Shown: positions 1 to 64,000 of the stretch, in pieces | How the letters are laid out: each line of letters begins with the position of its first letter | How positions within the stretch are numbered: position 1 is the first letter of the stretch | NCBI GenBank assembly: GCA_938091905.1 | Contig: CALKOM010000001.1 | Location: 47,138 to 111,137, forward strand | DNA from: an uncultured Verrucomicrobiales bacterium | GTDB taxonomy: Bacteria > Verrucomicrobiota > Verrucomicrobiia > Verrucomicrobiales > DEV007 | Length of the DNA: 64,000 nt | Direction: 5' to 3' | Notes under the pieces: model-generated | Databases searched by the model: none | Seen by the model: only the letters and a program-made list of their open reading frames with translations | Told to the model about the DNA's origin: nothing | Made by a program: the position numbers and the translations under genes

Positions 1-99
1 TTTTTGAAGGTGAGCCCATCCACAGAAGAGATTGGCTTCCTTCGGAACACGGGCATGGCAGTTGAGAGGTTCACCCTAGAGTATTGCCGATCGACAGCT

Positions 100-552
100 T
101 TAGACATTGTCAGGCAAATGGCCACTGAGCGTGACCTGAGCGGTCACAAGTTGACGCGTGTCGCAGGTGACCTCGCCTTCAATCTGGATGAGGTTTCCCA
201 AGCGTCCGGCAACACGGACACTGATGTCGAGGCGTTCGCTGGGGACAGCCGTTCCCATGACTTTCACATTCCTCATGGCGGTTAGTCGAACATCGTCCAG
301 CGTCGGTTGACTTGGATCAGACTGGGCGACGACTCCCCCGAGTTGTGCGAGCGCTTCCACCATGATGACGGCAGGGAGCATGGGGCGACCTGGAAAATGG
401 CCACGGAGGAATTCTGCATCTTCTCGAACGGTGTAGTGAGCGATGCCGCTCAGACCCGGGTCCAAGGCGCTGAGTTCGTCCACGAACCGAAATTCGTCAC
501 CGTGCGGGAGGCTCTTGAGCGATTGAAGAAGGGCGTCTTGAGTGGCAGCCAT
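100..552 (-). CDS. FabA/FabZ-family 3-hydroxyacyl-ACP dehydratase (hotdog fold)
   Basis: Motifs LPHG.EFRFVD and GHFPGRPMLPAVIMVEALAQ. ATG at 552 preferred over the ORF start at 585. Confidence 0.85.
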   Translation of the reverse strand: MAATQDALLQSLKSLPHGDEFRFVDELSALDPGLSGIAHYTVREDAEFLRGHFPGRPMLPAVIMVEALAQLGGVVAQSDPSQPTLDDVRLTAMRNVKVMGTAVPSERLDISVRVAGRLGNLIQIEGEVTCDTRQLVTAQVTLSGHLPDNV

Positions 553-591
553 TTTAAACCCTCTATGGGGAGGGAGCCGACGCAAGTCCTA

Positions 592-1623
592 TCAGGGAAC
601 CTTCTTTGGGACTTTCCCTGAAGACAGTGTTAACGTGCTCTTGAAAGGAGCCGTCTCGCCTTCTGCTGTTCCAGGAAGACCAAGACTATGCAGCGTGCCG
701 TCCAATCTGACAACGGAGCTGACGATTTGTCTCTGCTCGAGATCCACCAAGGTCAGACCGCGTATCTTGGACAGCTTGATGGCGAGGCCTGGGCTGTCTT
801 CGACTGTTTCATCCTCATGGAGTGTCATTTCCAGATGACCCTTCAGTTTCACCAAAGCAAGTCGCTTACCATTGTGCACCTTAAAGCCCGAGAAGTTTCC
901 TGTCATGTCCCAGCTTGCTTGGCCATGGGTAGGAATGAGCATGGTGTCAACGATATTCCATTTGCTTCCCGTGGGAACAGGTTCGGGCGGAAAGCCTTGG
1001 TGGAGCAAGGTTTGTGTTAGTTTGTCTAAGGGGAGTCGTGCTAACGCTGTTTCGGTCTTCGTCGGAATCTGTTTGACTTTGCCGGTATCCTTCTTGAGTA
1101 AGCGCACTCGATGCCTGCCATCTTTTGTTCTCGTCAATTGGTAGCGATGACGCACCAATTGTTCTGTGTGTTGCAACAGGGTGCCTTGAATGCCCTGACG
1201 ATCTTGAAATCTTAGTGGAATGATAGGATCAAAGTAGTAGCGGCTGCGATCCCCGCCCACCTTGAGATCCAAACGGACCTGATCGCTACAAATTTCCCAG
1301 CCCAGGTCCCCAGCGGGGATGAGGTGAAAATGTTGGCGCCATTCAAGCGTTTGTTTCCCGAGGCCTGCCACCGTGGCGACTGCTTCAAAGCGTTGAGTCC
1401 AATGATAGCATTCTCCGTCTTTCCAGTCGGGCCTCAAGAAGTAAGTAGGTTCTTCCTCTACCACCACTGGAGCAGAGATAATCTCCTCTTGGGCGCATAT
1501 GGACAGCGCCCAAGCCAGGTAGCCAAAGCAGCCAGTGAGAAAGGGGCTAGGAACGGTCATTACGAACGACGCCGAGGTTCCCATAGGGGGAGCACTGCAA
1601 CAAGGCAATTCGGTAAGAGACAT
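592..1623 (-). CDS. hypothetical protein, probably exported (start uncertain)
   Basis: 343-aa ORF filling the gap between neighbours. A hydrophobic stretch ending LSICA-QEE resembles a signal peptide; no recognised motif. Confidence 0.6.
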   Translation of the reverse strand: MSLTELPCCSAPPMGTSASFVMTVPSPFLTGCFGYLAWALSICAQEEIISAPVVVEEEPTYFLRPDWKDGECYHWTQRFEAVATVAGLGKQTLEWRQHFHLIPAGDLGWEICSDQVRLDLKVGGDRSRYYFDPIIPLRFQDRQGIQGTLLQHTEQLVRHRYQLTRTKDGRHRVRLLKKDTGKVKQIPTKTETALARLPLDKLTQTLLHQGFPPEPVPTGSKWNIVDTMLIPTHGQASWDMTGNFSGFKVHNGKRLALVKLKGHLEMTLHEDETVEDSPGLAIKLSKIRGLTLVDLEQRQIVSSVVRLDGTLHSLGLPGTAEGETAPFKSTLTLSSGKVPKKVP

Positions 1624-1671
1624 GTGTTTCTAGGCTGGCAAATCCATACGAGTGTGGGACGGTGATCTTTC

Positions 1672-2556
1672 ATGAAAGGACTCGCACTTATGGCCACTAC
1701 TGTCTTGCTGGGTACTCAATTTGTCGCCGCGCAGAAGATTGATTCTAAGGACCTGTTAACATTTGCAAAGCATACCCTAGACTTTGCCCAAGTTGATGGG
1801 CATACGCTCAAGCTTGATCTCTACCTTCCCAAGAATCGTGTGAAGTCACCACTGATAGTTTATGTGCATGGTGGAGCGTGGCGTGCTGGGAGTCGAGAGG
1901 GCCTGCCACTGTTGGAGCTGTTGAATCATGGATGGGTGATTGCTAGTGTCGACTACCGGCTGTCTGGGGATGCGAAGTTTCCAGCGCAGGTTCATGATAT
2001 CAAAGCAGCGATTCGTTTCTTGCGTGCCAAAGAAAGTGCCTATGGCTACGATGCGAAGTCCATTGCCATTACCGGGTCGTCTGCGGGCGGTCATCTTGCT
2101 GCGTTGGTCGGTGTCAGCAATGGGCATGAGGCTTTGGAAGGAGACATCGGTGACCATTCAGATGTCAATAGCTCAGTGCAAGCTATCGTTAGTTTCTATG
2201 GGGCTTCGAATTTATCGACAATACTGAGTCAGTCGACGCCGCATGGTTTGAGCGTACGTGTGCCTGCGCTCGATCTCTTGCTCGGTGGTTCACCCGAAGC
2301 CGAACCGGAATTAGCACAACTTGCTAGCCCAGTTGTTCATGTGGATGCCAAGGATCCGCCGCTCTTGCTCCTTCATGGCGATCAGGACCTTCAGATGCCG
2401 ATTAACCAGTCTCACGAGCTTGAAGGTGCCTATAAGAAAGCCGGGGCACCTGTTCGCTTTGAAATCGTGCATGGCGGGGCTCACGGGGGTGAGCACTTCT
2501 ACACTTCAGATCAGCTAGAAGGTGTTTCAGCTTTCCTCAGAGAGACTTCTCAATGA
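1672..2556 (+). CDS. secreted alpha/beta hydrolase (HSL/BD-FAE-like esterase)
   Basis: Signal peptide, HGGAW oxyanion motif, GSSAGG nucleophile elbow, HGDQD and a C-terminal His (GAHG). Confidence 0.9.
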   Translation: MKGLALMATTVLLGTQFVAAQKIDSKDLLTFAKHTLDFAQVDGHTLKLDLYLPKNRVKSPLIVYVHGGAWRAGSREGLPLLELLNHGWVIASVDYRLSGDAKFPAQVHDIKAAIRFLRAKESAYGYDAKSIAITGSSAGGHLAALVGVSNGHEALEGDIGDHSDVNSSVQAIVSFYGASNLSTILSQSTPHGLSVRVPALDLLLGGSPEAEPELAQLASPVVHVDAKDPPLLLLHGDQDLQMPINQSHELEGAYKKAGAPVRFEIVHGGAHGGEHFYTSDQLEGVSAFLRETSQ

Positions 2557-2655
2557 CTTGGGACGCCGTTTCTTGTGAAAAGATGGCTGTATTAGACCTT
2601 GTGCGTTTCTGAGATTCCGCTCGACGATGGTCTTGCCTGGGGCAGGATGCTGGCG

Positions 2656-3090
2656 ATGAAGTCCTCGTTTGAATACCTGGTGACGGGATAGGTGTGGATG
2701 TCACGGCGGAGGCTGTGCGCGTCTTGGACGCCGTTGTTGCTGGTAACGACGCGGTCTCACTTACCTATCGCGAAGTTTCGGTCTGTGCAGGCGAGTTTCT
2801 CCGTAGTGGCGACCCTCTTCCGGAATCAGCGTTCAACGCTTGTCGAGAGGCGGATGCCTTCTTGTTTGGTGCCATGGGGCTTCCCAGCGTCCGCTGGCCA
2901 GACGGTCGAGAAATGACTCCCCAGATAGATCTTCGGGAGCGCCTGGATCTGTACGCAGGCCTGCGTCCGATCTATCTCTACGCGGCAGAAGATTCTCCCT
3001 TGAAGAAACATCAAGCGGGCGACATCGGCTTCCTGTTAGTTCGTGAAAACACCGAGGGCCTCTTTGCTGCCTGTCTCAATGCGACACGCC
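2656..3090 (+). pseudogene. N-terminal remnant of an isocitrate/isopropylmalate (tartrate-like) dehydrogenase
   Basis: IPGDGIG-VDV at 2673, then LFGAMG, LDLYAGLRP and VRENTEG. The ATG at 2656 is out of frame, a TGA (2670-2672) precedes IPG, and the C-terminal half is missing. Confidence 0.8.
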
Positions 3091-3091
3091 T

Positions 3092-4003
3092 GTCGAAGGA
3101 GGCCAGTGGACGCTGGCTTCGGAGACCCCATTCGCCAAGGGCGCTGTCTTTGGCTTTCGAAACTCACATTTGCCCAAATGGGTCGAGGAGAAGACTGCTG
3201 GAAAGTGCCTAGCCAGTAACGTAGGCTCGATCGATCTGCCAACCATTCGGCGTGGGCCTGAGGCGGTAGCTGAACAACTTACTACCTTTGCTCCGGGATC
3301 AGTTGGCGTTGTCAATGAACTGAACATGAGCGACATGGAGGTCGTGGTGGCGGCCATTCTGGATGCGGAAGCCCAAGGCCAGCGGTTCCTTTATCGCACG
3401 GCAGCTTCATTCGTACGAGCCCGAGCAGGGCTACCCAAGAAGCCGTGGCTGGAAGGAGAAGAGTTGGTGTCGGCAGGTGGGCAAACGGGAGGTCTGGTTG
3501 TTGTGGGTTCTTACGTGCCGAAGACGACTCAGCAGTTGGATGTACTCCCAGATTCTAAGGTCTTGACCCCTGTTGAAATCGATGTGGCCGCTCTACTAGA
3601 AGTTGAGTTGCTTGATGCCCTGTTCGCTGAGCTGAACGAACGTCTGGCCAGGGGGGAATCCTGCGTTGTTTACACGAGTCGCAAGTTGATCACGGGAGAG
3701 TCCGATGCCGAGAATCTCAGCATCGGCCAGAAAGTTTCGCAAACGTTAGTTAATCTTGTGAAGCAGCTCCCACAAGCGCCACGCTACCTGGTGGCGAAGG
3801 GGGGAATCACCTCAAGCGACCTTGCTACGAAAGCGCTTGGCATGTGCGGTGCGATCGTCAGAGGGCAGATCTTGCCGGGCATTCCAGTCTGGCAGCCTGA
3901 TGAGAAGACGCTCTTCCCAGGATTGCCTTACGTCGTCTTCCCAGGGAATGTTGGCAGTGATACTGCTTTGTTAGAAGCCGTTCGCAAACTGGACCATGAG
4001 TAA
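3092..4003 (+). pseudogene. 5'-truncated four-carbon acid sugar kinase (DUF1537/OtnK-DtnK family)
   Basis: ETPFAK..FGF..SHLPKWVEEKT, RTAASFV, VVVGSYVPKTTQQL, AKGGITSSD and FPGNVG are present. The N-terminal DD-x-TG region and a proper start are absent. Confidence 0.75.
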
Positions 4004-5059
4004 GAAACTGAAAGGAATGTGCGTGGGACCCGGTTACTTCAGCCGTTTCCAATACGAAGCCTGGGCTCGGATCCCAGAGGTTGACATTGTCGCGATCTGC
4101 AATCGCTCTGCAGAGAAAGCCCAGGAGATCGCCGATGAGCATGGCGTCCCGCGGGTGTCCTCGGTGACAGACTTTGAGAAGGTCCTTACCGAAGAGAAAC
4201 CAGACTTTGTGGATATCATTACGCCGCCGGAGACGCATCTCGATCTTTGCAAGATCGCGGTGGCTCATGGGGGGATGTTATTTGCCAGAAGCCGCTGGCA
4301 CCCATATACGAGGAAATGTTAGAGCTTGCGTCCTTGGCCAAGGAATCCTCAGGCCGTTTCATGGTGCATGAGAATTGGTGCTGGCAACCCTGGTATCGCG
4401 AACTCAAACGCCTGATCACCGAAGGAACGCTTGGAGAGATCTATCATTTCACCATTCAAACACGTCTCGGGGATGGTTGGGGTGAAGATGCCTATCTTGC
4501 AAGGCAGTCGTTCTTTAGAGAGTATCCGCGGCTATTCATCTTTGAAACCGGCGTTCATTTCCTCGACACCTTTCGCTTTCTCTTTGGCGAAGTGAAATCG
4601 ATCTACGCACGAACCGCACAGCGAAATCCTGTCATCAAAGGGGAAGACAGTGCACGCATCATCTGCGAAATGGAGAACGGCATCACGATCGTGCTTGATG
4701 CCAATCGCTACAACGAATGCGAAGCAGGAGATCCGCGTTACACCTTCGGCCAATATAGTATCGAAGGGAGCAAGGGCCATCTGGAGATGAACGAAGAAGG
4801 GAATATGCGCCTCAAGCTTCTTGGAGAGCCAAGTAGAGAGGACGCGTATCACCATGAGAAGTGCCAGTTTGCCGGTGATTGTGTCCATGCGCTGCAGCAG
4901 CACTTTGTGACCTCGGCGCAGAACAACACCCCCTTTTAAAGCACGCCAGAGGATTATTTGAAGAGCGTCTTGTTAGTTGAGCAAGCCTACGAGTCGGCTG
5001 CCGAGAATCGGGTGGTGACTGTAGACAACTGGACAACCGGGGTGTTACCTGGGACGTAA
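3996..5059 (+). pseudogene. Gfo/Idh/MocA oxidoreductase, disrupted
   Basis: Rossmann-like VGPGYFS, DIITPP, ICQKP, HENW and ETGVHFLD. Frameshift at the G6 run 4269-4274. Premature TAA at 4937-4939 is followed by an in-frame family-like tail STPEDYLKSVLLVEQAYESA. Confidence 0.8.
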
Positions 5060-5072
5060 GGTTGACGACGCT

Positions 5073-5747
5073 ATGGCGACACCAATCATCCAAGCAGAAG
5101 GTTTGACCAAGGCTTTTGGCTCGAACGAGGTCTTACGCTCTGTCGACCTCGAGCTAGCCACGGGTGAGCGGGTGGCATTAATTGGACCATCCGGTTCAGG
5201 CAAGAGCACGCTCTTGAACTGCTTGGGAGGGTTGGAGCGTGTGGATGGTGGATCGCTAATCTTTGATGGTCTGGAGATGCAAGAGATGGGTGGCGATGCT
5301 CTGGCCGCCTTGCGGCGCGAGCGGCTGAGTTCGATTTTTCAGTTCTTTCACCTTTTGCCGACGCTGACGGCGGAAGAGAATGTGGCGTTTCCCTTGCGTT
5401 TGTTAGACTTGTCTTCAGAGGAACGCGACCAACGAGTCGAGGATCTGATGGATAAGGTGCAACTCACGCCGCGAAAACATGCCTTGCCAGAACAGCTCAG
5501 TGGTGGAGAACAGCAGCGTGTGGCCATTGCGCGTGCGCTGGCCATACGGCCGAAGTTGATCCTCGCAGATGAACCTACAGGAAATCTGGATAGTGTTACG
5601 GGAGCTGCCATTCTAGAACTGATCGAGTCGTTGACTGAAGCCTACCAAACAGGGCTTGTGCTAGTAACGCATAGTCTGGAAGCGACTCGGATTTGTCACC
5701 GAACCTTGCGCATGCGTGATGGCGTCATTCTGGAGGAAGGAGTGTAG
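5073..5747 (+). CDS. ABC transporter ATP-binding protein (LolD/MacB-like)
   Basis: Walker [39 protein letters not shown]. Confidence 0.95.
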
Positions 5748-5756
5748 TTCATTTGT

Positions 5757-8348
5757 ATGCGCGTTTGGTTTGATGAGCTGGTCTTGCTGTGGCGGCAGTT
5801 TACGTGGCGTCATTGGTGTGCAGCTCCATGGAAGACCCTGCTACTGACTGGCATTCTCGCGCTTGGAGTGGCGGTCTTCTTCTCGATCCGCCTAGCGAAT
5901 CGCGCAGCAGTAGCAGGCTTTCAGCTTTTTTCAGAGAATGTGACGGGCACGAGTGACTATGTGCTAACCTCAGCGGCCGGTGAGCTTCCGATCGAGTTGT
6001 TGCAAGAGATGCGAGTGGCTTTGGGAGACATTCCTGCCGGACTGTTTCCAGTGTTAGAGTCCACGGCGATTAAGCCGATGGTTGGCACGGAAGGCTTAGG
6101 CGCGACGTCGTTTCAGGTGATCGGAGTGGATCTTGCGACGCTCCCTAACATTACTTATCTTTCGGAAAATGGAGAGACGTCCATGGTCTCCGATTCTGGC
6201 CAGTTGAGCGACACTGAATTGGGGAGCGACTCGGCGTTGTTTATCTCGAGCACGTTGGCTGCCAAACATGAATGGGAGGAGAGCGACCAAGTCTCACTAA
6301 TCTTTGACGATCAAATTCACGAGTGTCTGATCGCCGGTGTGCTGCCGGGTGGCGACTTTGCTGTGCAGCAGCCAGACAATCTTATCGTGATGGATTTGCC
6401 GCAACTGCAGTCGATCACGTCGCAGATGGATCGTGTGCACCGAGTGGAAGTTCGAGTGCCAGCAGGGCAGTGGGAAGTTGCCTGGAAAGGAGAAGCAGGT
6501 GAGCGTTTGGAGAGGGCGGCTGACGGGCGTTGGCTTGTTGAGACGCCAGATCAGCGCCGAGAAACGGGGAGTACGATGACAAAGGCGTTTCGGATGAACC
6601 TCAGCATCCTGTCATGCCTAGCATTGATCGTGGGTATTTATTTGATTTTGCAGGCACTGGACGCTGCCGTCGTTAGACGACGGCCAGAGATTGCAACCTT
6701 ACGTGCTTTGGGCGTGTCGCCGAAGCGGATTCGTCAAGCCTGGCAGATGGAGGCTTTTGTGATGGGAGTAGTTGGAACGGCGATTGGCCTATTGATCGGT
6801 TGGGGCTTGGCGCAATTCACCGTGCGGGCTATTGCGCAGACTGTGAATGCTCTCTACTATAGTAACACTACAGCTGCAGCGGGGTGGCATTGGGGAGAGG
6901 CGCTGATGGCGGGCTTGGTCGGCGTTCTCGCTAGTGGAATTGCTGGGTGGTTGCCGGCGAAGGATGCCTCGCAGACGCCGCCAGCACAAATGCTGCAGCG
7001 AGGGGCTCGCTCAGACGGTCTCCGCCTTCTGACGAAGCCGTGGCTCGGGGTGGGCTTGTTGGTCGTGGCGATGCTGGCGCACGTGGCACCACCTTGGCGC
7101 GATGCCGCTGGCGGTGTGGTGCCTTTGGCCGGCTACGCGGCAGCGTTTCTTTGGGTGGCCGGTGCTGGCATCTTGTGTGGTACTCTGTTTCGCTCACTTG
7201 CTTGCGTAGGCACGGCTGCAAGTTCAGAGAGACCAGCGATGTTTTATGCAGCGAGCCAGCTGCGAAAGGCTACGGGTCGGCATCGTCTAGCGACGGCGGG
7301 GCTGGTCGTCGCGGTGGCGATGGCTGGCGGGATGAGTATTCTCGTTGGCAGTTTTGAGTCGACCGTGACGCGATGGTTAGACAGTGTCATGAAAGCCGAT
7401 CTCTTTGTGGCCTGTCAGGGCATTGGCAATGCGTCGAGCCGTAACCGTCTTCAGGAATCGACTTGGCGAGCTCTTCAGAAGGAAGCGTCCGTGGCAAACT
7501 GTGAAGTGTCTCAGTTCTATCGCATTCGTTTGGGGGAGAAACTGACGATCTTGGCTGGCGTCGATCTAAAAGCTTCCCAGGGTTCATTGGCACCCATCTG
7601 GCTGGAGGCACCGCCTGCGGATCTTGCCGAAGTGGAGGGAAGGAGCTGGGGCGTCATGAGTGAGCCGTTTGCCTATCGGTTTAACACGAAGGTTGGGGAT
7701 ACGGTGGATGTGCCGACGCCGAAGGGGCCGCGGAAGGTGACGTTGGCAGGAATTTTCGCAGACTACGGCAATGAATTTGGAAGCATTGTTGTGGAGAGAG
7801 AGATTCTCAGCGATTGGTTCGAGGATACTCGGGCCGCGCGTATGGCGATTTCTCTCGACGACTCGGCGGATCTCTCTGCCATCCAAGCGGATTGGCTCCA
7901 GCGCTATCCTGGCATTGTGGTGACAAATAATCGCGAGTTGCGAGGCGAAGCATTGCGCATCTTTCACCAGACCTTTGCTGTGACCCATGGTTTGAAATGG
8001 ATCGGGGTCTTTGTCGCGGTGGCGGGTCTCGCGCTTGCGTTAGCGAGCATGCTTGCGGAACGGCTTCGCGAACTTACAACTTTGCGTGCGCTCGGGCTTG
8101 GCCATCGTGAGATTGGTCGCGCCGCGGCCTGGGAGAGCCTTGGGCTGGCGATGGTGGGACTGACTGTGGGCATTTCTCTTAGCTTGGTGCTGGGCCACCT
8201 CATCATCTTCGTCATCAATCGTCAGGCTTTTGGCTGGACCCTGCTTTTCAAAGTGCCGTGGTCTGACCTCGCGATTCTGGCAGGCGGCGTGCTGGCGATT
8301 TCTGCCATCGTCGGGTATGTGACCGGTGCCCGTGTGGGCAAGGCCTAA
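5757..8348 (+). CDS. ABC transporter permease (duplicated MacB-PCD/FtsX)
   Basis: 863 aa with two repeats of TM + periplasmic domain + RRxEIATLRALG/ERLRELTTLRALG. Starts 9 nt after the ATPase. Confidence 0.9.
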   Translation: MRVWFDELVLLWRQFTWRHWCAAPWKTLLLTGILALGVAVFFSIRLANRAAVAGFQLFSENVTGTSDYVLTSAAGELPIELLQEMRVALGDIPAGLFPVLESTAIKPMVGTEGLGATSFQVIGVDLATLPNITYLSENGETSMVSDSGQLSDTELGSDSALFISSTLAAKHEWEESDQVSLIFDDQIHECLIAGVLPGGDFAVQQPDNLIVMDLPQLQSITSQMDRVHRVEVRVPAGQWEVAWKGEAGERLERAADGRWLVETPDQRRETGSTMTKAFRMNLSILSCLALIVGIYLILQALDAAVVRRRPEIATLRALGVSPKRIRQAWQMEAFVMGVVGTAIGLLIGWGLAQFTVRAIAQTVNALYYSNTTAAAGWHWGEALMAGLVGVLASGIAGWLPAKDASQTPPAQMLQRGARSDGLRLLTKPWLGVGLLVVAMLAHVAPPWRDAAGGVVPLAGYAAAFLWVAGAGILCGTLFRSLACVGTAASSERPAMFYAASQLRKATGRHRLATAGLVVAVAMAGGMSILVGSFESTVTRWLDSVMKADLFVACQGIGNASSRNRLQESTWRALQKEASVANCEVSQFYRIRLGEKLTILAGVDLKASQGSLAPIWLEAPPADLAEVEGRSWGVMSEPFAYRFNTKVGDTVDVPTPKGPRKVTLAGIFADYGNEFGSIVVEREILSDWFEDTRAARMAISLDDSADLSAIQADWLQRYPGIVVTNNRELRGEALRIFHQTFAVTHGLKWIGVFVAVAGLALALASMLAERLRELTTLRALGLGHREIGRAAAWESLGLAMVGLTVGISLSLVLGHLIIFVINRQAFGWTLLFKVPWSDLAILAGGVLAISAIVGYVTGARVGKA

Positions 8349-8393
8349 GAATCTTTGGTCGACTCCGGTGACCAAGAGTGTCCAAGCTGGGGA

Positions 8394-9974
8394 ATGTTCC
8401 GCTTCTTTAGACGCCGACCGATCATCACGGCCTTTCTCTTGCTGCTAGTTGGGGTGGGCATCTTCGTGAGAGTGCGTATGCACGGGCCTTATCGTGACTA
8501 CCGTGTGTCCCAGGCCTGGGTTTCTCAGGCTCCGGCGGACGAAGCGCTTTTAGTGGGAGCAGCCATGCGAGACATCACGCCAGAGTTGGCGGCGTATGAT
8601 TCATGGGTCGATGCGGATCAGAATTCGAAGTTTGAGCCCGACAAGGGGGATACTTATGAAGACCGAAACGGAAATGGCGACTTCGACTTTGTTTGGTTAG
8701 GTGGGTTTGATGCAAATAGGCCCGCTCAGGGAGTCAACGACCCGCTCAGTTCGCGAGCCATTGCTGTTCGGCATGGGGAACGTACCGTAGTATTGGTGAG
8801 CATTGATAGTGTGGGATTGACTCATGAGCGGTTTATCAGAATCCGAAAGTCGATCGATCATGCTGCTTATGGCATCGATCACATCATCTTCTCCAGCACG
8901 CATACTCATAATAGCCCGGACACGATGGGCATTTGGAGCTACCGCCGGTTGCCCTTCCGTTTTGATCACGACTACATTGATTTGCTCACAGTTAGGACAC
9001 GAGAAGCCATCTTGGACGCGATGAGCAATCTGCAGCCAGCTGAAACGAGCTATGCTTCGTTGCAAATGGAGCCTGCTGGCTACGTTCGAGATTCTCGAAA
9101 GCCTGAAGTGTATGATCGTGTGTTGGGTGCTGTGCACTTCAAGGGAAAGGATACGCAAGAGACGATCGCTACGCTCGTAAGTTGGGGAAATCACCCTGAG
9201 GCAATGGGTAGCAAAAACCCGCTGGTGAGTTCGGACTTCGTTCACTACTTGCGTGAAGGTGTAGAGAAAGGGTTGCCTGAGCCTAACGGATGTCGGGGGC
9301 TCGGTGGCCTGTGCGTGTTCTTTCAAGGAACCGTCGGTGGACTAATGACCCCACTGGGAGTCGACGTTCCTGACCGGGATGGTGTCACCATCCACGAAGA
9401 AGATGGTCCAGGAAAGACGAAAGCGCTTGGTGAAAACCTTGCGCTTCGTACAGTGGCATTGTTAGAAAGCGAATCGACACCTCTGCAATCGAACAAACTC
9501 GCTTTGGCTGCCGAAACGATCTTTGTGCCGATTACTGGTACCTACAAATATCCCATTATGCTCGGTGTCATCCATCCGGGTTGGTACGACGGCAATGCCA
9601 AGTCGGAAATCAATGCCCTTCGTCTCGGTGAGGTCGAGATGCTCATGATCCCTGGCGAGATCTATCCCGAGATTGTCGATGGCGGCGTAGAGTCCCCTGA
9701 GGGCGCCGATTTCCCTGGGGAGCCGATCGAAGCGCCTCCTCTACGCCCTCAGATGAAAGGCGAGCTCAATCTTGTGATCGGCCTCGCGAATGACGAGATC
9801 GGCTACATCCTCCCGAGAACACAGTGGGACAGCAAAGCCCCCTACACCTACGGTCGGGACAAGCGTCCCTACGGGGAAATCACGTCAGGTGGCTCAGGGT
9901 TGGGACCTATTATTTACCAAAAGTCAAAAGCAGTGCTCACCGAGCTCCATAACACTAGCGGGCCACTCGAATAG
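8394..9974 (+). CDS. neutral/alkaline ceramidase-like metallohydrolase, N-terminally anchored
   Basis: RDITP, SSTHTHNSPD, WGNHPE, SSDF, PGEIYPE and GLANDEIGYI motifs. N-terminal TM segment. ATG at 8394. Confidence 0.75.
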   Translation: MFRFFRRRPIITAFLLLLVGVGIFVRVRMHGPYRDYRVSQAWVSQAPADEALLVGAAMRDITPELAAYDSWVDADQNSKFEPDKGDTYEDRNGNGDFDFVWLGGFDANRPAQGVNDPLSSRAIAVRHGERTVVLVSIDSVGLTHERFIRIRKSIDHAAYGIDHIIFSSTHTHNSPDTMGIWSYRRLPFRFDHDYIDLLTVRTREAILDAMSNLQPAETSYASLQMEPAGYVRDSRKPEVYDRVLGAVHFKGKDTQETIATLVSWGNHPEAMGSKNPLVSSDFVHYLREGVEKGLPEPNGCRGLGGLCVFFQGTVGGLMTPLGVDVPDRDGVTIHEEDGPGKTKALGENLALRTVALLESESTPLQSNKLALAAETIFVPITGTYKYPIMLGVIHPGWYDGNAKSEINALRLGEVEMLMIPGEIYPEIVDGGVESPEGADFPGEPIEAPPLRPQMKGELNLVIGLANDEIGYILPRTQWDSKAPYTYGRDKRPYGEITSGGSGLGPIIYQKSKAVLTELHNTSGPLE

Positions 9975-10012
9975 TAGTGTGATTTCTCCTGAGAGTGTGG
10001 TAGTCATCGGCG

Positions 10013-10612
10013 ATGAAGCTTCTCCCGTTTCTTCTGATTGTGATCGCTCACACCACTTCATTCGCTGGGATGATCTTTCAGTTCGACAATCAAACTACCG
10101 CCATTGGAATTGCGTTAGACAATCAGACTTCAGGGACTTTCGGCGTGGGTGGCATCCAGATGACCGCTACTGCAAGTACTGGTGTTTTCAACACAACCGC
10201 CGACAACTTTGGTATCAATCAACAGGCATCTAACGATGACACCGATGGATTTGACTTCACGGAAGGCGGCGGTTCCGGTGTTGCCGAAGGGCTCACCATC
10301 AAATTTGATCAGAATGTTCTCCTTGAGAACTTTGATGTGAGTTCTTTTAATGCTGGAAACGACCAGATATCGCTGAAGGTTGGAGCAAGCAACGTTGCAA
10401 CAGTGACTGGCACTGGCACGACTTCGCTGGGCAACTTTGCGTTGACTGCAAATACTGATTTGCTGATAAGCACTACGGGAGGAATCTATGGTAACGGCTG
10501 GTCACTGGACTTTATCGAGGTCAGCGCAGCCCCCGTTCCAGAACCATCCTCGATGCTTCTTGCGGGAGGACTCACCCTTCTTCTAATCGGTCATCGCCGC
10601 CGCAAAGTCTAG
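10013..10612 (+). CDS. PEP-CTERM sorting domain protein
   Basis: Signal peptide; C-terminus VPEPSS + hydrophobic helix + HRRRKV. Confidence 0.9.
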   Translation: MKLLPFLLIVIAHTTSFAGMIFQFDNQTTAIGIALDNQTSGTFGVGGIQMTATASTGVFNTTADNFGINQQASNDDTDGFDFTEGGGSGVAEGLTIKFDQNVLLENFDVSSFNAGNDQISLKVGASNVATVTGTGTTSLGNFALTANTDLLISTTGGIYGNGWSLDFIEVSAAPVPEPSSMLLAGGLTLLLIGHRRRKV

Positions 10613-10616
10613 TTTC

Positions 10617-12920
10617 CTAACTCTTCGAGATCGACTCGTCGAGGTTAAGGATTATGGACGCTACCGCAGCGTAGGACGCGAGTTCGGCAGGGTCTAGCGC
10701 TTTGTTAGTTTTATGTTCGCCTCCGGTAAGGTAGTGGTTAGTCATTTCTTCATCGCCATTGAATTCGCGGTAGCGATCGTTGAACTCGGCTTTGAGGATG
10801 GTAAGCTCGTCTTTGTTGGGCTTCCGAGAGGTTGCTAGCCGAAAAGCGAAGCTGAGGCGGGCATCGAGGTGATCGCCGCCTTCTTGGATCATACGTTCGG
10901 CGAGGACGCGAGCGGCTTCGGTGAACTGAACGTCATTGAGGAGGACGAGGGCTTGGAGTGGGGTGTTGGTTTGTTCGCGGCGCGTGCGACAGGCGATGCG
11001 GCCGTCGGCGCCTAAGAGGCGCATGTTGGCGGCGGGGATTTGTCGTTTCCAGTAGGTGTAGAGGCTGCGGCGATAGAGGTCTTCTCCTTCTCCGACGGCA
11101 AACTTGGCTTCGGCAGCGCCGATGGCATTTCTGCCAAACAGTTCGGCGGGTTGGTAGGGGCGGACCCCTGGGCCGCCGGATTTTGTGACTAACAAACCGC
11201 TGGTGGCGAGTGCGTGATCTCGAATGAACTCGGCGCTGAGGCGTTGGCGAGGCGCGCGTGCGAGCAGGCGATTGTCGGGGTCTTGATCGTTTGCAGACGT
11301 TCGAACACTGGATTGTTGGTAAGCGGTTGAGGTGACGATTTGTCTAATGAGCGCCTTCGTGTCCCAGCCAGAATCTATGAACGTGACTGCGAGATGATCG
11401 AGTAACTGGTGATGGGAGGGGCGTTCCCCTTGGGTCCCGAAATCTTCGGACGTCTTCACGAGCCCAGTGCCGAAGAGCATCTGCCAGAGCCGATTCACGG
11501 CGACGCGGGCTGTGAGAGGGTGGTTAGGATCTGTCATCCACTGGGCGAGGCCGAGCCGATTCTTGGGCAGGGATTCGTCATAGGGCATGACACTACTTGG
11601 CCCGACGGCCTCGACCTCTTCTCCGGGCTTGTCATACTCACCGCGGAGTAGGACGTACATGGCCCGAGGTTTCTCCGAGTCGGAGGCGATCATGCTGACG
11701 GGAATGGTCGTGTCGATCTTGCGTTGTTCCTTTTTGAAGGCTTCGAGTTCCTGATGCTCGGGAGTGTCCTTCTTGGGCTTGCCTAGTTCGCCGATGGACT
11801 TCTTGATTTCTGCCAGGCGAGCGTCTTTCTCTGGCGTGCTGAACTTTAGAATAGGATCAGTGGCCCCCTTGGTGTTTCCTCTGCCCACGAGATTGTTGAA
11901 GAATCCGCCAAACTGATAGTACTCCTTCTGCGTCATCGGATCGAACTTGTGATCATGACATTGTGCGCATTCCATGGTGAGGCCGAGGAACGCAGTCGAG
12001 GTGGTGTTGACGCGGTCGATGAGATACTTGATTCGGTAATCCTCGTCGATTAGTCCACCTTCGTTCGAGGTGGCGTTGTTGCGGAGGAATCCTGTGGCCA
12101 GCTTCTGATCGACGCTCGGTTCAGGGAGAAGATCGCCTGCGAGTTGCCAAGTGAGGAACTTGTCGTAGGGCAGATTCTCATTGAAGGCCTGAACGACCCA
12201 GTCTCGCCACAGGTAGATGCTACGCGGGTGATCTTCAAAGAGGCCGTCGGTGTCGCCATAGCGAGCGATGTCGAGCCATTCCAAGGCGAGACGTTCGCCA
12301 AACGCAGGCGACTCGAGCAAGCGATTGATTGCCTTTGGCCAGGCGGACGCTTGGTCTTCGGCGAGGAAGGTGTCCATCTCCGCCAACGTCGGAGCCAGTC
12401 CGGTGAGATCGAAACTGAGACGGCGTAGCAGGTGTTCTCGGCTAGCGCGTGCAGCTGGTTTCATGCCTTTCTCTTCCAAGCGTGCTAGGATGAAATGATC
12501 GACAGGGTTCACGTCGTGTGGAAGAGCGGCTTTGCTAGGAGAAATGAAAGCCCAGTGGCGTTCCCAAGGAGCCCCTTGCTCAATCCAGCTGGTTAAGAGA
12601 GCGATTTCCTCCTTGGTCACGGAAGTCTTGGCTTCGGGTGGTGGCATGACCTCGTCAGGATCTTGGCTGGTGATACGCCGCAAGATATGGCTCTTGTTAG
12701 GATGGCCTTCGGCTATGGGGACAAGACCGTCCGCTTCAAGCGCTGTCTTGGCGGCATCCTCCTGATCGAGACGCAATCCCGCTTTGCGCGAGGCCGAGTC
12801 GGGGCCGTGACAAGCAAAGCAGCGATCCGATAGGATAGGCCGGATGTGCTCATTGAAGGAAACGGTCTCGGCGTAAGCGGCCAGAGTTGCGAGTAGCAAG
12901 GCGAACGAAGCAAGTCTCAT
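10617..12920 (-). CDS. planctomycete cytochrome c + DUF1549 + DUF1553 (PSD1) protein
   Basis: [62 protein letters not shown]. Confidence 0.92.
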
Positions 12921-14398
12921 ACGAGGATAGGCTTGATGACTTTCCCATGCACATCCGTTAGGCGGAAGCGTCGCCCTTGGTAGCGGAAGGTGAGACGTTC
13001 GTGATCAACGCCCATGAGTTGCATGGCCGTGGCCTGAAAGTCGTGCACGTGCACGGGGTCCTGCGCGATGTTATAGCCAAGTTCATCGGTGGCTCCGTAG
13101 CTGGTGCCGGGTTTGATCCCGCCTCCAGCCATCCAGTAGGTAAAGCAGCGGGGATGATGATCGCGGCCGTTGGCGGCTTTGCTAGCCTTGCCTTGACTGT
13201 AGGTGGTCCGGCCGAATTCGCCTCCCCAGACGATGAGCGTGTTGTCCAGCAGACCGCGTTGCTTGAGATCGGTGACGAGAGCGGCTTGCGCTTGATCCAC
13301 ATCCTGACACTGTTTCGGAAGAGCTTTCAACAAGTCGCCATGCTGGTCCCAGCCGCGATGATAGAGTTGAATGAAGCGGACGCCGCGTTCGGCTAAACGA
13401 CGGGCCAGGAGGCAGTTTGCGGCAAATTTGCCCGGTGTTTGGCATTCGGGTCCGTAGAGATCGAGGATGGATTTGGGCTCATTGCTAATGTCTGTGGCTT
13501 CCGGAACTGACATCTGCATGCGAAAGGCCATTTCGTACTGAGCGATGCGGGTGGCGATCTCGGGATCATGAAAGGTATCGTGTTGGATCTTGTTTAGAGC
13601 CTCGATTCGGTTAATCATGCGTCGGCGACTCTCGACCGATTCTCCTGGTTGGCTATTGAGGTAGAGCACCGGCGTCTTGCCACCGCGAAACTGCACGCCT
13701 TGATGCACACTTGGAAGGAAGCCGCTGCCCCAGAGTTTGGAATAAACGGGTTGGCTGCCGGGCCGACCCGTGCCATTTGAGATGAGTACCGTGAACGCTG
13801 GCAAATTGCTATTCTCTGCTCCGAGTCCATAGCTCATCCAAGCACCCATGCTGGGACGACCGGGCTGTTGGTGACCCGTTTGAAAGAAGGTCACTCCGGG
13901 ATCATGATTGATCGCCTCTGTGTGCATGGATTTCACAAAGCAGAGATCATCGGCGATGCGTGCTGTGTGAGGGAGAAGTTCGCTTAGCCAGGCGCCACTC
14001 TTGCCATGTTGTTGGAAGGCAAAGTTAGAACGCGCAATCGGAAACGACGCTTGCCCAGCAGTCATGCCGGTGAGGCGTTGAGTTTTTTCAATGAAGCCTT
14101 CCTTGCTCCAGGTTTTTGTCTTGGGATCGAAGCGTTTGAAGAGTTCCTTGCCGTGGTGTTCGTTAATCTTTGGTTTGTAGTCGAACAGGTCTTGTTGGGA
14201 CGGTGCCCCGTTCATGAAGAGGAAGATGATCCTCTTCGCCTTTGGAGCGAGGTGCAAGCCGCGACGTGCCACATCCGAAGCAAACGCGTTGGGCGCTAGT
14301 AGGGAATTCAGTGCTAGCGAGCCGATCCCGGCAGATCCTGCGCGGAGCAAGTGACGTCGGGTGATGACGTGTTTCAGCAGTTCGGTGGGGGCATTCAT
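12917..14398 (-). CDS. DUF1501 domain protein (Tat-type signal)
   Basis: TRRHLL, FMNGAPSQQDLFDYKP, ARRLAERGVRF, GEFGRT, GRDH. 4-nt overlap with the downstream PSD1 gene. Confidence 0.93.
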   Translation of the reverse strand: MNAPTELLKHVITRRHLLRAGSAGIGSLALNSLLAPNAFASDVARRGLHLAPKAKRIIFLFMNGAPSQQDLFDYKPKINEHHGKELFKRFDPKTKTWSKEGFIEKTQRLTGMTAGQASFPIARSNFAFQQHGKSGAWLSELLPHTARIADDLCFVKSMHTEAINHDPGVTFFQTGHQQPGRPSMGAWMSYGLGAENSNLPAFTVLISNGTGRPGSQPVYSKLWGSGFLPSVHQGVQFRGGKTPVLYLNSQPGESVESRRRMINRIEALNKIQHDTFHDPEIATRIAQYEMAFRMQMSVPEATDISNEPKSILDLYGPECQTPGKFAANCLLARRLAERGVRFIQLYHRGWDQHGDLLKALPKQCQDVDQAQAALVTDLKQRGLLDNTLIVWGGEFGRTTYSQGKASKAANGRDHHPRCFTYWMAGGGIKPGTSYGATDELGYNIAQDPVHVHDFQATAMQLMGVDHERLTFRYQGRRFRLTDVHGKVIKPILV

Positions 14399-14498
14399 TC
14401 AGGGATATGTTACCCCAACGAGGCGCGTTTGTCCCGGTGGCAAACCAGGGAAAGATTCTTCTGGGATGCCGCTTGGGTTCAGTCCAAGGTTCACTACC

Positions 14499-16919
14499 AT
14501 GTGGAAGACCTTCTGTATCGTGTTTCTCCTAGCTCGAGGATGGCTTTCTGCGGATACGGACCATTGGGCGTTTGAGCCTATTGAGGAACCGGAATCCAGA
14601 CCAATCTCCATTGATACTTTAGTTGGGGAGAAGTTGGTGGAGAAGGGTCTTGAATGGTCTCCAGAGGCCGATAGGCGGACGCTCATTCGGCGACTCTATT
14701 TGGCCATGTTAGGAATACCTCCTAGTGTTGAGGAAATAGAAGCTTTCGTTGCCTATGAGGCACCGAACGAAATCGCTTGGTCTCGTGTCGTGGATCGGGT
14801 GTTGGCCGACCCGCGCTATGGAGAACGGTGGGCACTGCATTGGTTAGACACCATTCGTTGGGCGGAGACGGTGGGATTCGAGACCAATGCACCTCGTCCG
14901 AATGCTTGGCACTACCGCGATTGGGTCATCGAGTCGTTCAATCGTGACCAGCCCTATGATCAGTTCATCTTTGAACAACTTGCGGGTGATACGTGTGAGG
15001 CGGATGCGGCCCTTGGCTTTCTCGTGGCCGGACCGGCAAATCTGCCGGGGCAGATTGGTCGGGATGAATTGGCCATGCGCAGTGCGCGTCAGGATGAACT
15101 GGATGAAGTCATCCGGACGGTTAGCCAAACTTTCCTTGGGTTGACGGTGGGGTGTGCACGCTGTCATGACCATAAATTCGATCCGATTTCGGCGAAGGAT
15201 TATTATGCGATGCAGGCGGTGTTTGCGGGTCTCCGCTATGGGGATCGGCGTCGACGTGGGCCCGAGAATGACGCTTGGACTGGTCGCGTCCCTTACATGA
15301 CGGCGACAGTGCGAAAACTAGCAGCTGAGCTAGAGGCGTTACGGATCAGGCATGGCTTGAAGACGCCTCTTGGAAATGTCGAGACTGTGTCGTTTGAACC
15401 CCTTCTTGCGCAAACAGTGCGCATGCGGATCAACGCGACTACGAATGGTAGTGCGGCTTCACTTTACGAGTTCGAGGTTTGGCAGGGAAAGGGTGCAGAC
15501 GCGATGAATGTGGCGCTCGCTAGCCGGGGTGCCAAAGCCACGGCCTCAAGCTTCGCTTTGGAGAACCAAACTCGACACCCCGACTGCCTCAACGATGGGA
15601 GTGTGGATGAACGTCAGGCCTTTGCCTGGCGTGCAGGCGCAAATGGCCCTGCGTGGGTTCGCATCGATCTTGTGGAACCGGCAATGCTCGAACGCGTGGT
15701 TTGGCAGCGCGGCTATAGCCAGCCTGCGGACTATGTGATTGAAGTTCAATCACCGGGAACGACGACGTGGAATGAACTGGCCCATACTCGAGATCACTTT
15801 CCAACTCGAAGTGACACGCGCGCTGCGGCGTCGATTACCTTGGGAGATCTAACAAAGTCCGATATAGCAGAAATAGTCCGCTTGAACGGAGAACTTCGGC
15901 GGGCGCAGGCTGAGCTTGCCCGATTGCAAGCAGGCCCGCAGACCTATGCTGCGAGTTTCACTGACAAGCCGGACACGACATGGCTATTGCATCGTGGAGA
16001 TCCGATGCAGCGGAGAGAGGTCGTTGCTCCATCGGTGCCGGTGGCACTGGGGAGCTTGGGGGCTATCGACGAAGGTCCAGAGGTACGCCGACGGATTCGA
16101 TTGGCGCGTCATCTTGCTGAGCCTAACCATCCTCTTACCGCGCGGGTGTTGGTCAATCGTGTCTGGCAATACCACTTCGGCACGGGTTTTGTCGACACGC
16201 CGTCGGATTTCGGGAAGATGGGTTCGCTTCCCACCCATCCGAGTTTGCTGGATTGGTTGGCGAGCGATTTCATGAATCATGGGTGGTCGATCAAGCACCT
16301 GCATCGTCGCATTCTCCACTCCCGGACGTTTCTTCAATCGAGCCGCCCGGATGCTCTTGCGCTTAAAGTGGATGCAGACACCCGTTTCCTCTGGCGCTTC
16401 CCCCCTCGGCGCGTGGCGGCCGAAGTTATCCGCGATTCCATGCTTGCTGCCAGCGGCAAGTTGAACCGGCGTGCGCATGGGGTTGGGTTCGATTTCTTTC
16501 GACAACAGGGAGGGCTCTCAGACTATCAGGCGCACGAAACGTTTGAGAGTGATGGTTGGCGGCGCATGGTTTACGCGCGCAAGATACGCATGCAAGCAGT
16601 CGATGTCTTTGGTGCCTTTGATTGTCCAGATGCAGGGCAAATGACTCCCAGGAGAACGCGGTCGATTACTCCAGTGCAATCGTTAGGGCTGATGAATAGC
16701 CCCTTCGCCCTTCGCCAAGCAGGGTTCTTTGCGAAGCGTATCGTGGCCGAGGTGGGAGGTGATCCTGAGGCACAGGTGAGCCGTGCGATTGAGATCGCCT
16801 TGAATCGTCAAGCCGAGGTCGAGGAACGCAGAACTCTGGCCGCACTGGCTAGAGATCACGGCCTTGATCAGGTGTGCCGCGTGCTCTTCAACACCAGCGA
16901 ATTCATCCATTTACCATGA
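14499..16919 (+). CDS. DUF1549/DUF1553 protein with an inserted discoidin/F5-8-like segment, lacking the N-terminal cytochrome c domain
   Basis: Signal peptide from ATG 14499, HWAF directly after it, [11 protein letters not shown], insert [14 protein letters not shown]...[17 protein letters not shown]. Confidence 0.88.
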
Positions 16920-18358
16920 TTTCTCGCGCCGGCATCGATCTTTTAATGAATCGTCGACACTTCCTTTCGCGATCGGCAGGAGGACTGGGTGGCATCGCGC
17001 TGGCCTCGCTCATGGCAGAGGAGTCTTCACTAGAGATCGACAGCACCGATCCCTATCGACCACGGCCGTCACATCACGAAGCGAAGGCAAAGAATGTGGT
17101 CGTGGTCTTTTGTTCTGGCGCGTTGAGCCACGTGGACACCTTTGACTACAAGCCGAAACTGATTCGCCATCATGGGCGACCACTTCCCGGCCAGGAGAAC
17201 CTGGTGTCGTTTCAAGGGCCTAACGGAAATCTCGTTCAACCACTTTGGAAATTCCGGCCGCGCGGACAGTGCGGGAAGATGATCTCTGATCTCGTGCCGC
17301 AGATTGGGGAAATGGCGGATGATCTTTGTTTTCTCCATGCCCTGACAAACAAGTCAAACACCCATGGCCCGGCCGAGAACGTGATGAACACCGGCTTTGC
17401 CTTCGATGGTTTTCCAAGCATGGGAGCGTGGGTCAACTACGCTTTGGGAAGCACGAACGCCGATTTGCCAGCGTTCGTCGCCATTGAGGATCCACGTGGG
17501 ATGCCGCAGTCGGGTCCGAACAACTGGGCCAACGGCTTTCTTCCAGCGGCCTTTCAAGGAACGCCCTTTAGCACGACGAAGCCTATTCGTTACTTGCCTC
17601 GTCCATCTCACATTCATTCGCGGACGGATTCGGAAGCGCGTGAAGCGCTTCGTGCCCTGAACGAACGGCATGCCGAGAGATTCCCGGGAGACGAAGCCCT
17701 GGCGGCGCGGATTGCCAGCTACGAGCTTTCTGCCCGGATGCAATTGAGCGTGCCCCAAGTCGCTGATGTCTCTAGGGAATCCGCCGCGATGCGTCGTCTC
17801 TATGGAGCAGACAGTTCTAACGAGACAAAGGCAGCCTTTGCCGAGAACTGCATGCTGGCTCGACGCCTCGTTGAGAATGGCGTTCGCTTTGTGCAATTGT
17901 TCAATGGTGCCTACGCCTCCGGGGGGAATCTGAATTGGGACGGGCACAGCCAGCTCAAGTCGCAGTACGATCGTCATGGTGACATTCTCGATCAGCCGGT
18001 CGCAGGCTTACTACAAGATCTCAAACAACGCGGCCTCTTGGAAACCACCTTGGTGGTCTTCGCCACAGAGTTCGGTCGTATGCCGATGTTTCAGGCGGGC
18101 ACGTATGGCCGTGACCACAATCCTCACGGTTTCACCTGTTGGCTTGCTGGTGCGGGTGTGAAAGCACCGTTTAGCTATGGTGCTACGGACGAGTTTGGTT
18201 ACGCCGCCATCGAGAAGGTTACGACAGCGCACGATTTCCATGCGACTATTCTGCACCTGCTTGGCTTGGATCATGAAGCCCTCACCGTTTATCATAATGG
18301 GATCGAACGACGCCTGACAGACGTCCACGGTCAGGTGATCCAGGAGGTCTTGGCTTAA
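16916..18358 (+). CDS. DUF1501 domain protein
   Basis: [45 protein letters not shown] overlap with the upstream gene. Confidence 0.93.
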
Positions 18359-19482
18359 GCCTTCGATGCGGATAGTACTTTCCGCACAGCTGCGGAGTCC
18401 ATCTCGTGAACCTCTACTTTCTCACCTAGCTTAGGCACCAAAGTAATCGTCAATTCGCCGCCGAGGTGTTCACGAAATTCTTCGAGGCCTTTGAGAATTT
18501 CTAGTTGGCCCTGATCGTCCTTGGCGTCGAGTTCGGGAGCAGACGTAGCAAATCCCAGATTTGAGATTAAAGCTAGGATGCGATTGGCGGTGGCTTTGTC
18601 GAGAAGCGCGATCTCAACCGAGTAGCGAAGGTCGATGGCTATGCCGATGGCGACGGCTTCGCCGTGGGTGATCTTGAAATTTGACAGCTGCTCTAATTTA
18701 TGCGCGGCCCAGTGGCCAAAGTCTAACGGGCGGGCGGAGCCGTATTCAAAGGGGTCGCCGCCGGTAGCAATATGGTCGACGTGATGGGCGGCACTTTGTG
18801 CGACGACTTCGACGAGTGCTTCATGATTGAGTTTCGCTAGCGCAGGGGCGAGTTTTTCGATGCGTTCGTAGAACACTCGGTCACGGATGAGGGCGACTTT
18901 GACAGCTTCAATGAGGCCTGCACGTTTCTCGCGTTCTGGTAGGGTTTTGAGAAAGTCGGTATCATTGACCACGGCATGAGGGATGGCGAAGGTTCCGACC
19001 CAGTTCTTCTTGCTGAAGAAGTTCACGCCGTTTTTTACGCCCACGCCGCCATCGCCTTGACTGAGTGTGGTCGTGGGCATGCGCACGTGGCGGATGCCGC
19101 GGTGGGCGGTGGCGGCTGCAAAGCCGACGAGATCGAGAATAGCGCCGCCGCCGATGGCAATGATGTAAGAGTGGCGGCAGAGCCGATGGTCATGCACGGC
19201 TCGCCAGATGGATTCGACGTGTGTCCAGTCGTTCTTGGCAGCCTCGCCCCCGGGGAGTGGAATGGGGGCGGTGACGAGTTCCAGGGAGTGCTGAGCTTCG
19301 AAATACTTTTGAACGCTGGTGTTGAGCTCTAACTGATCATCGATGAAGACCAACACTTTCACGATGTCCTCGTTGTCCGTCGTGAGCACGGAAGCTAACG
19401 TCTCATTTGCTGGAGCAAAGGCACCTTGAGTGAAGCGCACATCGTGCGTGTAACTCAGAGTAATGTCTCGGCGAATGTCCAT
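18355..19482 (-). CDS. 3-dehydroquinate synthase-family sugar-phosphate cyclase (EboD-like clade)
   Basis: [56 protein letters not shown]. Confidence 0.85.
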
Positions 19483-19492
19483 CCTTGGCTAG

Positions 19493-20101
19493 CTAGGTCG
19501 TAATCAACCCCAGGGCTCGCAGTTCGTTTTTGGCAACATCGTGGGCATCTGGATTGTAGTGAATGCACTGGAATCCGAGCCGACGTCCGGTCGCGATGTT
19601 GTCGGCCAGATCGTCGATATATGCAGTCTTTGAAGGTTCGAGGCCGAACTGTGCGATGGCTTTCTCAAAGATCATTTCGTCCGGCTTCATGGCCTTGGCC
19701 TGATGCGAGAAGATGATATCATTGAATGGCTCCAAGACAGCATAGGCAGTCTCAACGTGACGGACGTGGAGGTCGTTCGAGTTGGAGAGCAGGTAGCGAG
19801 GGATGCCTCGTGTTTGCAGGTTCCGGAGGAAGTCCACCATCGGTGCGTTCTCTTCGAAGATATCTTCCCAGCTTTGCTCGAAGTGCTCCTGTGAACCGTG
19901 GTAACCGGAGAGCACTGCTGTGCGCTGATACATCTCCTCATTGCTGATGGCGCCCGTCTCGTATTCGATCTTGAGGGCGTCCATGCTTTCGCCCTTTAGC
20001 TTGGGCACGTGGGCACCGTGCTCGGCCATCGCCTTGTAGGCGCGATCGAAGTCGAAGCGTAGGAGGACATTGCCAAGATCGAACAGGACCTTCTCAATCA
20101 T
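19493..20101 (-). CDS. HAD-superfamily phosphatase (YihX-like)
   Basis: LFDLGNVL, LSNSN, KP, YIDD. True start ATG 20101. Confidence 0.9.
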   Translation of the reverse strand: MIEKVLFDLGNVLLRFDFDRAYKAMAEHGAHVPKLKGESMDALKIEYETGAISNEEMYQRTAVLSGYHGSQEHFEQSWEDIFEENAPMVDFLRNLQTRGIPRYLLSNSNDLHVRHVETAYAVLEPFNDIIFSHQAKAMKPDEMIFEKAIAQFGLEPSKTAYIDDLADNIATGRRLGFQCIHYNPDAHDVAKNELRALGLITT

Positions 20102-20147
20102 AGGCTGCACCATGGAGGCAACGTGCTGCTTGGCAACGTCGAGTCGG

Positions 20148-21869
20148 TCAATGTCCGCCGGAGACTTTGGCGTAGTACTGAGCTTCGACAAGGTCACCGG
20201 CTTTCTCGAGGACTTTGCTACAACCAGCATCCAGGTGGGTGAGGTGGAGACGTTTGCCCAGGGCGCGGTATTTCTCACTGACGCTGTGAATGGCTTCAAT
20301 AGCAGAGTGATCACAGACTTTGGAACGACGGAAACTGATGTAGACGTCGTCGGGGTCTGCTGTTGGATTGAAGAGGTCTTTAAACTGCTGAATGGAGCCA
20401 AAGAAGAGGGTGCCACGCAGTTTGTAGTGACGCTCATTGTCCTTGTCCTCGAAGAGATCTAACTCGATGTCCTTGGAACGTTCCCACGCATAAGTGATGG
20501 TCGAGATGACGATGCCGATGCCGACCGCTAGAGCGAGGTTGTGAAAGAAGACCGTGACCATTGACACGATGAAGATGACCCAGAGATCGGTGGCCGGCAC
20601 TTTGCCGATGAGGCGGAAGCTCGACCACTCGAAGGTGGCAATGACGACCATGAACATGACGCCGATAAGGCAGCCCATGGGGATCATTTCGATGAGCTTC
20701 GGTGCAAACATGATGAACCCTAGCAGGAGTACAGCTGCGGAAATCCCGGAAAGTCGACCGCGTCCGCCAGAGTTGATGTTGATCATGCTCTGGCCAATCA
20801 TGGCACACCCACCCATGCCACCAAAGAAGCCGGTCACAATGTTGGCGAAGCCCTGACCGACGCACTCACGACGGGTAGAGCCACGAGTTTCCGTGAGCTC
20901 ATCGATTAACGATAGGGTCATGAGAGACTCGACCAAGCCGATGCTGGCGAGAGCGAGCGCGAGGAAGATGACGGCACTGACGGCTTTGGAATTTCCGAGA
21001 TCAATTTTCGGGATTGCGAACGTCGGGAGGCCTGCTTTAAGACCTTTAGGGAGCTCATCTATCCGAGTTTGCTCATCTGCCGTGAGTTCACGGGCGGCCA
21101 CTTCATTTGCTCGCCTCGCCACATCCTTGACTAACAGATCGTCTTGGACAGCCTCGAACTCTTTGGTTTTGATTTGCTTCTCGAGCTGAAGCGCTCGCTG
21201 GGTATCGACGACATTGGCAACCGTGATGGTTTCTAGAGGGGTAAACTGAATCAGGCAGGTTCCTAGCACAATGGCCACGAGGGGTGCGGGTATTGCTCGT
21301 GTAAACCTCGGAAGAAAGTGCGAGATAAGCATCGTGAGAAGGATGATGCCGAGGGTTACTTGAAGCGTAGTGGAGCTGAAGTTCATCCAATCACCTTGAG
21401 TGACGAAACCCATGCCTTCTTCGTAGATGATGCGGTGATTCGTCTTGAACTGACCGAATTGGGCGAGTCCGATGACAATGGCGAGGCCATTGACGAATCC
21501 GAGCATGACCGGATGCGGTAGGATTCGAATGAATCGCCCCAGCTTGAGTAATCCGGCAAGGACTTGGAAGATGCCGGCAACGACCACAGCGGCTAACAGA
21601 TACTGCAAACCGAACAGGATGACGACCGATGTCATGACGACGGCCATGGCGCCTGTGGCTCCTGAGATCATGCCAGGACGCCCGCCAATGGCGGACGTGA
21701 TGAGACCGACAAAGAAGGCTGCGTAGAGTCCGACGAGAGGATCCACGCCAGCGACGAAGGCGAAGGCGACGGCCTCTGGAACGAGAGCGAGGGCGACTGT
21801 CAGGCCGGACAGCAGATCGTCTTTCCAGCGGATTCCCTGGCCATACTTGCGATAGATGAGTCGAAACAT
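20148..21869 (-). CDS. SulP-family inorganic anion transporter with STAS domain
   Basis: SGLTVALALVPEAVAFA, GGRPGMISGATGA, GFVNGLAI, GGCAMIGQS, LFFGS. ATG at 21869. Confidence 0.93.
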   Translation of the reverse strand: MFRLIYRKYGQGIRWKDDLLSGLTVALALVPEAVAFAFVAGVDPLVGLYAAFFVGLITSAIGGRPGMISGATGAMAVVMTSVVILFGLQYLLAAVVVAGIFQVLAGLLKLGRFIRILPHPVMLGFVNGLAIVIGLAQFGQFKTNHRIIYEEGMGFVTQGDWMNFSSTTLQVTLGIILLTMLISHFLPRFTRAIPAPLVAIVLGTCLIQFTPLETITVANVVDTQRALQLEKQIKTKEFEAVQDDLLVKDVARRANEVAARELTADEQTRIDELPKGLKAGLPTFAIPKIDLGNSKAVSAVIFLALALASIGLVESLMTLSLIDELTETRGSTRRECVGQGFANIVTGFFGGMGGCAMIGQSMININSGGRGRLSGISAAVLLLGFIMFAPKLIEMIPMGCLIGVMFMVVIATFEWSSFRLIGKVPATDLWVIFIVSMVTVFFHNLALAVGIGIVISTITYAWERSKDIELDLFEDKDNERHYKLRGTLFFGSIQQFKDLFNPTADPDDVYISFRRSKVCDHSAIEAIHSVSEKYRALGKRLHLTHLDAGCSKVLEKAGDLVEAQYYAKVSGGH

Positions 21870-21970
21870 AAGCAATAGCCCCGAATTGCATGGCGCAATG
21901 GGGGCCAGCGACCTAGACGGAGTCCCGGAATAGGGCAAACGATTTCAGCGATAGTTGTGGGAAATCTGCG

Positions 21971-23239
21971 CTATCGGCCAGTGGGATGCTGAAGATAGCG
22001 CTCCCGCCATTGGGATCGAGAGATCTTTCCTCGACTATTCGGGCGGAGATCCTCGCAGACCCACCAGCGGCGCGGGCGTTGCCAGGCGGGAAGGGAAAGC
22101 GCTTCTGTAATGGTGTTGAGGCCGGCGCCATCTTCGGGATGAACCACGGCGACAATTTCGTCAACGCGCTCGGTGTTTTTGCTAGGAATGCCAAAGACAA
22201 TGGCGTGAATGACAGTAGGTAGCTTGAGAATAGCCTCCTCTATGATCTGCGGCGAAACTTTCCTGCCGGCGACATTGATAGATTCACCGTGGCGGCCCTG
22301 AAGGTAGACAGCGTCTCGACGTTTGATCAACGCGTGGTCAGTGGTTAGGAACTGACCACCCTTAAGTGATGGGTCGTGAAGGTCGTCGGCATAGCCGAGA
22401 CCGACAGCGGGGCTGGTGACCTCGAGGCGCGTGTTTACAATGGCGAGGTTCACACCATCCATGGCCGTGCCGACGAATGCAGGTTCTGTCCTAGGCAGGG
22501 TAGACCGGTCGTAGGCAATGCCACCACATTCAGTCGAGCCATAGAAGTTGTGAACCTTGATGCTACACTGTTCATAAATGGCTTGTTCCAGAGCAAGTGT
22601 GAGAGGGGCTCCAGCAGAAATCGCTAACTGAACCCGTTGATCGAGAATTCCAGCGCCTAACCAGGCGCGCCACATGGCGGGGACAGCTGGGAGGGTGACG
22701 TGGTCGAACGATTGCAGCGCGCTTTTGATCGTAGCGGGCAAGGCATCCTTTACGAGGACAAGAGGGATGCCGTGAAGTAGGAGTGGCAAGACAAGGTTGG
22801 AGAAGCCGTAGGAATGCGCTAACGAGATGATGCCTAGATTAGGCCAGTCGTTTCGAAGGCCCATGGTGGTGACGATCTGATGGGCATCTGCAGCGAGTTG
22901 TTCTTCGGTAAACCACACGGCTCGAGGTGCGCCCGTAGACCCGGAGGTCCGTTTGACGTGGCACGCGTTTGCTGGTGGGGTTAGCGTTGTGGGAATGGGA
23001 TCATCTTGATTCTCACAAGGGCACAGGATGTTGCCATCGCGCCAACTGGCCAAGGCGGTGATCAGGAAGTCCACGCCGCGACCGCGGGCTTCGCGGATGG
23101 GCTCGCGTGAAACGGGCTCGGCGTTGGCACGAGCGTGCAATTCCGCAAATGTCCAGTGCTGGCCACTGGCGGCATCGACCAGCGCCAGTGCTGTCGCGTT
23201 GGTCGTCGCTATTTGAAGCCAGTGCTCGTAGAGGGTCAC
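21971..23239 (-). CDS. class I adenylate-forming enzyme (acyl-CoA/acyl-ACP ligase-like)
   Basis: TSGSTGAPR, HSYG, SAGAPL, YGSTECG, INVAGRKVSP. Confidence 0.88.
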   Translation of the reverse strand: MTLYEHWLQIATTNATALALVDAASGQHWTFAELHARANAEPVSREPIREARGRGVDFLITALASWRDGNILCPCENQDDPIPTTLTPPANACHVKRTSGSTGAPRAVWFTEEQLAADAHQIVTTMGLRNDWPNLGIISLAHSYGFSNLVLPLLLHGIPLVLVKDALPATIKSALQSFDHVTLPAVPAMWRAWLGAGILDQRVQLAISAGAPLTLALEQAIYEQCSIKVHNFYGSTECGGIAYDRSTLPRTEPAFVGTAMDGVNLAIVNTRLEVTSPAVGLGYADDLHDPSLKGGQFLTTDHALIKRRDAVYLQGRHGESINVAGRKVSPQIIEEAILKLPTVIHAIVFGIPSKNTERVDEIVAVVHPEDGAGLNTITEALSLPAWQRPRRWWVCEDLRPNSRGKISRSQWRERYLQHPTGR

Positions 23240-23315
23240 GGGAACGAGAGTTCACCATGTGTGGTCCTTTGACAACTTGGATACCCTTGAAGGGTTTACA
23301 GCCTCAAGAATCCTT

Positions 23316-25625
23316 ATGACCCGATTGCTCCTCATATTTCTTCTTGCCATCGTCACGACCGCGTTTGGGGACGTGCAATTCGATCGCGATATTCGCCCAA
23401 TTCTTTCTGATCGCTGTTTCCAGTGCCACGGCCCCGATGAACATGATCGCCGGGGGAAACTGCGACTGGATCAGACTGGTGGAGCCGACGGCGCCTATAC
23501 GAAGGGGGCGCTGAGTCCCGGCTCTCTCGCTGATAGCGAATTGTGGCAGCGAATCCACCACCAGGATCCAGATGAGGTCATGCCGCCCCCGGAGGCTGAG
23601 AAGAAGCCGCTGACGAAGACAGAACGTGCTCTGATTAGGCAATGGATCGAGGAAGGGGCCGCCTACCAAGATTTCTGGGCGTTTGTTCTACCTAAAATAC
23701 CTGTTGTTGAGGTGGGGGAAGGGCAGCCGATTGATCAGTTGGTCCAGCGCCAGCTCAAGTCGGAAGGGCGTCAGCTGAGTCCAGAGGCGGATCGTCGTCG
23801 CTTGATTCGTCGGGCTACCCTCGACATCACGGGCTTACCGCCCACTCGGAAAGAGATCCGGGAATTTCTAGCTGATACCTCAGAGGGAGCTTACGAAGCG
23901 CTTGTGGACCGTTTGCTGGCCAAGCATGCCTATGGTGAACACATGACCAAGTATTGGTTAGACTTAGTGCGCTTCGCCGATACGAACGGCATTCATCATG
24001 ATCACTTTCGCGACATGACTCCCTATCGAGATTGGGTGATTCGTTCGTTTAACGAGAATATTCCTTATGATCGCTTTGTGGTCGATCAGTTGGCTGGCGA
24101 TCTGTACGAGGCCCCGTCACGCGGTCAACTGATCGCTTCAGGCTTTAATCGGCTCCATCTCATTATCGATGTGGGAACGGCGCTTCCTGAGGAGAGTTTT
24201 ACCAAGAATGTGATCGATCGTGTCACGGCTGTGGGTACGGCGTTCATGGGGCTCACGGTCCAATGTGCTGTCTGTCATGATCACAAATATGATCCGATCA
24301 CGGCGAAGGATTTTTATCAGCTCTATGCGTTTTTTAATAATCTCGATGCGAAGCCAGAGACAGGAGGTCGGAGTGGTACAGATTTCAAACGCGGCTTACA
24401 ACCACCTTACATTGATCTGACGTCAACGGCGCAGGAAGCTGAATTGTCTGAACTTGCCCGGAAGATCAGGTCGGCCGAGACGGGGGAGCAACGCAAGGCT
24501 CTGGAGGAGAAGCGTGATGCTCTCCTTATGACGATCCCTGCAGCGATGGTGATGAAGGAGAAGAGTGAGGTGCGTCCCGCGCACATCTTGGTCAGAGGAG
24601 CCTATGACAATCCAGGCGAACAAGTTCAGCGGGGGACGCCGGCCTTTCTTCCACCGATGCGGGCTAAGGAGGGCAAGAAGACGCGCATGGATCTCGCTGA
24701 GTGGTTTGTTTCCAAGGAGAATCCACTGACTGCAAGAGTGGCAGTGAATCGTGTGTGGCAGCAGTTCTTTGGGGTGGGGTTAGTCAAGACATCAGAGGAC
24801 TTTGGTAATCAGGGCGAATGGCCGAGTTATCCTGAGTTGATCGATTACCTAGCCGTGACGTTCATGGAATCCGGTTGGGATACAAAGTCGCTGGTGAAAG
24901 AGATTGTGCTCTCGAAGACCTACAAGCAGGTGTCTGAAGCGAACCCAGAGGTCTTTAGGGCTGATCCTGAGAATCGCGCTCTTGCGCGGGGTTCACGATT
25001 TCGCATGGACTCCGAGATGATTCGTGATCAAGTTCTTGTCACTAGCGGAATGCTAAATGAGGACATGTTTGGCAAGAGTGTGAAGCCGCCGCAACCGAAG
25101 GGGCTCTGGAAATCGGTTGGGATGCCAAGCTCCTATCCTAGAGAGTATGTGCCTGATGAAGGCGACGAGATTTATCGTCGAAGTGTCTATACCTTTTGGA
25201 AACGTGGCATGCCTCCTCCGCAAATGACAATTCTCAACGCGCCTTCGCGCGAAGCGTGCATTGCTCGCCGAGAGCGGACGAACACGCCGTTGCAGGCACT
25301 GCTTCTTCTGAACGAACAGGAGTATCTGAAAGCAGCACAGCATCTTGGGTTGCAAGTTCTCGGCAATTCGAATGCCAAACGCGATGATCGCCTCACGATG
25401 GTTTACGAGACGATCACTTCGGCACTGCCGGATGCGCAAGAGAAAGCGACATTGCAAAAAGCACTTGCCGATCTCATAGCGCTTTACCAAGGGCAACCTG
25501 AACTCGCCGAGCAACTATGTGACGGCGTGGAGTCTCCTCCAAGCGTTGAGGCGCCAGAACTCGCTGCGTGGACGATGCTAATCAGTTCGCTCTATAACCT
25601 CGATATCACCAAGACACGTCAATAG
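23316..25625 (+). CDS. planctomycete cytochrome c + DUF1549 + DUF1553 (PSD1) protein
   Basis: [45 protein letters not shown] 23316 opens a signal peptide. Confidence 0.92.
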   Translation: MTRLLLIFLLAIVTTAFGDVQFDRDIRPILSDRCFQCHGPDEHDRRGKLRLDQTGGADGAYTKGALSPGSLADSELWQRIHHQDPDEVMPPPEAEKKPLTKTERALIRQWIEEGAAYQDFWAFVLPKIPVVEVGEGQPIDQLVQRQLKSEGRQLSPEADRRRLIRRATLDITGLPPTRKEIREFLADTSEGAYEALVDRLLAKHAYGEHMTKYWLDLVRFADTNGIHHDHFRDMTPYRDWVIRSFNENIPYDRFVVDQLAGDLYEAPSRGQLIASGFNRLHLIIDVGTALPEESFTKNVIDRVTAVGTAFMGLTVQCAVCHDHKYDPITAKDFYQLYAFFNNLDAKPETGGRSGTDFKRGLQPPYIDLTSTAQEAELSELARKIRSAETGEQRKALEEKRDALLMTIPAAMVMKEKSEVRPAHILVRGAYDNPGEQVQRGTPAFLPPMRAKEGKKTRMDLAEWFVSKENPLTARVAVNRVWQQFFGVGLVKTSEDFGNQGEWPSYPELIDYLAVTFMESGWDTKSLVKEIVLSKTYKQVSEANPEVFRADPENRALARGSRFRMDSEMIRDQVLVTSGMLNEDMFGKSVKPPQPKGLWKSVGMPSSYPREYVPDEGDEIYRRSVYTFWKRGMPPPQMTILNAPSREACIARRERTNTPLQALLLLNEQEYLKAAQHLGLQVLGNSNAKRDDRLTMVYETITSALPDAQEKATLQKALADLIALYQGQPELAEQLCDGVESPPSVEAPELAAWTMLISSLYNLDITKTRQ

Positions 25626-25631
25626 ATCGTC

Positions 25632-27071
25632 ATGTTACACGACATCAGAGAAGAACCTAACATGCTGCAGGCGCGGCGGCAGTTTCTGAAGACATCAGGG
25701 ATGGGTCTAGGCGCGGCCACGCTTGGTTCGCTACTGCCTCAGAATGGCCACGCTCGCGAGATCAGCGTGGGTTCTGCCAAGGCCAAACACGTCATCTTCC
25801 TTTTCATGGCAGGTGCTCCGAGTCAGGTCGATTTGTTCGATTACAAGCCTGATTTGCAGGAACGCTTCCGCGAGCCGTTGCCTCCTAGCATTAGCCAAGG
25901 GCAACGTGTGACTGCGATGACCAAGGGGCGTCAGCAGTTGGTTGCGCCAACGATGTTTGGCTTTAAGAAGCGGGGCAAGAGCGGTCTCTGGATGAGCAAT
26001 TTGTTGCCGCGCCTTGGCGAGGTGGCCGATGAGCTTTGCCTCATCAAGTCGATGCATACGAATGCAATAAATCATGACCCTGGCAAAACGTTTATTTGCA
26101 CGGGAAACGAGCTTCCTGGAAAGGCGAGCATGGGTGCGTGGTTGAGTTATGGGTTGGGCTCGATGAATCGAGATTTACCTGATTTCGTGGTGCTGAATTC
26201 CGCTTATTGGACAGGGGGAACTCGCAACACCCAGGCGCTTTATAGCCGCTTGTGGGGCAGTGGGTTTCTGCCTTCGAAGCACCAAGGGGTAGCCTTCCAG
26301 ACGTCGGGAGATCCCGTGCTGTTCCTTTCTAATCCGAAAGGCGTTGACCAAAGCGTGAGGCGAAGAATGCTCGATGCGGTGGGCGCATTGAATGAGAAAC
26401 ATTACCGCGAGATCGGTGATCAGGAGATTCAAACGACGATCGCCCAGCAGGAGATGGCTTTCCGCATGCAGGCTTCCGTGCCTGAGTTGACCGAAGTATC
26501 AGGCGAGCCGGAAAGTGTGACGGATCTCTATGGTCCCGAGGTGAAAAAGCCAGGCTCGTTTGCGAGAAACTGCTTACTTGCGCGGCGCATGGTGGAGCGG
26601 GGAGTGCGATTTATCCAAGTCTTTCATCGAGGGTGGGATCACCACACGATCTTGCCCAAGCAGTTCCCAGGTCAGTGTTTCGACGTCGACCAGCCTTCAG
26701 CAGCCTTGATTACGGATCTCAAGCAACGTGGTCTTCTGGAGGATACGATGATTGTCTTTGCCGGCGAGTTTGGGCGGACGGTGTTCTGTCAGGGAAAGCT
26801 GGAGCGCACGGATTACGGTCGTGATCATCATCCGCGTTGTTTCACTGCCTGGATGGCTGGTGGCGGAATCAAGGGTGGAATTTCTTACGGTGAAACCGAT
26901 GAGTTTAGCTACAACGTGGCGAAAGATCCGGTCTCGGTGCGTGACCTTCACGCGACGATGCTGCATCAGTTAGGCATCGATCACGCGAAACTGACCTTTC
27001 CGTTCCAAGGGCTGGATCAGAAACTGACGGGTGTCGAGGCGTCGCGGGTGGTGCGAGAGATTCTGTCCTAA
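25632..27071 (+). CDS. DUF1501 domain protein
   Basis: ARRQFL, FMAGAPSQVDLFDYKP, GEFGRT, GRDHHP. Confidence 0.93.
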   Translation: MLHDIREEPNMLQARRQFLKTSGMGLGAATLGSLLPQNGHAREISVGSAKAKHVIFLFMAGAPSQVDLFDYKPDLQERFREPLPPSISQGQRVTAMTKGRQQLVAPTMFGFKKRGKSGLWMSNLLPRLGEVADELCLIKSMHTNAINHDPGKTFICTGNELPGKASMGAWLSYGLGSMNRDLPDFVVLNSAYWTGGTRNTQALYSRLWGSGFLPSKHQGVAFQTSGDPVLFLSNPKGVDQSVRRRMLDAVGALNEKHYREIGDQEIQTTIAQQEMAFRMQASVPELTEVSGEPESVTDLYGPEVKKPGSFARNCLLARRMVERGVRFIQVFHRGWDHHTILPKQFPGQCFDVDQPSAALITDLKQRGLLEDTMIVFAGEFGRTVFCQGKLERTDYGRDHHPRCFTAWMAGGGIKGGISYGETDEFSYNVAKDPVSVRDLHATMLHQLGIDHAKLTFPFQGLDQKLTGVEASRVVREILS

Positions 27072-28315
27072 TCCTCGAAGCGGCGCAGGATGATAGAGGC
27101 GTTGTGCCCTCCGAAGCCGAAGGAGTTGCTTAACGCGATATCTACTTTTGCTTCGCGCGCTTTGTTAGGCGTGTAGTCCAGGTCGCACTGGGGATCTTGA
27201 TCTTCGAGATTGATGGTCGGTGGAATGATCCCATCTCGCATGGCGAGGGCGCAGGCGGCAAACTCAACACCACCCGCGGCGCCTAACAGGTGACCGGTCA
27301 TGGATTTGGTCGAACTTACGATGGTCTTCTTGGCGTGGTCACCAAGGGAGCGCTTGATGGCAAGTGTTTCGCAAACGTCACCAACCGGTGTGGAGGTGCC
27401 GTGAGCGTTGACATAATCGACCTCTTCGGGATTGAGCTTGGCGTGTTTGAGCGCCATGTTCATGCAGTTGCTCGCTCCGTGACCTTCAGGCTGAGGTGAG
27501 GTCAGGTGATAGGCATCAGCTGAGACACCGTAGCCTGCAAGTTCACAATAGATTCGTGCTCCACGTGCTTTGGCGGCTTCCAATTCCTCCAGCATCATGA
27601 TGCCGGCACCTTCACCCATGACAAAGCCGTCTCGCCCGACATCGAAGGGCCTTGAGGCTCGCTGCGGGTCGTCGTTGCGTTTGCTGAGGGCCTTCATGTT
27701 ACCAAATCCTGACAAACCCATGGGGCGAATGGAGGCTTCGGAACCACCGGCAATGAAATAGTCTGCATCGCCAAATTTGATCATGCGCCAGGCTTCACCG
27801 ATGCAGTTGTTAGCTGTGGCGCAGGCGGTAACAATGCTCATGTTAGGGCCGCAAAGGCCGTGCTCCATGGCGATTTGACCGCTAGCGATGTTTGCGATCA
27901 TCATGGGAATGGTCAGAGGCGAGACGCGGCTTGGATTGCGTTCTAGCAATTTCTTGTGATTGTCCTCCAGCGTGCCAAGGCCGCCGATGCCGCTACCGGC
28001 AATGACGCCGATGCGGTAGGGGTCAATGCTAGAAACGTCTAGCCCAGAGTCGTCGAGAGCGAGTTTGGCTGCAGCCATAGACAGCTGTGTGTAGCGGTCC
28101 ATGCGTTTGCCGTCCTTGGGGGTCTTCAGATAGTTGGTCACATCAAAGTCGCGAACCTCGCCACCAAAGGTGCAGCTGTATTCAGAAGTATCGAAGGCCG
28201 TAATAGGGCCAATCCCGCTTTTCCCGTGAGTGAGATTCTCCCAGAAAGTGCTGAGATCGTTACCCACGGGTGAGAGGACACCCATGCCTGTTACCACTAC
28301 TCGACGTTCGCTCAT
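27068..28315 (-). CDS. fabF: beta-ketoacyl-ACP synthase II
   Basis: RRVVVTGMG, TACAT (catalytic Cys), NAHGTST, KSMTGHLLGAAG, SNSFGFGGHN. Confidence 0.96.
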   Translation of the reverse strand: MSERRVVVTGMGVLSPVGNDLSTFWENLTHGKSGIGPITAFDTSEYSCTFGGEVRDFDVTNYLKTPKDGKRMDRYTQLSMAAAKLALDDSGLDVSSIDPYRIGVIAGSGIGGLGTLEDNHKKLLERNPSRVSPLTIPMMIANIASGQIAMEHGLCGPNMSIVTACATANNCIGEAWRMIKFGDADYFIAGGSEASIRPMGLSGFGNMKALSKRNDDPQRASRPFDVGRDGFVMGEGAGIMMLEELEAAKARGARIYCELAGYGVSADAYHLTSPQPEGHGASNCMNMALKHAKLNPEEVDYVNAHGTSTPVGDVCETLAIKRSLGDHAKKTIVSSTKSMTGHLLGAAGGVEFAACALAMRDGIIPPTINLEDQDPQCDLDYTPNKAREAKVDIALSNSFGFGGHNASIILRRFED

Positions 28316-28445
28316 TGTCTTAGGAGGCCCCGGAGGGCAGATTTTGGCGCTAAGGAAACCGGATCATCCTCCGACGCAATCATTAAATGCCTCTGAATAC
28401 GAGAGACTTGGGCCTCGTCTACTATGGCGAAAGGAGACATATCCC

Positions 28446-29021
28446 ATGAACAAATCAAACTTCCTTAAATCAGCGTCAACGTTCGCCATTGCAGCGGGCT
28501 TCTTTGTAAACGCGGCCTCTGCCGACCATCGCAAAGACAACGTGGGCAGTACCATTTGGAAGATCGAAAGATCTACGGATGCCTTGGCCGAGTGCTTCCG
28601 TCATGAGCTGCAGGATCGCGGGCTCTGGAAGCCACGCGGGGCCTATGCCGTCTTGTTCAAGCGCGTAGCGACCTTGGAGAATCAGGGCGATAATTTGTTG
28701 AAATACTATAAGCGCGGTAAGGGTTACGCTTACCTTGCGAAGGCCGTTGCGATCACCGATGCGAATGCTCATGAAGCGGCTGACTTGGCCCGGCACTTGC
28801 GCGTTTCTCGCGTGACGGTCAACGGTATCAACCAAGTGAACGCGATGCTTCACTCGCTGAGGGGCCTGTGTGGAAACTACCGCGCTCCGAGGGCGCATCA
28901 CTATGAACAGCGACGAGGTCACTACGATTATGGTCGTCGCGGGCGAGTCTACGACGAACGTCGTTATCAGAGAGAAGCGCCCATCCGTCATGCCTACCGG
29001 GAAATTCGCTGGATCTTCTAA
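28446..29021 (+). CDS. hypothetical secreted protein with an Arg/Tyr-rich tail
   Basis: AAGGAG RBS upstream of ATG 28446; signal peptide ending ASA-D. Confidence 0.7.
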   Translation: MNKSNFLKSASTFAIAAGFFVNAASADHRKDNVGSTIWKIERSTDALAECFRHELQDRGLWKPRGAYAVLFKRVATLENQGDNLLKYYKRGKGYAYLAKAVAITDANAHEAADLARHLRVSRVTVNGINQVNAMLHSLRGLCGNYRAPRAHHYEQRRGHYDYGRRGRVYDERRYQREAPIRHAYREIRWIF

Positions 29022-29027
29022 GTTTGG

Positions 29028-30872
29028 CTACTCTATGGTGACAATGTCACCAAGCTTGAGCACACTGTAGAAGTGCTTTACGTCGGACCACGGCATGCGA
29101 ACGCATCCGTGAGAGGCGGGGTAGCTAGGCACATTGGGCGAATAATGCAGGCCAAAGTCGCTGCAACTCAGTCGCATGAAGTATGGCATGGATGAGCCAT
29201 AGATGGACGAGTTGTGGTGGCGGTGCTTGTTCGTGATTACGTAGGTTCCCTTGGGTGTGCGGTTTCCGCGTTTACCAGAAGAGACTCGAGATGAGCTGAC
29301 GGCTTCACCATCCTTGTAAAGCGTGGCGCGTTGGCTTTTCAGAGAGACGGTCACCGTGCGTGATTTGTCATTGGCTTCTCGTCCCAAGATCAACTGCATG
29401 ATAGGAACATTGTGGCGTTCGGCTGCGAGGGCCACTGCATAGCGACGAAAGCGGGCGGAGTATGCGTTCCGCTCAGCCCCATGGCTAATGAGATCGCTAA
29501 CAGTGCTCTGCTGTTCCGTTAGGGCAGCCAGCATGAGGTAGGTGAGATTACGATCACGCTTGAGATAGTAGGTCGTCTTGGCGTCGCCTTCAAAGTAACC
29601 GAGGAAGGCTTTACTTGGCGGATCTTGAAGTCGAAGGTTTGGGTCGGCACCCATTTTTAATAGACGTTTGGTCACGCGGTCCTGTCGGGCAGCGATGGAG
29701 AGGCCGAGCACACGTTGCTCAATCGAGGTAAATTCGTTCGGATCAGTGCCTTGATCGAGGAGGAGATTTACGCACTCCGGGCTGCCACTGAAGATAGCGA
29801 GTTCTAACAAGCCTTCTTTGTCTGTCCATTCTTTCTGATGATTGTGGTAGTGAGTAGCAATGATTTGAGCGCCAGCACCGTGGCCACATTGGATCGCCCG
29901 GCGAAGTGTTCCCGTCGGATGAGCTCCTGCTTCGAGTAGCTCGATGACGCAACCCGTCTCAGCGAGATCCATGGAATGATTGATTAGAGTAATTCCAGAT
30001 TGAGGATGCTTGGCATTGGCACTCACACCGTGATCCAAGAGGTGCCGAACGGTTTCGGTGTCACTTTGTTCGATGGCTGTTAGAAGGTAGAGAGCGTGTT
30101 GCTGGATGTCGACTTTGGCCCCGCTTTCTAATAGAAGCTTTACGGATTCCGCGCAGCTGTCCTTGATAGCGAAGTCTAGGGGTGTTTCGCCCTCCTCTTC
30201 ACTTGCGATGTTTGGGTTGGACTTGTTCTTTCCGGACAGAAGAGCTCGCGCGACGGTGAGATCATCTTGACGGATAGCGTAGTGCAAAGGGGTGCGGCCT
30301 GTTTTGTCGCGGACATCAACATCGATGTTGGGGTGAGTTAGGAGAAGCTTTAACAACGTGCCATCTCGCTCCTGGGTCGCTTTGAGCAACGCATGAATTT
30401 CATTCTCCTCACCGCCCTGCTTGAGTGCGACGTTAGGATTCTGGATGCGGGGAAGTAGTTTCTTAACGACGTCAAGATTACCTAACTGAATCGCATGGGC
30501 GAGTGGGGGGACGCCGTGTTCATCTGTTTGGTCGCAGTCGACGCCTGGCTGTTCCGTGAGAAAGTTCGTAATGGCTTGCTCTTTCTGAATAATGGACGCG
30601 ATGAGCGGTGTCTTGCCATCGTCGCTCAGACCATTGAGGGGAACCCTCGCGGTGTGTAAGAGGGTGACCATTTCCAGGTCCTTCATCTTGATCGCGTTGT
30701 GAACACTGCGGGGTATTTGCTCGATCCCCGCTTCCCTGAGTTTTCGCATGGCCTTGTACCTGGGCATGCTGTCCCACAGAACCATGGAGCCAAGTGGGAT
30801 CAGAAGACCAGCGACCCAGAAGGCGAAGTAGTGCAGTTTCTTGGGCTGTGTCTCTTGATCAGTCACGGGCAA
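29028..30872 (-). CDS. ankyrin-repeat + L,D-transpeptidase (YkuD) fusion, N-terminal membrane anchor
   Basis: Ankyrin units GKTPLIAS, GRTPLHYA, GETPLDFA. C-terminal VSSGK..RTPKG and GLH...ASHGCVRM. Confidence 0.9.
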   Translation of the reverse strand: MPVTDQETQPKKLHYFAFWVAGLLIPLGSMVLWDSMPRYKAMRKLREAGIEQIPRSVHNAIKMKDLEMVTLLHTARVPLNGLSDDGKTPLIASIIQKEQAITNFLTEQPGVDCDQTDEHGVPPLAHAIQLGNLDVVKKLLPRIQNPNVALKQGGEENEIHALLKATQERDGTLLKLLLTHPNIDVDVRDKTGRTPLHYAIRQDDLTVARALLSGKNKSNPNIASEEEGETPLDFAIKDSCAESVKLLLESGAKVDIQQHALYLLTAIEQSDTETVRHLLDHGVSANAKHPQSGITLINHSMDLAETGCVIELLEAGAHPTGTLRRAIQCGHGAGAQIIATHYHNHQKEWTDKEGLLELAIFSGSPECVNLLLDQGTDPNEFTSIEQRVLGLSIAARQDRVTKRLLKMGADPNLRLQDPPSKAFLGYFEGDAKTTYYLKRDRNLTYLMLAALTEQQSTVSDLISHGAERNAYSARFRRYAVALAAERHNVPIMQLILGREANDKSRTVTVSLKSQRATLYKDGEAVSSSRVSSGKRGNRTPKGTYVITNKHRHHNSSIYGSSMPYFMRLSCSDFGLHYSPNVPSYPASHGCVRMPWSDVKHFYSVLKLGDIVTIE

Positions 30873-31066
30873 ATCCTCGCCTGAAATTACACGGTCTATT
30901 AGGATTTTTTATAAACCGGATCTTTAGGGATTCAAGAGCTGCTCGAAATAAAAGTGGTGGAAGGCGAGCTTGAATCAGATGCTGCAACTTGCGGCGTGAC
31001 ATTAGCACACCCACGTTTATTTCTAGCATCTTGAGACGGCGTAGCCTCGTCTCGAAAGCCAAGCTC

Positions 31067-32869
31067 ATGTCGACCAAATCTGACTCTCCTGATCCCGAGG
31101 AATCCCCCGAGAGTATTGAGGATTTACGGTCTGTTCTCGCAGGGCTCGAAGACGAGATGGAGACCTTGAAATCATCGCTCACAGACTTTGAAGAGTCTGA
31201 CGAGGATGTTGATCCTTCGCTTGAAGATTTAGAGGATACTGCGAACCAGACCCGCTCGGCCTCGCGTCAGCTGGTGCCACGCGAAGCGCCCGAACGTCTC
31301 TATGACGAGCTGGGAGAGGAAGAATGTGACGCGATTCCCGGCGCCCGGGTTGTGCTCGATTTGAACCCCAAGCCGAATCCGGACAAGGTTCGCTCAAGGC
31401 GGGAGCCCAAAGTAGACTTGGCTAAGCCTGCTCGGGAGAAGGTCCCCCGCATTTCTAAGCGCGAACAGAAACGATTGGCACGCGAGGAGAAGGCTCGGGT
31501 GAGGGCCAAAGAAAGGGAGGCTGCGGCTGCTGAGCGGCGAGAGATCATCGAGGCGATCGTTCCGGAGGGTCAGGAGTTTGGCGAGGAACTTGCCGATGAA
31601 CCCGTTCAGCGAAGCATGGATGAGCTCGATCTTGAGAATCCGTTGCCTGACGCGAGCTTTGCTCCAAATCGAGAGCACTCCGACTTGGTTATGGATCGTC
31701 GGCAACGGCGTCTTGAAGCCTCGGCGATTGCGGCAAAGAGAGAGCGTGAGCAGGACGAGGTCTGGGACCAGGGCGAGTTGCTGAATGAAGATGGCCTAGG
31801 CGCCAAAGAACGTCCGTTCAATCTGCCAATCTATCTGGTTCAGGCCGCGTTGGTATCGATAGCGGCCCTGCTTATTGTGATGGGCGTTAGGGCAGCCTAT
31901 AACAGCATGCGCGGTGCCAAGGATGGCGAGGAGGAGCGGGCTCGGTCTGAAGTGCCGAATTTACGGGCTTTGGGACTGATTGAGGCCCGTGAAGTTGTGC
32001 AGTCTTTCTTCAAGGCGGGCAGTTGGGAGGAGAAATTGGAATTTGTGCGGCAACCTGAAAAGGCGCGCCCTCGCATGGAGCGGTATTATAGAGATCATCC
32101 GGGCGAGGACGCAGCCATCGCTGGCGTCGACGTGATCGATCAGAAATACAACAGTCTGGTAGGTGGGGAGGGCTTCCTGATCCGATGCCAATTCCCAGAT
32201 GATGAGGTGAAGCTGGTTCCCACCGTGCGTGTGCGCTCAGAAGCGCCCTTCTTTGTCGTCGATTGGGAGGTTTTCGTGGACTATGCTGACGTTGATTGGG
32301 CTGCTTTCCTTGAAGCCAAGAAGCCGGAAAGCCGGGGAATCTACCGTATTTATGCCGCAGAGGACGACTATTGGGGCCCTCCCTTCGAGGATATGGAGAA
32401 GTACCTTCCGGTAAAGATCTACAGTAAGAGTCGGGAGGAATCTGCTTATGGCTATGTCCAGCGGGGAACCCACGACTGGCGAGAGCTGCGAGGAGCGCTC
32501 AATGTGTCCCATTCACGTCTTCAGGGGAAAGCAGCTGGGTCGGGTATCAGCAGGATATTTCAGAAGATGGCAGCTGAAAGTGAAGATCCAAGGGCAACAC
32601 TTCGAGCCATGAAGGAGATCCGAGATCTTCCCGAACCGGAGATAGACGAGACGGATTTGTTTGGAGCAAAGAACTTCATCAAACCCCGGCTATGGCAGCG
32701 ACCGAAGGACGCCTGGGCTCCGATGACCGTGGAATTGAAGTTTCCAACAAACTCTGGGGGAAACGGGTTTCTCCCCCGACTGGAGATTGTGCGGTTTCTA
32801 TCGCCCAATTGGATTGTGGGCGAATCTCAGCTGGAGTTGGATGCTCAGGCTCCCATTCCTGCTCCATAG
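31067..32869 (+). CDS. hypothetical bitopic membrane protein
   Basis: Charged, low-complexity N-terminal half, one TM helix (LVQAALVSIAALLIVMGV), globular C-terminal half containing FVVDWEVFVDY. Confidence 0.7.
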   Translation: MSTKSDSPDPEESPESIEDLRSVLAGLEDEMETLKSSLTDFEESDEDVDPSLEDLEDTANQTRSASRQLVPREAPERLYDELGEEECDAIPGARVVLDLNPKPNPDKVRSRREPKVDLAKPAREKVPRISKREQKRLAREEKARVRAKEREAAAAERREIIEAIVPEGQEFGEELADEPVQRSMDELDLENPLPDASFAPNREHSDLVMDRRQRRLEASAIAAKREREQDEVWDQGELLNEDGLGAKERPFNLPIYLVQAALVSIAALLIVMGVRAAYNSMRGAKDGEEERARSEVPNLRALGLIEAREVVQSFFKAGSWEEKLEFVRQPEKARPRMERYYRDHPGEDAAIAGVDVIDQKYNSLVGGEGFLIRCQFPDDEVKLVPTVRVRSEAPFFVVDWEVFVDYADVDWAAFLEAKKPESRGIYRIYAAEDDYWGPPFEDMEKYLPVKIYSKSREESAYGYVQRGTHDWRELRGALNVSHSRLQGKAAGSGISRIFQKMAAESEDPRATLRAMKEIRDLPEPEIDETDLFGAKNFIKPRLWQRPKDAWAPMTVELKFPTNSGGNGFLPRLEIVRFLSPNWIVGESQLELDAQAPIPAP

Positions 32870-32941
32870 CCCCATAATTGAGGAAATTATCGTTGACGGG
32901 CAGCCCACTTGTCTGCACCTTTACATTGAGTCAATCATCTT

Positions 32942-33604
32942 ATGAAACATCAACTTACCCTCATTCTTGCCGCCGCTGGCCTCGCTATGGGCAACAGCAG
33001 CGCTGCAACGCTCGATCTCTCAAGTCTTGGCGGGACGCTTGCTTTGGGCTACACGGATACTGCTGGCATCGTGGGTCTTAATATTTCTTATACTATCGGT
33101 CAGGACCCTGGGACCTCGGAGAGTAGTGGTTTCTCGGAGGATACTGGTGGAATGTCTCTGCCTGCCACTGGTTTTCCTGATGGTCATCTTGCGGTCGGCC
33201 CTGGTGACGTGGTGACGCTTGATTTTTCGGCTACTTCGGGTGTTGGGGAGGTGTTTATCGGTCTCTTCGATCTAGACAATAATACCTTTGGTGGGGACGA
33301 GGGTGTGACGGTGACGTCAGCAGAGGGGTCCGTATTCGAGCCTGGTTTCGGTGCTGACATTGATAACGCCCGTGCGATTGATACAAATGTCTTTAACGTT
33401 GGGCCAATCACCCCCGATGCCAATGGAAAGATTACGCTAACGGCTTCCACAGCTTTGGAGCAGGCAGATGGCAGTTTGTCTATCAGCTCGGGTAATGGTT
33501 ATTTTGCGTTTACCGTCGATAGCAATCCTGTCGTTCCTGAGCCTTCGAGTGCGCTTCTTGGTCTGCTCGGGCTGGCAAGCTTGGCAATGCGCCGTCGACG
33601 TTAG
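32942..33604 (+). CDS. PEP-CTERM sorting domain protein
   Basis: Signal peptide; C-terminus VPEPSSALLGLLGLASLAMRRRR. Confidence 0.92.
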   Translation: MKHQLTLILAAAGLAMGNSSAATLDLSSLGGTLALGYTDTAGIVGLNISYTIGQDPGTSESSGFSEDTGGMSLPATGFPDGHLAVGPGDVVTLDFSATSGVGEVFIGLFDLDNNTFGGDEGVTVTSAEGSVFEPGFGADIDNARAIDTNVFNVGPITPDANGKITLTASTALEQADGSLSISSGNGYFAFTVDSNPVVPEPSSALLGLLGLASLAMRRRR

Positions 33605-33630
33605 TTTCGGTTGCGACAATTGAATTTTGT

Positions 33631-33660
33631 AACGGCCTGCTTCTTCGGAAGCAGGCCGTT
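33631..33660 (+). terminator. strong hairpin downstream of the PEP-CTERM gene (probable intrinsic terminator)
   Basis: Perfect 13-bp stem AACGGCCTGCTTC / GAAGCAGGCCGTT closing a TTCG tetraloop. The following U-tract is only moderate. Confidence 0.7.
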
Positions 33661-33879
33661 GTGCTTTCTCGAAGGCTAAACGAGATGTGAGATACCCGTT
33701 GGGAGTCCTTCACACAACCCTTGCCAGAATAGAAGTTCCAGATTCGTGTATGACTAGGCTGAAGCGGAAGAGGTTGTCGCGTTGGCACCTCCTAACGTCC
33801 GAGCTACTTGCTAACTTACCGCATCTCGCGCTTGGCGAATCTATGATCATGGGTAGGCTCGCGCCAACGCATTTCAATT

Positions 33880-35118
33880 ATGGCCCGGATCAACGACAAC
33901 TACCTAAAGCTTAAGGCTGGCTATCTCTTTCCTGAGATCGGTCGCCGTGTGACTGCCTTTACTGAATCTCAGCCAGACGCTGCGAAGAAACTGATCCGAT
34001 GCGGGATTGGTGATGTGACTGAGCCGTTGCCGCGTGCGGTGCGCAATGCCATGCACGACGCTATCGACGAGCTGGGTGAACGTGAGACCTTTCGTGGTTA
34101 CGGTCCCGAACAAGGCTACGATTTTCTACGAAAAGCCATTGCTGAGAATTGCTATCGTCACAGGGACATCGCTATCGCTGATGACGAGATCTTCGTTTCC
34201 GATGGCTCAAAGTGCGACACTGGCAATTTCCTAGACATCTTGGGACCAGGCAACCGCATTGCGATCACGGATCCGGTCTATCCGGTCTACGTTGATACTA
34301 ATGTCATGATCGGCAACACAGGAGAAGCCGACGAGAACGGTGCCTATGAAGGGCTCGTCTACTTGCCATGTACCGCGGACAATAACTTCGTTCCGGCCAT
34401 TCCCGAAGAAGACGTCGATCTCATTTACCTATGTTATCCTAATAATCCGACCGGTGCAGCGGCCACGCGAGAGCAACTCGCAGCCTGGGTGGAGTATGCG
34501 AAAGCGCACCAAGCCATTATCTTGTATGATGCTGCCTACGAAGCCTTTATCAGCGATCCTGACGTGCCGCACTCGATCTACGAAATCCCAGGTGCCGAAA
34601 CCTGCGCAGTGGAGTTCCGGAGCTTCTCGAAGAACGGTGGGTTCACCGGTGTGCGTTGCGCCTTTACGGTTGTGCCAAAGGTCCTGATGGGGATGACAGC
34701 TTCAGGAGAAAGCCAAGCGCTGCATCCGCTTTGGAACCGAAGGATGTGCACGAAATTTAACAGTGTCAGCTATCCTGTCCAACGAGGCGCAGAAGCGCTC
34801 TTCTCCGGCGAAGGCAAAGCTGAGGTCGCTGAACTCGTTGCCCATTATATGGGCAACGCGAAACTTCTTTCTGACGCCTGCCTCGAAATGGGTCTGTCTG
34901 TCTTCGGTGGCGTGAATGCCCCCTACATCTGGGTCGGCTGTCCTCAGGGTATCGACAGCTGGGGCATGTTTGATAAAATGCTCAACGAAGCCAATGTCGT
35001 GATCACGCCAGGATCTGGATTTGGTTCTGCGGGTGAAGGTTACTTCCGTATTTCGGCATTCAACAGCCGGGCCAACGTCGAAGAGGTCTGCAAGCGCATG
35101 CAAGCGTTAGGTTTATAG
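33880..35118 (+). CDS. dapL: LL-diaminopimelate aminotransferase
   Basis: [62 protein letters not shown]. Confidence 0.96.
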
Positions 35119-35159
35119 GTTTCGTCAGTCTTACTAGTTGTGGCGCTTAAGACGACGCT

Positions 35160-37322
35160 ATGGTAATTTGATGTGTTGGTTACTGGTTGTAGCATTGTCT
35201 TTTTTGTCTTGTCTTTATCGCTGCCAAGGAGTTTTTCAAAAGACTCCCCGTGTCGCCTTCGGTCCATCGGGCGTTGATCAGTGACCTTGGAGATCCCTTT
35301 TTAGCTCAGGCCTACCGACCAGAGAGTCTGTGGTGGCCCGGGGTGGATCTACTATTACAAGGTTACGGAGATGGCCGCATGTCATTTGGGATATGGGATC
35401 CCGAGACCCTTTGGGAATCCCGAGACCCGTTGGCGCCGGGAAGACCTCGACACGAGACCGCTGGAAACCCTTTCTGGTGATGGCAAGCACCTTGCCAGGG
35501 CAGTTTATGACGAAAAAGCAAAGAAGGACCCTTTTCAGCTTTACACGTTTCCAGACGGAAAACTCTTATGGTCGAAGGCCTTGGGAGCTCGGAGATTCGC
35601 CTTTGCCGAAGGGTGTCCCTGGCTTTTTGGAGGGACATCATTTCGTCTAAAGGGCCTGACTCGCTACCTGGTAAAGAAGATCGATCTTGCAACGGGAGAG
35701 GTGCTGGAAGTTGGAAGAACCACAAGAAAGCGGAAAGAGCCACATTGGCCAGATCAATGCCTTGGGCGCGTCTAGCAGTTCCATTTATGTCGCGACCAAG
35801 CAGGAGGCGTTTTCACCCGAACTCTGGAAGGAAGAGCGTAAAGCCCTCACGAGTGTCAGATTCCTGCGACTTGATGCGACTACATTCGAAGAGTAGCCGG
35901 TGCCGCTGGATTGCCGAAAAGCCGAAGCTCGAGGCATTCAAGTTAGTCCTAACGGAAAGTAACTTGCTGTCCGCTACATGCACCACACTGGAGTCATGAC
36001 AGCCGATCTCAAGAAGAGATTCTCTGGCACGGACACTAGCAGTCGAGTGACGTTCTCGCCGGATGGCAGTGAAGCCCTTATCCCAGGAAGTAATCGTATT
36101 GTGGTAGAGTCTCTTACTGTAAAGTCTGAGCCGCGATGTTTGGACTTTGGCGCGAAGGGAGTGGCCTATTCGCCGGATGGGTAAGAAGTGGCCTTTTGTG
36201 ATACAGGTGGAGTCTTTCGATATAGCACCGAGACGTGGGAACTACTCGCTGATTTTGATCCTCACCGTACGCACTGTCCGCCCCGTGGTGTTGTCTTTGA
36301 TCCGGGGGGGCAACTACTCGGCTGTTCTTGATGGAGGATCAGGGCACCTTCGGGATCTCAGGAGGTTATCATTGTCCTATTCGCTTATCAGTTCGCGGGA
36401 ATGCGATACCTGTTTCCATGGTCTTGCTATATTGCGAGATGGGGCCACGATCGCTGCCTCAGACGGACGCGAGTTGATTCGATGGGATCTTCCAGAGAGC
36501 GCCTTTCAAGAAAGTGTAACTTCGCCTTCGATCTTCACAGGACGGCGGTTTACAGCACTGGCGTGCTGAGGAAGTGATTTGTCACTGCATTGAGTTGGCG
36601 CCCGCTGGAATTTTGAAGCAGATGGTGGTTCGTTGGGGGGCGAGTTTCGCTGGCTTATGGATGGCAAGTTGCATGAGATTCAGCTCGCCCATGCGCGGTT
36701 ACCGGGCTTGTTGACGTGGGCACTTCACCCAAAGATGAGCGATTTGGTCTCTTTCGGCTGGCATTCAGTGCGGGGTGGTTCTGAGAAGGTATTGAGCACC
36801 TATGATCTCAAGACGGGAGAAAGTAAGCGCCGATGGAAGGACGGGCCGAAATCGACCATTTTCAGTCGAGATGGAAGCCAGATTGTGGATGTCGATGGGG
36901 CGACGTTCCGGCTGTATGGTTGTGAGCGTCGCGTGGAAACTCAAATGATAGAATTGCCCAAAGTTGAGGGTCAGAGAAATTCCCTTCGCTGCCCCGCATG
37001 GAGCTCCAATGGGCGTCTACTAGCAACCGTGGTGCCGCATAATATGGCCTTTGATAGTGGACTAGAAGACTATGATCGCTTGGCGCTTTGGGAGGTACGA
37101 TTACGGAAGTTGCTAGGAGCACTAACTATTCCCAGTAGGGTTCGGCCAAACCAGCTGGTGTTTGCACCTTCGAATGACGAGATCATTAGTGTGCATTCTG
37201 ATAAGTTACTCATGCTTTGGGATGCTAAGAAGATTGTTCCCTCGGTGGCAAGACGCCCTAGTGTGAGAATAAGCCATCTGATCGGTCGGACTGGGTTGAC
37301 GGGAGGGAAATATGCGACCTAA
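35160..37322 (+). pseudogene. degraded WD40/beta-propeller protein
   Basis: Blade motifs are spread over several frames (LSGDGKHLA, VTFSPDG, VAYSPDG*, LIRWDL, FSRDGSQI, AWSSNGRLLAT, LMLWDAK), with stops at 35894, 36182 and 36567 and several frameshifts. 5' boundary is approximate. Confidence 0.7.
35394..35428 (+). repeat. imperfect tandem duplication, period 19 nt
   Basis: TGGGATCCCGAGACCC followed by TGGGAATCCCGAGACCC; ATCCCGAGACCC occurs at 35398 and 35417. Confidence 0.8.
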
Positions 37323-37330
37323 GAAGTAGG

Positions 37331-37935
37331 ATGGGCGTTCGCTACCCTCTGCAAGTGTCTCTGGTCGTTGGATTCTTTCCGAGCTGTGCCGTAGTGAATA
37401 ATGGTCCGAAGGTGTCTAAGGAAACTCTGGTCCACCAAGTGTTCTCGGGGCACGAAGATTATCCGAAGACGATGGCAGTTTATTCAAACGACGAACTTCT
37501 TTCCAAGACGTCGACTGAGAATGCCAAGATCACGATTGATCTCAGCGAGCAGCGAGCACGATTGCTAGTGAATCAGCTCGTCGCGTTTGATGCCCCCTGC
37601 TGCACAGGAAAGGCGGGTAAGCTTAGGCCTACGGGAACGTTCCCCATAAAAGAGAAGATCAAAGACAAGCGCTCCAACATCTTCGGCAGTCTCTATCGTG
37701 GCGGGCGCAAGGTGTTCGGGGTTATCGGCGAAAATACGGTGGTTCCTACGACCGTTATGTGGGGTCGTCTCTGCCGTGCTGGATGCGGCTGACCGACGAC
37801 GGGATCGTCCTCCATGGCAGCAAGTATGTGCACCGATATCCAAAGTCGAATGGCTGCATTCGCATGCCTCATTCCGCAATTTCAGTGCTTTACGGGGCGG
37901 TATAGACGGAGATCCCCGTCCAAGTGGTGCTATAG
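37331..37935 (+). pseudogene. L,D-transpeptidase (YkuD) lipoprotein-like gene, disrupted
   Basis: IDLSEQRA and TGKAG..PTG in the first frame. After a frameshift at the G-run near 37718-37721 the frame reads YVGSSLPCWMRLTDDGIVLHG...KSNGCIRMP. Premature TAG at 37903-37905. Confidence 0.82.
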
Positions 37936-37995
37936 GCAGAAATTCGCTTTTGTTTTTACGGGAGATTGAGGACATTCTGGGGTTTCTTCGACATC

Positions 37996-39468
37996 ATGTT
38001 TAGAATCCCAGGCGAACCCGGTAAAGATATGTGTGACGGCCATCTTGGCCCCACAAGACGTGACGTACTCCGTATCGGCGGTGCGGGAATGATGGGACTG
38101 TCGCTAGGGTCGATGCTCCAGCTGAAAGCTCAAGCTGCTGCTGGTGGCGTTCATACGGGTGGGCCTGGTTGGGGTAAAGCTAAAAGCGTTATCTTGGTGT
38201 ATCTGCAAGGTGGCCCCAGTCATCTTGATCTTTGGGATCCCAAGGAGAATGTTCCTAACAATGTGCGTAGTGAATTCAAGTCGATCCCTACAAAGATCCC
38301 TGGGACGCATTTCACCGAACTGTTACCCAAGCTGGCTAAGGTCAATGATAAGATGACCATGATACGGTCCATGAGCTACACGCCGAATGGACTCTTCAAT
38401 CACACAGCTGCCATTTATCAAATGATGACGGGTTACACGACGGATAAGGTGAGTCCGTCAGGTCAGTTGGAGCCGCCGAGCCCGAAAGACTTTCCTAACT
38501 TTGGTTCTAACGTCGTAAGATTGAAGCCCTCTGATGAGCCGATGCTTCCTTTCGTGATGTTACCTCGCCCACTCCAGGAGAGCAATGTAATCGGTAAGGG
38601 CGGGACGGCAGGGTTCCTCGGGAAATCCTACGATCCTTATACCATGTATCCTGCTGGGGACGACATGGACATGACAAAGATGGCGCGCCTCAAGATTGAT
38701 GACTTGCAGCTTCGTCCAGATGTCTTCTCGGTGCGCCTGCGTCGTCGTGCGTCTCTTCGTGCGGCGATAAACAAACAGATGCCCATCATTGATAAGGCGG
38801 TGGCGGACTACAATTTGAACGAGTATTATGATCGAGCGTTGAATCTCATCGTTTCTGGTCGTGCGCGGGAGGCATTCAATCTTGATGCCGAATCCGAGTC
38901 GCTCCGCGAACGTTATGGGCGGAACACTTTCGGGGACAGTTGCCTCATGGCGCGTCGATTGGTCGAGGCGGGAACGCGCGTGGTCGAAGTCATTTGGCCG
39001 AAGGTCGCGAACTCCGACAACCATTCCTGGGACGTCCATGTGGGATTGTCTAAGCGCATGAAAGATCAATCCGCGCCGATGTTAGATGCTGGCTTTTCGA
39101 CATTGATTGATGACCTCGATGAGCGCGGACTTCTGGACGAGACCTTGGTTGTTGGTGTCGGTGAGTTTGGTCGTAGCCCTGAGAAAGGCGTTTCTACCAG
39201 TGGAAATAACAACAGTGCAGATGGCCGTGATCACTGGCCTTACTGTTACACCGCCTGCATTGCAGGGGCCGGGATCAAGCGGGGCTACGTTCACGGGAAG
39301 TCCGACAAGACGGGCTCGGCACCACTAGAAGATCCTGTTCATCCTGGAGAACTTTTGGCAACGCTGTATCATGCATTCGGGATCGATCCCGAGAGCATGG
39401 TGATGAATCACCTCAATCAGCCACGTGAGCTGGTCAAAGCGAAAGCAGTGACCAGTCTGTTCGCATAG
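37996..39468 (+). CDS. DUF1501 domain protein (stand-alone)
   Basis: [44 protein letters not shown] at 37996. Confidence 0.92.
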
Positions 39469-39521
39469 TCACCTTCGACGCTCGCTGGACATCAGCTAGA
39501 CGGCTCGCCTAAGGTGGCGGC

Positions 39522-40877
39522 ATGAGCACTAGTGCCTCCGAAGAAGTCGAGAATTTCATGGCCGGACTAATCCGGCGAAATCCTGGTGAACCAGAGTTTC
39601 ATCAAGCGGTAAGAGAGGTCGTGGAGACGCTCATGCCGGTGGTGTTAGATAATTCCAAATACCGCGATGCGCAGATCTTGGAACGTCTCACGGAACCTGA
39701 CCGGATCATCATCTTTCGTGTTTGCTGGGAAGACGATCAAGGTAACGTCCGAGTCAACCGCGCTTGGCGGGTGCAGTTCAACAATGCCATTGGCCCATAC
39801 AAGGGGGGACTGCGGTTTCATCCCAGCGTTAATCAGAGCATTCTGAAGTTTCTCGGGTTCGAGCAGACATTTAAGAATAGCCTAACAGGCTTGCCAATGG
39901 GTGGCGGAAAAGGGGGCTCAAACTTTAATCCACGCGACAAGAGTGACCGGGAAGTCATGCGTTTCTGTCAAGCGCTGATGATTGAATTGCATCGACACAT
40001 TGGTGAGGACACCGATGTGCCGGCTGGTGATATTGGCGTGGGGTCTCGCGAGATTTCCAATTTGTTTGGGCAGTACATCCGTTTGTCCAATCGTTACGTT
40101 GGCGTCCTTACTGGAAAAGGCCTTTCGTTCGGGGGAAGCCTGATTCGCACAGAGGCCACTGGGTATGGGTGCGTCTACTTTTGCGAGAATATGCTGAACC
40201 ATGTCGAGGATGGTCTCGACGGCAAGACGGTTGCCGTTTCGGGATCGGGAAATGTAGCACTCTACGCCGCACAGAAAGCGATGAGTCATGGCGCCAAAGT
40301 TTTGACAATGTCAGATTCGTCGGGATTCATTCACGATCCCGATGGCTTGGACGTGGAGAAATGGCAGTTTATTAAGGACCTGAAAGAAGTGCGACGAGGT
40401 CGTATTAAGGAGGCAGCTGAAGAGTTCCCAAGCATCACTTACCATGAAGGTCAGCGTCCTTGGACTGTGCCAGTTCAGATCGCGCTGCCCTGTGCGACTC
40501 AGAATGAGATTAATGAAGTTGAGGCGAAAGAGTTACTCAGCAATGGTGTCATCGCGGTGAGCGAGGGTGCCAATATGCCCACCGACCTTGCTGGTCTGGA
40601 TGCTTTTCGTGAAGCGAAGATTCTCTTTGGTCCTGGCAAAGCAGCGAATGCCGGTGGCGTGGCCGTTTCTGGTCTAGAGCAAAGTCAGAATGCTCTCCGG
40701 CTTTCGTGGTCACGCAACGAGGTGGATTCTCGTCTTCAAGCAATCATGCACGACATTCACAAGAAGTGTGTTGAGCAGGGGACGAAGGAAGATGGCCATG
40801 TTAACTATGTTGATGGTGCCAACATTGCTGGCTTTATGAAAGTGGCAGAAACGATGGTGGCCTACGGAATAGTTTAA
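39522..40877 (+). CDS. gdhA: NADP-specific glutamate dehydrogenase
   Basis: EPEFHQAV, GPYKGGLRFH, GGGKGGSNF, DVPAGDIG, RTEATGYG, SGSGNVA, EGANMP, KAANAGGV. Confidence 0.96.
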   Translation: MSTSASEEVENFMAGLIRRNPGEPEFHQAVREVVETLMPVVLDNSKYRDAQILERLTEPDRIIIFRVCWEDDQGNVRVNRAWRVQFNNAIGPYKGGLRFHPSVNQSILKFLGFEQTFKNSLTGLPMGGGKGGSNFNPRDKSDREVMRFCQALMIELHRHIGEDTDVPAGDIGVGSREISNLFGQYIRLSNRYVGVLTGKGLSFGGSLIRTEATGYGCVYFCENMLNHVEDGLDGKTVAVSGSGNVALYAAQKAMSHGAKVLTMSDSSGFIHDPDGLDVEKWQFIKDLKEVRRGRIKEAAEEFPSITYHEGQRPWTVPVQIALPCATQNEINEVEAKELLSNGVIAVSEGANMPTDLAGLDAFREAKILFGPGKAANAGGVAVSGLEQSQNALRLSWSRNEVDSRLQAIMHDIHKKCVEQGTKEDGHVNYVDGANIAGFMKVAETMVAYGIV

Positions 40878-40884
40878 TCTCGTG

Positions 40885-42822
40885 CTAACGCAGAAACGGT
40901 TTGCCTTGCTGATAGAGCGATAGGCGGCCTTTCAGCTCCTTTATCAACCTGTCATTACGCTGTTTCCGTGCCATGGCGAGCGCACGCTGCGTGAGCTGAC
41001 TGGCCTTCTCAAACTGCTGGTTACTGGCCAGAGCAGTGGCAGCCGTATCGATGGCATGGGGATTGTTTGAGAATCGTTGGAGGATCTTCTGAGCCAAGGA
41101 CAGAGCACGTCTGGGATTGCGGAAAGCCGGGTTGCGACTGGTCGAGAGTACCCAGCAAAGCTGATTGAGTGTTTGGAAATCATCGGGCTTCACTTTGAGT
41201 GCGAATTCGTAGATCGCGGCTGCTTGATCATCTTGTCCAAGACTCTGGTAGGTGTTCCCCAACTGTACTAAGACATCGTGTTGTTTTGGAGCCCGCTTGA
41301 GGAAAGTCTGGAGAATGGTTGCTGCTTCCTTTCCGCGTCGGAGTGCGGTAAGCGTGCGGGCATGGGCGAGCGTCGCTTTGGAGTGTTGGGGATTCAGCTT
41401 CGTTGCCCGTTGGTAGAATGGAAGAGCGATCTTGGGCAAGGCATTCTCCAAGCGATAGGTTTCTCCTAACATATACTGAATATCGGCCTCTTGATAACGC
41501 CGTTTCGCAGCTTCCCCCTCGTCAACCTTGGCGAGCGCCTCTTCGAGATAGCGTCGAGCATGTTCGTTGTAGCCGCCCTCGAGGTAAACTCGAGAAATGG
41601 CCACCGGATGGGTGATAAAGTGATCATTTGACCAGCGACCTGGGAATGGAATGGCATGGTCAGGATGTTTGGAGACGGGTTGTTGTAGGCGCTGGGTCTG
41701 TGCTAGGATCGAGTCTGCCGAGACGGCTCCTTTGGTGAAGCTTACAAGACTTCCACGATGCCAAAGGAAGCTACTAGGCAGAGGGAGGGCTTCCTGTTTG
41801 TAGAGAGTGTTGCGCTGGGCTTGATCGAGAGCCTCGACCATTTCTTGACTGGCACGGCCGGAAGCGAAGGGCCAATTGAGCTTCCTTAGACGTTGCTCCA
41901 GTGCCTTGGGACTTGGGGCTTCCGTACCTTCGATTTTTGACTGAGCCTCTTCGATGTTCAGGGCGACGACTTGAATACCCGCGTTCTGAATGGCCTTATG
42001 TTGCGTTGATAGGAGTTCCATTTCCTTAAGGCAAGGCTGGCACCAGGATGCCCACAGAAGGGTGAGGGTGAGTGGTTGGGTGTCAATGGTGGCGGTGCTA
42101 CCTGACCAGGTGCGGTAGCGAAGCGTCGGTGCAGAACGGGGCTCCGATAGATAGGTCTCCATCGTTGGAGGTGGACTCGGTAGCGTCAACGGTGTTGCTT
42201 TCAATGCAATGGCAGCTTGTTTCGCGGCGGTCGCTTTGCCTGTCCCCTGACGAAGGTGCCATCGGCCGGAGGGTTTCGCTTCGAAAGTCTCGCCTGCCGT
42301 CTGACCTGGCCATGTCACCTGAATCTTTGTTGTTGTGGCTTTGCTACCGAGCCCGAAGTGAAGCCACTTGCTGGACTGGCTTAGGAAGCCATCGCCTGCG
42401 GTGACCTGGCGCGTGAGCTTGGTCCTATCCGAAAGAGTTATGGTGGCGATGGCACCGATAGCATCGCGTGGCGTCCCTTTGCTGGGATCACCTTCGAGGC
42501 GAAGGGCAAGTGTTTTAGCTTTTGTTAGGTAGTCGTTTCGGAGCAGACGCACTCGAGGTCCGGTGCGATTGCTCACCCAGAGATCCAGATCGCCATCTCG
42601 ATCCCAGTCGGTGATGGCAAGGGCGCGGCCGTCGTCTGGCAAACCAAAGCCAGACATCAGGGAGACGTCGGCGAAGCGCTTCCCACGAGTATTGAGAAAG
42701 ACACTATTTGGTTCGCGACCTGAGAAGGAATTGCCGTTTCGGATGCGCGTGGCGAGATCTTGCCAGGCATCGAGGTAGCCTTGGCCCGGAGTGGTAGTTT
42801 CTTTGCTAGGACTTTGCGACAC
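40885..42822 (-). CDS. ASPIC/UnbV + thioredoxin-like (WCQPC) + TPR region; probably the C-terminal half of a UGA-readthrough protein
   Basis: SFSGREPN, DWDRDGDLD, AIGA, GFLSQSSKWLHFGLG, WASWCQPC, C-terminal TPRs. In frame with the upstream ORF; the GTG start has no clear RBS. Confidence 0.8.
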   Translation of the reverse strand: MSQSPSKETTTPGQGYLDAWQDLATRIRNGNSFSGREPNSVFLNTRGKRFADVSLMSGFGLPDDGRALAITDWDRDGDLDLWVSNRTGPRVRLLRNDYLTKAKTLALRLEGDPSKGTPRDAIGAIATITLSDRTKLTRQVTAGDGFLSQSSKWLHFGLGSKATTTKIQVTWPGQTAGETFEAKPSGRWHLRQGTGKATAAKQAAIALKATPLTLPSPPPTMETYLSEPRSAPTLRYRTWSGSTATIDTQPLTLTLLWASWCQPCLKEMELLSTQHKAIQNAGIQVVALNIEEAQSKIEGTEAPSPKALEQRLRKLNWPFASGRASQEMVEALDQAQRNTLYKQEALPLPSSFLWHRGSLVSFTKGAVSADSILAQTQRLQQPVSKHPDHAIPFPGRWSNDHFITHPVAISRVYLEGGYNEHARRYLEEALAKVDEGEAAKRRYQEADIQYMLGETYRLENALPKIALPFYQRATKLNPQHSKATLAHARTLTALRRGKEAATILQTFLKRAPKQHDVLVQLGNTYQSLGQDDQAAAIYEFALKVKPDDFQTLNQLCWVLSTSRNPAFRNPRRALSLAQKILQRFSNNPHAIDTAATALASNQQFEKASQLTQRALAMARKQRNDRLIKELKGRLSLYQQGKPFLR

Positions 42823-44631
42823 GACCTGCCGCCAGTAGAAGCCTCACAAATCACCGGTGTCTTCCTGAGTGATGAAGCCATTGGCCACAATCAAATCTTG
42901 CCAACCGTCATTGTTGAAGTCGGCAAAGGCAGATCCCCAGGCCCAGCGTCCTTGGGTGACAGCAGCGGACACGCTGACATCCTCGAAGCCCTTGCCAGGT
43001 CCGAGATTGTGGAAGAGGGAGTTTCCTCTGGCGTGCCGGACAAATAGATCGCGGGTGGTGGTGTCTTCGTTTGCGAGGAAACGGGCCTGCTTGGCGATTC
43101 GATTACCTGCGGAGGAGAACATGTTGCTAACATAGATGTCAAAAAATCCATCGTTGTCGTAATCACCCCAGGCGGCGGACATTCCGGCAGCGATGTCGAG
43201 CGTACCGCTACTCTCGGCCACGTCAGTGAATCGAATTTGGTCTCGGACCTTGTCTTGGCGGTAGAGATTGTTGCGACCGAAATCATTGGCGACATAGAGA
43301 TCGAGATCGCCGTCCCGATCATAGTCTGCCCACGCTGCTGCATAGCTGTAACGCGTGTTGTTCGCATCGAGCCCCACTCGTTGGGTCACGTGGCGAAAGC
43401 GGAACTCGCCGTCATTTCGCAACAGCGAATTACGGCCGCCATTGGTGGCATCTTGATACGGCACGGGACGAGCTAGGGCCACGTTTCTATCCACGTGCCC
43501 ACGACGATCGTAGCAGGCTGCAAAGATGTCTAGATCGCCGTCCTGATCGTAGTCTGCGGCAGCGAGTGAGTAGGGGACCGCAAAGGGGAGTACCTCGGCA
43601 GAGCGCACGGTGAATCGTCCCGAGCCATCGTTCTCTTGGATAACGAGGCCTTCGGCTACGGAAACGACAAGGTCCTGATCGCCGTCGTTGTCGAGATCAA
43701 TGAAGAGGGCACCTCGGCTAGTTTCTAACCAATCTACTCCGGCCGCAGTAGCGACATCGCCTGCCGTGCCATCGGCGCGTGCAAGGAACAAACGGTTGGG
43801 CAAGCCGCCACTCTGACACACGTAGAGATCCTCCATACCATCACCATTGGCATCGCCAACGGCCAAGCCGTTCCATCCCCCCACTTTGAGGCCGACGCGC
43901 GTATCGAGTCGAGCCAGCCAATGATCCAGACCGTGAGCGAGTTGGTTTTGAAATGCAGGATCGCGACCGACCACTGTGGCTGTCGCTTCTGTGAAGAGAG
44001 CGCCTCGCGTTGATGTGGTGATGACCTCTTCGTAGTCATCGACAATGAAACGTTCCAAGGCGAGTGACGTTCCCGTCCGTTTCCAGCTGCATGACCAAGT
44101 GCTATTGACTTGTAAGTCCTTGCCATCGGAGGTTTCACCATCTAACCGAATTTCTAAGCGGGTTTCCACCCGTGTTGCGGAAGTTTCCACGCCGACCGTC
44201 TTAAACTTTACATTGAGTGGGCCTGTACTTAGTCCCTTGGTTAGACTCAGAACTGCTTGGGTCCAGCCACTGGGCCCATGAAGCTTGTCCGATGCGTCGC
44301 GACCGGCGCGGTGGACTTGCAGGACATCGTCGATGTATGCCTGGTCGCGCTTCGTCGGACGTAGCGGGGCGCCGCGAAAGTTGTGAGCAGCAATTCCTTC
44401 TAATCCGGCTGCTTGAGTGCCAGAGGCGAGCGTTTCTTTGAGGGCTTCAAGGCGCGAGCTGGTGACTTCGGCAGCTTGTTCGCTATCCCAGCCGCCATGA
44501 CTAGGATCGTACCTTGGGGTGGCAATACCAGTACCCGGCACTGCAGGGGGGCTTGTTTGTGCAACGGCGCTAGGTCCTCCTAGGAGGATCGCGATGAAAG
44601 ACAGGAGGGGAACGCGCCACATGGTGAACAT
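40885..44631 (-). CDS. candidate selenoprotein, 1248 aa with Sec at residue 596 (FG-GAP - Sec - ASPIC/UnbV - Trx CxxC - TPR)
   Basis: Single in-frame TGA at 42844-42846 in GAT TTG TGA GGC TTC TAC TGG CGG CAG GTC GTG = DL*GFYWRQVV. A SECIS-like hairpin follows immediately. Confidence 0.72.
42808..42846 (-). promoter_or_regulatory. putative bacterial SECIS element
   Basis: UGA GGCUUCUACUG GCGGCA-GGUCG-UGUCGC AAAGUCCU. The upper 6-bp stem starts 11 nt after UGA, the loop begins with G, and the lower pairing is AGGCUU/AAGUCCU. Confidence 0.7.
42844..44631 (-). CDS. secreted FG-GAP/VCBS-repeat (CRTAC1-like) region; probably the N-terminal half of a UGA-readthrough protein
   Basis: Signal peptide; six DxDxDGxxD-type repeats (DANGDGMED, DLDNDGDQD, DYDQDGDLD, DYDRDGDLD, DYDNDGFFD, DFNNDGWQD). 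Ends ...DTGDL-TGA. Confidence 0.85.
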   Translation of the reverse strand: MFTMWRVPLLSFIAILLGGPSAVAQTSPPAVPGTGIATPRYDPSHGGWDSEQAAEVTSSRLEALKETLASGTQAAGLEGIAAHNFRGAPLRPTKRDQAYIDDVLQVHRAGRDASDKLHGPSGWTQAVLSLTKGLSTGPLNVKFKTVGVETSATRVETRLEIRLDGETSDGKDLQVNSTWSCSWKRTGTSLALERFIVDDYEEVITTSTRGALFTEATATVVGRDPAFQNQLAHGLDHWLARLDTRVGLKVGGWNGLAVGDANGDGMEDLYVCQSGGLPNRLFLARADGTAGDVATAAGVDWLETSRGALFIDLDNDGDQDLVVSVAEGLVIQENDGSGRFTVRSAEVLPFAVPYSLAAADYDQDGDLDIFAACYDRRGHVDRNVALARPVPYQDATNGGRNSLLRNDGEFRFRHVTQRVGLDANNTRYSYAAAWADYDRDGDLDLYVANDFGRNNLYRQDKVRDQIRFTDVAESSGTLDIAAGMSAAWGDYDNDGFFDIYVSNMFSSAGNRIAKQARFLANEDTTTRDLFVRHARGNSLFHNLGPGKGFEDVSVSAAVTQGRWAWGSAFADFNNDGWQDLIVANGFITQEDTGDL

Positions 44632-44673
44632 CCTAGAAACAAGGATGTCTCTAAATCAAGCGGAGAGCTGCCG

Positions 44674-45066
44674 TTACCGGCCCTCGTCCTGAGCTTTCTC
44701 AATGGCGCTCATCAATTCCTCATACTCGTCCCGATCCAGCTTCATCTTCTTGTCTGCCAAATGGGCAGCCAAGGCGCGTGAGAAAGACCCATCGAAGAAC
44801 GTCTTCACGACATGATTGAGCATCTTGGCACCAGTCTTGGCACGAGCAGGCCGAGGCATGTAGAGGTAGTTCCTGCCCTCTTTGCGACGCTTCACAAGCC
44901 CTTTATCCTCTTCAAGGATTTGCAGCATTCGCCGGATTGCCATGGGCGTTGGAGCCTTCGGCAGTTTTGATTGAATTTCGAGCACAGAGGCCTCACCTAC
45001 TTCATAGAGGATATCGAGGATCTGACGTTGTCGCCGAGAGAGATGCTTCTGGAAGTCAGTATTCAT
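44674..45066 (-). CDS. BlaI/MecI/CopY-family transcriptional repressor
   Basis: LSRRQRQILDILY..GEASV.EI, L..LEE.KGLV.R.K.GR.Y.Y.P, V.TFFDGS. ATG at 45066. Confidence 0.9.
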   Translation of the reverse strand: MNTDFQKHLSRRQRQILDILYEVGEASVLEIQSKLPKAPTPMAIRRMLQILEEDKGLVKRRKEGRNYLYMPRPARAKTGAKMLNHVVKTFFDGSFSRALAAHLADKKMKLDRDEYEELMSAIEKAQDEGR

Positions 45067-45092
45067 GGCAGCCGAGGAGTTTGAAGGATCCA

Positions 45093-45108
45093 CGCTATGA
45101 AAGTAGCG
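45093..45108. promoter_or_regulatory. palindrome CGCTA-N6-TAGCG, candidate autoregulatory operator
   Basis: Perfect 5-bp inverted arms 27-42 nt upstream of the BlaI-family ATG. A related half-site CGCTACTTT lies at 45146-45154. Confidence 0.5.
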
Positions 45109-45259
45109 AGACTTATTCGATGGTTCAATGAAAAACCGAGGATGGCGCTACTTTTCTCTTTCCGCCCTGGAGATGAGAAGATGGCTAAATTCACACAAAG
45201 AGCTTGGAGCGGTCACGAGCCACGCTAGAGTCCGTATCTAGGGGCTAGAAGCCACATTC

Positions 45260-46345
45260 ATGAATCTTGACGAAACATTTCCGGAAGAACTTTCCCAACA
45301 GCAAGTCATGGCCATGGTGGCGGCTGCTGAAGCGCGAAAGTCGAAGATGGTCGCGCTCATGATCGCGATTGGTGCCCATGTGGTGTTGATCGGTGGGCTT
45401 CTCTTCGTTGTCTTTGGCGAAGTCCTGGAACGTCAGCCTAATCTCATTATTTCAGCGCCCTACACGCCGTTGGAACAGTTGAAACCGGCCAAAAAAGATT
45501 TGGTTCAGGTGAAGGCGCAGAAGCCTGCAGCGCCCTCCGCATCCATGAGCAAGGTGATCGTTGCTCAAAATGTGGTGAGCGCCATTCCAATGCCTATTGT
45601 GGAGGAGTTCGACGAGGATACCGTCAACTTCGGGACCGGGTTTGGTGAGGGCATGGGTTCAGGGATGGGTGGATTTGGTGGTCAAGGTCGAGGCGGTTCC
45701 TTCTTTGGGACGCCCGCTGCGGGAAACTCTATCATTCTTGTCATTGATGTTTCTACGAGCATGGATCGAGAGTGCGGAGAAAGTGGTATCGCGGCGATTC
45801 GTGCAGAGATCGAACGGACGATCAACGCGCTGACGCCGTCTTCTCGGTTCAACATTATCTGCTTTGGTAATCTTGCTGATGGTTTCAAAAAAGGGCCAGT
45901 GGGTGCCTCTAGCAAGAACAAGAAAGCGGCCATTACTTTCATGAAAGATTACTATACCCGAGAAGGGTTCACTCGCTCGCGGACCGGCAACAACTACTCG
46001 GATAAAGAAATGCCTTATGTGCCTATCCGGCCTGATGATTTCAAAGCAATGAAAGGCACTTCGGGTGGCTCCCGATATGACTTGGCGCTGGTTGCGGCCT
46101 TTGAGCAGGCGCCGGAGACGATTTTTCTCCTTACTGACGGCCAGCCAAGTACCCGGTTGGATGGACAGACGCTCTCTGACCGCGATATTCTGAACATCGT
46201 TAAAAAAGCGGGCCGTCGCACCGGCGGCAGCAAACGAACTGTGGTCAATGGTATTAGTGTAAACGGTATTGCGAAAGGTTTCCTGAGGGACATCGCAAAA
46301 GCTTTCCGTGGCACTGTCAAAGTAATTGAGCCAAAGAAGCTCTAG
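45260..46345 (+). CDS. membrane-anchored von Willebrand factor A domain protein
   Basis: N-terminal TM helix, Pro/Gly-rich linker, MIDAS VIDVSTSM, FLLTDG. Confidence 0.82.
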   Translation: MNLDETFPEELSQQQVMAMVAAAEARKSKMVALMIAIGAHVVLIGGLLFVVFGEVLERQPNLIISAPYTPLEQLKPAKKDLVQVKAQKPAAPSASMSKVIVAQNVVSAIPMPIVEEFDEDTVNFGTGFGEGMGSGMGGFGGQGRGGSFFGTPAAGNSIILVIDVSTSMDRECGESGIAAIRAEIERTINALTPSSRFNIICFGNLADGFKKGPVGASSKNKKAAITFMKDYYTREGFTRSRTGNNYSDKEMPYVPIRPDDFKAMKGTSGGSRYDLALVAAFEQAPETIFLLTDGQPSTRLDGQTLSDRDILNIVKKAGRRTGGSKRTVVNGISVNGIAKGFLRDIAKAFRGTVKVIEPKKL

Positions 46346-46379
46346 AACACCTTAAAATAACACTTACCCTGAATTAATC

Positions 46380-47138
46380 ATGAAGCTAGCATCACTTGTT
46401 ACCACGTTAGGCGTCGTTGGCGCCCTCGCCCTTCCTCTCAGCGCTCAAGATGGGAAGGAAGTTTCTCACGAAGACGGTAGCTACGCCTTTGGTACTCAAT
46501 TCGGGGGGCAGTTTAAGGAGGGTGAAGTAAGTATCGATGATTTCGTTGCGGGCTTCCGTGATCAGCTTTCCGGTAAAAAGACTAGGATCGCTGAGTCGGA
46601 GCTTGAGAGTGCATTCCGAGCGTGGCAGAGCGGTCTTCAGAAAAAGCGCAAAGATGCTGCGGCAAAGGAGGGAGAGGTGAATCTCGCGGCCGCTGAAGCT
46701 TTTCTAAAAGAGAATGGAGCAAAAGAAGGCGTGAAGACCACGGCAAGTGGATTGCAATACATTGTCCTAAAAGAGGGCTCTGGTGTTTCGCCTACGGCGA
46801 CCGATAAGGTAAAGGCCCATTATCATGGAACGCTGGTGGATGGCACGGTCTTTGATAGCTCAAAGGAGCGTGGTCAGCCTTTTGAGACTCAGGTGAACCG
46901 TGTGGTTAAAGGTTGGATCGAAGGTCTTCAGCTTATGAAGCCGGGTGCTTCCTATCGATTCTTCATTCACCCAGATCTGGCGTATGGACCTCGTGGGCAG
47001 AACAAGATTCCGGCGAACTCGTTACTGATCTTTGATCTCGACCTGATTGAGGTTATCTCGGCACCCAAAAAGAAGCCAAAGATTCAAGCGGTGACGCCAC
47101 CTGTGGCGATTCCGCCGCTAAAGAAGAAGGATAAGTAG
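46380..47138 (+). CDS. FKBP-type peptidyl-prolyl isomerase (FkpA/Mip-like), exported
   Basis: Signal peptide, SYAFG, TASGLQY, HYHGTLVDGTVFDSS, GWIEGLQLM, LAYG, IPANS.LIFD. Confidence 0.94.
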   Translation: MKLASLVTTLGVVGALALPLSAQDGKEVSHEDGSYAFGTQFGGQFKEGEVSIDDFVAGFRDQLSGKKTRIAESELESAFRAWQSGLQKKRKDAAAKEGEVNLAAAEAFLKENGAKEGVKTTASGLQYIVLKEGSGVSPTATDKVKAHYHGTLVDGTVFDSSKERGQPFETQVNRVVKGWIEGLQLMKPGASYRFFIHPDLAYGPRGQNKIPANSLLIFDLDLIEVISAPKKKPKIQAVTPPVAIPPLKKKDK

Positions 47139-47153
47139 GCCATTGGTTTCACG

Positions 47154-47573
47154 ATGATCGCTGGGACCGAGCGTTTCACCTTTGGCACGCGTGGGAAGGG
47201 CACCTACGAGATCACTCAGGAAGTCCAAGCCTGTGTCGATCGGGCAGGATTAGAGCAAGGGACGGCTACTATCTTTGTGCAGCATACGAGCTGCAGTCTT
47301 GTACTTTTTGAAAATGCAGATCCCAGCGCTCGCACGGATCTGCATGGCTACTTTGATCGATTGGTGCCAGAAGATGCGCCCTACTTTGTGCATACTTACG
47401 AAGGTCCAGATGACATGCCGAGTCACATTCGCATGGCACTGACACGCTCATCTGAGGTCATTCCGGTCAGTGATGGTCGTCTTTTGTTAGGCACCTGGCA
47501 GGGAATTTTCCTCTTCGAGCACCGGACGGCGCGGCATCAGCGCAAACTTGTGGTGTCGGTCATCGGTGTTTAG
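47154..47573 (+). CDS. yjbQ: YjbQ/UPF0047 family protein
   Basis: HTSCSL..ENADP, H..EGPDDMPSHI, LGTWQGIFLFEHR. Confidence 0.9.
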   Translation: MIAGTERFTFGTRGKGTYEITQEVQACVDRAGLEQGTATIFVQHTSCSLVLFENADPSARTDLHGYFDRLVPEDAPYFVHTYEGPDDMPSHIRMALTRSSEVIPVSDGRLLLGTWQGIFLFEHRTARHQRKLVVSVIGV

Positions 47574-47610
47574 CCTGACGTTTCTGCCTGTTTGCTTTCT
47601 TCCTCACGAA

Positions 47611-47785
47611 TTCGTTGTACTAGGCTCTGTGCCCTCTCCACTTCGAGCACGCCAAGCACTGCGTCTCTTCCCAACACTTGCCGCATTCCGGGCAGGTCTC
47701 GTTCAAATCAAACATGTTTCAGAAGCATCCGCAACGATAAGACCAATGGTCGGTCCTATCTGATTGTTCATCTCCACTTGGGATA
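47611..47785 (-). pseudogene. eroded small Cys/Trp-rich (zinc-ribbon-like) protein
   Basis: The minus frame reads DHWSYRCGCF*NMFDLNETCPECGKCWEETQCLACSKWRGHRA*YNE, with stops at 47719-47721 and 47620-47622. It is absent from the ORF track. Confidence 0.55.
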
Positions 47786-47796
47786 AGAGGAAAGCC

Positions 47797-48258
47797 CTAT
47801 TTGAAGGCGTAGGCCACAGCCCAGTGGGCTTCCTGTTTGTCCTTGGTCGTGATCTTAAAGGCGATGTAATAAGTGCCGGATTTAGGCACAGACACTTGGG
47901 CGCCAATCCAATTCGAGCCCTTCTCAACTTTGCCTTCGAAGGACTTGGTTCCTTTCTTGTTGTAGACCGCGATTGCCATGGTGGAGTCATCAGACTCGGT
48001 GCCGACCCAGAACCAGTAAGAGTTTCCCTTAACCAAATGGTGCTTGATAGCGTAGCCTTCGCCTGAGGCGGAAGAACCTTGCCAGAAGTCTTTGCGAAGA
48101 GTGTAGCCGCCTTTCTCTGAGACATGTTTCTCGGCACCCTCAAGGGCGAAACTGAGTGCATCGACAACGAATGCTTGCGCCTGACTGAACATAAAAACAC
48201 ATGCTAGGAGGTAGGTGCCGAGCCGGTACAGAGAGGAGTGTGAGCGCGCTGTCGTCAT
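47797..48258 (-). CDS. hypothetical secreted protein (small beta-sandwich-like)
   Basis: Signal peptide ending AQA; ATGA overlap with the upstream gene; SGTYYI motif. Confidence 0.7.
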   Translation of the reverse strand: MTTARSHSSLYRLGTYLLACVFMFSQAQAFVVDALSFALEGAEKHVSEKGGYTLRKDFWQGSSASGEGYAIKHHLVKGNSYWFWVGTESDDSTMAIAVYNKKGTKSFEGKVEKGSNWIGAQVSVPKSGTYYIAFKITTKDKQEAHWAVAYAFK

Positions 48259-49067
48259 GGTGTCAGGGTCTCCTTTCTCAATTGCGCGCTGATACTCTGG
48301 ATGTCGGCTACCCGCTGCTTTGAGATGACGCCTTCGTCGGTCATCAGTGGTTGTAGCTTGTCCAGACCAGCGATGATCTTCTTCATCCGTGGGCTTTTCT
48401 GAAAGCTTCGCACTTCTTTAAAAGTGGTTGTGAAATGGTCTAACAACTGAGGCTGATGAAGAATTTCTGATTTCTTGGCACTGTAGTCTCGGTTGATGAG
48501 CGCGGTGATGATTTCGGTTCCTCGAATCCAGCCTCCTACACTGACGCATTGCGCAAGGTCTTGGTCGCGACGCTTCTCCATTTCATCGCGGACAGTTTGG
48601 CGTGTGGCGTCAAATTCTTCGCGGACGGCGCTCCAGTCGCCATCGTTAGCTTCATCGATGATGGCCTTTGTGTGCTTGATCACGGCACTCCTTAATCCTA
48701 ACTCTTCCGCAACTGAAAGCACGGTACGACCGATGGAGCGGATCGCTTCGCGGTCCTGCGCTTCGACCGCGAGGAACCCCTCGGCCACCACGCGTCCCAG
48801 AAAGAGCGCGTACTGATTTCGATCTCTGCAGGTTTCCCTCTCCGGGACCTTGAGCTCATCACGCCAGTCATTTCTCGCGACGTCGAACTTGTCGAGTACA
48901 TTGAAGATCTCGCTTGGAATCGGGACGACAACCTTCTTGTGCTTCTTCGCGATCTCACTAAATCTAACGACGTCTGCTTCATCCGCCATGGCGGCGATGG
49001 GTGCAGCGAGAAGAATCCCGAGGGCAGGCAGAACCTTGCTGCGGGACAGGGAATGGAGTGATTTCAT
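48255..49067 (-). CDS. hypothetical secreted helical protein
   Basis: Signal peptide ending AMA-D; 270-aa ORF coupled to the downstream gene. Confidence 0.72.
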   Translation of the reverse strand: MKSLHSLSRSKVLPALGILLAAPIAAMADEADVVRFSEIAKKHKKVVVPIPSEIFNVLDKFDVARNDWRDELKVPERETCRDRNQYALFLGRVVAEGFLAVEAQDREAIRSIGRTVLSVAEELGLRSAVIKHTKAIIDEANDGDWSAVREEFDATRQTVRDEMEKRRDQDLAQCVSVGGWIRGTEIITALINRDYSAKKSEILHQPQLLDHFTTTFKEVRSFQKSPRMKKIIAGLDKLQPLMTDEGVISKQRVADIQSISAQLRKETLTP

Positions 49068-49212
49068 AAAGACAGCACGGAAGATAAGCTGGGCGACTGG
49101 ATTTGCCAGAACTAGTTCGGGTCGACGGGCAGCATGTTAGACGGGAGAAGGGGTGAATTTCTCGTCAGGAATGACTTGCGGCCAGGCACGATGGGGCGCA
49201 GAGGTCACGCCC

Positions 49213-50259
49213 ATGGAGCCAACACCCATGGACGATTCCCGATTCGCTGATCTGCTCACGCAGTTCAGTCGGAAGTCGATTCTTGTGCTTGGCGATGTGA
49301 TGTTGGATCGCTTCATTTGGGGGAACGTCTCCAGGATTTCTCCGGAGGCGCCTGTTCCTGTGGTGCACGTCCAGCGCGAGTCTGCCTACCCCGGGGGCGC
49401 AGCGAATGTGGCGCGGAATCTCCTGCCCTTTGCCGGTCAGGTGCATGTGATGGGGGTGCTCGGTCCAGGTATGATGGGTGACCTCTTGCGAAAAAATTTC
49501 GAGGAAGAAGGTCTGTCGACGGAAGCGCTGGTGGTTGATGAGGGCTATGAGACGATCGTGAAGACGCGGGTAGTCGCCCGAAGTCAGCAAGTAGTGCGCA
49601 TTGACCGGGAAACGCCTCGCTCAGTAAGTTCGAGGGTCGTGAAGCAAATGAAAGCGCACTTCTCAGAGCTACTGCCTTCGTTGGATGCGATTATTATCGA
49701 AGACTACGCGAAAGGTCTGCTCGGCCAGGATTTCGTTGATGCCGTCATCGCTGAGGCGGCAGAAGCGGGCGTTCCCGTGACCGTCGACCCGAATCCTAAC
49801 AATCCGCTTAGCTGGCGAGGTGTGACCGCCGTGAAACCGAACCGCATCGAGGCGTTCCAGGCCGCGGGATTGAAAGACGAGGGATTAGGTGATGACCTGG
49901 CATCGGATCCGATCTTGCTTGAGCTCGGTCAACGATTGCACGATCTGTGGGACTGCCAGCACCTCCTCATTACTCTGAGCGAGAGGGGGTTGGTATTGCT
50001 GAGTCGAGATGAGGGGCCTTGGCATAGTCATCCGCGAGCACGGGAGGTCTTTGATGTTTCAGGTGCGGGAGACACAGCCATTGCGCTCTTTACTCTAGCG
50101 TTGTGTTCAGGAGCGACTGCCCGTGAGGCGGCTCACCTCTCGAATCACGCCAGCAGTCTCGTGGTTGGGAAGGTTGGAACCGCCACGGTCACTCCCGAGG
50201 AGTTGACAATGGCGATTAGTGGCGACTACCTGCAGGGCAACGCTTCTCCCGAGCACTAA
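49213..50259 (+). CDS. rfaE1: D-glycero-beta-D-manno-heptose-7-phosphate kinase (HldA/RfaE domain I)
   Basis: LGDVMLDRF..G.VSRISPEAPVPV, PGGAANVA, KPNRIE, VFDVSGAGDT, VGKVGTA. Start is 49213 or 49228. Confidence 0.92.
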   Translation: MEPTPMDDSRFADLLTQFSRKSILVLGDVMLDRFIWGNVSRISPEAPVPVVHVQRESAYPGGAANVARNLLPFAGQVHVMGVLGPGMMGDLLRKNFEEEGLSTEALVVDEGYETIVKTRVVARSQQVVRIDRETPRSVSSRVVKQMKAHFSELLPSLDAIIIEDYAKGLLGQDFVDAVIAEAAEAGVPVTVDPNPNNPLSWRGVTAVKPNRIEAFQAAGLKDEGLGDDLASDPILLELGQRLHDLWDCQHLLITLSERGLVLLSRDEGPWHSHPRAREVFDVSGAGDTAIALFTLALCSGATAREAAHLSNHASSLVVGKVGTATVTPEELTMAISGDYLQGNASPEH

Positions 50260-50260
50260 C

Positions 50261-51025
50261 ATGAAAACAAAAGTCTACGGTTTTATTCCCGCCCGCTGGG
50301 CTTCGACTAGGTTTCCAGGGAAACCTTTGCACATCCTTGCAGGGAAACCCCTCATCCAGCACGTCTGGGAGCGCTGTCTGAAGTGTGAGGAGCTGGACCA
50401 CGTGGCTGTGGCGACGGACGACGAGCGAATCGCCAATGCAGCACGCACGTTTGGCGCCGACGTTTGTATGACACGTGCTGATCATCCCAGTGGCTCGGAT
50501 AGAATTGCCGAAGCTGCTTCCAGGTTCGAGGATTGTACCCATGTGATCAATGTTCAAGGAGACGAGCCGCTCATTGAGATCGGCCTTGTGAACACTCTTG
50601 CTCAACGTCTTCGGGAGGATCCACAATTGCCGATGGTAACCGCGGCGAATCCGCTGACTGACAGCGATTCGGTGAACAATCCAAATATTGTCAAAGTCGT
50701 GCTTAACAAACGGCAAGAAGCCCTCTACTTTTCCCGCAGCGTGATTCCACACGGGCGAGAGCGTCATCCAGGCACCACCTGGTACCGGCACCAAGGGATT
50801 TACGGATACTCGAAGGAATTCCTTCTACAGTACGTCCGGTGGGAACCTACCCCCTTAGAACTCACCGAACAGTTGGAGCAACTGCGCGCGCTTGAGAATG
50901 GCGCCACCATTGCCGTTGTCCTAGCAGAAGACGACGCAATTGGCGTTGATACGCCTGAGCAGGCAGACGAGGTCGCACGGTTAATCGAACAACGGGCGAC
51001 GATGACTGAGGGGAATCCATCATGA
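50261..51025 (+). CDS. kdsB: 3-deoxy-manno-octulosonate cytidylyltransferase
   Basis: IPARWASTRFPGKPL, SGSDR, INVQGDEP, ALYFSR, EQLEQLRALE. Confidence 0.96.
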   Translation: MKTKVYGFIPARWASTRFPGKPLHILAGKPLIQHVWERCLKCEELDHVAVATDDERIANAARTFGADVCMTRADHPSGSDRIAEAASRFEDCTHVINVQGDEPLIEIGLVNTLAQRLREDPQLPMVTAANPLTDSDSVNNPNIVKVVLNKRQEALYFSRSVIPHGRERHPGTTWYRHQGIYGYSKEFLLQYVRWEPTPLELTEQLEQLRALENGATIAVVLAEDDAIGVDTPEQADEVARLIEQRATMTEGNPS

Positions 51026-52665
51026 GTAAAGACGACAAGCAAGAGAAGCCTACCAAATACATCTTCGTCACAGGAGGTGTGGTTAGCTCGTTGGGCAAAG
51101 GTCTGGCAGCGGCCTCGCTGGGTACCTTGCTCGAGTACCGTGGGCTCAAGGTGGTCCTACAGAAGTTTGATCCCTATCTCAATGTCGATCCTGGTACCAT
51201 GAGCCCGTTTCAGCATGGTGAGGTGTATGTGTTAGATGATGGCGCGGAAACCGACCTCGATCTGGGCCATTACGAACGCTTCACCAGTGGGAATCTTACC
51301 AAGAACAACAATCTTACCAGTGGTCAAGTATACGAGATGGTTCTCGAACAGGAGCGGCGTGGGGATTACCTAGGAGCGACGGTGCAGGTAATCCCTCACG
51401 TAACGGATGAGATTAAGAACCGAATCTACAATGTGGCGAAAGAGCAGAAGCCAGACATCATCATTACAGAGATCGGCGGCACAATCGGAGACATTGAAGG
51501 ACTCCCTTTCTTGGAGGCCATGCGTCAGTTCGCGTTGGAGAATGGTAAGGACAATGTCCTCTTCATTCACGTCACGCTACTACCATTCCTCGCGGCCGCC
51601 GGCGAGCTCAAGACTAAACCGACCCAGCAGAGTGTGGCTAAACTGCAGTCTCTCGGCATCCAGCCAGATATCATCATATGTCGGACAGAACACGAGATCG
51701 AAGACGACATGCGTCACAAGATTTCCATGTTCTGCAACGTCGCTCAGCATGCGGTTATTCAGGCGCGAGACATGGAGCACAGTATTTATGAGCTTCCGCT
51801 AGAGCTGCGCAAGGAGCGTCTTGATCGAATTGCATGTGACTCGCTTCGCCTGACCACGCCGACTCCAGATCTCACTCCGTGGGAGAACTTTGTTCAGCGG
51901 ATCATCAGCCCCTCACACAAAGTCAAGATTGCTGTGGTTGGGAAATACATTGAGTTGCAAGACGCCTACAAGAGTATCTACGAAGCGCTCACCCATGCGG
52001 GGGCTTACCTCGACTGTGGTCTTGAGATTCAGCGGGTCGATGCAGAGGACATCGAGAAGCATGGAGCTGAGGCTTATCTCAGTGGCGTCGGTGGCATTCT
52101 CATTCCCGGAGGATTCGGAGATCGAGGTATCGAGGGCAAGATCGAAGCCGCGCGCTTCGCTCGCGAAACCAAGCTGCCTTACTTTGGTATCTGTCTTGGC
52201 ATGCAAATCGCCACGATCGAATACGCGCGCCATGTCTGCTGTTTTGAAGGTGCCAACAGCCAAGAGTTTGACGAGAAGGCCGAACACTTGGTCATCTGTT
52301 TGTTAGAAGATCAAAAAGAGGTCGACAAGAAAGGCGGCTCCATGCGCCTCGGAACCTGGGTCACAGACATCAAGCCAGACACACGCACATACGATCTCTA
52401 TCAAAGCGCCACGATTACCGAGCGTCACCGACACCGCTACGAAGTCAACCCTGTTTACAAAGAGCGGCTCGAGCAAGGCGACCTCATCATTTCGGGTGCC
52501 TCGCCAGACGGCACCCTTGCCGAAATTATCGAGATCGCAGACCATCCCTTCTTTGTCGCGGTGCAGTTCCATCCCGAGTTTCTCTCCAAGCCGAATCACC
52601 CGCATCCGCTGTTCCGCGGCTTTGTGCAGGCCGTGCTGGACAGTAGCGAGCTGCCTTTGAGGTAA
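51022..52665 (+). CDS. pyrG: CTP synthase
   Basis: KYIFVTGGVVSSLGKG, DPYLNVDPGTM, GICLGMQ, ERHRHRYE, QFHPE. Confidence 0.98.
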   Translation: MSKDDKQEKPTKYIFVTGGVVSSLGKGLAAASLGTLLEYRGLKVVLQKFDPYLNVDPGTMSPFQHGEVYVLDDGAETDLDLGHYERFTSGNLTKNNNLTSGQVYEMVLEQERRGDYLGATVQVIPHVTDEIKNRIYNVAKEQKPDIIITEIGGTIGDIEGLPFLEAMRQFALENGKDNVLFIHVTLLPFLAAAGELKTKPTQQSVAKLQSLGIQPDIIICRTEHEIEDDMRHKISMFCNVAQHAVIQARDMEHSIYELPLELRKERLDRIACDSLRLTTPTPDLTPWENFVQRIISPSHKVKIAVVGKYIELQDAYKSIYEALTHAGAYLDCGLEIQRVDAEDIEKHGAEAYLSGVGGILIPGGFGDRGIEGKIEAARFARETKLPYFGICLGMQIATIEYARHVCCFEGANSQEFDEKAEHLVICLLEDQKEVDKKGGSMRLGTWVTDIKPDTRTYDLYQSATITERHRHRYEVNPVYKERLEQGDLIISGASPDGTLAEIIEIADHPFFVAVQFHPEFLSKPNHPHPLFRGFVQAVLDSSELPLR

Positions 52666-52777
52666 GCATTGCGAGTGGTTGAATGCTTGGTGCTATCACC
52701 CTGAAGAGGGCCTACGATTCTCTCTAGCTTGTTCGCAACACTGCTTTTCCAAACACGGATATCTGTTAGTCTTTGCC

Positions 52778-53597
52778 ATGAAATCCGTTCCCTTCTGTCT
52801 TTGTCTCGGGCTCCTTCTCTTCGTGTAACTGAGACGCGGCTCTAAAAAGTGCCCAGACAGTGAGGAAGGGCATCCCCTTCCTCAACTCTCATCAAAATCT
52901 CCAATATCCGAAGATCGTTGGCTTAGGTAGGAGGCCTTTGGCAAAGAGATGGCTGCCAGTGTCAGCAAAGGGCATGCGGATACCTTTGAGAAGCTGTTCA
53001 GTCGTGAATGCTTCGGCGAGGTGACTCAGGATCGGAAGGTTGAAGAAGACCCAAGAAGGATTGAAGATTTATGGGTCACTTCCAAAAGTTCTACAGAGAG
53101 ACAAATCTATCCTGGTGCTGTCGGTATCGTTGCTGGCTATTCGCGATGGGGTTGCCTATGCCGATTCCCTGAAATTGTATGCCGACACCTTTCCCAACGG
53201 CCCTTCACTCACGCTGATGATGATCGATTACTACATCGTGAAGGAAGACTATCCTAAGGCCTGTGCTTCCATTGATGCGATTGAGAAGGAAGTCGGTCAC
53301 GATCCAGTGCTTAGCGCGCTTCGATCGGGCATAGCTCTTACACAGGTCCACTACGAGGAAGCGTTAAGTTTTGCAGAGCAAGCGCTGTCTGCCGATCCAA
53401 CGCTTGAGGATGCGCACTGGAGTGCCATCCCTGCATCCCTGCATGAAGATTTTTCAAGCATGCTTTCCCATTTGGTGAGTTTCCGAGACTCCTTTGATCA
53501 CGAGTTCGATCCCAAAGAGTTTCGAAATGAGGAGCTCTATCAGAAATTTATGGCGTCATCTGAGGCTATTACTTTCTTCGGTGATCCGATAGAGTAG
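52778..53597 (+). pseudogene. fragmented exported TPR-like protein
   Basis: Signal-like MKSVPFCLCLGLLLFV* from 52778, a fragment EAFGKEMAASV..FEKLF in another frame, and a TPR-like C-terminal frame (53040-53597) without a proper start. Confidence 0.55.
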
Positions 53598-53753
53598 TTG
53601 AGTGCACGCCTATTGGCATCCTGGCGGAAGATGTTTCGGGGCCTCGTGATGGGGGCCTGCCTGTTACACGAGCCGCTCCTTTCGGAAAGGTTTGGATTTC
53701 TATAGGCTGGCGACGTATACGTTGGAGGCGTCCTATCCTAAGTTACCTACCAA

Positions 53754-54779
53754 TTGACAGAGAATTTCTACAACGAGTCGAACGAGGCTCCCGATCAGGC
53801 TTTTGAGCAGTCGCTGCGGCCGCCTGCTTTTGAGGATTTCTGTGGTCAGGAAAAGGTCAAAGATCGGTTGATGCTGATGGTGGAGGCGGCTCAGCAGCGT
53901 GGTGATGTCCTGGGGCACATTCTTCTGAGTGGGCCACCGGGTTTGGGCAAGACTACGCTGGCGCACATCATTGCAACAGCGGCGAATTCAAAGATTCATA
54001 TCACAAGTGGGCCGCAGATTGATAAAGCAGGGGATCTTGCTGGCGTCCTGACGAATTTGCAGGAGGGGGACGTGCTCTTCATCGATGAGATCCACAGGCT
54101 GCATCCGAGCGTGGAGGAGTATCTGTATCCGGCGATGGAGGACTTCAAGCTGGATATCATCATTGATCAGGGGCCTAACGCACGCACTATACGGCTTTCC
54201 TTGCCGCCGTTTACGTTGGTTGGGGCGACGACTCGGGCGGGTATGCTAACGGCACCGTTGCGTTCTCGATTTGGCCTGACCGACCGGTTAGACTATTATC
54301 CGATCAAGGATCTGACGACGATCATCAAGCGCTCAGCCGATTTGTTAGGTATCGAGGTTCAATCGGGTGGGGCGGAAGAAATTGCCATGCGTTCACGAGG
54401 CACGCCGCGCATTGCCAACATGCTCCTCCGTTGGGTTCGCGATTATGCTCAGGTGCGGGCAGACGGGATCATCACTCCAGCTGTCGCAAAGGACGCGCTT
54501 ATCATGCGCGAGATCGATGAAGATGGTCTCGATGAGATGGATAAGCGGATTCTTGAGGCCATGATCTATAAGTTCAATGGTGGCCCCGTGGGCGTCAGCT
54601 CCCTGGCGGTGGCGGTGGGTGAAGATGCCTCGACGATTGAAGATGTTTATGAGCCTTATCTAATCATGCAGGGCTTCTTTAAGCGCACGCCGCGTGGTCG
54701 TATGGCCATGCCGGCTGCTTATGTGAAGCTCGGTGTCACGCCACCGCGTAACAGTCACGATCAACCTGAGCTTCTATGA
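53754..54779 (+). CDS. ruvB: Holliday junction branch migration helicase RuvB
   Basis: [50 protein letters not shown] start. Confidence 0.97.
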
Positions 54780-55339
54780 TATCGCATTTCCTTCAGTTCT
54801 TCAAAGAGAGCAAGTCGCTTCTCCGCGACATGCGTGATGATGGATTCATTCATTTGCTCATGGAACCGCTCTTTACCTATGGGATCGGTTTCAGTCTCTT
54901 GCTCTTCTTCGTGGCCATCGCGACAAAGGAAAGAAAATGTCGAACCCTGGCACTGCTGCTCATCATTGTCTGCTCGGTCATGATCTATCCTTACCAGCAC
55001 AAGCGAGATGCCGCTGCACCCCGGCCTGGCTACAGTACCTATTGGACGAAGGAGAATAAGAAAGTCTGGGATGCTCAGACCATCCGTCGACGACACTTTC
55101 AGTATGTCTTTTATGCGCTGGCGGTAGTCGCGTTGCTTAACATCATCATTTCTCCGGGAACGACGATCGGGAAGGGGCTGGCTGTCCTGGTGTTGGGAGG
55201 TGGCGTCTTTGTGCTGGTGTGCGGCTTGTGGCTGAACCTCCACGAGAAGAGGATATTTTATCCGGACCTGCGTGATGCGCCCGTCCGAGGTCCGGTGACC
55301 AAGGTGTTGTTAGAGGCTCCGGCCCAGCAGATTGGTTAA
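54776..55339 (+). CDS. hypothetical integral membrane protein (about 4 TM)
   Basis: Four hydrophobic segments; ATGA overlap with ruvB. Confidence 0.7.
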
Positions 55340-55353
55340 CATACTGCCCTCCG

Positions 55354-56544
55354 ATGAAGTCTGGATTTCTTGATAAACTCATTGCCCGTCTGGGCAAGTT
55401 GAGCCCTGACGAAGTGCAGAATGCACTGGTGCGTTTGGTGCAGGAAAAGGGCTTTCTCGAGAAAGTGTTCGATGCTTTGCAGGAGGGAGTCATCGTGACG
55501 GATGCGGATGGTATGATTAATTATGTCAATCGCGCGGCCTGTGGCTTCTTTGGGCTGGATGCGGAAGAGGCGATTGATAAGCAGCTTGATACGCAGCTTC
55601 GTGGGATGGACTGGTCGACTCTCATTGTGGAGGGCCAAGTCGTTTCACGAGATATCGAGGTTTTCTATCCTGAGAATCGCTTCCTAAACTTTTACCTCTC
55701 GCCTATCGAGGACGAAGAGATCACGGAAGATCTGGGTTATGTCATGATTATTCGTGATATCACGCTCACGAGGAAGGTGACGGAAGAGAAGATCGAGTCT
55801 GAGCGATTGTCTGCTCTCACCCTGCTTGCAGCCAGCGTGGCTCACGAAATCGGCAACCCGCTAAACTCGCTCAACATCCATCTTCAGTTGGTCGAGCGTC
55901 GTCTGAGAAAGGCGGCACCAGAACTCTACGAACGGCAGTTTGAAGAACTCCTCGATATTGCGAAAGACGAAGTGAATCGATTAGACTTTACTATTGCACA
56001 GTTTCTGAAAGCCATCCGGCCAACTAAGCCAGTCCTCGAGTTGCATGATATCAATAATGTGATCCGAGAGTCGGCGAATTTCCTGGAGAAGGAGCTGAGC
56101 GATCGTGGCATCACGATGAAGCTTGAGCTGCGCTCAAACATTCCTCCGATGCCGCTGGATGCGAGTCAGTTGAAGCAAGCCTTCTACAATATCGTTCGTA
56201 ATGCCATGCAAGCGATGTCGAGCAAGGGACACCTCACCATCCGTAGTGATATGGATACCTACGAGGTCCTCGTCACGTTTTCGGATACGGGCCCTGGGAT
56301 TTCCGCAGAGGCGATGTCGCGTGTTTTCGAGCCGTATTTTACCACGAAGAAATCTGGGACTGGGCTCGGCTTGCTCATTGTTCGCCGGGTAGTTCGCGAG
56401 CATGGTGGGGAGATTGAGCTCACGAGCAAACCTAACGAAGGCACCCGCGTTATCGTGCGCCTCCCCCGAGCGCAACGCCCCCCGCGTTTCCTGCCGGGCG
56501 GAGAGACCTCGGGCGCGGACGGAAAGGTGTTCGAAGTGGAGTAA
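55354..56544 (+). CDS. cytoplasmic PAS-domain sensor histidine kinase (NtrB-like)
   Basis: PAS (EGVIVTDADG.I.YVNRAA), H-box VAHEIGNPL, N-box NIVRNA, DTGPGI, FTTK..GTGLGL. Confidence 0.93.
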   Translation: MKSGFLDKLIARLGKLSPDEVQNALVRLVQEKGFLEKVFDALQEGVIVTDADGMINYVNRAACGFFGLDAEEAIDKQLDTQLRGMDWSTLIVEGQVVSRDIEVFYPENRFLNFYLSPIEDEEITEDLGYVMIIRDITLTRKVTEEKIESERLSALTLLAASVAHEIGNPLNSLNIHLQLVERRLRKAAPELYERQFEELLDIAKDEVNRLDFTIAQFLKAIRPTKPVLELHDINNVIRESANFLEKELSDRGITMKLELRSNIPPMPLDASQLKQAFYNIVRNAMQAMSSKGHLTIRSDMDTYEVLVTFSDTGPGISAEAMSRVFEPYFTTKKSGTGLGLLIVRRVVREHGGEIELTSKPNEGTRVIVRLPRAQRPPRFLPGGETSGADGKVFEVE

Positions 56545-56595
56545 CACGACATTAGTATTGCCTCGTAGCAGGCTGGTCGTTAGCCTCCGCGCCAA

Positions 56596-57843
56596 ATGAA
56601 AGCCCTATCTCTTCTCGCAGGGACCCTGTCTTTGCTAACGCTATCACAAATGTCGGCTCGTGAGCCGAAAGAATATGATAAGGATGTCAATTACAGGGAG
56701 GAGCGCCTCCCCGCGTATGATCTTCCAAAGCTCTTGGTTACGCCGCAAGGCAAGACGATCAAGACGGCCGAGGAATGGCATACGATCCGACGACCGCAGA
56801 TCCTTGCTCTGTATAGCAATCTCATTTATGGATGTGTGCCCGAGCCAGCGAGCCCGATTCAGCAGTCGTTCGAGGTGGTCAAAACGGATCCTGAGTTCAT
56901 GGGGGGTAAAGCGACGCGTAAGGATGTGAAGATTCGTCTCAAGAATGATCTTGGTGAAATGGAGATGCATTTCCTTGTTTACGTGCCTAACAAAGCCGAG
57001 AAACCAGCGCCCACGTTCTTCAAACACAGCTTCAACAACACGAAGTCGAGAGACTTCGATGTCTCGGACAAGAATCCTGGCACACTTCGTAATGGCTGGC
57101 CATTGGGCGATTTCTTTGATCGGGGTTATGGTTTCTGTGCGGTTTACCAGCAAGATTTGGTGGGGCACAACGAAACGTCTTTTCTCAATAGCATTCACAA
57201 ACTCTTCTATCCGAAGGGACAGAGTTTCCCCAAAGCTTCAGAATGGGGTGTGCTCTCTACCTGCGCGTGGGGAGCCATGCGTGGCATGGACTATCTGGAG
57301 ACCGACGATGACATTGATCACACGCGTGTTGCCATCATGGGCCATTCGAAGATGGGTAAAGCGACTTTGTGGACAGCTGCCCAAGACGAACGGTTTGCTT
57401 TGGCCATCTCGGCGCAGTCGGGCTGTGCAGGAGCAGCGCTCTGGCGTCGGAAATCGGGTGAGACCTTGAAGAAAATGGTCACGCGTTTCCCTTACTGGCT
57501 CTGTCGCAATGCGTGGAAATTTGTCGAGCAAGAGGATGACCTTCCTGTGGATCAGCACATGCTGTTGGCCTGCATTGCCCCGCGCCCGGTCTACGTTCAC
57601 AGTGGTGTCGATGACACCTGGGCCGACAGTCGCGGTGAATACCTATCGGCTTATCATGCCAGTGAAGTCTATCGCTTGTTAGGAAAGAAAGGTCTTGAGA
57701 GCGAGGAGTCGCCTGAGGTCGGCAAGGCCATCATCAAAAGCGATGTCGGCTATCACAATCGCGAAGGTGGCCATTCCATCGATCCGTTTGACTGGGAACG
57801 TTTCATGGAGTTTGCAGAGTATCACTTCAAAAAGACGAATTAA
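56596..57843 (+). CDS. CE15 glucuronoyl esterase-like secreted hydrolase
   Basis: Signal peptide, NY.E..LP.Y.LP, AWGAMRGMDYL, GHSKMGKA, SGCAGAAL, LPVDQH.L.ACIAPRP, GGH. Confidence 0.82.
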   Translation: MKALSLLAGTLSLLTLSQMSAREPKEYDKDVNYREERLPAYDLPKLLVTPQGKTIKTAEEWHTIRRPQILALYSNLIYGCVPEPASPIQQSFEVVKTDPEFMGGKATRKDVKIRLKNDLGEMEMHFLVYVPNKAEKPAPTFFKHSFNNTKSRDFDVSDKNPGTLRNGWPLGDFFDRGYGFCAVYQQDLVGHNETSFLNSIHKLFYPKGQSFPKASEWGVLSTCAWGAMRGMDYLETDDDIDHTRVAIMGHSKMGKATLWTAAQDERFALAISAQSGCAGAALWRRKSGETLKKMVTRFPYWLCRNAWKFVEQEDDLPVDQHMLLACIAPRPVYVHSGVDDTWADSRGEYLSAYHASEVYRLLGKKGLESEESPEVGKAIIKSDVGYHNREGGHSIDPFDWERFMEFAEYHFKKTN

Positions 57844-57848
57844 TTCAC

Positions 57849-58739
57849 ATGAAACGGGTAGGATTTATAGGACTGGGTGACATGGGCATGGCCATGGCGC
57901 TGAACTTGATTAAGGCGGGTTTCGAACTGACCGGCTTTGATCTTCGACAAGAACGGTTGGACATGCTGAAAGAGGCTGGCGGTAAGCCTGCTTCTTCTCC
58001 TGCTGAGGCGGCTCAAGGTGCCGATGCCGTCTTCATCATGGTGATGACAGGCGCGCAGGCCGAGGCCGTTGTCTGTGGGGAGGACGGCCTTCTCACGACA
58101 ATGGTACGGGGGGCTACCATTCTGCTTACGGCGACGATCAAACCAGGGGAAGCGCGGACGCTCATCGATCCCGTGGCGAAGGCTGGCGTGCACCTGATCG
58201 ATTCACCGGTCAGTGGCGGAAAGGGTGGGGCAGACTCGGGAACGCTCACGCTGATGGCCTCAGCGCCACAAGAGGTCTTTGAGGCAAATCAGGACTTGAT
58301 GCAAGCGGTAGGCCAGAAGCTCTTCCACGTCGGTGAAGATGTCGGCATGGGGCAGACGGTCAAAGCTTCCTTGCAAGCGCTCATCGGCTCCACCTTCACG
58401 GCGATCTTTGAGTCGCTGGTTCTTGGTTCTAAAGCGGGTGTCGATGGTAAAGTGTTGTATGACGTCTTCACGGCGAGTGGTGTCGGTAGCCCACTCTTGG
58501 CAAATTGTTCCAAGCTCATCATGGATCGCGCATTCAAAGGCACGGGCAGTCAGATTGGAACGATGTACAAAGATCTCGGCATCAGCATGGACATGGCAAA
58601 GGAGAATGGCTGCTCGATGTTCACGGCCGCAGCCGCTCATGAACTCTTCCGCGCAGGGATCTCCCTCTTCCCAGAAGAAGACAACTGGTCGATCGTGAAG
58701 CTGCTAGAGCAGATCGCCGATACCGAAGTGAAGTGGTAG
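57849..58739 (+). CDS. beta-hydroxyacid dehydrogenase (HIBADH/LtnD family)
   Basis: GFIGLGDMG, DSPVSGG..GA..GTL, G.GQTVK, KDLG. Confidence 0.88.
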   Translation: MKRVGFIGLGDMGMAMALNLIKAGFELTGFDLRQERLDMLKEAGGKPASSPAEAAQGADAVFIMVMTGAQAEAVVCGEDGLLTTMVRGATILLTATIKPGEARTLIDPVAKAGVHLIDSPVSGGKGGADSGTLTLMASAPQEVFEANQDLMQAVGQKLFHVGEDVGMGQTVKASLQALIGSTFTAIFESLVLGSKAGVDGKVLYDVFTASGVGSPLLANCSKLIMDRAFKGTGSQIGTMYKDLGISMDMAKENGCSMFTAAAAHELFRAGISLFPEEDNWSIVKLLEQIADTEVKW

Positions 58740-58746
58740 TTCCGGT

Positions 58747-60477
58747 TTATAGGCCTGGCTTCGAAACCGGAGCGGGCCCGCGCGAGGAGACCACACCTTT
58801 CGTTTTCAAACGACGTTTGTAGACCTTGTCAGTGCAGGTGACAAAGAGTGTATCGAGTTCTGGGCCGCCAAAGGCAACATTGGACAGTTTCTTCTTCTCA
58901 GGATGGGGATTGGGGAGAATGAGATGAACGCGGCCTAACTGATCGAGAATTTGCACGCCGAGTTTTGTCGCGACGTAGAGACGACCCTCTTCATCGATGG
59001 TCATCCCGTCTGCGATGCTTTCGGATTCAGCATCTGGACAGTGAAGGTAGCCATAGCGTTGGCCGTGGGTGAGCTTGCCATCCGCCTGGCGTTGATAGGA
59101 ATAGACAAAGGAACTCCGTGAATCAGCGACCCAGACAAAGGCTTGGTCAGCCGTGGTGATGATACCATTGGGGAATTCAAACGGCACGTCAATGGACTGA
59201 GTATTGCCGCTGCTGGTAAAGTGCCAGACTTTCTGAGCCCGTGGCTCGGTGAAATAGCCCGAGCCATCTGCAAGCAGAACAAGGTCATTTGCCGCCATGC
59301 CTTCGAGTAAGGTGCGGCTGGTGCCGTCGGCGTTGTAGTAGGCGAGCTTCTTGGCGCGCATCTGGCAGGCAACCAGGCCACCTTTGCCGTCGGCCATGAG
59401 TCCGTTAGCGCCCCCGGTGTCTTCTGCAAACAAGGAAACAGAGCCATCAAGGCCGACTTTGTGGATCTTGGAGGCAGGCACGTCGCTGAAGAAGACTTCG
59501 CCTTTCGCATTCACGGCTGGGCCCTCGGTGTAGCGGTGCCCTTCACTGACAAGTTGCCAAGTGTCGTTAGGCAAAACCAGGTTCGTCCGGCGTTTGGCCG
59601 GTGTTCCGGCTGCAATGGGTTGCGGATAGTCACGCCAAAGCCAACGCAAGGCATCTGGCATGATAGCGGCTGCGTGCTTGCTATTGTGTCCACCTTCGCC
59701 CCAGACGTGATGGACGTCGTAGCCTGCGAACTTGAGGGCTGCGAGCATGTCTTGGTTGGCGGGCCACCAGCCGCCTGCATAGATATCCAGATCGGAACTT
59801 CCATCCTGGAGATAGACTCGAAGCGGCTTGTTCTCGGTCTTACGAATGAGGGTAGGGTACTCATTACCTCCGCGCAGCCCTACATAAGTACCAATTGTGC
59901 TGAGCACTCGGCGAAAGGCGTCGGGACGTTCCCAGGCGGCTGTGAATGCGCAGATCGCGCCGGAACTGGCTCCGCCAATCGCGCGGTCGTTAGGATCGGT
60001 ACTGAGATTGTAAGACTTACTCACCTCGGGAAGGATTTCTTCGAGAAGAAAGCGTGCGTAGCGATCGCCCAGGCCGTCGTATTCAAAGCTGCGATTGAAT
60101 CGTGGCTGGGTCTTCTCTCCCAAAGCTGGTTTCACCTGGCCGTGGTCGATAAAGATACCGATTGTCATGGGCATGTCGCCAGCATGAATGAGGTTGTCCA
60201 TCGTTGGTATGAGCTTCCATCCCTTGGCTCGATTCAGGCCGTCTTGGATGATGAGACTGCAGGCAGGAATGTTAGATTCGTAGCCTGCCGGAACGTACAC
60301 CCAGTAGTTGCGGGTCGTTCCGGGATAGATGGTGCTTTCCCACGGAAACGGTCCCTTAACTTCTCCAGCAGGTACGCCAGGCTTGGCGACGCTATCGGGA
60401 TGCTCGGGGTAGGTTTCTTTCTGAGCCTGAGCGAGATTGAGGCAAAGAAGCGCGAGAAGAAGTAATAGGGGTTTCAT
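58747..60477 (-). CDS. secreted esterase + SMP-30/gluconolactonase fusion
   Basis: Signal peptide from ATG 60477. Fes-like esterase (RNYWVYVP, NRSFEYD, GASSGA) followed by an SGL propeller (TEGPA, ANGL, PNGI, ADGMTIDEEG). Confidence 0.88.
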   Translation of the reverse strand: MKPLLLLLALLCLNLAQAQKETYPEHPDSVAKPGVPAGEVKGPFPWESTIYPGTTRNYWVYVPAGYESNIPACSLIIQDGLNRAKGWKLIPTMDNLIHAGDMPMTIGIFIDHGQVKPALGEKTQPRFNRSFEYDGLGDRYARFLLEEILPEVSKSYNLSTDPNDRAIGGASSGAICAFTAAWERPDAFRRVLSTIGTYVGLRGGNEYPTLIRKTENKPLRVYLQDGSSDLDIYAGGWWPANQDMLAALKFAGYDVHHVWGEGGHNSKHAAAIMPDALRWLWRDYPQPIAAGTPAKRRTNLVLPNDTWQLVSEGHRYTEGPAVNAKGEVFFSDVPASKIHKVGLDGSVSLFAEDTGGANGLMADGKGGLVACQMRAKKLAYYNADGTSRTLLEGMAANDLVLLADGSGYFTEPRAQKVWHFTSSGNTQSIDVPFEFPNGIITTADQAFVWVADSRSSFVYSYQRQADGKLTHGQRYGYLHCPDAESESIADGMTIDEEGRLYVATKLGVQILDQLGRVHLILPNPHPEKKKLSNVAFGGPELDTLFVTCTDKVYKRRLKTKGVVSSRGPAPVSKPGL

Positions 60478-60565
60478 GAAAGGAGCGTGCAGCATCCAAA
60501 CAGCGGGCACAATCGGAAAGAGAGTTGCATGGGCACACCTCCGGGCCTTGGGTGCTAACCTATCT

Positions 60566-61552
60566 ATGAAACCCGTGGTCAAGGACTTCATCGGCGCGAT
60601 GGCGCAAGGCATCGGGGGTACTGTGCTCGTTATTGGCATCGCGAGTATGTTTCTCGCCCGGCAGCTTTGGTTGGCCGATCTTTTAGTGAATTTTCAAGTA
60701 CACTTTATGGCGTGCTTGCTAGTTTGTCTGTTTTTGCTAGTATTAGTCCGACGTCAATTGACCGCAGCGGCGCTACTCTTGGGAACTCTCGTTCTTGCTC
60801 TCCCTGTCATTCCGTATCTAAAAGTTCCTTTCCGTGGAGAGCCCACGGTGGAGGTGAAGGACGAGGAGAGGGTTTATCGCTTGATGACCTACAATGTGCA
60901 GCAGTCGAACACGCGCTCACAGGATATTGCTGACTACATTTCCACGGAGAGTGTCGATTTCCTTGTCATCATTGAGGCAGATGCGTTCTGGGAGAAGGAG
61001 CTAGAGTTCGAGCTGAAGGATCACTTTCCTCACCGATTTACTAAGCCGAGAGAGGACAAACTTGGCCTATTGTTTTACAGCAAGCATCCTTGGGAGTCGA
61101 TCCGGCTAGTGAGTGATTTCGAGTTCCCAACTGTGGAAGCTACCTTCGCATTGCCCGAAGGCAATATGCGTTTATTAGGCGTGCACCCTTATCCTCCGCT
61201 TACTGCAGGATTGGCTAGGGACAGGAATGCTTTTCTCGCGGAGTTTGGTGATTACGCAGCGGGGCTCTCTGGTAGTGTGCTTGGTGTGGGCGACTTCAAT
61301 CTCACTCCCTGGTCGCCCCATTTCCAAGACCTACTCTCACGAGGTGATCTCCGTGATAGCAGCCTTGGGCGTGGCATTCAGAATACTTGGTACAAGTTCC
61401 CCACCCTGCTCTGTGGCCTCCCCATTGACCACGTTTTGACGCGAGAAATCGCCGTGCGCCATCGCCATATTGGCCCACCGATTGGTTCCGATCATCGAGC
61501 GATTACGGTAGATTTCCTACTGCGGTCCGCCAATCAATCTCCGCATCAATAA
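60566..61552 (+). CDS. membrane-bound endonuclease/exonuclease/phosphatase (EEP) family protein
   Basis: Three N-terminal TM segments; MTYNV, GDFNLTPWS, PIDHVL, GSDH. Confidence 0.88.
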   Translation: MKPVVKDFIGAMAQGIGGTVLVIGIASMFLARQLWLADLLVNFQVHFMACLLVCLFLLVLVRRQLTAAALLLGTLVLALPVIPYLKVPFRGEPTVEVKDEERVYRLMTYNVQQSNTRSQDIADYISTESVDFLVIIEADAFWEKELEFELKDHFPHRFTKPREDKLGLLFYSKHPWESIRLVSDFEFPTVEATFALPEGNMRLLGVHPYPPLTAGLARDRNAFLAEFGDYAAGLSGSVLGVGDFNLTPWSPHFQDLLSRGDLRDSSLGRGIQNTWYKFPTLLCGLPIDHVLTREIAVRHRHIGPPIGSDHRAITVDFLLRSANQSPHQ

Positions 61553-61671
61553 GTCCTACATTTAACCCTGGGGCTTCTCGTTGTGGCTTCACCCGCAGCG
61601 GGGATTTCAGTCGACCTACTAGGGGTGTTGCTGGCAATGCGATCGGTTTCGGGTTAGAAGCTCTTCTTGGT

Positions 61672-62697
61672 ATGCCTTCAATTCCTGACACCCTTGGCAA
61701 CGTTGATGTCCTCGAGGATTGGTTGAGCCGTCCTTCGGCGTCGGCGATGACTGCCTTGGAAGGCACGTCTGGCGACATCCTTGTTCTTGGGGCGGGTGGC
61801 AAGATGGGGCCGACCCTGACGCGGATGGTCAAGCGGGCAGTACCAGATAGACGTGTGATTGCCGTCAGTCGATTCACCGACTCTCATCTGCCTGGCCAGC
61901 TCGAATCTCAGGGAATCGAGGTGATTAAGGGTGATTTGTTAGACGAAGACTTCCTTCAGTCGTTGCCGGATTGTTCGAACGTCTACTACCTTGCCGGCAT
62001 GAAATTTGGGGCCACGGGAAATGAACCTCTCACCTGGGCCATGAATACTTGGTTGCCCGGTAAAGTCTGCCAACGGTTTTCCGAAAGTCAGATTGTAGCG
62101 CTTTCCACTGGAAACGTCTACGGACTAACGAACACGCAGGGGCTTGGCTCCCAAGAGGCGGACGACCTGAACCCAGTCGGGGAATACGCGAATAGCTGTC
62201 TTGGTCGAGAGCGTCTCTTCCAATACTTATCTAGGGTGCAGCAGACACCAGTCATTCTGATTCGATTGAACTATGCCAACGAGTTGCGGTATGGTGTCCT
62301 GATCGATCTTGCTCGCAAAGTGTTATCACAGGAGCCGATCAATTTGGCGATGGGTTGGGTCAATTTGATTTGGCAGGGAGACGCCAATGCGATGATTGCG
62401 GCCGCGATCTCGAAGGCTGCTAGCCCAGCAGTGATCATGAACGTGGCGGGAGCGCCGCACTTGCGTGTGCGCTCTCTTGTTGAACAACTGGGCGAGATCG
62501 CTGGGGTGGACCCGGTCCTTCAGGGCAAAGAAGGTCCTGATGCTCTGCTGAGCGATGCGAGTCTCTCACGGTTGTGGTTTGGGGAACCTGAGGTGCCCAT
62601 TAACGTGATGCTTCAATGGGTCGTGCGGTGGCTTGAGCAGGGTGGCTCGACTCTCGGCAAACCAACAAAGTTTGAGAACCGGAGCGGAAATTTCTAG
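61672..62697 (+). CDS. NAD-dependent epimerase/dehydratase
   Basis: LVLGAGGKMG, AGMKFG, STGNVY, EYANSC, RLNYA. Confidence 0.88.
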   Translation: MPSIPDTLGNVDVLEDWLSRPSASAMTALEGTSGDILVLGAGGKMGPTLTRMVKRAVPDRRVIAVSRFTDSHLPGQLESQGIEVIKGDLLDEDFLQSLPDCSNVYYLAGMKFGATGNEPLTWAMNTWLPGKVCQRFSESQIVALSTGNVYGLTNTQGLGSQEADDLNPVGEYANSCLGRERLFQYLSRVQQTPVILIRLNYANELRYGVLIDLARKVLSQEPINLAMGWVNLIWQGDANAMIAAAISKAASPAVIMNVAGAPHLRVRSLVEQLGEIAGVDPVLQGKEGPDALLSDASLSRLWFGEPEVPINVMLQWVVRWLEQGGSTLGKPTKFENRSGNF

Positions 62698-63734
62698 TGG
62701 AATCGAACAAGCGACGTGCATTGAGAGATGGAATGGTCATACCGGCGCATCCGTTGTGTTTGGACCGCGAACGTCGACTTGATGAACGCCGACAGCGTGC
62801 GCTTTCGCGTTACTATCTCGACGCGGGTGCCGGCGGTCTTGCCATTGGCGTGCACACGACACAATTTGCGATTCGCGACTCTAAGGTGGGCTTGTTAGAA
62901 ACCGTGCTTCAACTTGGAATGGAAGAACTTCATTCCCACGGAGGAACGGCACTTGGCATCGCGGGAATTTGTGGAGATACACCCCAAGCCGTCACTGAAG
63001 CGACTCTGGCTCGCACGCTCGGCTACGATACAGGCCTGCTCAGCTTAGCAGCGATGGAGACTGACGCGTCGATCGATGCTTTAATCGAGCACTGCCGCGT
63101 GGTTGCCGAGATCATTCCGGTGATCGGCTTCTACCTTCAGCCCGCTGTGGGTGGTCGGGTCTTGCCAATCGACTTCTGGCGGGCGTTTGCCCAGATTGAG
63201 CATGTCGTCGCGATCAAGATCGCCCCGTTTAATCGCTACCAAACACTTGATGTCATACGAGCTGTTTGCGAAGTGGGTCGTAATGACCTTGCGCTCTACA
63301 CAGGCAACGATGATAACATTGTTCTGGATCTCCTGACCCCGTTTCGTTTCGATGGAAATGAAAGGCGGATTGTCGGAGGCCTTTTAGGCCACTGGGCGGT
63401 TTGGACGCGGCAGGCGGTGCGATTGAGCATCTATCTCCAAGCAATTGTCAGCGAGAATGTCCCGATTGGAGCAGATCCTCTGGCTCTGAGTGCTGCAGTC
63501 ACTGATTGCAATGCGGCCTTCTTCGATGCTGCGAATGGTTTCGCTGGATGCATCGCTGGCCTTCACGAAGTGCTCCGTCGCCAAGGCCTCCTTGAGGGGA
63601 TCTGGTGCCTGGACTCGAACGAAGGCCTCAGTCCGGGCCAATTAGAAGAGATCGATCGGGTGTATCAGGCATATCCCGACTTGAACGATGACTTGTTCAT
63701 TGCTGAGAACCGAGATCGTTGGTTGAGCGGGTAG
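62697..63734 (+). CDS. dihydrodipicolinate synthase/N-acetylneuraminate lyase-family aldolase (not DapA)
   Basis: IPAHPL, GVHTTQF, FYLQP, Schiff-base Lys in IKIAPF, YTGND. GTG start overlaps the upstream TAG. Confidence 0.85.
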   Translation: MESNKRRALRDGMVIPAHPLCLDRERRLDERRQRALSRYYLDAGAGGLAIGVHTTQFAIRDSKVGLLETVLQLGMEELHSHGGTALGIAGICGDTPQAVTEATLARTLGYDTGLLSLAAMETDASIDALIEHCRVVAEIIPVIGFYLQPAVGGRVLPIDFWRAFAQIEHVVAIKIAPFNRYQTLDVIRAVCEVGRNDLALYTGNDDNIVLDLLTPFRFDGNERRIVGGLLGHWAVWTRQAVRLSIYLQAIVSENVPIGADPLALSAAVTDCNAAFFDAANGFAGCIAGLHEVLRRQGLLEGIWCLDSNEGLSPGQLEEIDRVYQAYPDLNDDLFIAENRDRWLSG

Positions 63735-64000
63735 GGTAGAGGGAGTCGACCGGATCTTCCCCAGGGTATTCGTCTAGGAACGATATCTACCAACCCTTAT
63801 TACCTTGCGATAGCATTATTGTTAGATGCCAGGAGGCGGGAATACTTGCAGTTTTAAACATTAGGGCTAATCCATTAATTCAGATTTTCACCCAAGTGCT
63901 TATAGCCCAGAGGTTTAGAAACGATTCGAAGTGAGAAGCTTTACGCTCGCGGCGGAGTTCCAATCTTGTCCACCGCCCCATTCTAGCAAAGACGTTTTCA

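Follow-up and report, generated by a model that had tools for sequence, protein, structure and literature searches.

A predicted exported selenoprotein with an in-frame UGA inside its CRTAC1-like beta-propeller in an uncultured Verrucomicrobiales bacterium

SelB/SECIS-dependent selenoprotein genes, of which fdhF of Escherichia coli is one, have an in-frame UGA followed by a hairpin in the coding region, and are accompanied by selA, selB, selC and selD. In Neisseria PilB, an exported protein, a TlpA-like domain fed by DsbD is fused to MsrA/MsrB. Published criteria for the bacterial SECIS (bSECIS; PMC13188914) give a loop of 3–9 nt with G and then G or U at its first positions, a stem of 4–16 bp, and a distance of 16–37 nt from the UGA. 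A passage of PMC10477339 places a calcium-binding EGF-like domain after the ASPIC domain of animal CRTAC1.

The gene described here lies in a stretch of 64,000 nucleotides (the window, to which all positions refer). The original prediction described one frame interrupted by a single TGA and left its strand unstated; translation agrees, and places the 1248 codons on the minus strand with this one internal stop and a terminal TAG at 40887-40885 (Table 1). Around the TGA the translation reads FITQEDTGDL, the stop, and then GFYWRQVVSQSP. ORF calling yields two pieces, as had been foreseen for gene callers, one of 595 aa (42844-44631) and one of 645 aa that begins at a GTG (40885-42822). The FG-GAP repeats were said to continue past the stop, and Pfam does place repeats before it and one after it. 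We infer that a single exported protein is made, with export predicted from the appearance of the N-terminus. The TlpA-like WCQPC domain, the TPRs, the SECIS hairpin and nine paralogs described below were not part of the original prediction.

Table 1. Positions in the window of the predicted selenoprotein gene, its parts and its upstream neighbour.
Feature	Position	Strand	Basis or detail
Single gene, predicted exported selenoprotein, 1248 aa	40885..44631	minus	Translation, Pfam, structure model, full-length sense-codon homologs of same architecture
Probable signal peptide, from residue 1 to around 24	44560..44631	minus	Hydrophobic stretch in sequence, inference
N-terminal alpha/beta domain, about 40-205, with Lys144 (44200-44202)	44017..44514	minus	Structure model
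FG-GAP beta-propeller, about 210-700	42532..44004	minus	Pfam, structure comparison
In-frame TGA, codon 596, predicted selenocysteine	42844..42846	minus	First residue of helix in model (model residue 557)
Bacterial SECIS hairpin (predicted), +12 to +28 after UGA	42816..42832	minus	6-bp stem, GGUCG loop
GTG (Val603), called as second-ORF start, within 3' stem strand	42820..42822	minus	+22 after stop
ASPIC/UnbV domain, PF07593 at 724-778	42241..42531	minus	Pfam, 55.6 bits against cut-off 23.4
TlpA/ResA-like thioredoxin domain with W-C864-Q-P-C867 (42031-42042)	41686..42162	minus	Pfam, NCBIfam, Foldseek
TPR repeats, about 1040-1230	40942..41514	minus	Pfam
BlaI/CopY-type repressor gene, directly upstream	44674..45093	minus	ORF call and Pfam; membership of system not implied

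The structure model most closely resembles CRTAC1 (PDB 9ETN; Z 37.5, rmsd 2.3 Å over 454 aligned residues, 21% identity), the next propeller structures having a Z of 29. Similarity to the CRTAC1/ASPIC-UnbV family (PF13517 plus PF07593) is also seen with phmmer (E 6e-15) and with Pfam, where FG-GAP (134 bits) and UnbV_ASPIC both exceed their cut-offs. Relative to CRTAC1, the protein adds the N-terminal domain, to which no Pfam family matched, a helical insert bearing the predicted selenocysteine (Sec), and the TlpA and TPR domains; set against that passage on animal CRTAC1, it has by Pfam no EGF-like domain, but a thioredoxin-like domain and TPRs instead. The former shares the thioredoxin fold and WCxPCxxE motif with TlpA and ResA (PDB 1JFU and 2F9S; Foldseek E 3e-8 to 4e-8), although here it is a fused domain, Sec lies outside it, and it scores far under the NCBIfam cut-offs (33 of 230 bits for TlpA NF047696 and 31 of 170 for ResA NF002854). 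The model across the junction has a pLDDT of 94.6 and pTM of 0.95; single-sequence folding gives a pLDDT of 34. In this model a helix that interrupts the propeller begins at the Sec position, and the loop residues R511, W563, W565, W600, R601, S637 and E640 are conserved close to Sec in the sequence.

We estimate a probability of about 0.92 that UGA596 is decoded as Sec by the standard bacterial route, in which SelB binds the GU-tipped hairpin 12–28 nt past the UGA and delivers Sec-tRNA supplied via SelA and SelD, a reading that, as far as sequence can tell, bears out the original prediction through the selenium machinery, the conservation of the TGA and independent contigs. A search for selA, selB, selD and tRNA-Sec, proposed earlier as a check, found all four in the genome above curated cut-offs. 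Among 61 genomes, the TGA form is present in 26 of the 32 with selA and in none of the 29 lacking it, and all 14 further genomes chosen for a TGA match also have selA. The gene is 3 kb away from selD-selB-selA in one genome, and 17–22 kb away in two genomes of one genus. All ten close paralogs in the same genome (25–41% identical) have TGA at column 596, each followed by a SECIS-type hairpin with compensatory changes. Close relatives had been singled out as a place to look for a sense codon; exactly one TGA is present in 149 of the 150 matches listed. One relative has no stop (TTG AAG CTT TTC, hairpin intact); this looks like the product of small deletions or long-read error, and we did not score it as a sense codon. 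An order-wide pattern allowing TGA, TAA, TAG or TGG returned 145 TGA, 5 TGG (a chance-like number) and no TAA or TAG among the 150 matches listed of 300. The family pattern matches in up to 20 places per genome. It had no match in a phylum-wide sample of 250 genomes, of which 12 have selA; family records come from Verrucomicrobiota, Planctomycetota and Acidobacteriota. Contigs from two independent metagenome studies cover the gene from end to end; they differ from it at 10 and 11 positions, and the TGA is unchanged in both. A lack of support for this codon in raw reads had been named as a refuting condition. Two RNA runs gave sparse short contigs on either side of the TGA and none bridging it, which do not establish transcription.

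The hairpin agrees with the bSECIS geometry, having a 5-nt loop, a 6-bp stem and a 17-nt spacing; within the loop, G18 pairs with C21 and leaves a G19-U20 tip, and a 5-nt loop starting GG or GU 17 nt past the UGA is a likeness to SelB/SECIS genes. Its MFE is -13.8 kcal/mol for 47 nt, while the bare 6-bp hairpin, at -7.3 kcal/mol, is borderline against the criterion of at most -7.5, and the folding energy alone is ordinary (z -0.78). In the alignment 94.2% of cells are paired, with 17 two-sided changes, which was matched in 0 of 500 shuffles, and this register scores best among all slid registers. A strict filter passed by 141 of 16049 TGA, 60 of 7769 TAA and 79 of 10669 TAG contexts is passed by 10 of 10 close paralogs in this genome, and also picks up six selenoproteins whose type is known, FdhA among them. 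Synonymous codons are largely fixed past the TGA (Ser+1 AGY in 47/47, Val+7 GTC in 49/54, Val+8 GTG in 47/49, Ser+9 TCG in 39/40), and Arg+5 is CGC where Ala GCG comes next (7/7) and CGG or CGA where Ser TCG comes next (38/38). No Rfam family covers the hairpin, the one match being a chance one (E 5.3). Scan candidates C22 and C29 were rejected as selenoproteins, both being ordinary gene ends.

Three other accounts of the UGA have to be weighed. Read-through lacking Sec-tRNA, by insertion of Trp or Cys or by hairpin-stimulated leakage, could draw on the codons flanking the stop, with Ser+1 being AGY in 47 of 47 genes and Leu-1 mostly TTG, which suggests selection on stop context, and on the many residues tolerated at this column in homologs. 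In sense-codon homologs the column is mostly filled by Asp, Glu, Ser, Ala or Asn, and the fold is therefore widely kept with no chalcogen at the site. Of the original expectation that homologs would have Cys or a conserved TGA, the TGA part held firmly and the Cys part only weakly, Cys occupying the column in 4 of 135 aligned rows, in 7 of 93 in a second set, and in two distant paralogs. Trp, Gly or Arg at this position had been named as evidence against Sec; Trp is absent from both homolog sets and Gly and Arg are rare there. The absence of Trp counts against read-through, as do the use of TGA to end ordinary genes of this genome, the anticodons (CCA in tRNA-Trp, TCA in tRNA-Sec), the fdhA of the same genome, whose SECIS has the same loop type at +19, and the strict co-occurrence with selA. 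We consider such read-through very improbable.

Even less credence is due to the idea that the UGA is a real conserved stop, with a second chain re-initiated at the GTG 22 nt on and the two halves assembling one propeller. That GTG is present in 47 of 55 genes, proteins called separately in databases begin MSQSP or end GDL as the output of gene callers, and termination at the UGA is to be expected when selenium is short. A true stop, however, would drift to TAA or TAG, neither of which appears among the 150 matches listed; in 5 of 54 genes GCG or ACG stands in place of the GTG and the stem has changed to compensate; the stretch from stop to GTG shows protein-level conservation, in unsplit homologs too; TGA forms are found only alongside selA; and the second half is, judging from its sequence, devoid of a signal peptide. 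A nonsense mutation or assembly error in one genome has nothing specific in its favour beyond the 212-contig state of the assembly and is refuted, to a negligible residual chance, by the same TGA in nine paralogs, 26 related genomes and both metagenome contigs.

As to function, we lean slightly towards an extracytoplasmic thiol/selenol redox enzyme recycled by its TlpA-like domain. The selenolate at the start of the inserted helix would attack a substrate held by the conserved Arg/Trp loops of the CRTAC1-like propeller, Lys144 and Ser637 would stabilise or orient it, and the fused CxxC, fed by DsbD, would re-reduce it; the TPRs may bind partners. This genome encodes a DsbD that includes a Sec-thioredoxin domain, and the paralog expansion suggests many substrates. 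PilB, in which a thioredoxin-like fusion partner recycles the exported catalytic domain, offers an analogy only; there is no MsrA/B homology here by Pfam or NCBIfam, and the catalytic scaffold would be the propeller.

Residues in other parts of the protein track Sec. All 50 Sec forms that have the TlpA-like domain keep an intact CxxC, versus 18 of 131 other forms; K144 is present in 51 of 54 versus 3 of 131, and S637 in 54 of 55 versus 30 of 139. Tree-based co-loss of the three with Sec is not significant (4–6 independent pairs, p 0.125–0.5), with almost no pairs in the opposite direction, and several recent Sec losses retain CxxC. There is no invariant resolving Cys; Cys643 occurs in 23 of 55 and is missing in this copy. 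The TlpA domain is predicted to dock on the propeller of a natural Cys homolog (ipSAE 0.81, best control 0.00), with runs sharing at least 84% of contacts and a partner pLDDT of at least 80; the docking mark is reached by 116 of 157 solved pairs and 2 of 215 mismatched pairs. More tentatively, and at well under even odds, the family could be a new class of extracytoplasmic selenoenzyme, with an active site made of propeller Sec and N-terminal-domain Lys, recycling by the fused TlpA domain, and Cys as a poor substitute for Sec; selenium-losing lineages would therefore keep a catalytically dead Asp, Glu or Ser form. Were this so, 10–20 copies would make it the main Sec consumer in some marine Verrucomicrobiales, and an enzymatic past would be implied for the CRTAC1 fold.

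Two other roles can be envisaged, given Sec. The selenolate may be a non-redox ligand or nucleophile, in soft-metal or metalloid binding or in hydrolysis or transfer in an anion-binding pocket, with the TlpA domain as maintenance reductant. Consistent with this, the anions Asp and Glu are the commonest substitutes, Sec is tracked more tightly by K144 than by CxxC, four deep-branching Sec forms lack the TlpA domain because the chain ends shortly past ASPIC, and both the Sec-equivalent Cys and the CxxC are missing from the predicted docking interface. We nevertheless find it unlikely, since the CxxC is intact in every Sec form with the domain and no conserved neighbourhood indicates a metal or substrate; Asp, Glu, Ser and Asn are also residues favoured at helix starts. 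A non-catalytic CRTAC1-like adhesin or receptor, in which UGA and SECIS form a selenium-dependent switch or Sec is a redox sensor, appears more doubtful still. The nearest structure is indeed the non-enzymatic CRTAC1, many homologs keep the architecture with neither Sec nor CxxC, and TPRs and paralog expansion suit binding proteins; yet a Lys in another domain, S637 and the CxxC are conserved specifically with Sec, a pattern that resembles an active site, and a pure switch would not pin the codon to one column beside the invariant W600 and R601.

Compared with known SelB/SECIS selenoprotein genes, the predicted Sec is in a beta-propeller and not in a UxxC/CxxU-like motif, most homologs lack Cys at the site, and the genome has 10 copies. 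The family is not among the 119 families in Table 1 of the 2026 prokaryotic selenoprotein catalogue (PMC13188914), and no NCBIfam (seleno)protein model matches the gene, though such models match other genes of this genome, in keeping with the original view that no classical selenoprotein family is involved. Our literature search found no report of the family and no selenium form of CRTAC1/ASPIC-UnbV. A link of UnbV to enediyne clusters was considered and dropped, no paper for it being found. The Sec reading would add a large multi-phylum selenoprotein family on a scaffold outside that catalogue, correct many split gene calls and single out a residue in the function-poor CRTAC1/ASPIC-UnbV family. 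It would also expose a blind spot, in that searches for Sec/Cys pairs would miss a site with Asp, Glu or Ser in homologs, and with 10 of the 16 selenoproteins assignable in this genome coming from one family, it changes estimates of selenium use for these marine bacteria.

No conserved operon was found among 12 paralog loci, and a promoter and terminator scan was at or below chance. The BlaI/CopY-type repressor gene is absent beside the other paralogs and occurs in the same position at locus L082.

Translation of the minus strand gives an open frame of 1248 codons with a single internal stop, and ORF calling splits it into products of 595 and 645 aa, the second starting at a GTG 22 nt past the stop. 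The original prediction of two ORFs separated by one in-frame UGA is borne out. Contigs X9 and X10, from two independent marine metagenome studies, cover the entire gene; they differ from it in 10 and 11 places, and both keep the TGA. The nearest named record is a Verrucomicrobiales MAG with 96% identity across the junction. No NCBIfam model matches the 1248-codon protein at its cut-off. Full-length sense-codon homologs with the same architecture are numerous, and the two halves are therefore one protein; the source names of these homologs are TPR, VCBS, FG-GAP, peroxiredoxin-fusion or hypothetical protein, and none is selenoprotein. Immediately upstream (window 44674-45093, minus strand) is a BlaI/CopY-type repressor gene with no adjoining protease partner.

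Features of the TGA-split gene and its 1248-codon product
Feature	Location	Strand	Basis
Gene	44631 to 40885	minus	translation
Internal stop TGA	42846-42844, codon 596	minus	translation
FG-GAP repeats	both sides of codon 596 TGA	minus	Pfam
UnbV_ASPIC	residues 724-778	minus	Pfam
Thioredoxin-like stretch with WCQPC	residues 858-956	minus	Pfam
TPRs	in same 1248-codon protein	minus	Pfam

The UGA very probably encodes selenocysteine, a predicted decoding supported by the selenocysteine machinery, conservation of the TGA, a downstream hairpin and co-occurrence with selA. The source genome (6.19 Mb, 95% complete) contains selA, selB, selD and a tRNA-Sec with anticodon TCA, so that all four of the genes proposed as a check are present, each above its curated cut-off. 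The gene is unlinked to selenium genes in this genome; a family copy lies 3 kb from selD-selB-selA in genome G045, and two congeneric genomes have one 17-22 kb away from a selenium cluster. On contigs G487:C52 and G410:C7 (one genus; L217-L220) the cluster consists of selD, selA, a putative selenate ABC transporter and selB, with senB between it and the family copy, and the G487 region additionally has arsR-gapdh-arsJ. The source-genome selD (G000:C162:524-1435, minus strand) lies within a 797-codon open frame, its matched part free of stops; this frame probably encodes a fusion of an oxidoreductase with SelD, as in G045.

Besides this gene, nine paralogs in the source genome carry TGA at the Sec column (the alignment column of codon 596), and two more distant ones carry Cys; the ten TGA paralogs share 25-41% identity. 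Across the source genome and 60 relatives, 28 of 61 genomes contain a total of 226 family matches, and 149 of the 150 matches listed have one TGA, in line with the conserved TGA anticipated in homologs. With separately read loci added, the TGA form occurs in 26 genomes of this set: 26 of the 32 with selA (including one partial and one split selA) and none of the 29 lacking it, counts given without a p value because the genomes are related. All 14 further genomes chosen for a TGA match have selA, as does one genome with an Asp form. Within the order, 60 of 301 genomes contain matches to a pattern allowing TGA, TAA, TAG or TGG (300 matches, up to 20 per genome); among 150 listed, 145 have TGA, none has TAA or TAG, and the five with TGG have contexts that look unrelated. 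A phylum-wide sample of 250 genomes, 12 of them with selA, gave no match to the TGA-only pattern, and the family is therefore patchy. TGA forms are also present in Planctomycetota and Thermoanaerobaculia records. In a deep-branching TGA form (L203, G029:C19) the downstream sequence differs and the hairpin is farther from the UGA. In another member (L162, G008:C14:89196-89612) apparent deletions of 2 nt and 1 nt have removed the UGA but spared the hairpin; selA of G008 is also in two pieces, so this loss is possibly an assembly artefact.

In the hairpin, nucleotides +12 to +17 after the UGA pair with +23 to +28 around the loop GGUCG, a geometry that fits the bacterial SECIS consensus presented in PMC13188914. 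Over 54 distinct sequences 94.2% of hairpin cells pair and 17 are changed on both sides; the score was reached by none of 500 shuffles and all slid registers were worse, although kinship among the sequences can inflate this result. Hairpin energy alone is ordinary (z -0.78), which counts against the element. A strict genome-wide filter was passed by 141/16049 TGA, 60/7769 TAA and 79/10669 TAG contexts; all ten TGA paralogs of the source genome pass. Codon choice in 55 genes is evidence independent of any folding model: Val+7 is GTC in 49/54 (background 37%), Val+8 is GTG in 47/49 (42%) and Ser+9 is TCG in 39/40 (23%), and the third base of Arg+5 depends on the base that opens codon +9 (CGC where +9 is GCG, 7/7; CGG or CGA where it is TCG, 38/38). 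In five genes the GTG that gene callers use as a start has given way to GCG or ACG, accompanied by a compensatory change, and it is therefore pairing, not initiation, that is kept.

Among sense-codon homologs, the 135 aligned rows of 150 hits, which include some poor alignments, have E40 D22 S21 A12 N11 M5 Q5 C4 and a few others at the Sec column, and 93 of 109 new hits have D36 E22 C7 S7 A7 H5 G5 N3 R1. The Cys homologs looked for in the original prediction thus exist but are few; of the residues it named as contrary (Trp, Gly, Arg), Gly and Arg occur in the second set at the counts listed, and the commonest residues are acidic, with Ser, in the first set and acidic in the second. Such a residue distribution, with Cys rare in these alignments, is not typical and makes the chief peculiarity of the family. 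When the two Cys paralogs serve as root, a FastTree tree places Sec forms both at deep positions and among the crown lineages (14 state changes), a pattern that would fit repeated loss of an ancient Sec site. Those paralogs (G000:C179:15556-17805 and C36:2117-4435, minus strand; 750-770 aa) have TGC at the Sec column and neither a family-type hairpin nor a TlpA domain. A Phycisphaeraceae homolog (L097:4160-4162) from a genome with selA has Asp at this column, no hairpin, and SxxS replacing CxxC.

In a model of residues 40-1010 from an 86-row alignment (pLDDT 94.6, pTM 0.95), Sec begins a helix that is inserted into the propeller. The closest structural match is murine CRTAC1 (Z 37.5, rmsd 2.3, 454 aligned; Foldseek E 2.7e-23), and the later domain matches ResA/TlpA. 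Three features go with Sec. In 194 of 201 selected rows, from which a motif filter had dropped some Cys forms, CxxC is intact in 50/50 Sec forms versus 18/131 others, Lys144 is found in 51/54 versus 3/131 and Ser637 in 54/55 versus 30/139; an earlier alignment gave 53/54 versus 8/84 for CxxC. On the tree these associations reduce to 4-6 independent pairs, almost none of them opposite (p 0.125-0.5). In P0158, a natural Cys homolog, docking of the TlpA domain onto the propeller scores 0.81 (best control 0.00); the pass mark was reached by 116/157 solved and 2/215 mismatched pairs. A pass is expected here, since both partners belong to a single chain. At least 84% of contacts are shared between runs, with partner pLDDT at least 80, and the named contacts leave out both the CxxC and the Cys that occupies the Sec position.

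On this evidence we favor a candidate extracytoplasmic redox enzyme that its TlpA domain would recycle, at a probability of roughly 0.55, over both alternatives. That Sec serves instead as a non-redox ligand or nucleophile is a distinctly weaker prospect, and a non-catalytic adhesin or sensor is improbable. Against the redox enzyme, four short Sec forms have no TlpA domain, and no resolving Cys is invariant in the alignment. Gene neighborhoods of family copies indicate no substrate for the candidate enzyme.

The gene has likely parallels in E. coli fdhF and in PilB. The recoding mechanism is already known; the protein family appears to be uncatalogued in the sources covered here, and the BSepDB family table may bear on its novelty. 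What makes the family unusual is its scaffold, its number of copies and the rarity of Cys homologs. None of the 119 families in Table 1 of PMC13188914 is an FG-GAP, ASPIC, CRTAC1 or propeller family. Searching by term through the main texts of PMC12013277, PMC13326102 and PMC13745706 found no such family, and passages of PMC4807772, PMC3174227 and PMC10477339 mention no such selenoprotein. A literature search mostly outside subscription journals found no report of the family.

Of the 131 remaining TGA candidates that pass the strict hairpin filter, ten were put through family scans; six belong to known selenoprotein types, two are ordinary gene ends and two stayed unclassified. FdhA, VPGUxxT, TUGYCR and Trx7/PDZ are above cut-off; the remaining known types are a Prx-like UxxC and a DsbD UxxC. 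The family thus accounts for 10 of 16 assigned selenoproteins in the source genome, a figure that undercounts the others. The DsbD (L215, G000:C171:9911-12208, plus strand) has a C-terminal thioredoxin domain with UxxC and a hairpin, is below the TsoB cut-off, and is a possible electron source for the family. At L212 (G000:C114:49036-50922, minus strand) an in-frame TGA immediately past a Cys (KRC*VFAG) is followed by a SECIS-like hairpin; the frame is thioredoxin-like by eye, has no NCBIfam family, and is possibly an uncatalogued selenoprotein. L209 (G000:C24:41242-42834, minus strand), a 531-codon frame of no family with an in-frame TGA and hairpin, may be two genes or another selenoprotein candidate.

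Follow-up and report, generated by a model that had tools for sequence, protein, structure and literature searches.

A bacterial SECIS hairpin that almost certainly joins two called genes into one exported protein

The hairpin immediately downstream of an in-frame UGA in the window (the whole stretch of 64,000 nt analyzed here, from a Verrucomicrobiales bacterium) is almost certainly a bacterial SECIS element, which joins two called genes into one exported protein. We put a probability of about 0.93 on the complete explanation, comprising the SECIS, a selenocysteine at codon 596 (Sec596) and a single exported product of 1,248 residues, and the SECIS reading of the hairpin proposed in an earlier note is supported. 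We base this on a stem that is conserved, covaries and is restricted to UGA forms, on the decoding machinery present in the genome and on a folded protein that extends across the UGA; insertion of Sec at codon 596, which we infer from established SelB/SECIS biology, is itself highly probable. The RNA element is an ordinary, textbook signal. The relevant features are:

40885..44631 (-), whole gene, 1,248 codons
40885..42822 (-), C-terminal half in conventional gene calls, which start it at a GTG within the hairpin (645 aa)
42844..42846 (-), in-frame UGA, codon 596, predicted selenocysteine
42833..42843 (-), 11-nt spacer from the UGA to the SECIS stem
42816..42832 (-), SECIS minihelix: 6-bp stem GCGGCA/UGUCGC with apical loop GGUCG (42826-42822)
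42808..42815 (-), 3′ arm of a proposed lower stem; not conserved and probably outside the signal

The hairpin and its known counterparts

On the minus strand, the TGA (42846-42844) is followed by the 11-nt spacer GGCTTCTACTG, GCGGCA (42832-42827), the loop GGTCG (42826-42822), TGTCGC (42821-42816) and then AAAGTCCT. The sequence and RNAfold agree with the earlier description of a 6-bp stem, with one G-U pair, starting 11 nt past the UGA, and the 5-nt loop beginning with G is present, as described, 17 nt from the UGA; pair probabilities within the stem are 0.945-0.983 in a 100-nt context. The predicted folding energy is -13.8 kcal/mol for a 47-mer and -7.3 for the isolated 6-bp hairpin. The consensus bacterial SECIS has a loop of 3-9 nt with G in its first two positions, a stem of 4-16 bp, a spacing of 16-37 nt and an MFE of at most -7.5 (PMC13188914, section 5), and the hairpin agrees with it in these features (5-nt loop at 17 nt, GG, 6 bp, -13.8 for the 47-mer). 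Rfam comparisons at the gathering score matched no SECIS model in the whole window, and over positions 42700-42950 the sole match was a chance snoRNA (E 3.3).

The resemblance to the fdhF SECIS from Escherichia coli (NC_000913.3), postulated from the start of the stem and the motif GCAGGUC, is partial. In both elements the stem starts 11 nt after the UGA, the upper helix spans nt 15-31 and the loop starts with GG, with GCAGGUC at nt 19 in fdhF and at nt 18 here. However, the upper stem of fdhF has a bulged U and its loop is the 4-nt GGUC, so that the hairpin here is not an fdhF-type SECIS in the strict sense: its stem is unbulged, its loop is GGUCG and it lacks a conserved lower stem. The bulged U matters for E. 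coli SelB. Closer than fdhF are two elements from the same genome, the SECIS of fdhA, with the same 11-nt spacer and a GGUCU loop (shared GGUCN), and that of VPGU, with a GGUCA loop. The lower stem AGGCUU/AAGUCCU of the earlier note can be drawn, but it is not that of the MFE structure and only 38% of its cells are paired among 83 homologs; in the MFE register, the outer three pairs are 58% paired and the inner pairs are each unpaired in 47-64 of the 83 sequences. We therefore rejected a conserved lower stem in both registers.

Folding energy did not exceed chance expectation (z -0.78; 44 out of 200 shuffles equally good), although this comparison is uninformative because the fdhA SECIS of the same genome also fails it (z -0.46). 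Since the hairpin alone is not significant, the claim that it provides evidence independent of the protein holds only through comparison. The exact register occurs in 13 of the genome's 4,050 stops that end ORFs of 200 codons or more, and nine of these 13 belong to the propeller selenoprotein family described below. Two further exact-register candidates led to no selenoprotein family, and one was an ORF of the metallo-beta-lactamase fold whose upstream UGA is there by chance. Within the window, 36 stops are flanked on both sides by 80 or more open codons, and six out of six pairs form only at UGA 42846; the proposed distinction from decay stops is borne out only to the extent that none of the other 35 has the stem. 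Given the peptide and the codon usage of the genome, the probability of a perfect stem is 0.029, and 0.0057 for the stem plus GGUCG.

Conservation of the stem and its restriction to UGA forms

As anticipated, the stem is kept and covaries among UGA homologs, with 97.6% of pairs formed and 14 double changes, a result reached by 0 out of 500 shuffles. The covarying pairs are 16:30, 18:28 and 20:26, and controls with a slid register scored far lower. Nor do the WRQVV codons force the stem, which was perfect in 36 of 38 UGA homologs vs. 1 of 80 with a sense codon, a control set that left out the DNA of ten close Cys orthologs (DLCSFFWRQVV). In an unbiased peptide scan the stem plus GGUCG loop was present in 32/38 and 0/80, respectively; QVV was coded CAG GTC GTG in 33/35 UGA vs. 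3/80 sense homologs, and when only WRQVVS sequences were compared the stem was perfect in 30/31 vs. 1/5.

We found 287 homologous loci, of which 159 have TGA at the Sec column, 25 have Cys, forming one divergent clade, and 103 have other residues; none has TAA or TAG. The perfect stem is present in 140 of the TGA loci and in 3 of the 103 others, and it is lost, as predicted for Cys forms, in the entire Cys clade (0/25). In this register it is absent from 19 of the 159 UGA loci. A second class of 18 loci, with peptides WRTVVR, WRAVVR and WSTVVL, mostly shows a GGUC tetraloop stem with an unchanged start position. Hairpins of -5 kcal/mol or lower in any register occur in 21/80 and 10/23 sense homologs, indicating that the peptide favors some pairing. 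The association of UGA with the stem gave six independent pairs on the tree, three in the same direction and none opposite (p 0.25, underpowered), and Fisher counts therefore overstate independence.

The encoded protein and the role of Sec596

The UGA is preceded by 603 open codons and followed by 652, with homology unbroken across it. The deduced product has an N-terminus that by eye resembles a signal peptide, followed by an alpha/beta domain, an FG-GAP beta-propeller containing Sec596, an ASPIC/UnbV domain (aa 724-778), a redoxin domain with WCQPC (aa 863-867) and TPRs. Pfam matches above cut-off were PF13517 (134 bits), PF01839 (71 bits) and PF07593 (55.6 bits); for the N-terminal domain, matches to DUF4440 and SnoaL were weak and single-member (1/49 each), and comparison with PDB sequences gave no convincing match. 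An AlphaFold model of aa 26-1010 (pLDDT 93.9, pTM 0.94) places the propeller plus ASPIC domain at model residues 185-772, and the Sec-column residue at the start of helix 571-581.

The best structural match is murine CRTAC1 (9etn; Z 40.1, rmsd 2.3, 454 aligned), with which, as with bacterial FG-GAP/UnbV_ASPIC proteins, the product shares the propeller and ASPIC/UnbV core (HMM E 1e-26). Identity to CRTAC1 is only 21%, however, and the alpha/beta domain, the helical insert bearing Sec, the CxxC redoxin domain and the TPRs are additional. The redoxin domain matches TlpA/ResA oxidoreductases by fold and, weakly, by profile. Whereas catalogued Trx-fold selenoproteins carry Sec within UxxC or CxxU, here the motif is a two-Cys CxxC, 268 residues downstream of Sec and in a different domain. 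A possible link between enediynes and UnbV was dropped because we found no supporting paper.

In the proposed mechanism, SelB carrying Sec-tRNA(UCA) would bind the G-containing apical loop, 17 nt past the UGA, and the ribosome would insert selenocysteine at codon 596 rather than stop, yielding one exported 1,248-residue protein with a CRTAC1-like propeller, ASPIC/UnbV, CxxC redoxin and TPR domains. At the N-terminus of the helix inserted in the propeller, Sec596 could expose a reactive selenolate outside the cytoplasm, which the CxxC redoxin domain of the same protein would return to the reduced state, while the TPRs might bind a partner; we regard this functional part as having about an even chance of being right. 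More tentatively, at slightly under even odds, the protein may represent a selenoenzyme class of new architecture, in which an exported CRTAC1-like propeller carries Sec on its inserted helix and relies on a CxxC thioredoxin domain of the same chain to recycle it.

The residues that replace Sec bear on this relay. Sense forms had been expected to carry Cys, and some do (25/287 loci and 10/118 database proteins), but the replacement is mostly Asn, Asp, Glu, Gly, Ser or Ala, with at least 16 state changes at this column on the tree; nearly all selenoproteins, unlike the propeller family, have Cys at the aligned residue (PMC13188914, section 6). CxxC is kept in 101 of 102 UGA loci with a long C-terminus vs., among sense forms, 3/23 loci and 16/93 proteins, and the eight independent pairs for Sec and CxxC comprise five in the same direction and none opposite (median p 0.06). 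Replacement of Sec is thus usually accompanied by loss of CxxC, which suggests an internal redox relay. It is also possible, if rather less than evenly likely, that Sec is inserted and serves without such a relay, as a structural or metal-binding helix cap or as a selenium-dependent switch for making the full-length protein. This would accommodate the frequency and nature of the replacements, the absence of a redoxin domain from many UGA members and throughout the Cys clade, and the persistence of sense forms in selA-positive genomes (4/4, 5/8, and 11/15); it is opposed by the near-invariant CxxC of the long UGA loci, decayed in most sense forms, and by the retention of Cys at the Sec column in the separate 25-member clade.

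Decoding of the UGA, distribution and previous listings

Standard gene callers split the locus, and the exact 645-aa C-terminal protein is a separate entry in a public collection, within a 39-member cluster. It is nevertheless very improbable that the UGA is a real stop separating a 595-aa gene from one of 645 aa that starts at GTG 42822, with the hairpin as a by-product of the WRQVVS codons. Apart from the split, such a reading could draw on TGA being a normal stop that terminates 1,256 long ORFs in the genome, on the shifted hairpin that the peptide favors in around one quarter of sense homologs and on the unremarkable folding z score. Yet a real stop would sever the propeller, whose model, including ASPIC, runs from residue 185 to 772, and would leave the downstream gene with a start codon within the hairpin and no purine-rich site before it. 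Likewise, TAA and TAG never replace the TGA, synonymous codons are fixed in UGA forms only and sense-codon orthologs are single full-length proteins.

All components for Sec insertion, selA, selB, selC (tRNA-Sec) and selD, were found in the genome, which also contains ten paralogs with TGA at the Sec column, all with six out of six stem pairs. Among relatives, selA is present in 16/16 bearing the UGA form, which is found in 0/19 selA-negative ones. The family occurs in 54/251 and 40/251 sampled genomes of two other phyla, where selA is present in 51/54 and 38/40 UGA-bearing genomes (base rates 186/251 and 199/251) and selB in four of the five UGA-bearing genomes lacking selA; UGA forms thus span three phyla, nearly always alongside Sec machinery. 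In G033 a family gene is located 3 kb from selD-selB-selA, and in G620 0.4 kb from selA. We consider it equally improbable that the UGA is read through, whether by a near-cognate Trp or Cys tRNA or under an altered code, with the hairpin acting only as a stimulator. The base directly 3′ of the UGA is almost always A, and many residues are tolerated at the Sec column, so Sec chemistry may be non-essential; but none of the 287 loci and none of the 118 proteins has Trp there, the genome uses TGA as an ordinary stop, UGA forms follow selA/selB, and the fdhA SECIS has a matching spacer and loop. Conservation of the TGA, the same in 159 loci from three phyla, refutes a sequencing error or recent pseudogenization, which is further opposed by the 652 open codons after it and by a contig from run X13, possibly the source sample, that covers 42582-42914 with zero differences.

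Among the RNA contig pieces listed, which represent small shares, none crosses the UGA, and contigs cannot show expression. Distribution of the family within the host phylum is patchy: a phylum-wide sample yielded matches in 0/300 other genomes at E 1e-55, with only eight candidates scored per genome. One relative has up to 20 family matches. The neighborhoods of 12 paralogs share no common neighbor except repeat proteins. A restrictive scan retrieved six other selenoprotein candidates in the genome.

The hairpin thus reveals a large, widespread, multi-copy selenoprotein family whose genes are split by gene callers; its recognition would alter estimates of selenium demand for these bacteria and correct many annotations. 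With ten copies here, the family would, if the interpretation is correct, dominate the selenoproteome of these bacteria and break the usual Sec/Cys pairing, with repeated loss of Sec to Asn, Asp, Glu, Gly, Ser or Ala along with CxxC; searches based on Sec/Cys pairs can miss such families because sister forms carry other residues. It would also offer a first biochemical handle on bacterial relatives of CRTAC1, and the Sec, Cys and Asn/Asp/Gly forms, with and without CxxC, constitute a natural series for probing CRTAC1-like propellers.

The 2026 catalog of 119 families (PMC13188914, Table 1) has no row for this family by name or domain ID, and the 18 matches to NCBIfam release 20 were all below cut-off, none to a selenoprotein model. 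ASPIC, FG-GAP and UnbV were not found in the searched text of PMC13188914, PMC12013277 with four supplements, PMC13745706, PMC5372823 or PMC13326102 with one supplement; the family could be listed by Haft and Tolstoy (2025) or among the unvalidated new candidates from groundwater MAGs of Deng et al. (2026). Four split-gene candidates with matching domains and an in-frame UGA, three of them with a called SECIS, were tabulated by Kim et al. (2016; PMC4807772, S9 Table) and, judging from domain names and the aligned residue, very probably belong to the same family. They appear only as table rows, absent from the main text and S2 Text, and that table does not address covariation, distribution, copy number, structure or the CxxC link. 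Their aligned residue is Gly in an Acidobacteriaceae homolog (PMC4807772, S9 Table), which fits the sense clade found here.

Gene, hairpin and Sec machinery

The UGA at 42846-42844 (minus strand) lies between two called ORFs (44631-42844 and 42822-40885), and reading TGA as U joins both into one 1,248-residue protein with U596. The joined protein contains FG-GAP repeats, UnbV_ASPIC, a redoxin domain with WCQPC and TPRs, preceded by an N-terminus that, judged by eye, resembles a signal peptide; several paralogs of the source genome have lipobox-like starts. The C-terminal half has its own public entry as a 645-aa protein. The best-matching named relatives are Verrucomicrobiales and Planctomycetota MAGs, and the source organism is probably a verrucomicrobium. 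Residues 26-1010, with Cys substituted for U596, were modeled with AlphaFold (pLDDT 93.9, pTM 0.94); residue 596 begins a helix (571-581 in model numbering) that is inserted between strands of the propeller. Murine CRTAC1 is the top structural match (Z 40.1, rmsd 2.3, 454 aligned), and the redoxin domain structurally matches ResA/TlpA. One neighbor is:

44674-45093, minus strand: BlaI/penicillinase-repressor family gene (PF03965), ending 42 bp upstream of the family gene on the same strand

A gene resembling this one occurs just downstream of the C6 paralog, and around the 12 paralogs of the source genome no conserved neighbor points to a substrate.

The hairpin sequence described in the earlier note was exact: on the minus strand, the TGA is followed by an 11-nt spacer, GCGGCA, the loop GGTCG, TGTCGC and AAAGTCCT. 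RNAfold predicted the 6-bp stem, and its pairs had probabilities of 0.945-0.983 when 100 nt of context were folded. Its folding energy was no better than that of shuffles (z -0.78, 44/200 as good), as likewise occurs with the fdhA SECIS of the source genome (z -0.46), and the lower stem also proposed (AGGCUU/AAGUCCU) is not conserved among homologs. The exact register is rare, being found at 13 of the 4,050 stops that end ORFs of at least 200 codons in the source genome, nine of these in family members, and at 1/36 window stops lying between open stretches. By the consensus in PMC13188914, the RNA element is an ordinary bacterial SECIS. With these corrections the SECIS interpretation is supported, and we predict Sec insertion at UGA 42846 with a probability of about 0.93.

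The source genome contains selA, selB, selD and a tRNA-Sec with anticodon UCA, and a restrictive motif-plus-hairpin scan retrieved six other selenoprotein candidates with in-frame UGA:

Source genome (G000), contigs C167 (locus L388), C5 (L389), C29 (L390), C117 (L391), C115 (L392) and C171 (L393): candidate selenoprotein genes

Three exceed NCBIfam cut-offs (fdhA, a VPGUxxT thioredoxin and a TUGYCR redoxin); the others are peroxiredoxin-like (TGGUT), TlpA-like (WUAGC) and DsbD-like (WUATC) proteins. In E. coli fdhF, too, the helix covers nt 15-31 and includes GCAGGUC, but a bulged U and a tetraloop (GGUC) set it apart. The SECIS of the resident fdhA has the 11-nt spacer of the family gene, a 7-bp stem free of bulges and the loop GGUCU, and that of the VPGU gene has a GGUCA loop; these two are an internal positive control that fits better than E. 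coli fdhF.

The stem and the encoded peptide

The alternative that the stem merely reflects the codons for WRQVVS was examined with a metagenome scan for D-L-x-S/T-F-F/Y-W-R-Q-V, a motif that leaves both x and the 3' arm of the hairpin unconstrained, which yielded at least 120 loci (L136-L255). Among the matches listed, x was TGA in 38, Asn in 53, Ala in 10, Gly in 7, Ser in 6, Met in 3, Glu in 2 and Asp in 1, and never Cys, Trp, TAA or TAG; removal of two Ala loci as unrelated proteins left 80 sense-codon loci. In these listed matches, the perfect stem occurred in 36/38 UGA versus 1/80 sense loci, the stem plus GGUCG in 32/38 versus 0/80, and QVV was coded CAG GTC GTG in 33/35 versus 3/80. 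With WRQVVS alone the stem was present in 30/31 UGA versus 1/5 sense loci, so it is not a mere by-product of this peptide. In a wider set, the 287 distinct loci with scores of 150 bits or more, the stem was tied to UGA (140/159) and absent with Cys (0/25), with 3/103 among other loci.

The stem also covaries: in 83 UGA sequences of the 5-nt-loop class (excluding the divergent loci L278 and L040 and 18 tetraloop rows), the stem was 97.6% paired and three of its pairs showed 14 double changes in all (0/500 shuffles), and slid-register controls reached at most 67%. Loci of the tetraloop class encode other peptides and retain a stem that starts at nt 15. Ten paralogs of the source genome have TGA at the Sec column, all with six of six pairs, and in two others, more distant, it is TGC; the single-gene chance of the stem, given peptide and codon usage, was 0.013-0.062 for these ten, which are not independent. 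As counter-evidence, a shifted or looser hairpin (<= -5 kcal/mol) occurs in 21/80 sense loci among the matches listed and in 10/23 sense homologs, and the tree offered only six independent pairs for UGA versus stem, three in the same direction and none opposite (p 0.25).

Immediately after the Sec column, Ser is encoded by AGY in 37/38 UGA and 80/80 sense loci among the matches listed, although TCN is allowed; this agreement is a shared ancestral trace. A close member in genome G008 (L119/L299, contig C14) lacks 3 nt including the UGA and retains a perfect GGUCG hairpin; the loss may be an assembly error, because selA is split in G008 and a further member there is broken.

Distribution and documentation

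Among the matches listed, the family occurs in 18/40 relatives at E 1e-30: 16 have TGA forms and all 16 are selA-positive, the other two have one distant sense-codon match each and are selA-negative, and 0/19 selA-negative relatives have a TGA form. We sampled 251 genomes from each of the phyla of G336 (Planctomycetota) and G337 (Vicinamibacteria), scoring nine candidates per genome. The family was found in 62/251 and 55/251 genomes, respectively, with internal TGA in 54 and 40, and selA in 51/54 and 38/40 of the latter versus 186/251 and 199/251 overall. These overall shares were higher than anticipated and may carry a sampling bias. On fetched loci, 50 of 82 scored had TGA at the Sec column itself. 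Four of the five selA-less internal-TGA genomes have selB, and the fifth only a borderline tRNA-Sec match. selA was present in 11/11 further named UGA genomes, but also in 4/4 sense-form genomes. Around the source genome's own phylum the distribution is patchy, with 0/300 sampled genomes positive.

In genome G033, a selD-selB-selA cluster lies between two family genes (L268, at G033:C1:4450000-4469999, and L269): selD has one of them 3 kb upstream, and the other sits ~12 kb past selA; a family gene also adjoins a sel gene in G620. Tandem UGA-bearing copies occur at L381 (G578:C253:27000-38000), L278 and L276, and in the three L381 copies (WRQVAA/WRQVVA) the hairpin is shifted by one base.

The family is missing from Table 1 of PMC13188914 (119 families, all covered) and from the NCBIfam matches of the family protein, and the available text of deep-Sep and BSepDB (both with supplements) and of SelCysML makes no mention of ASPIC, FG-GAP, CRTAC1, VCBS or UnbV. 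It is not unseen: by their description, such candidates appear in a supplementary table of Kim et al. (2016; PMC4807772). An ordinary signal marks a large, multi-copy and barely documented predicted selenoprotein family, unusual in its fold and non-Cys sister forms. Other CRTAC1-family genes are reported beside hydrazine-synthase homologs in PMC12758564.

Evolution of the Sec column and possible role

With distant homologs as the root, FastTree trees had UGA forms on nearly all deep branches and sense or Cys forms nested among them several times; across 223 rows, the state of the Sec column changed 16 times or more. This suggests, on a long-branch root, an ancestral Sec that was repeatedly lost. 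The column in 118 full-length database proteins holds D (36), E (25), I (12, a distant group), S (12), C (10), A (8), G (5), H (5), N (3) and R (2); of these, D, E, S, N and G typically begin helices.

The CxxC is kept in 101/102 UGA loci having at least 330 downstream residues, and is found in 3/23 sense loci, 16/93 sense proteins and 4/10 Cys proteins. Independent pairs for Sec and CxxC went the same way in 5/8 and the opposite way in none (median p 0.06, or 0.03 with Cys pooled into Sec). Given this retention and the pairs result, we put at about even the chance that Sec and CxxC would form a redox relay in the exported protein; a structural, metal-binding or selenium-switch role instead is a tentative but real possibility. 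Many UGA members lack any redoxin domain. The Cys clade (L023, L024 and 23 related loci, with two copies in the source genome) is shorter (~750-890 codons), also without redoxin, and its Sec column always reads D-[YH]-C, followed downstream by W-x-H/D-D.

Follow-up and report, generated by a model that had tools for sequence, protein, structure and literature searches.

Two neighbouring genes of an uncultured Verrucomicrobiales bacterium almost certainly form a single gene for a large, plausibly exported protein with an internal UGA read as selenocysteine

Two neighbouring genes in the window (the whole stretch of DNA analysed, 64,000 nucleotides in length) are almost certainly a single gene with an internal UGA that is translated as selenocysteine (Sec), the product being a large and plausibly exported protein. 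Very probably, UGA596 is decoded by SelB and tRNA-Sec that are recruited by a 17-nt hairpin, and the product is a multidomain exported protein of 1248 residues. Sec decoding at residue 596, as inferred in the preliminary description, is strongly supported by sequence comparison because the TGA is conserved throughout the family, a covarying SECIS-type hairpin follows it, selenocysteine (sel) genes adjoin the gene in relatives, and the genetic code is otherwise an ordinary one.

Gene structure and reading frame

40885..44631, minus strand: selenoprotein coding sequence, 1248 codons plus TAG stop, open frame with a single TGA (UGA596, proposed Sec)
42844..42846, minus strand: in-frame UGA, codon 596, proposed Sec codon (from the translation and the TGA of related genes)
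42833..42843, minus strand: spacer of 11 nt between UGA and hairpin, codons +1 to +4 (from the sequence)
42816..42832, minus strand: SECIS-type hairpin of 17 nt with a 6-bp stem and the 5-nt loop GGUCG (from fold, covariation and frozen codons)

The whole coding sequence lies on the minus strand (44631..40885), which the preliminary description had not stated. In the ORF listing it appears as an upstream ORF of 595 amino acids (minus strand, 44631..42844; starting with ATG and ending in TGA at 42846-42844) and a downstream ORF of 645 amino acids (minus strand, 42822..40885), the "GTG start" of the latter being codon +8 past the UGA, a Val codon within the hairpin. Translation of 44631..40885 with TGA read as U yielded 1248 residues followed by the stop; U596 (context ...FITQEDTGDL-U-GFYWRQVVSQSP...) was the sole deviation from translation table 11, and there is thus no other lesion in the 1248 codons, as had been claimed for the two ORFs split by one UGA. 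In comparison with the closest relative, the syntenic locus L003 (80-82% nucleotide identity, TGA kept), the 645-aa half showed coding-type evolution (75/49/238 differences by codon position; 195 synonymous and 106 non-synonymous codon differences), and both halves are under purifying selection.

Conservation of the in-frame UGA

At the equivalent codon an in-frame TGA was present in all 80 loci fetched and, with the extra paralogues included, in 88 of 88 genes (40-86% protein identity); the stop codon at this site was always TGA, never TAA or TAG. By label, the 80 loci belong to Verrucomicrobiota (42), Planctomycetota (30), Acidobacteriota (3) and others. Of the 90%-identity clusters that match the 595-aa ORF, the best 120 (59-99% identity) all end at the same ...DL. 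When 50%-identity clusters are taken, 127 of the 150 best representatives end there as well, and three others share the stop but have a variant motif. Past the TGA, the frame stays open for at least 541 codons in 74 of the 86 locus genes. The immediate surroundings of the UGA are likewise uniform, with the Leu codon UUG directly before it in 82 and an A directly after it in 79 of 87 genes. The family is widespread in bacteria and is still cut in two by annotation pipelines: in public records, the N-terminal half passes for a complete protein, approximately 580-640 amino acids long.

Among 120 full-length homologues that read through the site with a sense residue, the position was occupied by D (32), E (31), S (11), L (11), C (10), G (6), A (6), H (5), N (3), R (2), I (1) and Y (1), with one gap; in the family at large, the site is not a conserved Cys. 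The preliminary description had looked for support to homologues with a conserved TGA or with Cys at DL[C/U]xFxWR, and both were found, the latter at the protein level in the ten full-length relatives counted above. It had also named Trp, Gly or Arg at this position, together with a sense codon in close relatives, as the signs of a simple nonsense mutation. Trp occurred in none of the 120 homologues; Gly and Arg do occur, confined to distant homologues and never in close relatives, and no sense codon was found at the site among the latter, so that a mutation private to the window is not borne out.

SECIS-type hairpin

The 17-nt hairpin folds at −7.3 kcal/mol (z −3.1), marginally weaker than the −7.5 threshold of the bacterial SECIS model; when longer stretches are folded, they are no more stable than shuffled sequences (81 nt: z +1.43; 41 nt: z −0.49). 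Its pairing is maintained in 98.8% of the cells across 81 distinct sequences, compared with at most 67.5% in slid controls. Stem pair 4 appears in four types (GU 43, AU 26, CG 11, GC 1) and stem pair 6 in two (AU 80, GC 1); the covariation score of 0.150, versus 0.058 in shuffles, was reached by none of 500 shuffles, and RNAalifold independently predicted the same helix. Codons +5 to +9 have synonymous codon entropies of 0 to 0.53 (mean of 173 control columns: 0.91), four of the five hairpin codons lying below every control column. A covariance model trained on 87 genes recovered two further genes outside the training set. With its 5-nt loop, 6-bp stem, GG opening the loop and UGA-to-loop separation of 17 nt, the element agrees with the bacterial SECIS model as given in a review (PMC13188914).

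Selenocysteine machinery and alternative readings of the UGA

The preliminary description had proposed a search for the sel genes. In loci L059 and L062 (89.8% identical), the selenoprotein gene, tRNA-Sec (RF01852, 61.7 bits versus a cut-off of 47), selD, selA and selB follow one another in that order on one strand, and in L053 the start of the same tRNA-Sec is present at the cut end of the locus; this linkage was seen in one verrucomicrobial subclade only, and no tRNA-Sec was found in the remaining 77 loci. Within the 64-kb window, none of selA, selB, selD and tRNA-Sec was found. Two planctomycetes (P1 and P2) that carry ASPIC/FG-GAP candidate selenoproteins are listed with the full Sec machinery (PMC4807772).

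The missing machinery in the window, along with the many homologues that have a residue other than Cys at the site, would suit a UGA that is read as an ordinary residue (near-cognate Trp, Cys or Arg, or a reassigned code), with the hairpin just stimulating read-through. This we regard as very unlikely: of the other 50 long ORFs in the window, 13 have TGA as their ordinary stop, so that a different genetic code is not in use; Trp, as stated, is absent from the site; the hairpin fits the bacterial SECIS model and mirrors the apex and spacing of that of fdhF; and tRNA-Sec, selD, selA and selB adjoin the gene in L059 and L062.

A slightly smaller chance still is given to two real genes, with termination at the UGA, a restart at the GTG eight codons on and the hairpin as a regulatory or coupling signal, as gene callers and the public records would have it by giving the N-terminal half as complete. 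Codon +8 is indeed GTG in 85 of 87 genes, but a start codon is missing there in the other two, and a Shine-Dalgarno-like motif precedes it in none of the 87. The sequence past the stop continues in frame in 89 of 89 genes, which a restart does not require, and the stop is invariably TGA. Codons +1 to +7 are conserved as protein, with synonymous changes, and match the stop-free full-length homologues; codon +1 encodes Ser in 83 of 87 genes, written both as AGY and as UCN, which points to protein-level selection after the UGA but ahead of the earliest codon at which a restart could occur. Moreover, splitting the protein here would divide the propeller between its sixth and seventh calcium motifs, and no promoter- or terminator-like site was found on the minus strand between the halves. 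A pseudogene or a stop created by sequencing error is practically out of the question: a lone stop in an intact gene does look the same as a recent nonsense mutation, and later defects are present in four of the 86 locus genes examined, but the same TGA stands in the 88 other genes, among them the syntenic L003, and selection has preserved both halves.

Domain architecture and predicted export

44557..44631, minus strand: predicted signal peptide of approximately 25 residues (translation: Arg, hydrophobic stretch, Ala-Val-Ala before Gln)
42532..43884, minus strand: FG-GAP/VCBS calcium-binding beta-propeller, approximately residues 250-700 (Pfam, motif positions, CRTAC1 similarity)
42298..42462, minus strand: ASPIC/UnbV domain, residues 724-778 (Pfam PF07593, UnbV_ASPIC; 4.8e-15, 55.6 bits versus a cut-off of 23.4)
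41764..42147, minus strand: TlpA/ResA-like thioredoxin-fold domain, approximately residues 829-956 (weak family and PDB matches)
40960..41586, minus strand: C-terminal TPR region, residues 1016-1224 (several Pfam TPR families; NCBIfam PrsT-like TPR, 6.6e-21)

With the UGA read as Sec, the product would consist of a signal peptide, an N-terminal domain without assigned fold, the FG-GAP propeller, the ASPIC/UnbV domain, the TlpA/ResA-like domain with its WCQPC motif and the TPR repeats, in that order, and Sec would be carried in a conserved propeller loop, DL-U-(S/G)F(Y/F)WRQVV. Export, as claimed earlier, is plausible from the hydrophobic N-terminal signal; a crude hydrophobicity survey detected a signal-type N-terminus in 76 of 81 family genes with complete 5' end, a figure biased upwards because the best of several possible starts was taken, and many of the surveyed genes have a lipobox-like Cys.

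On the joined protein, Pfam matched FG-GAP_3 (2.4e-39, six stretches) and FG-GAP (5.8e-20). DxDxDG-type calcium motifs lie at residues 260, 312, 360, 436, 490 and 571, and then at 675; Sec596 thus lies between the sixth and the seventh, and the UGA does interrupt the repeat series as had been described. In the TlpA-like domain, the WCQPC motif contributes Cys864 and Cys867 (codons 42031-42042). Its family matches are weak: AhpC-TSA (residues 858-956) scored 25.1 bits against a cut-off of 26, Redoxin also remained just under its cut-off, and the NCBIfam models for TlpA, ResA and DsbE matched weakly; the PDB chains of ResA (1st9) and TlpA (1jfu) matched at approximately 1e-5.

Proposed function

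We tentatively propose, as a possibility that falls somewhat short of an even chance, that the selenol acts as an extracytoplasmic redox-active nucleophile: it would react with an oxidant or substrate outside the cytoplasm and then be reduced again by the TlpA-like CxxC domain of the same chain, TlpA being a periplasmic reductase (PMC6669012). In most family members Cys643 might serve as the resolving residue; 65 of the 75 Sec forms have this Cys and no Asp/Glu form does, the protein of the window having Ser at this position. Of the 75 Sec forms, 74 have the CxxC, compared with 4 of 63 Asp/Glu forms. This co-occurrence of Sec and CxxC may reflect shared ancestry, to judge by the tree, in which only two independent pairs fall on supported branches (p 0.5-1).

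Rather unlikely, with about half the weight or a little more of the redox proposal, is a role of the decoded Sec as a ligand of copper or another soft metal instead of a redox nucleophile, the TlpA-like domain then holding the site reduced for metal binding. The residues that family members have at the site (Asp, Glu, His, Cys, Ser, Sec) are mostly metal ligands, and in the clade of 94 tips to which every Sec form belongs, the alternatives are S (6), H (5), C (4) and G, R, A and D (1 each); TlpA reduces the Cys pairs with which ScoI and CoxB bind copper (PMC6669012), and the propeller itself is made of calcium-binding repeats. Against such a role, Gly and Ala also occupy the site (6 each of the 120 homologues), a second conserved ligand set was not identified near it, and the positions that distinguish Sec from Asp/Glu forms contain no His/Cys cluster except the CxxC and Cys643.

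Comparison with known systems

The family is uncatalogued, being missing from the 2026 catalogue of 119 selenoprotein families, though, judging by the domain description, it is listed as an undiscussed candidate in a table of a 2016 study (Kim et al., PMC4807772, Table S9). There, ASPIC/FG-GAP candidate selenoproteins appear as a table row only, and the passages of the main paper and S2 Text consulted hold no text on them; bSECISearch found a SECIS in only three of the four candidates, and the table gives no alignment, conservation or covariation analysis. The candidates have the same domain description as the protein of the window and are each annotated as two genes, their sameness resting on this description; their closest NCBI match (PMC4807772) comes from an acidobacterium and has Gly at the site, like the homologue P0114 in the present set.

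In its decoding signal the gene resembles E. coli fdhF (UGA140, whose SECIS lies within the ORF and is read by SelB): in both, an 11-nt spacer and a 17-nt stem-loop follow the in-frame UGA, and the heptamer GCAGGUC is common to stem top and loop (K-12 sequence). Counted from the UGA, the loop opens at 19 nt in fdhF and at 18 nt in the window; fdhF folds with a 4-nt GGUC loop in an apical hairpin on a longer lower helix, whereas the hairpin of the window has a simple 6-bp stem capped by a 5-nt loop. The encoded protein is unrelated to formate dehydrogenase, and binding of SelB to the hairpin is predicted.

Cartilage acidic protein 1 (CRTAC1; solved chain 9etn_A, E 4e-13 and 6e-14) likewise has an FG-GAP calcium-binding propeller followed by ASPIC/UnbV in one secreted chain. 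It is without Sec, a low-confidence alignment placing Ser at the site, and it differs in the loop and blade after Sec and in having no TlpA-like or TPR parts; neither protein is known to act as an enzyme.

Selenoproteins with a TlpA-type domain are extracytoplasmic thiol/selenol redox proteins, as the present protein would be if its proposed redox role holds. In those proteins, however, Sec replaces a Cys of the CxxC within the thioredoxin fold, whereas here both Cys are kept and Sec is located approximately 270 residues upstream of the CxxC, in a loop of the beta-propeller. Bradyrhizobium TlpA, the periplasmic reductase of ScoI and CoxB (PMC6669012), shares the WCxPC-type motif in an exported thioredoxin-like domain. 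The domain of the window is TlpA-like by sequence, with weak matches to TlpA models and to the chains 1jfu and 4txo and with 33 bits against an NCBIfam equivalog cut-off of 230. While the Bradyrhizobium protein is stand-alone and membrane-anchored, the TlpA-like domain described here is fused in cis to the propeller.

Gene structure and domain composition

The two adjacent ORFs had been taken, in the preliminary description, as one frame of 1248 aa split by a single in-frame UGA; indeed, translation of the whole stretch with TGA read as U yields 1248 residues with one non-standard step only, U596, in the context ...GDL-U-GFYWRQVV.... The elements of the gene are as follows (window positions):

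44631..40885 (-), read-through gene of 1248 codons with UGA596, the proposed selenocysteine (Sec) codon, at 42846-42844
44631..42844 (-), 595-aa ORF of the ORF listing, ending at this TGA
42822..40885 (-), 645-aa ORF of the ORF listing, in the identical frame
42832-42816 (-), SECIS-type hairpin
43927-44559 (-), N-terminal domain (residues 25-235) with no Pfam match

Domains and motifs of the read-through protein

FG-GAP_3 (PF13517), 134 bits, and FG-GAP (PF01839), 71 bits, both above the Pfam cut-offs
Residues 724-778, UnbV_ASPIC (PF07593), 55.6 bits, above the Pfam cut-off
Residues 858-956, weak AhpC-TSA/Redoxin match (Pfam) around WCQPC (Cys864/Cys867)
Residues 1016-1224, TPR repeats (Pfam)
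Residues 260, 312, 360, 436, 490 and 571 (before the UGA) and 675 (after it), DxDxDG-type motifs

FG-GAP/VCBS repeats and UnbV_ASPIC thus occur in a single read-through chain, the combination that defines the CRTAC1/ASPIC-UnbV family, and the solved relative of the propeller and ASPIC part is CRTAC1 (9etn_A, E 4e-13). Since DxDxDG-type motifs lie on both sides of the UGA, the codon cuts through the propeller, as the earlier reading of an interrupted FG-GAP repeat series had implied. The thioredoxin-like domain contains WCQPC and falls below the model cut-offs (AhpC-TSA 25.1 bits versus 26 and Redoxin 20.7 versus 26.6 in Pfam; TlpA model of NCBIfam 33 bits versus 230); it is matched at about 1e-5 by PDB chains of ResA and TlpA. 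The N-terminal signal, together with a crude family survey in which many members have lipobox-like N-termini, points to a probably exported protein. Within the N-terminal domain, Trp48, Glu51, Lys144 and Trp183 are invariant in a 42-sequence alignment; its sole PDB match, a weak one to an iota-carbonic anhydrase (7c5x, E 5e-4), was not recovered by the family profile.

Conservation of the in-frame UGA

The N-terminal ORF was searched against a set of 5.8 billion proteins, and all 120 of the best 120 clusters (clustered at 90% identity; 59-99% identity to the query) terminate at precisely this ...DL. When 1.84 billion representatives of 50%-identity clusters were searched exhaustively with HMMER, 2982 matches were obtained at E up to 1e-30; among the best 150 of these, 127 stop at the UGA site and three more stop there with a variant motif, the others being nine full-length proteins with a sense residue, nine giant multi-repeat proteins and two fragments. 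At the DNA level, 586 related stretches were confirmed by contig search and the best 80 loci (L001-L080) were compared. The preliminary description had named homologues with a conserved TGA as a check, and these were found: in 80/80 loci the codon equivalent to codon 596 is TGA with the frame open beyond it, which amounts to 88 TGA genes when extra paralogues are included and to 89/89 genes with that of the window. Among 86 locus genes examined, 74 remain open for at least 541 codons past the TGA, eight are cut by a contig end and four carry a later defect. Two of the loci, L002 (TGA at 7807) and L011 (TGA at 7846), have a downstream half that stops after 214 and 267 codons, respectively, and the thioredoxin-like WxxWCxPC motif resumes in another frame; this frameshift is either an assembly error or the mark of a decaying copy.

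By label, the 80 loci comprise 42 Verrucomicrobiota, 30 Planctomycetota, three Acidobacteriota, one Krumholzibacteriota, one Chloroflexota-labelled MAG and three without a label. TGA forms are over-represented in this sample, since truncated forms made up the query alignment and the loci are those that matched it best; the sample documents that the TGA is conserved inside a large clade and says nothing on how frequent it is across the whole family. Two or three gene copies are present in seven loci (L047, L056, L057, L058, L063, L076 and L080; three in L057), each copy with its own TGA and hairpin; three copies are likewise tabulated for one planctomycete (Kim et al., PMC4807772).

Synteny with window 37167-50434 (80-82% nucleotide identity) is seen in L003, a locus from an uncultured Verrucomicrobiales MAG. 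In the half behind the UGA, the window gene and that of L003 differ at 75/49/238 sites by codon position; of the differing codons, 195 are synonymous and 106 non-synonymous; to judge from these substitutions, the downstream half evolves as coding sequence, the pattern being of coding type in both halves.

The SECIS-type hairpin and the UGA context

In 87/87 aligned genes a spacer of 11 nt separates the UGA from a 17-nt hairpin, whose 6-bp stem carries a GGUCG loop. Among the 81 distinct sequences, 98.8% of the hairpin cells are paired. One pair occurs as G-U (43), A-U (26), C-G (11) and G-C (1), another as A-U (80) and G-C (1); the C-G variant involves a synonymous change of an Arg codon coupled to a Ser-to-Ala change. 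The covariation score was reached by 0/500 shuffles, sliding the partners lowers pairing to at most 67.5%, and RNAalifold predicted the identical helix unaided. The five hairpin codons have normalised entropies of 0.53, 0.17, 0.24, 0 and 0, four of them below every one of 173 other conserved degenerate-codon columns from the same genes (mean 0.91).

According to the published model quoted in a 2026 review, a bacterial SECIS has a loop of 3-9 nt with G in its first two positions, a stem of 4-16 bp, a distance of 16-37 nt from the UGA and an MFE of at most −7.5 (PMC13188914). The 5-nt loop opening with GG, the 6-bp stem and the UGA-to-loop distance of 17 nt agree with this model; the calculated energy is −7.3 kcal/mol for the hairpin alone, compared with the model limit of −7.5, and −11.2 for the 41 nt counted from the UGA. 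Longer stretches around the hairpin fold no better than shuffled sequence. The hairpin resembles the element of Escherichia coli K-12 fdhF: both consist of an 11-nt spacer and a 17-nt element, and they share GCAGGUC, a heptamer of the stem top and loop. Elsewhere in the window the SECIS covariance model matched no further site, and a six-frame scan for other in-frame-TGA genes there gave spurious pairs only.

The Leu codon before the UGA (window 42847-42849; columns 4-6 of alignment A2) is UUG in 82/87 genes, at a normalised codon entropy of 0.14. The UGA itself is followed by A in 79/87 genes and by G in the window (window 42843; column 10 of A2). Both preferences indicate that the context constraint reaches beyond the hairpin.

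Selenocysteine machinery and gene neighborhood

Within the 64-kb window neither tRNA-Sec nor selA, selB or selD was found, and Rfam matched no RNA family. With E. coli SelA, SelB and SelD as tblastn queries, only L059 and L062 were matched among the 80 loci and the window; there the selenoprotein gene, tRNA-Sec, selD, selA and selB follow each other in this order on one strand. The tRNA-Sec (L059 4895-4984, L062 4977-5066) scores 61.7 bits with RF01852 against a gathering score of 47, and selD, selA and selB each exceed their NCBIfam cut-offs in both loci. L059 and L062 are sister species (89.8% identical) and L053 ends, at a cut contig end, with the first 41 nt of the same tRNA-Sec; these are therefore one lineage, not three independent cases. 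The remaining 77 loci gave no tRNA-Sec with Rfam. ARAGORN reported none in the window or in any of the 80 loci; as it missed the tRNA-Sec of L059 and L062, its negatives are unreliable in these phyla. Full Sec machinery has been described for the planctomycete strains P1 and P2, which carry candidates of matching description (Kim et al., PMC4807772).

Further genes near the selenoprotein gene and elsewhere in the window are:

44674-45093 (-), 139-aa BlaI/MecI-type 'Penicillinase_R' repressor ORF (Pfam 2e-19)
10617-14398 (-), 14361-18358 (+) and 23259-27071 (+), three gene pairs of PSCyt/DUF1549/DUF1553 (PSD1) with DUF1501
37966-39468 (+), lone DUF1501 gene
29028-30872 (-), ORF with ankyrin repeats and a C-terminal YkuD L,D-transpeptidase domain

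Pairs of PSD1 and DUF1501 are typical of Planctomycetota and Verrucomicrobiota. The repressor ORF shares its strand with the selenoprotein gene, lies 43 nt upstream of it and may be co-transcribed with it; blastn matches over the stretch suggest that the arrangement is syntenic in L001-L003. In 34/81 loci (e.g. L013, L017, L019, L007 and L036) the selenoprotein gene is adjoined by a large ORF (about 1000-1500 aa) that contains CotH kinase, lamin-tail (LTD) or bacterial TSP3-repeat domains. In most cases it immediately precedes the gene in the same orientation, the median distance being 83 nt; this neighbor is absent from the window and gives no clue to function. No DsbD or CcdA neighbor was detected, the sole tblastn match of E. 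coli DsbD being the gene's own thioredoxin-like domain in L035. Two Roseibacillus/Akkermansiaceae loci carry a MISL RNA (RF03079) a few kb downstream of the gene (L021 12796-13652 (-), 313 bits; L040 12621-13528 (-), 327 bits).

Decoding of UGA596

Taken together, the conserved TGA, the covarying SECIS-type hairpin and the sel cluster adjoining the gene in L059 and L062 make it very probable that UGA596 is decoded as selenocysteine, in line with the initial proposal. Read-through of the UGA as an ordinary residue, or reassignment of the code, is a highly improbable explanation: insertion of a standard residue would leave the fdhF-like element and the adjoining sel cluster unexplained, and an alternative code with TGA as a sense codon was rejected, given that TGA is the ordinary stop of 13/50 other long ORFs in the window. 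Slighter still is the chance of two separate genes with a restart at codon +8 counted from the UGA. All 89 genes continue in frame, which a restart would not require; the protein sequence encoded by codons +1 to +7 is conserved, Ser being written as AGY as well as UCN; a Shine-Dalgarno-like motif precedes codon +8 in 0/87 genes, a start codon is absent there in two, and no promoter-like or terminator-like site was found on the same strand between the halves. A simple nonsense mutation is ruled out by the conservation of the TGA.

Residue at the site and possible function

In 120 full-length homologues, the position aligned with U596 is occupied by D (32), E (31), S (11), L (11), C (10), G (6), A (6), H (5), N (3), R (2), I (1) and Y (1), with one gap. 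A tree of 180 sequences, from which 15 homologues of at least 1500 aa and 12 incomplete locus genes were left out, places all 75 Sec forms inside a 94-tip clade (support 0.90); this clade also contains six Ser, five His and four Cys forms and one each with Gly, Arg, Ala and Asp, the other 62/63 Asp/Glu forms falling outside. The CxxC motif is intact in 74/75 Sec, 3/10 Cys, 5/5 His, 3/11 Ser and 4/63 Asp/Glu forms, and a further family cysteine, Cys643, is found in 65/75 Sec forms and is lacking from every Asp/Glu form (Ser in the protein of the window).

The distribution of CxxC and Cys643 among the residue forms suggests a redox-active selenol. We tentatively favor a mechanism in which the Sec596 selenol would be the redox-active group of the exported propeller protein and would be recycled by the TlpA-like CxxC domain of the same chain; TlpA itself is described as a periplasmic reductase (PMC6669012). 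Co-evolution of Sec with CxxC or Cys643 was addressed by an independent-pairs test, which is silent either way with only two usable pairs, so that the association of Sec with CxxC may reflect shared ancestry. A role of Sec as a metal ligand instead of a redox group matches the spectrum of residues at the site about as well; it is considered rather unlikely. The Sec in a conserved propeller loop and the retained CxxC domain offer a candidate active site for mutation and assay. To our knowledge, no activity is known for ASPIC/UnbV and CRTAC1-like proteins.

Comparison with known selenoproteins

The gene was initially set apart from the classical bacterial selenoprotein families, and the sources searched place it outside the catalogued ones as well: Table 1 of a 2026 review (119 families and subfamilies; PMC13188914) has no FG-GAP, VCBS, ASPIC or CRTAC1 entry, and no selenoprotein model is among the 18 matching NCBIfam families (E up to 0.01). 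The domain names are absent from the main texts of PMC13188914, PMC12013277, PMC13326102, PMC2398784 and PMC9312934, and the deep-Sep, BSepDB, GOS and Sargasso supplements contain neither these names nor the WRQVV motif. As most members of the wider family do not have Cys at the Sec position, the family may for this reason have escaped searches that rely on Sec/Cys pairs. The only earlier trace that emerged is Table S9 of Kim et al. 2016 (PMC4807772), in which each candidate is annotated as two genes, the closest match has Gly at the site and a SECIS was found in three of four candidates; a term search of the main text and S2 Text found no discussion of them. Judged by their description, these candidates would belong to the same family.

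Public databases list truncated 'VCBS/FG-GAP repeat' proteins ending at the UGA site for no fewer than 127 of the best 150 representatives (50% identity) and for 120/120 of the best clusters (90% identity); a large family is thus systematically cut in two, and a family model including the Sec position would repair many gene calls. The family would add a big exported selenoprotein without a thioredoxin fold at its Sec site, in phyla poorly represented in selenoproteome surveys. Whether the gene is the founding example of uncatalogued extracytoplasmic beta-propeller selenoenzymes, with Sec in a CRTAC1-type calcium propeller serviced by an in-cis TlpA-like CxxC reductase domain, is doubtful at present. 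If so, few selenoproteins of marine and soil Verrucomicrobiota and Planctomycetota would be more widespread than these enzymes, whose gene in one lineage lies next to selC-selD-selA-selB, and they would provide the first catalytic clue for the whole ASPIC/UnbV-CRTAC1 superfamily.

As to mechanism, the recoding is the known bacterial one, and the family is very probably an uncatalogued family of bacterial selenoproteins with a SECIS inside the ORF. Its unusual features are the position of Sec in a propeller loop outside the thioredoxin fold, a site that is mostly non-Cys in relatives, and the fusion of the CxxC domain in cis.
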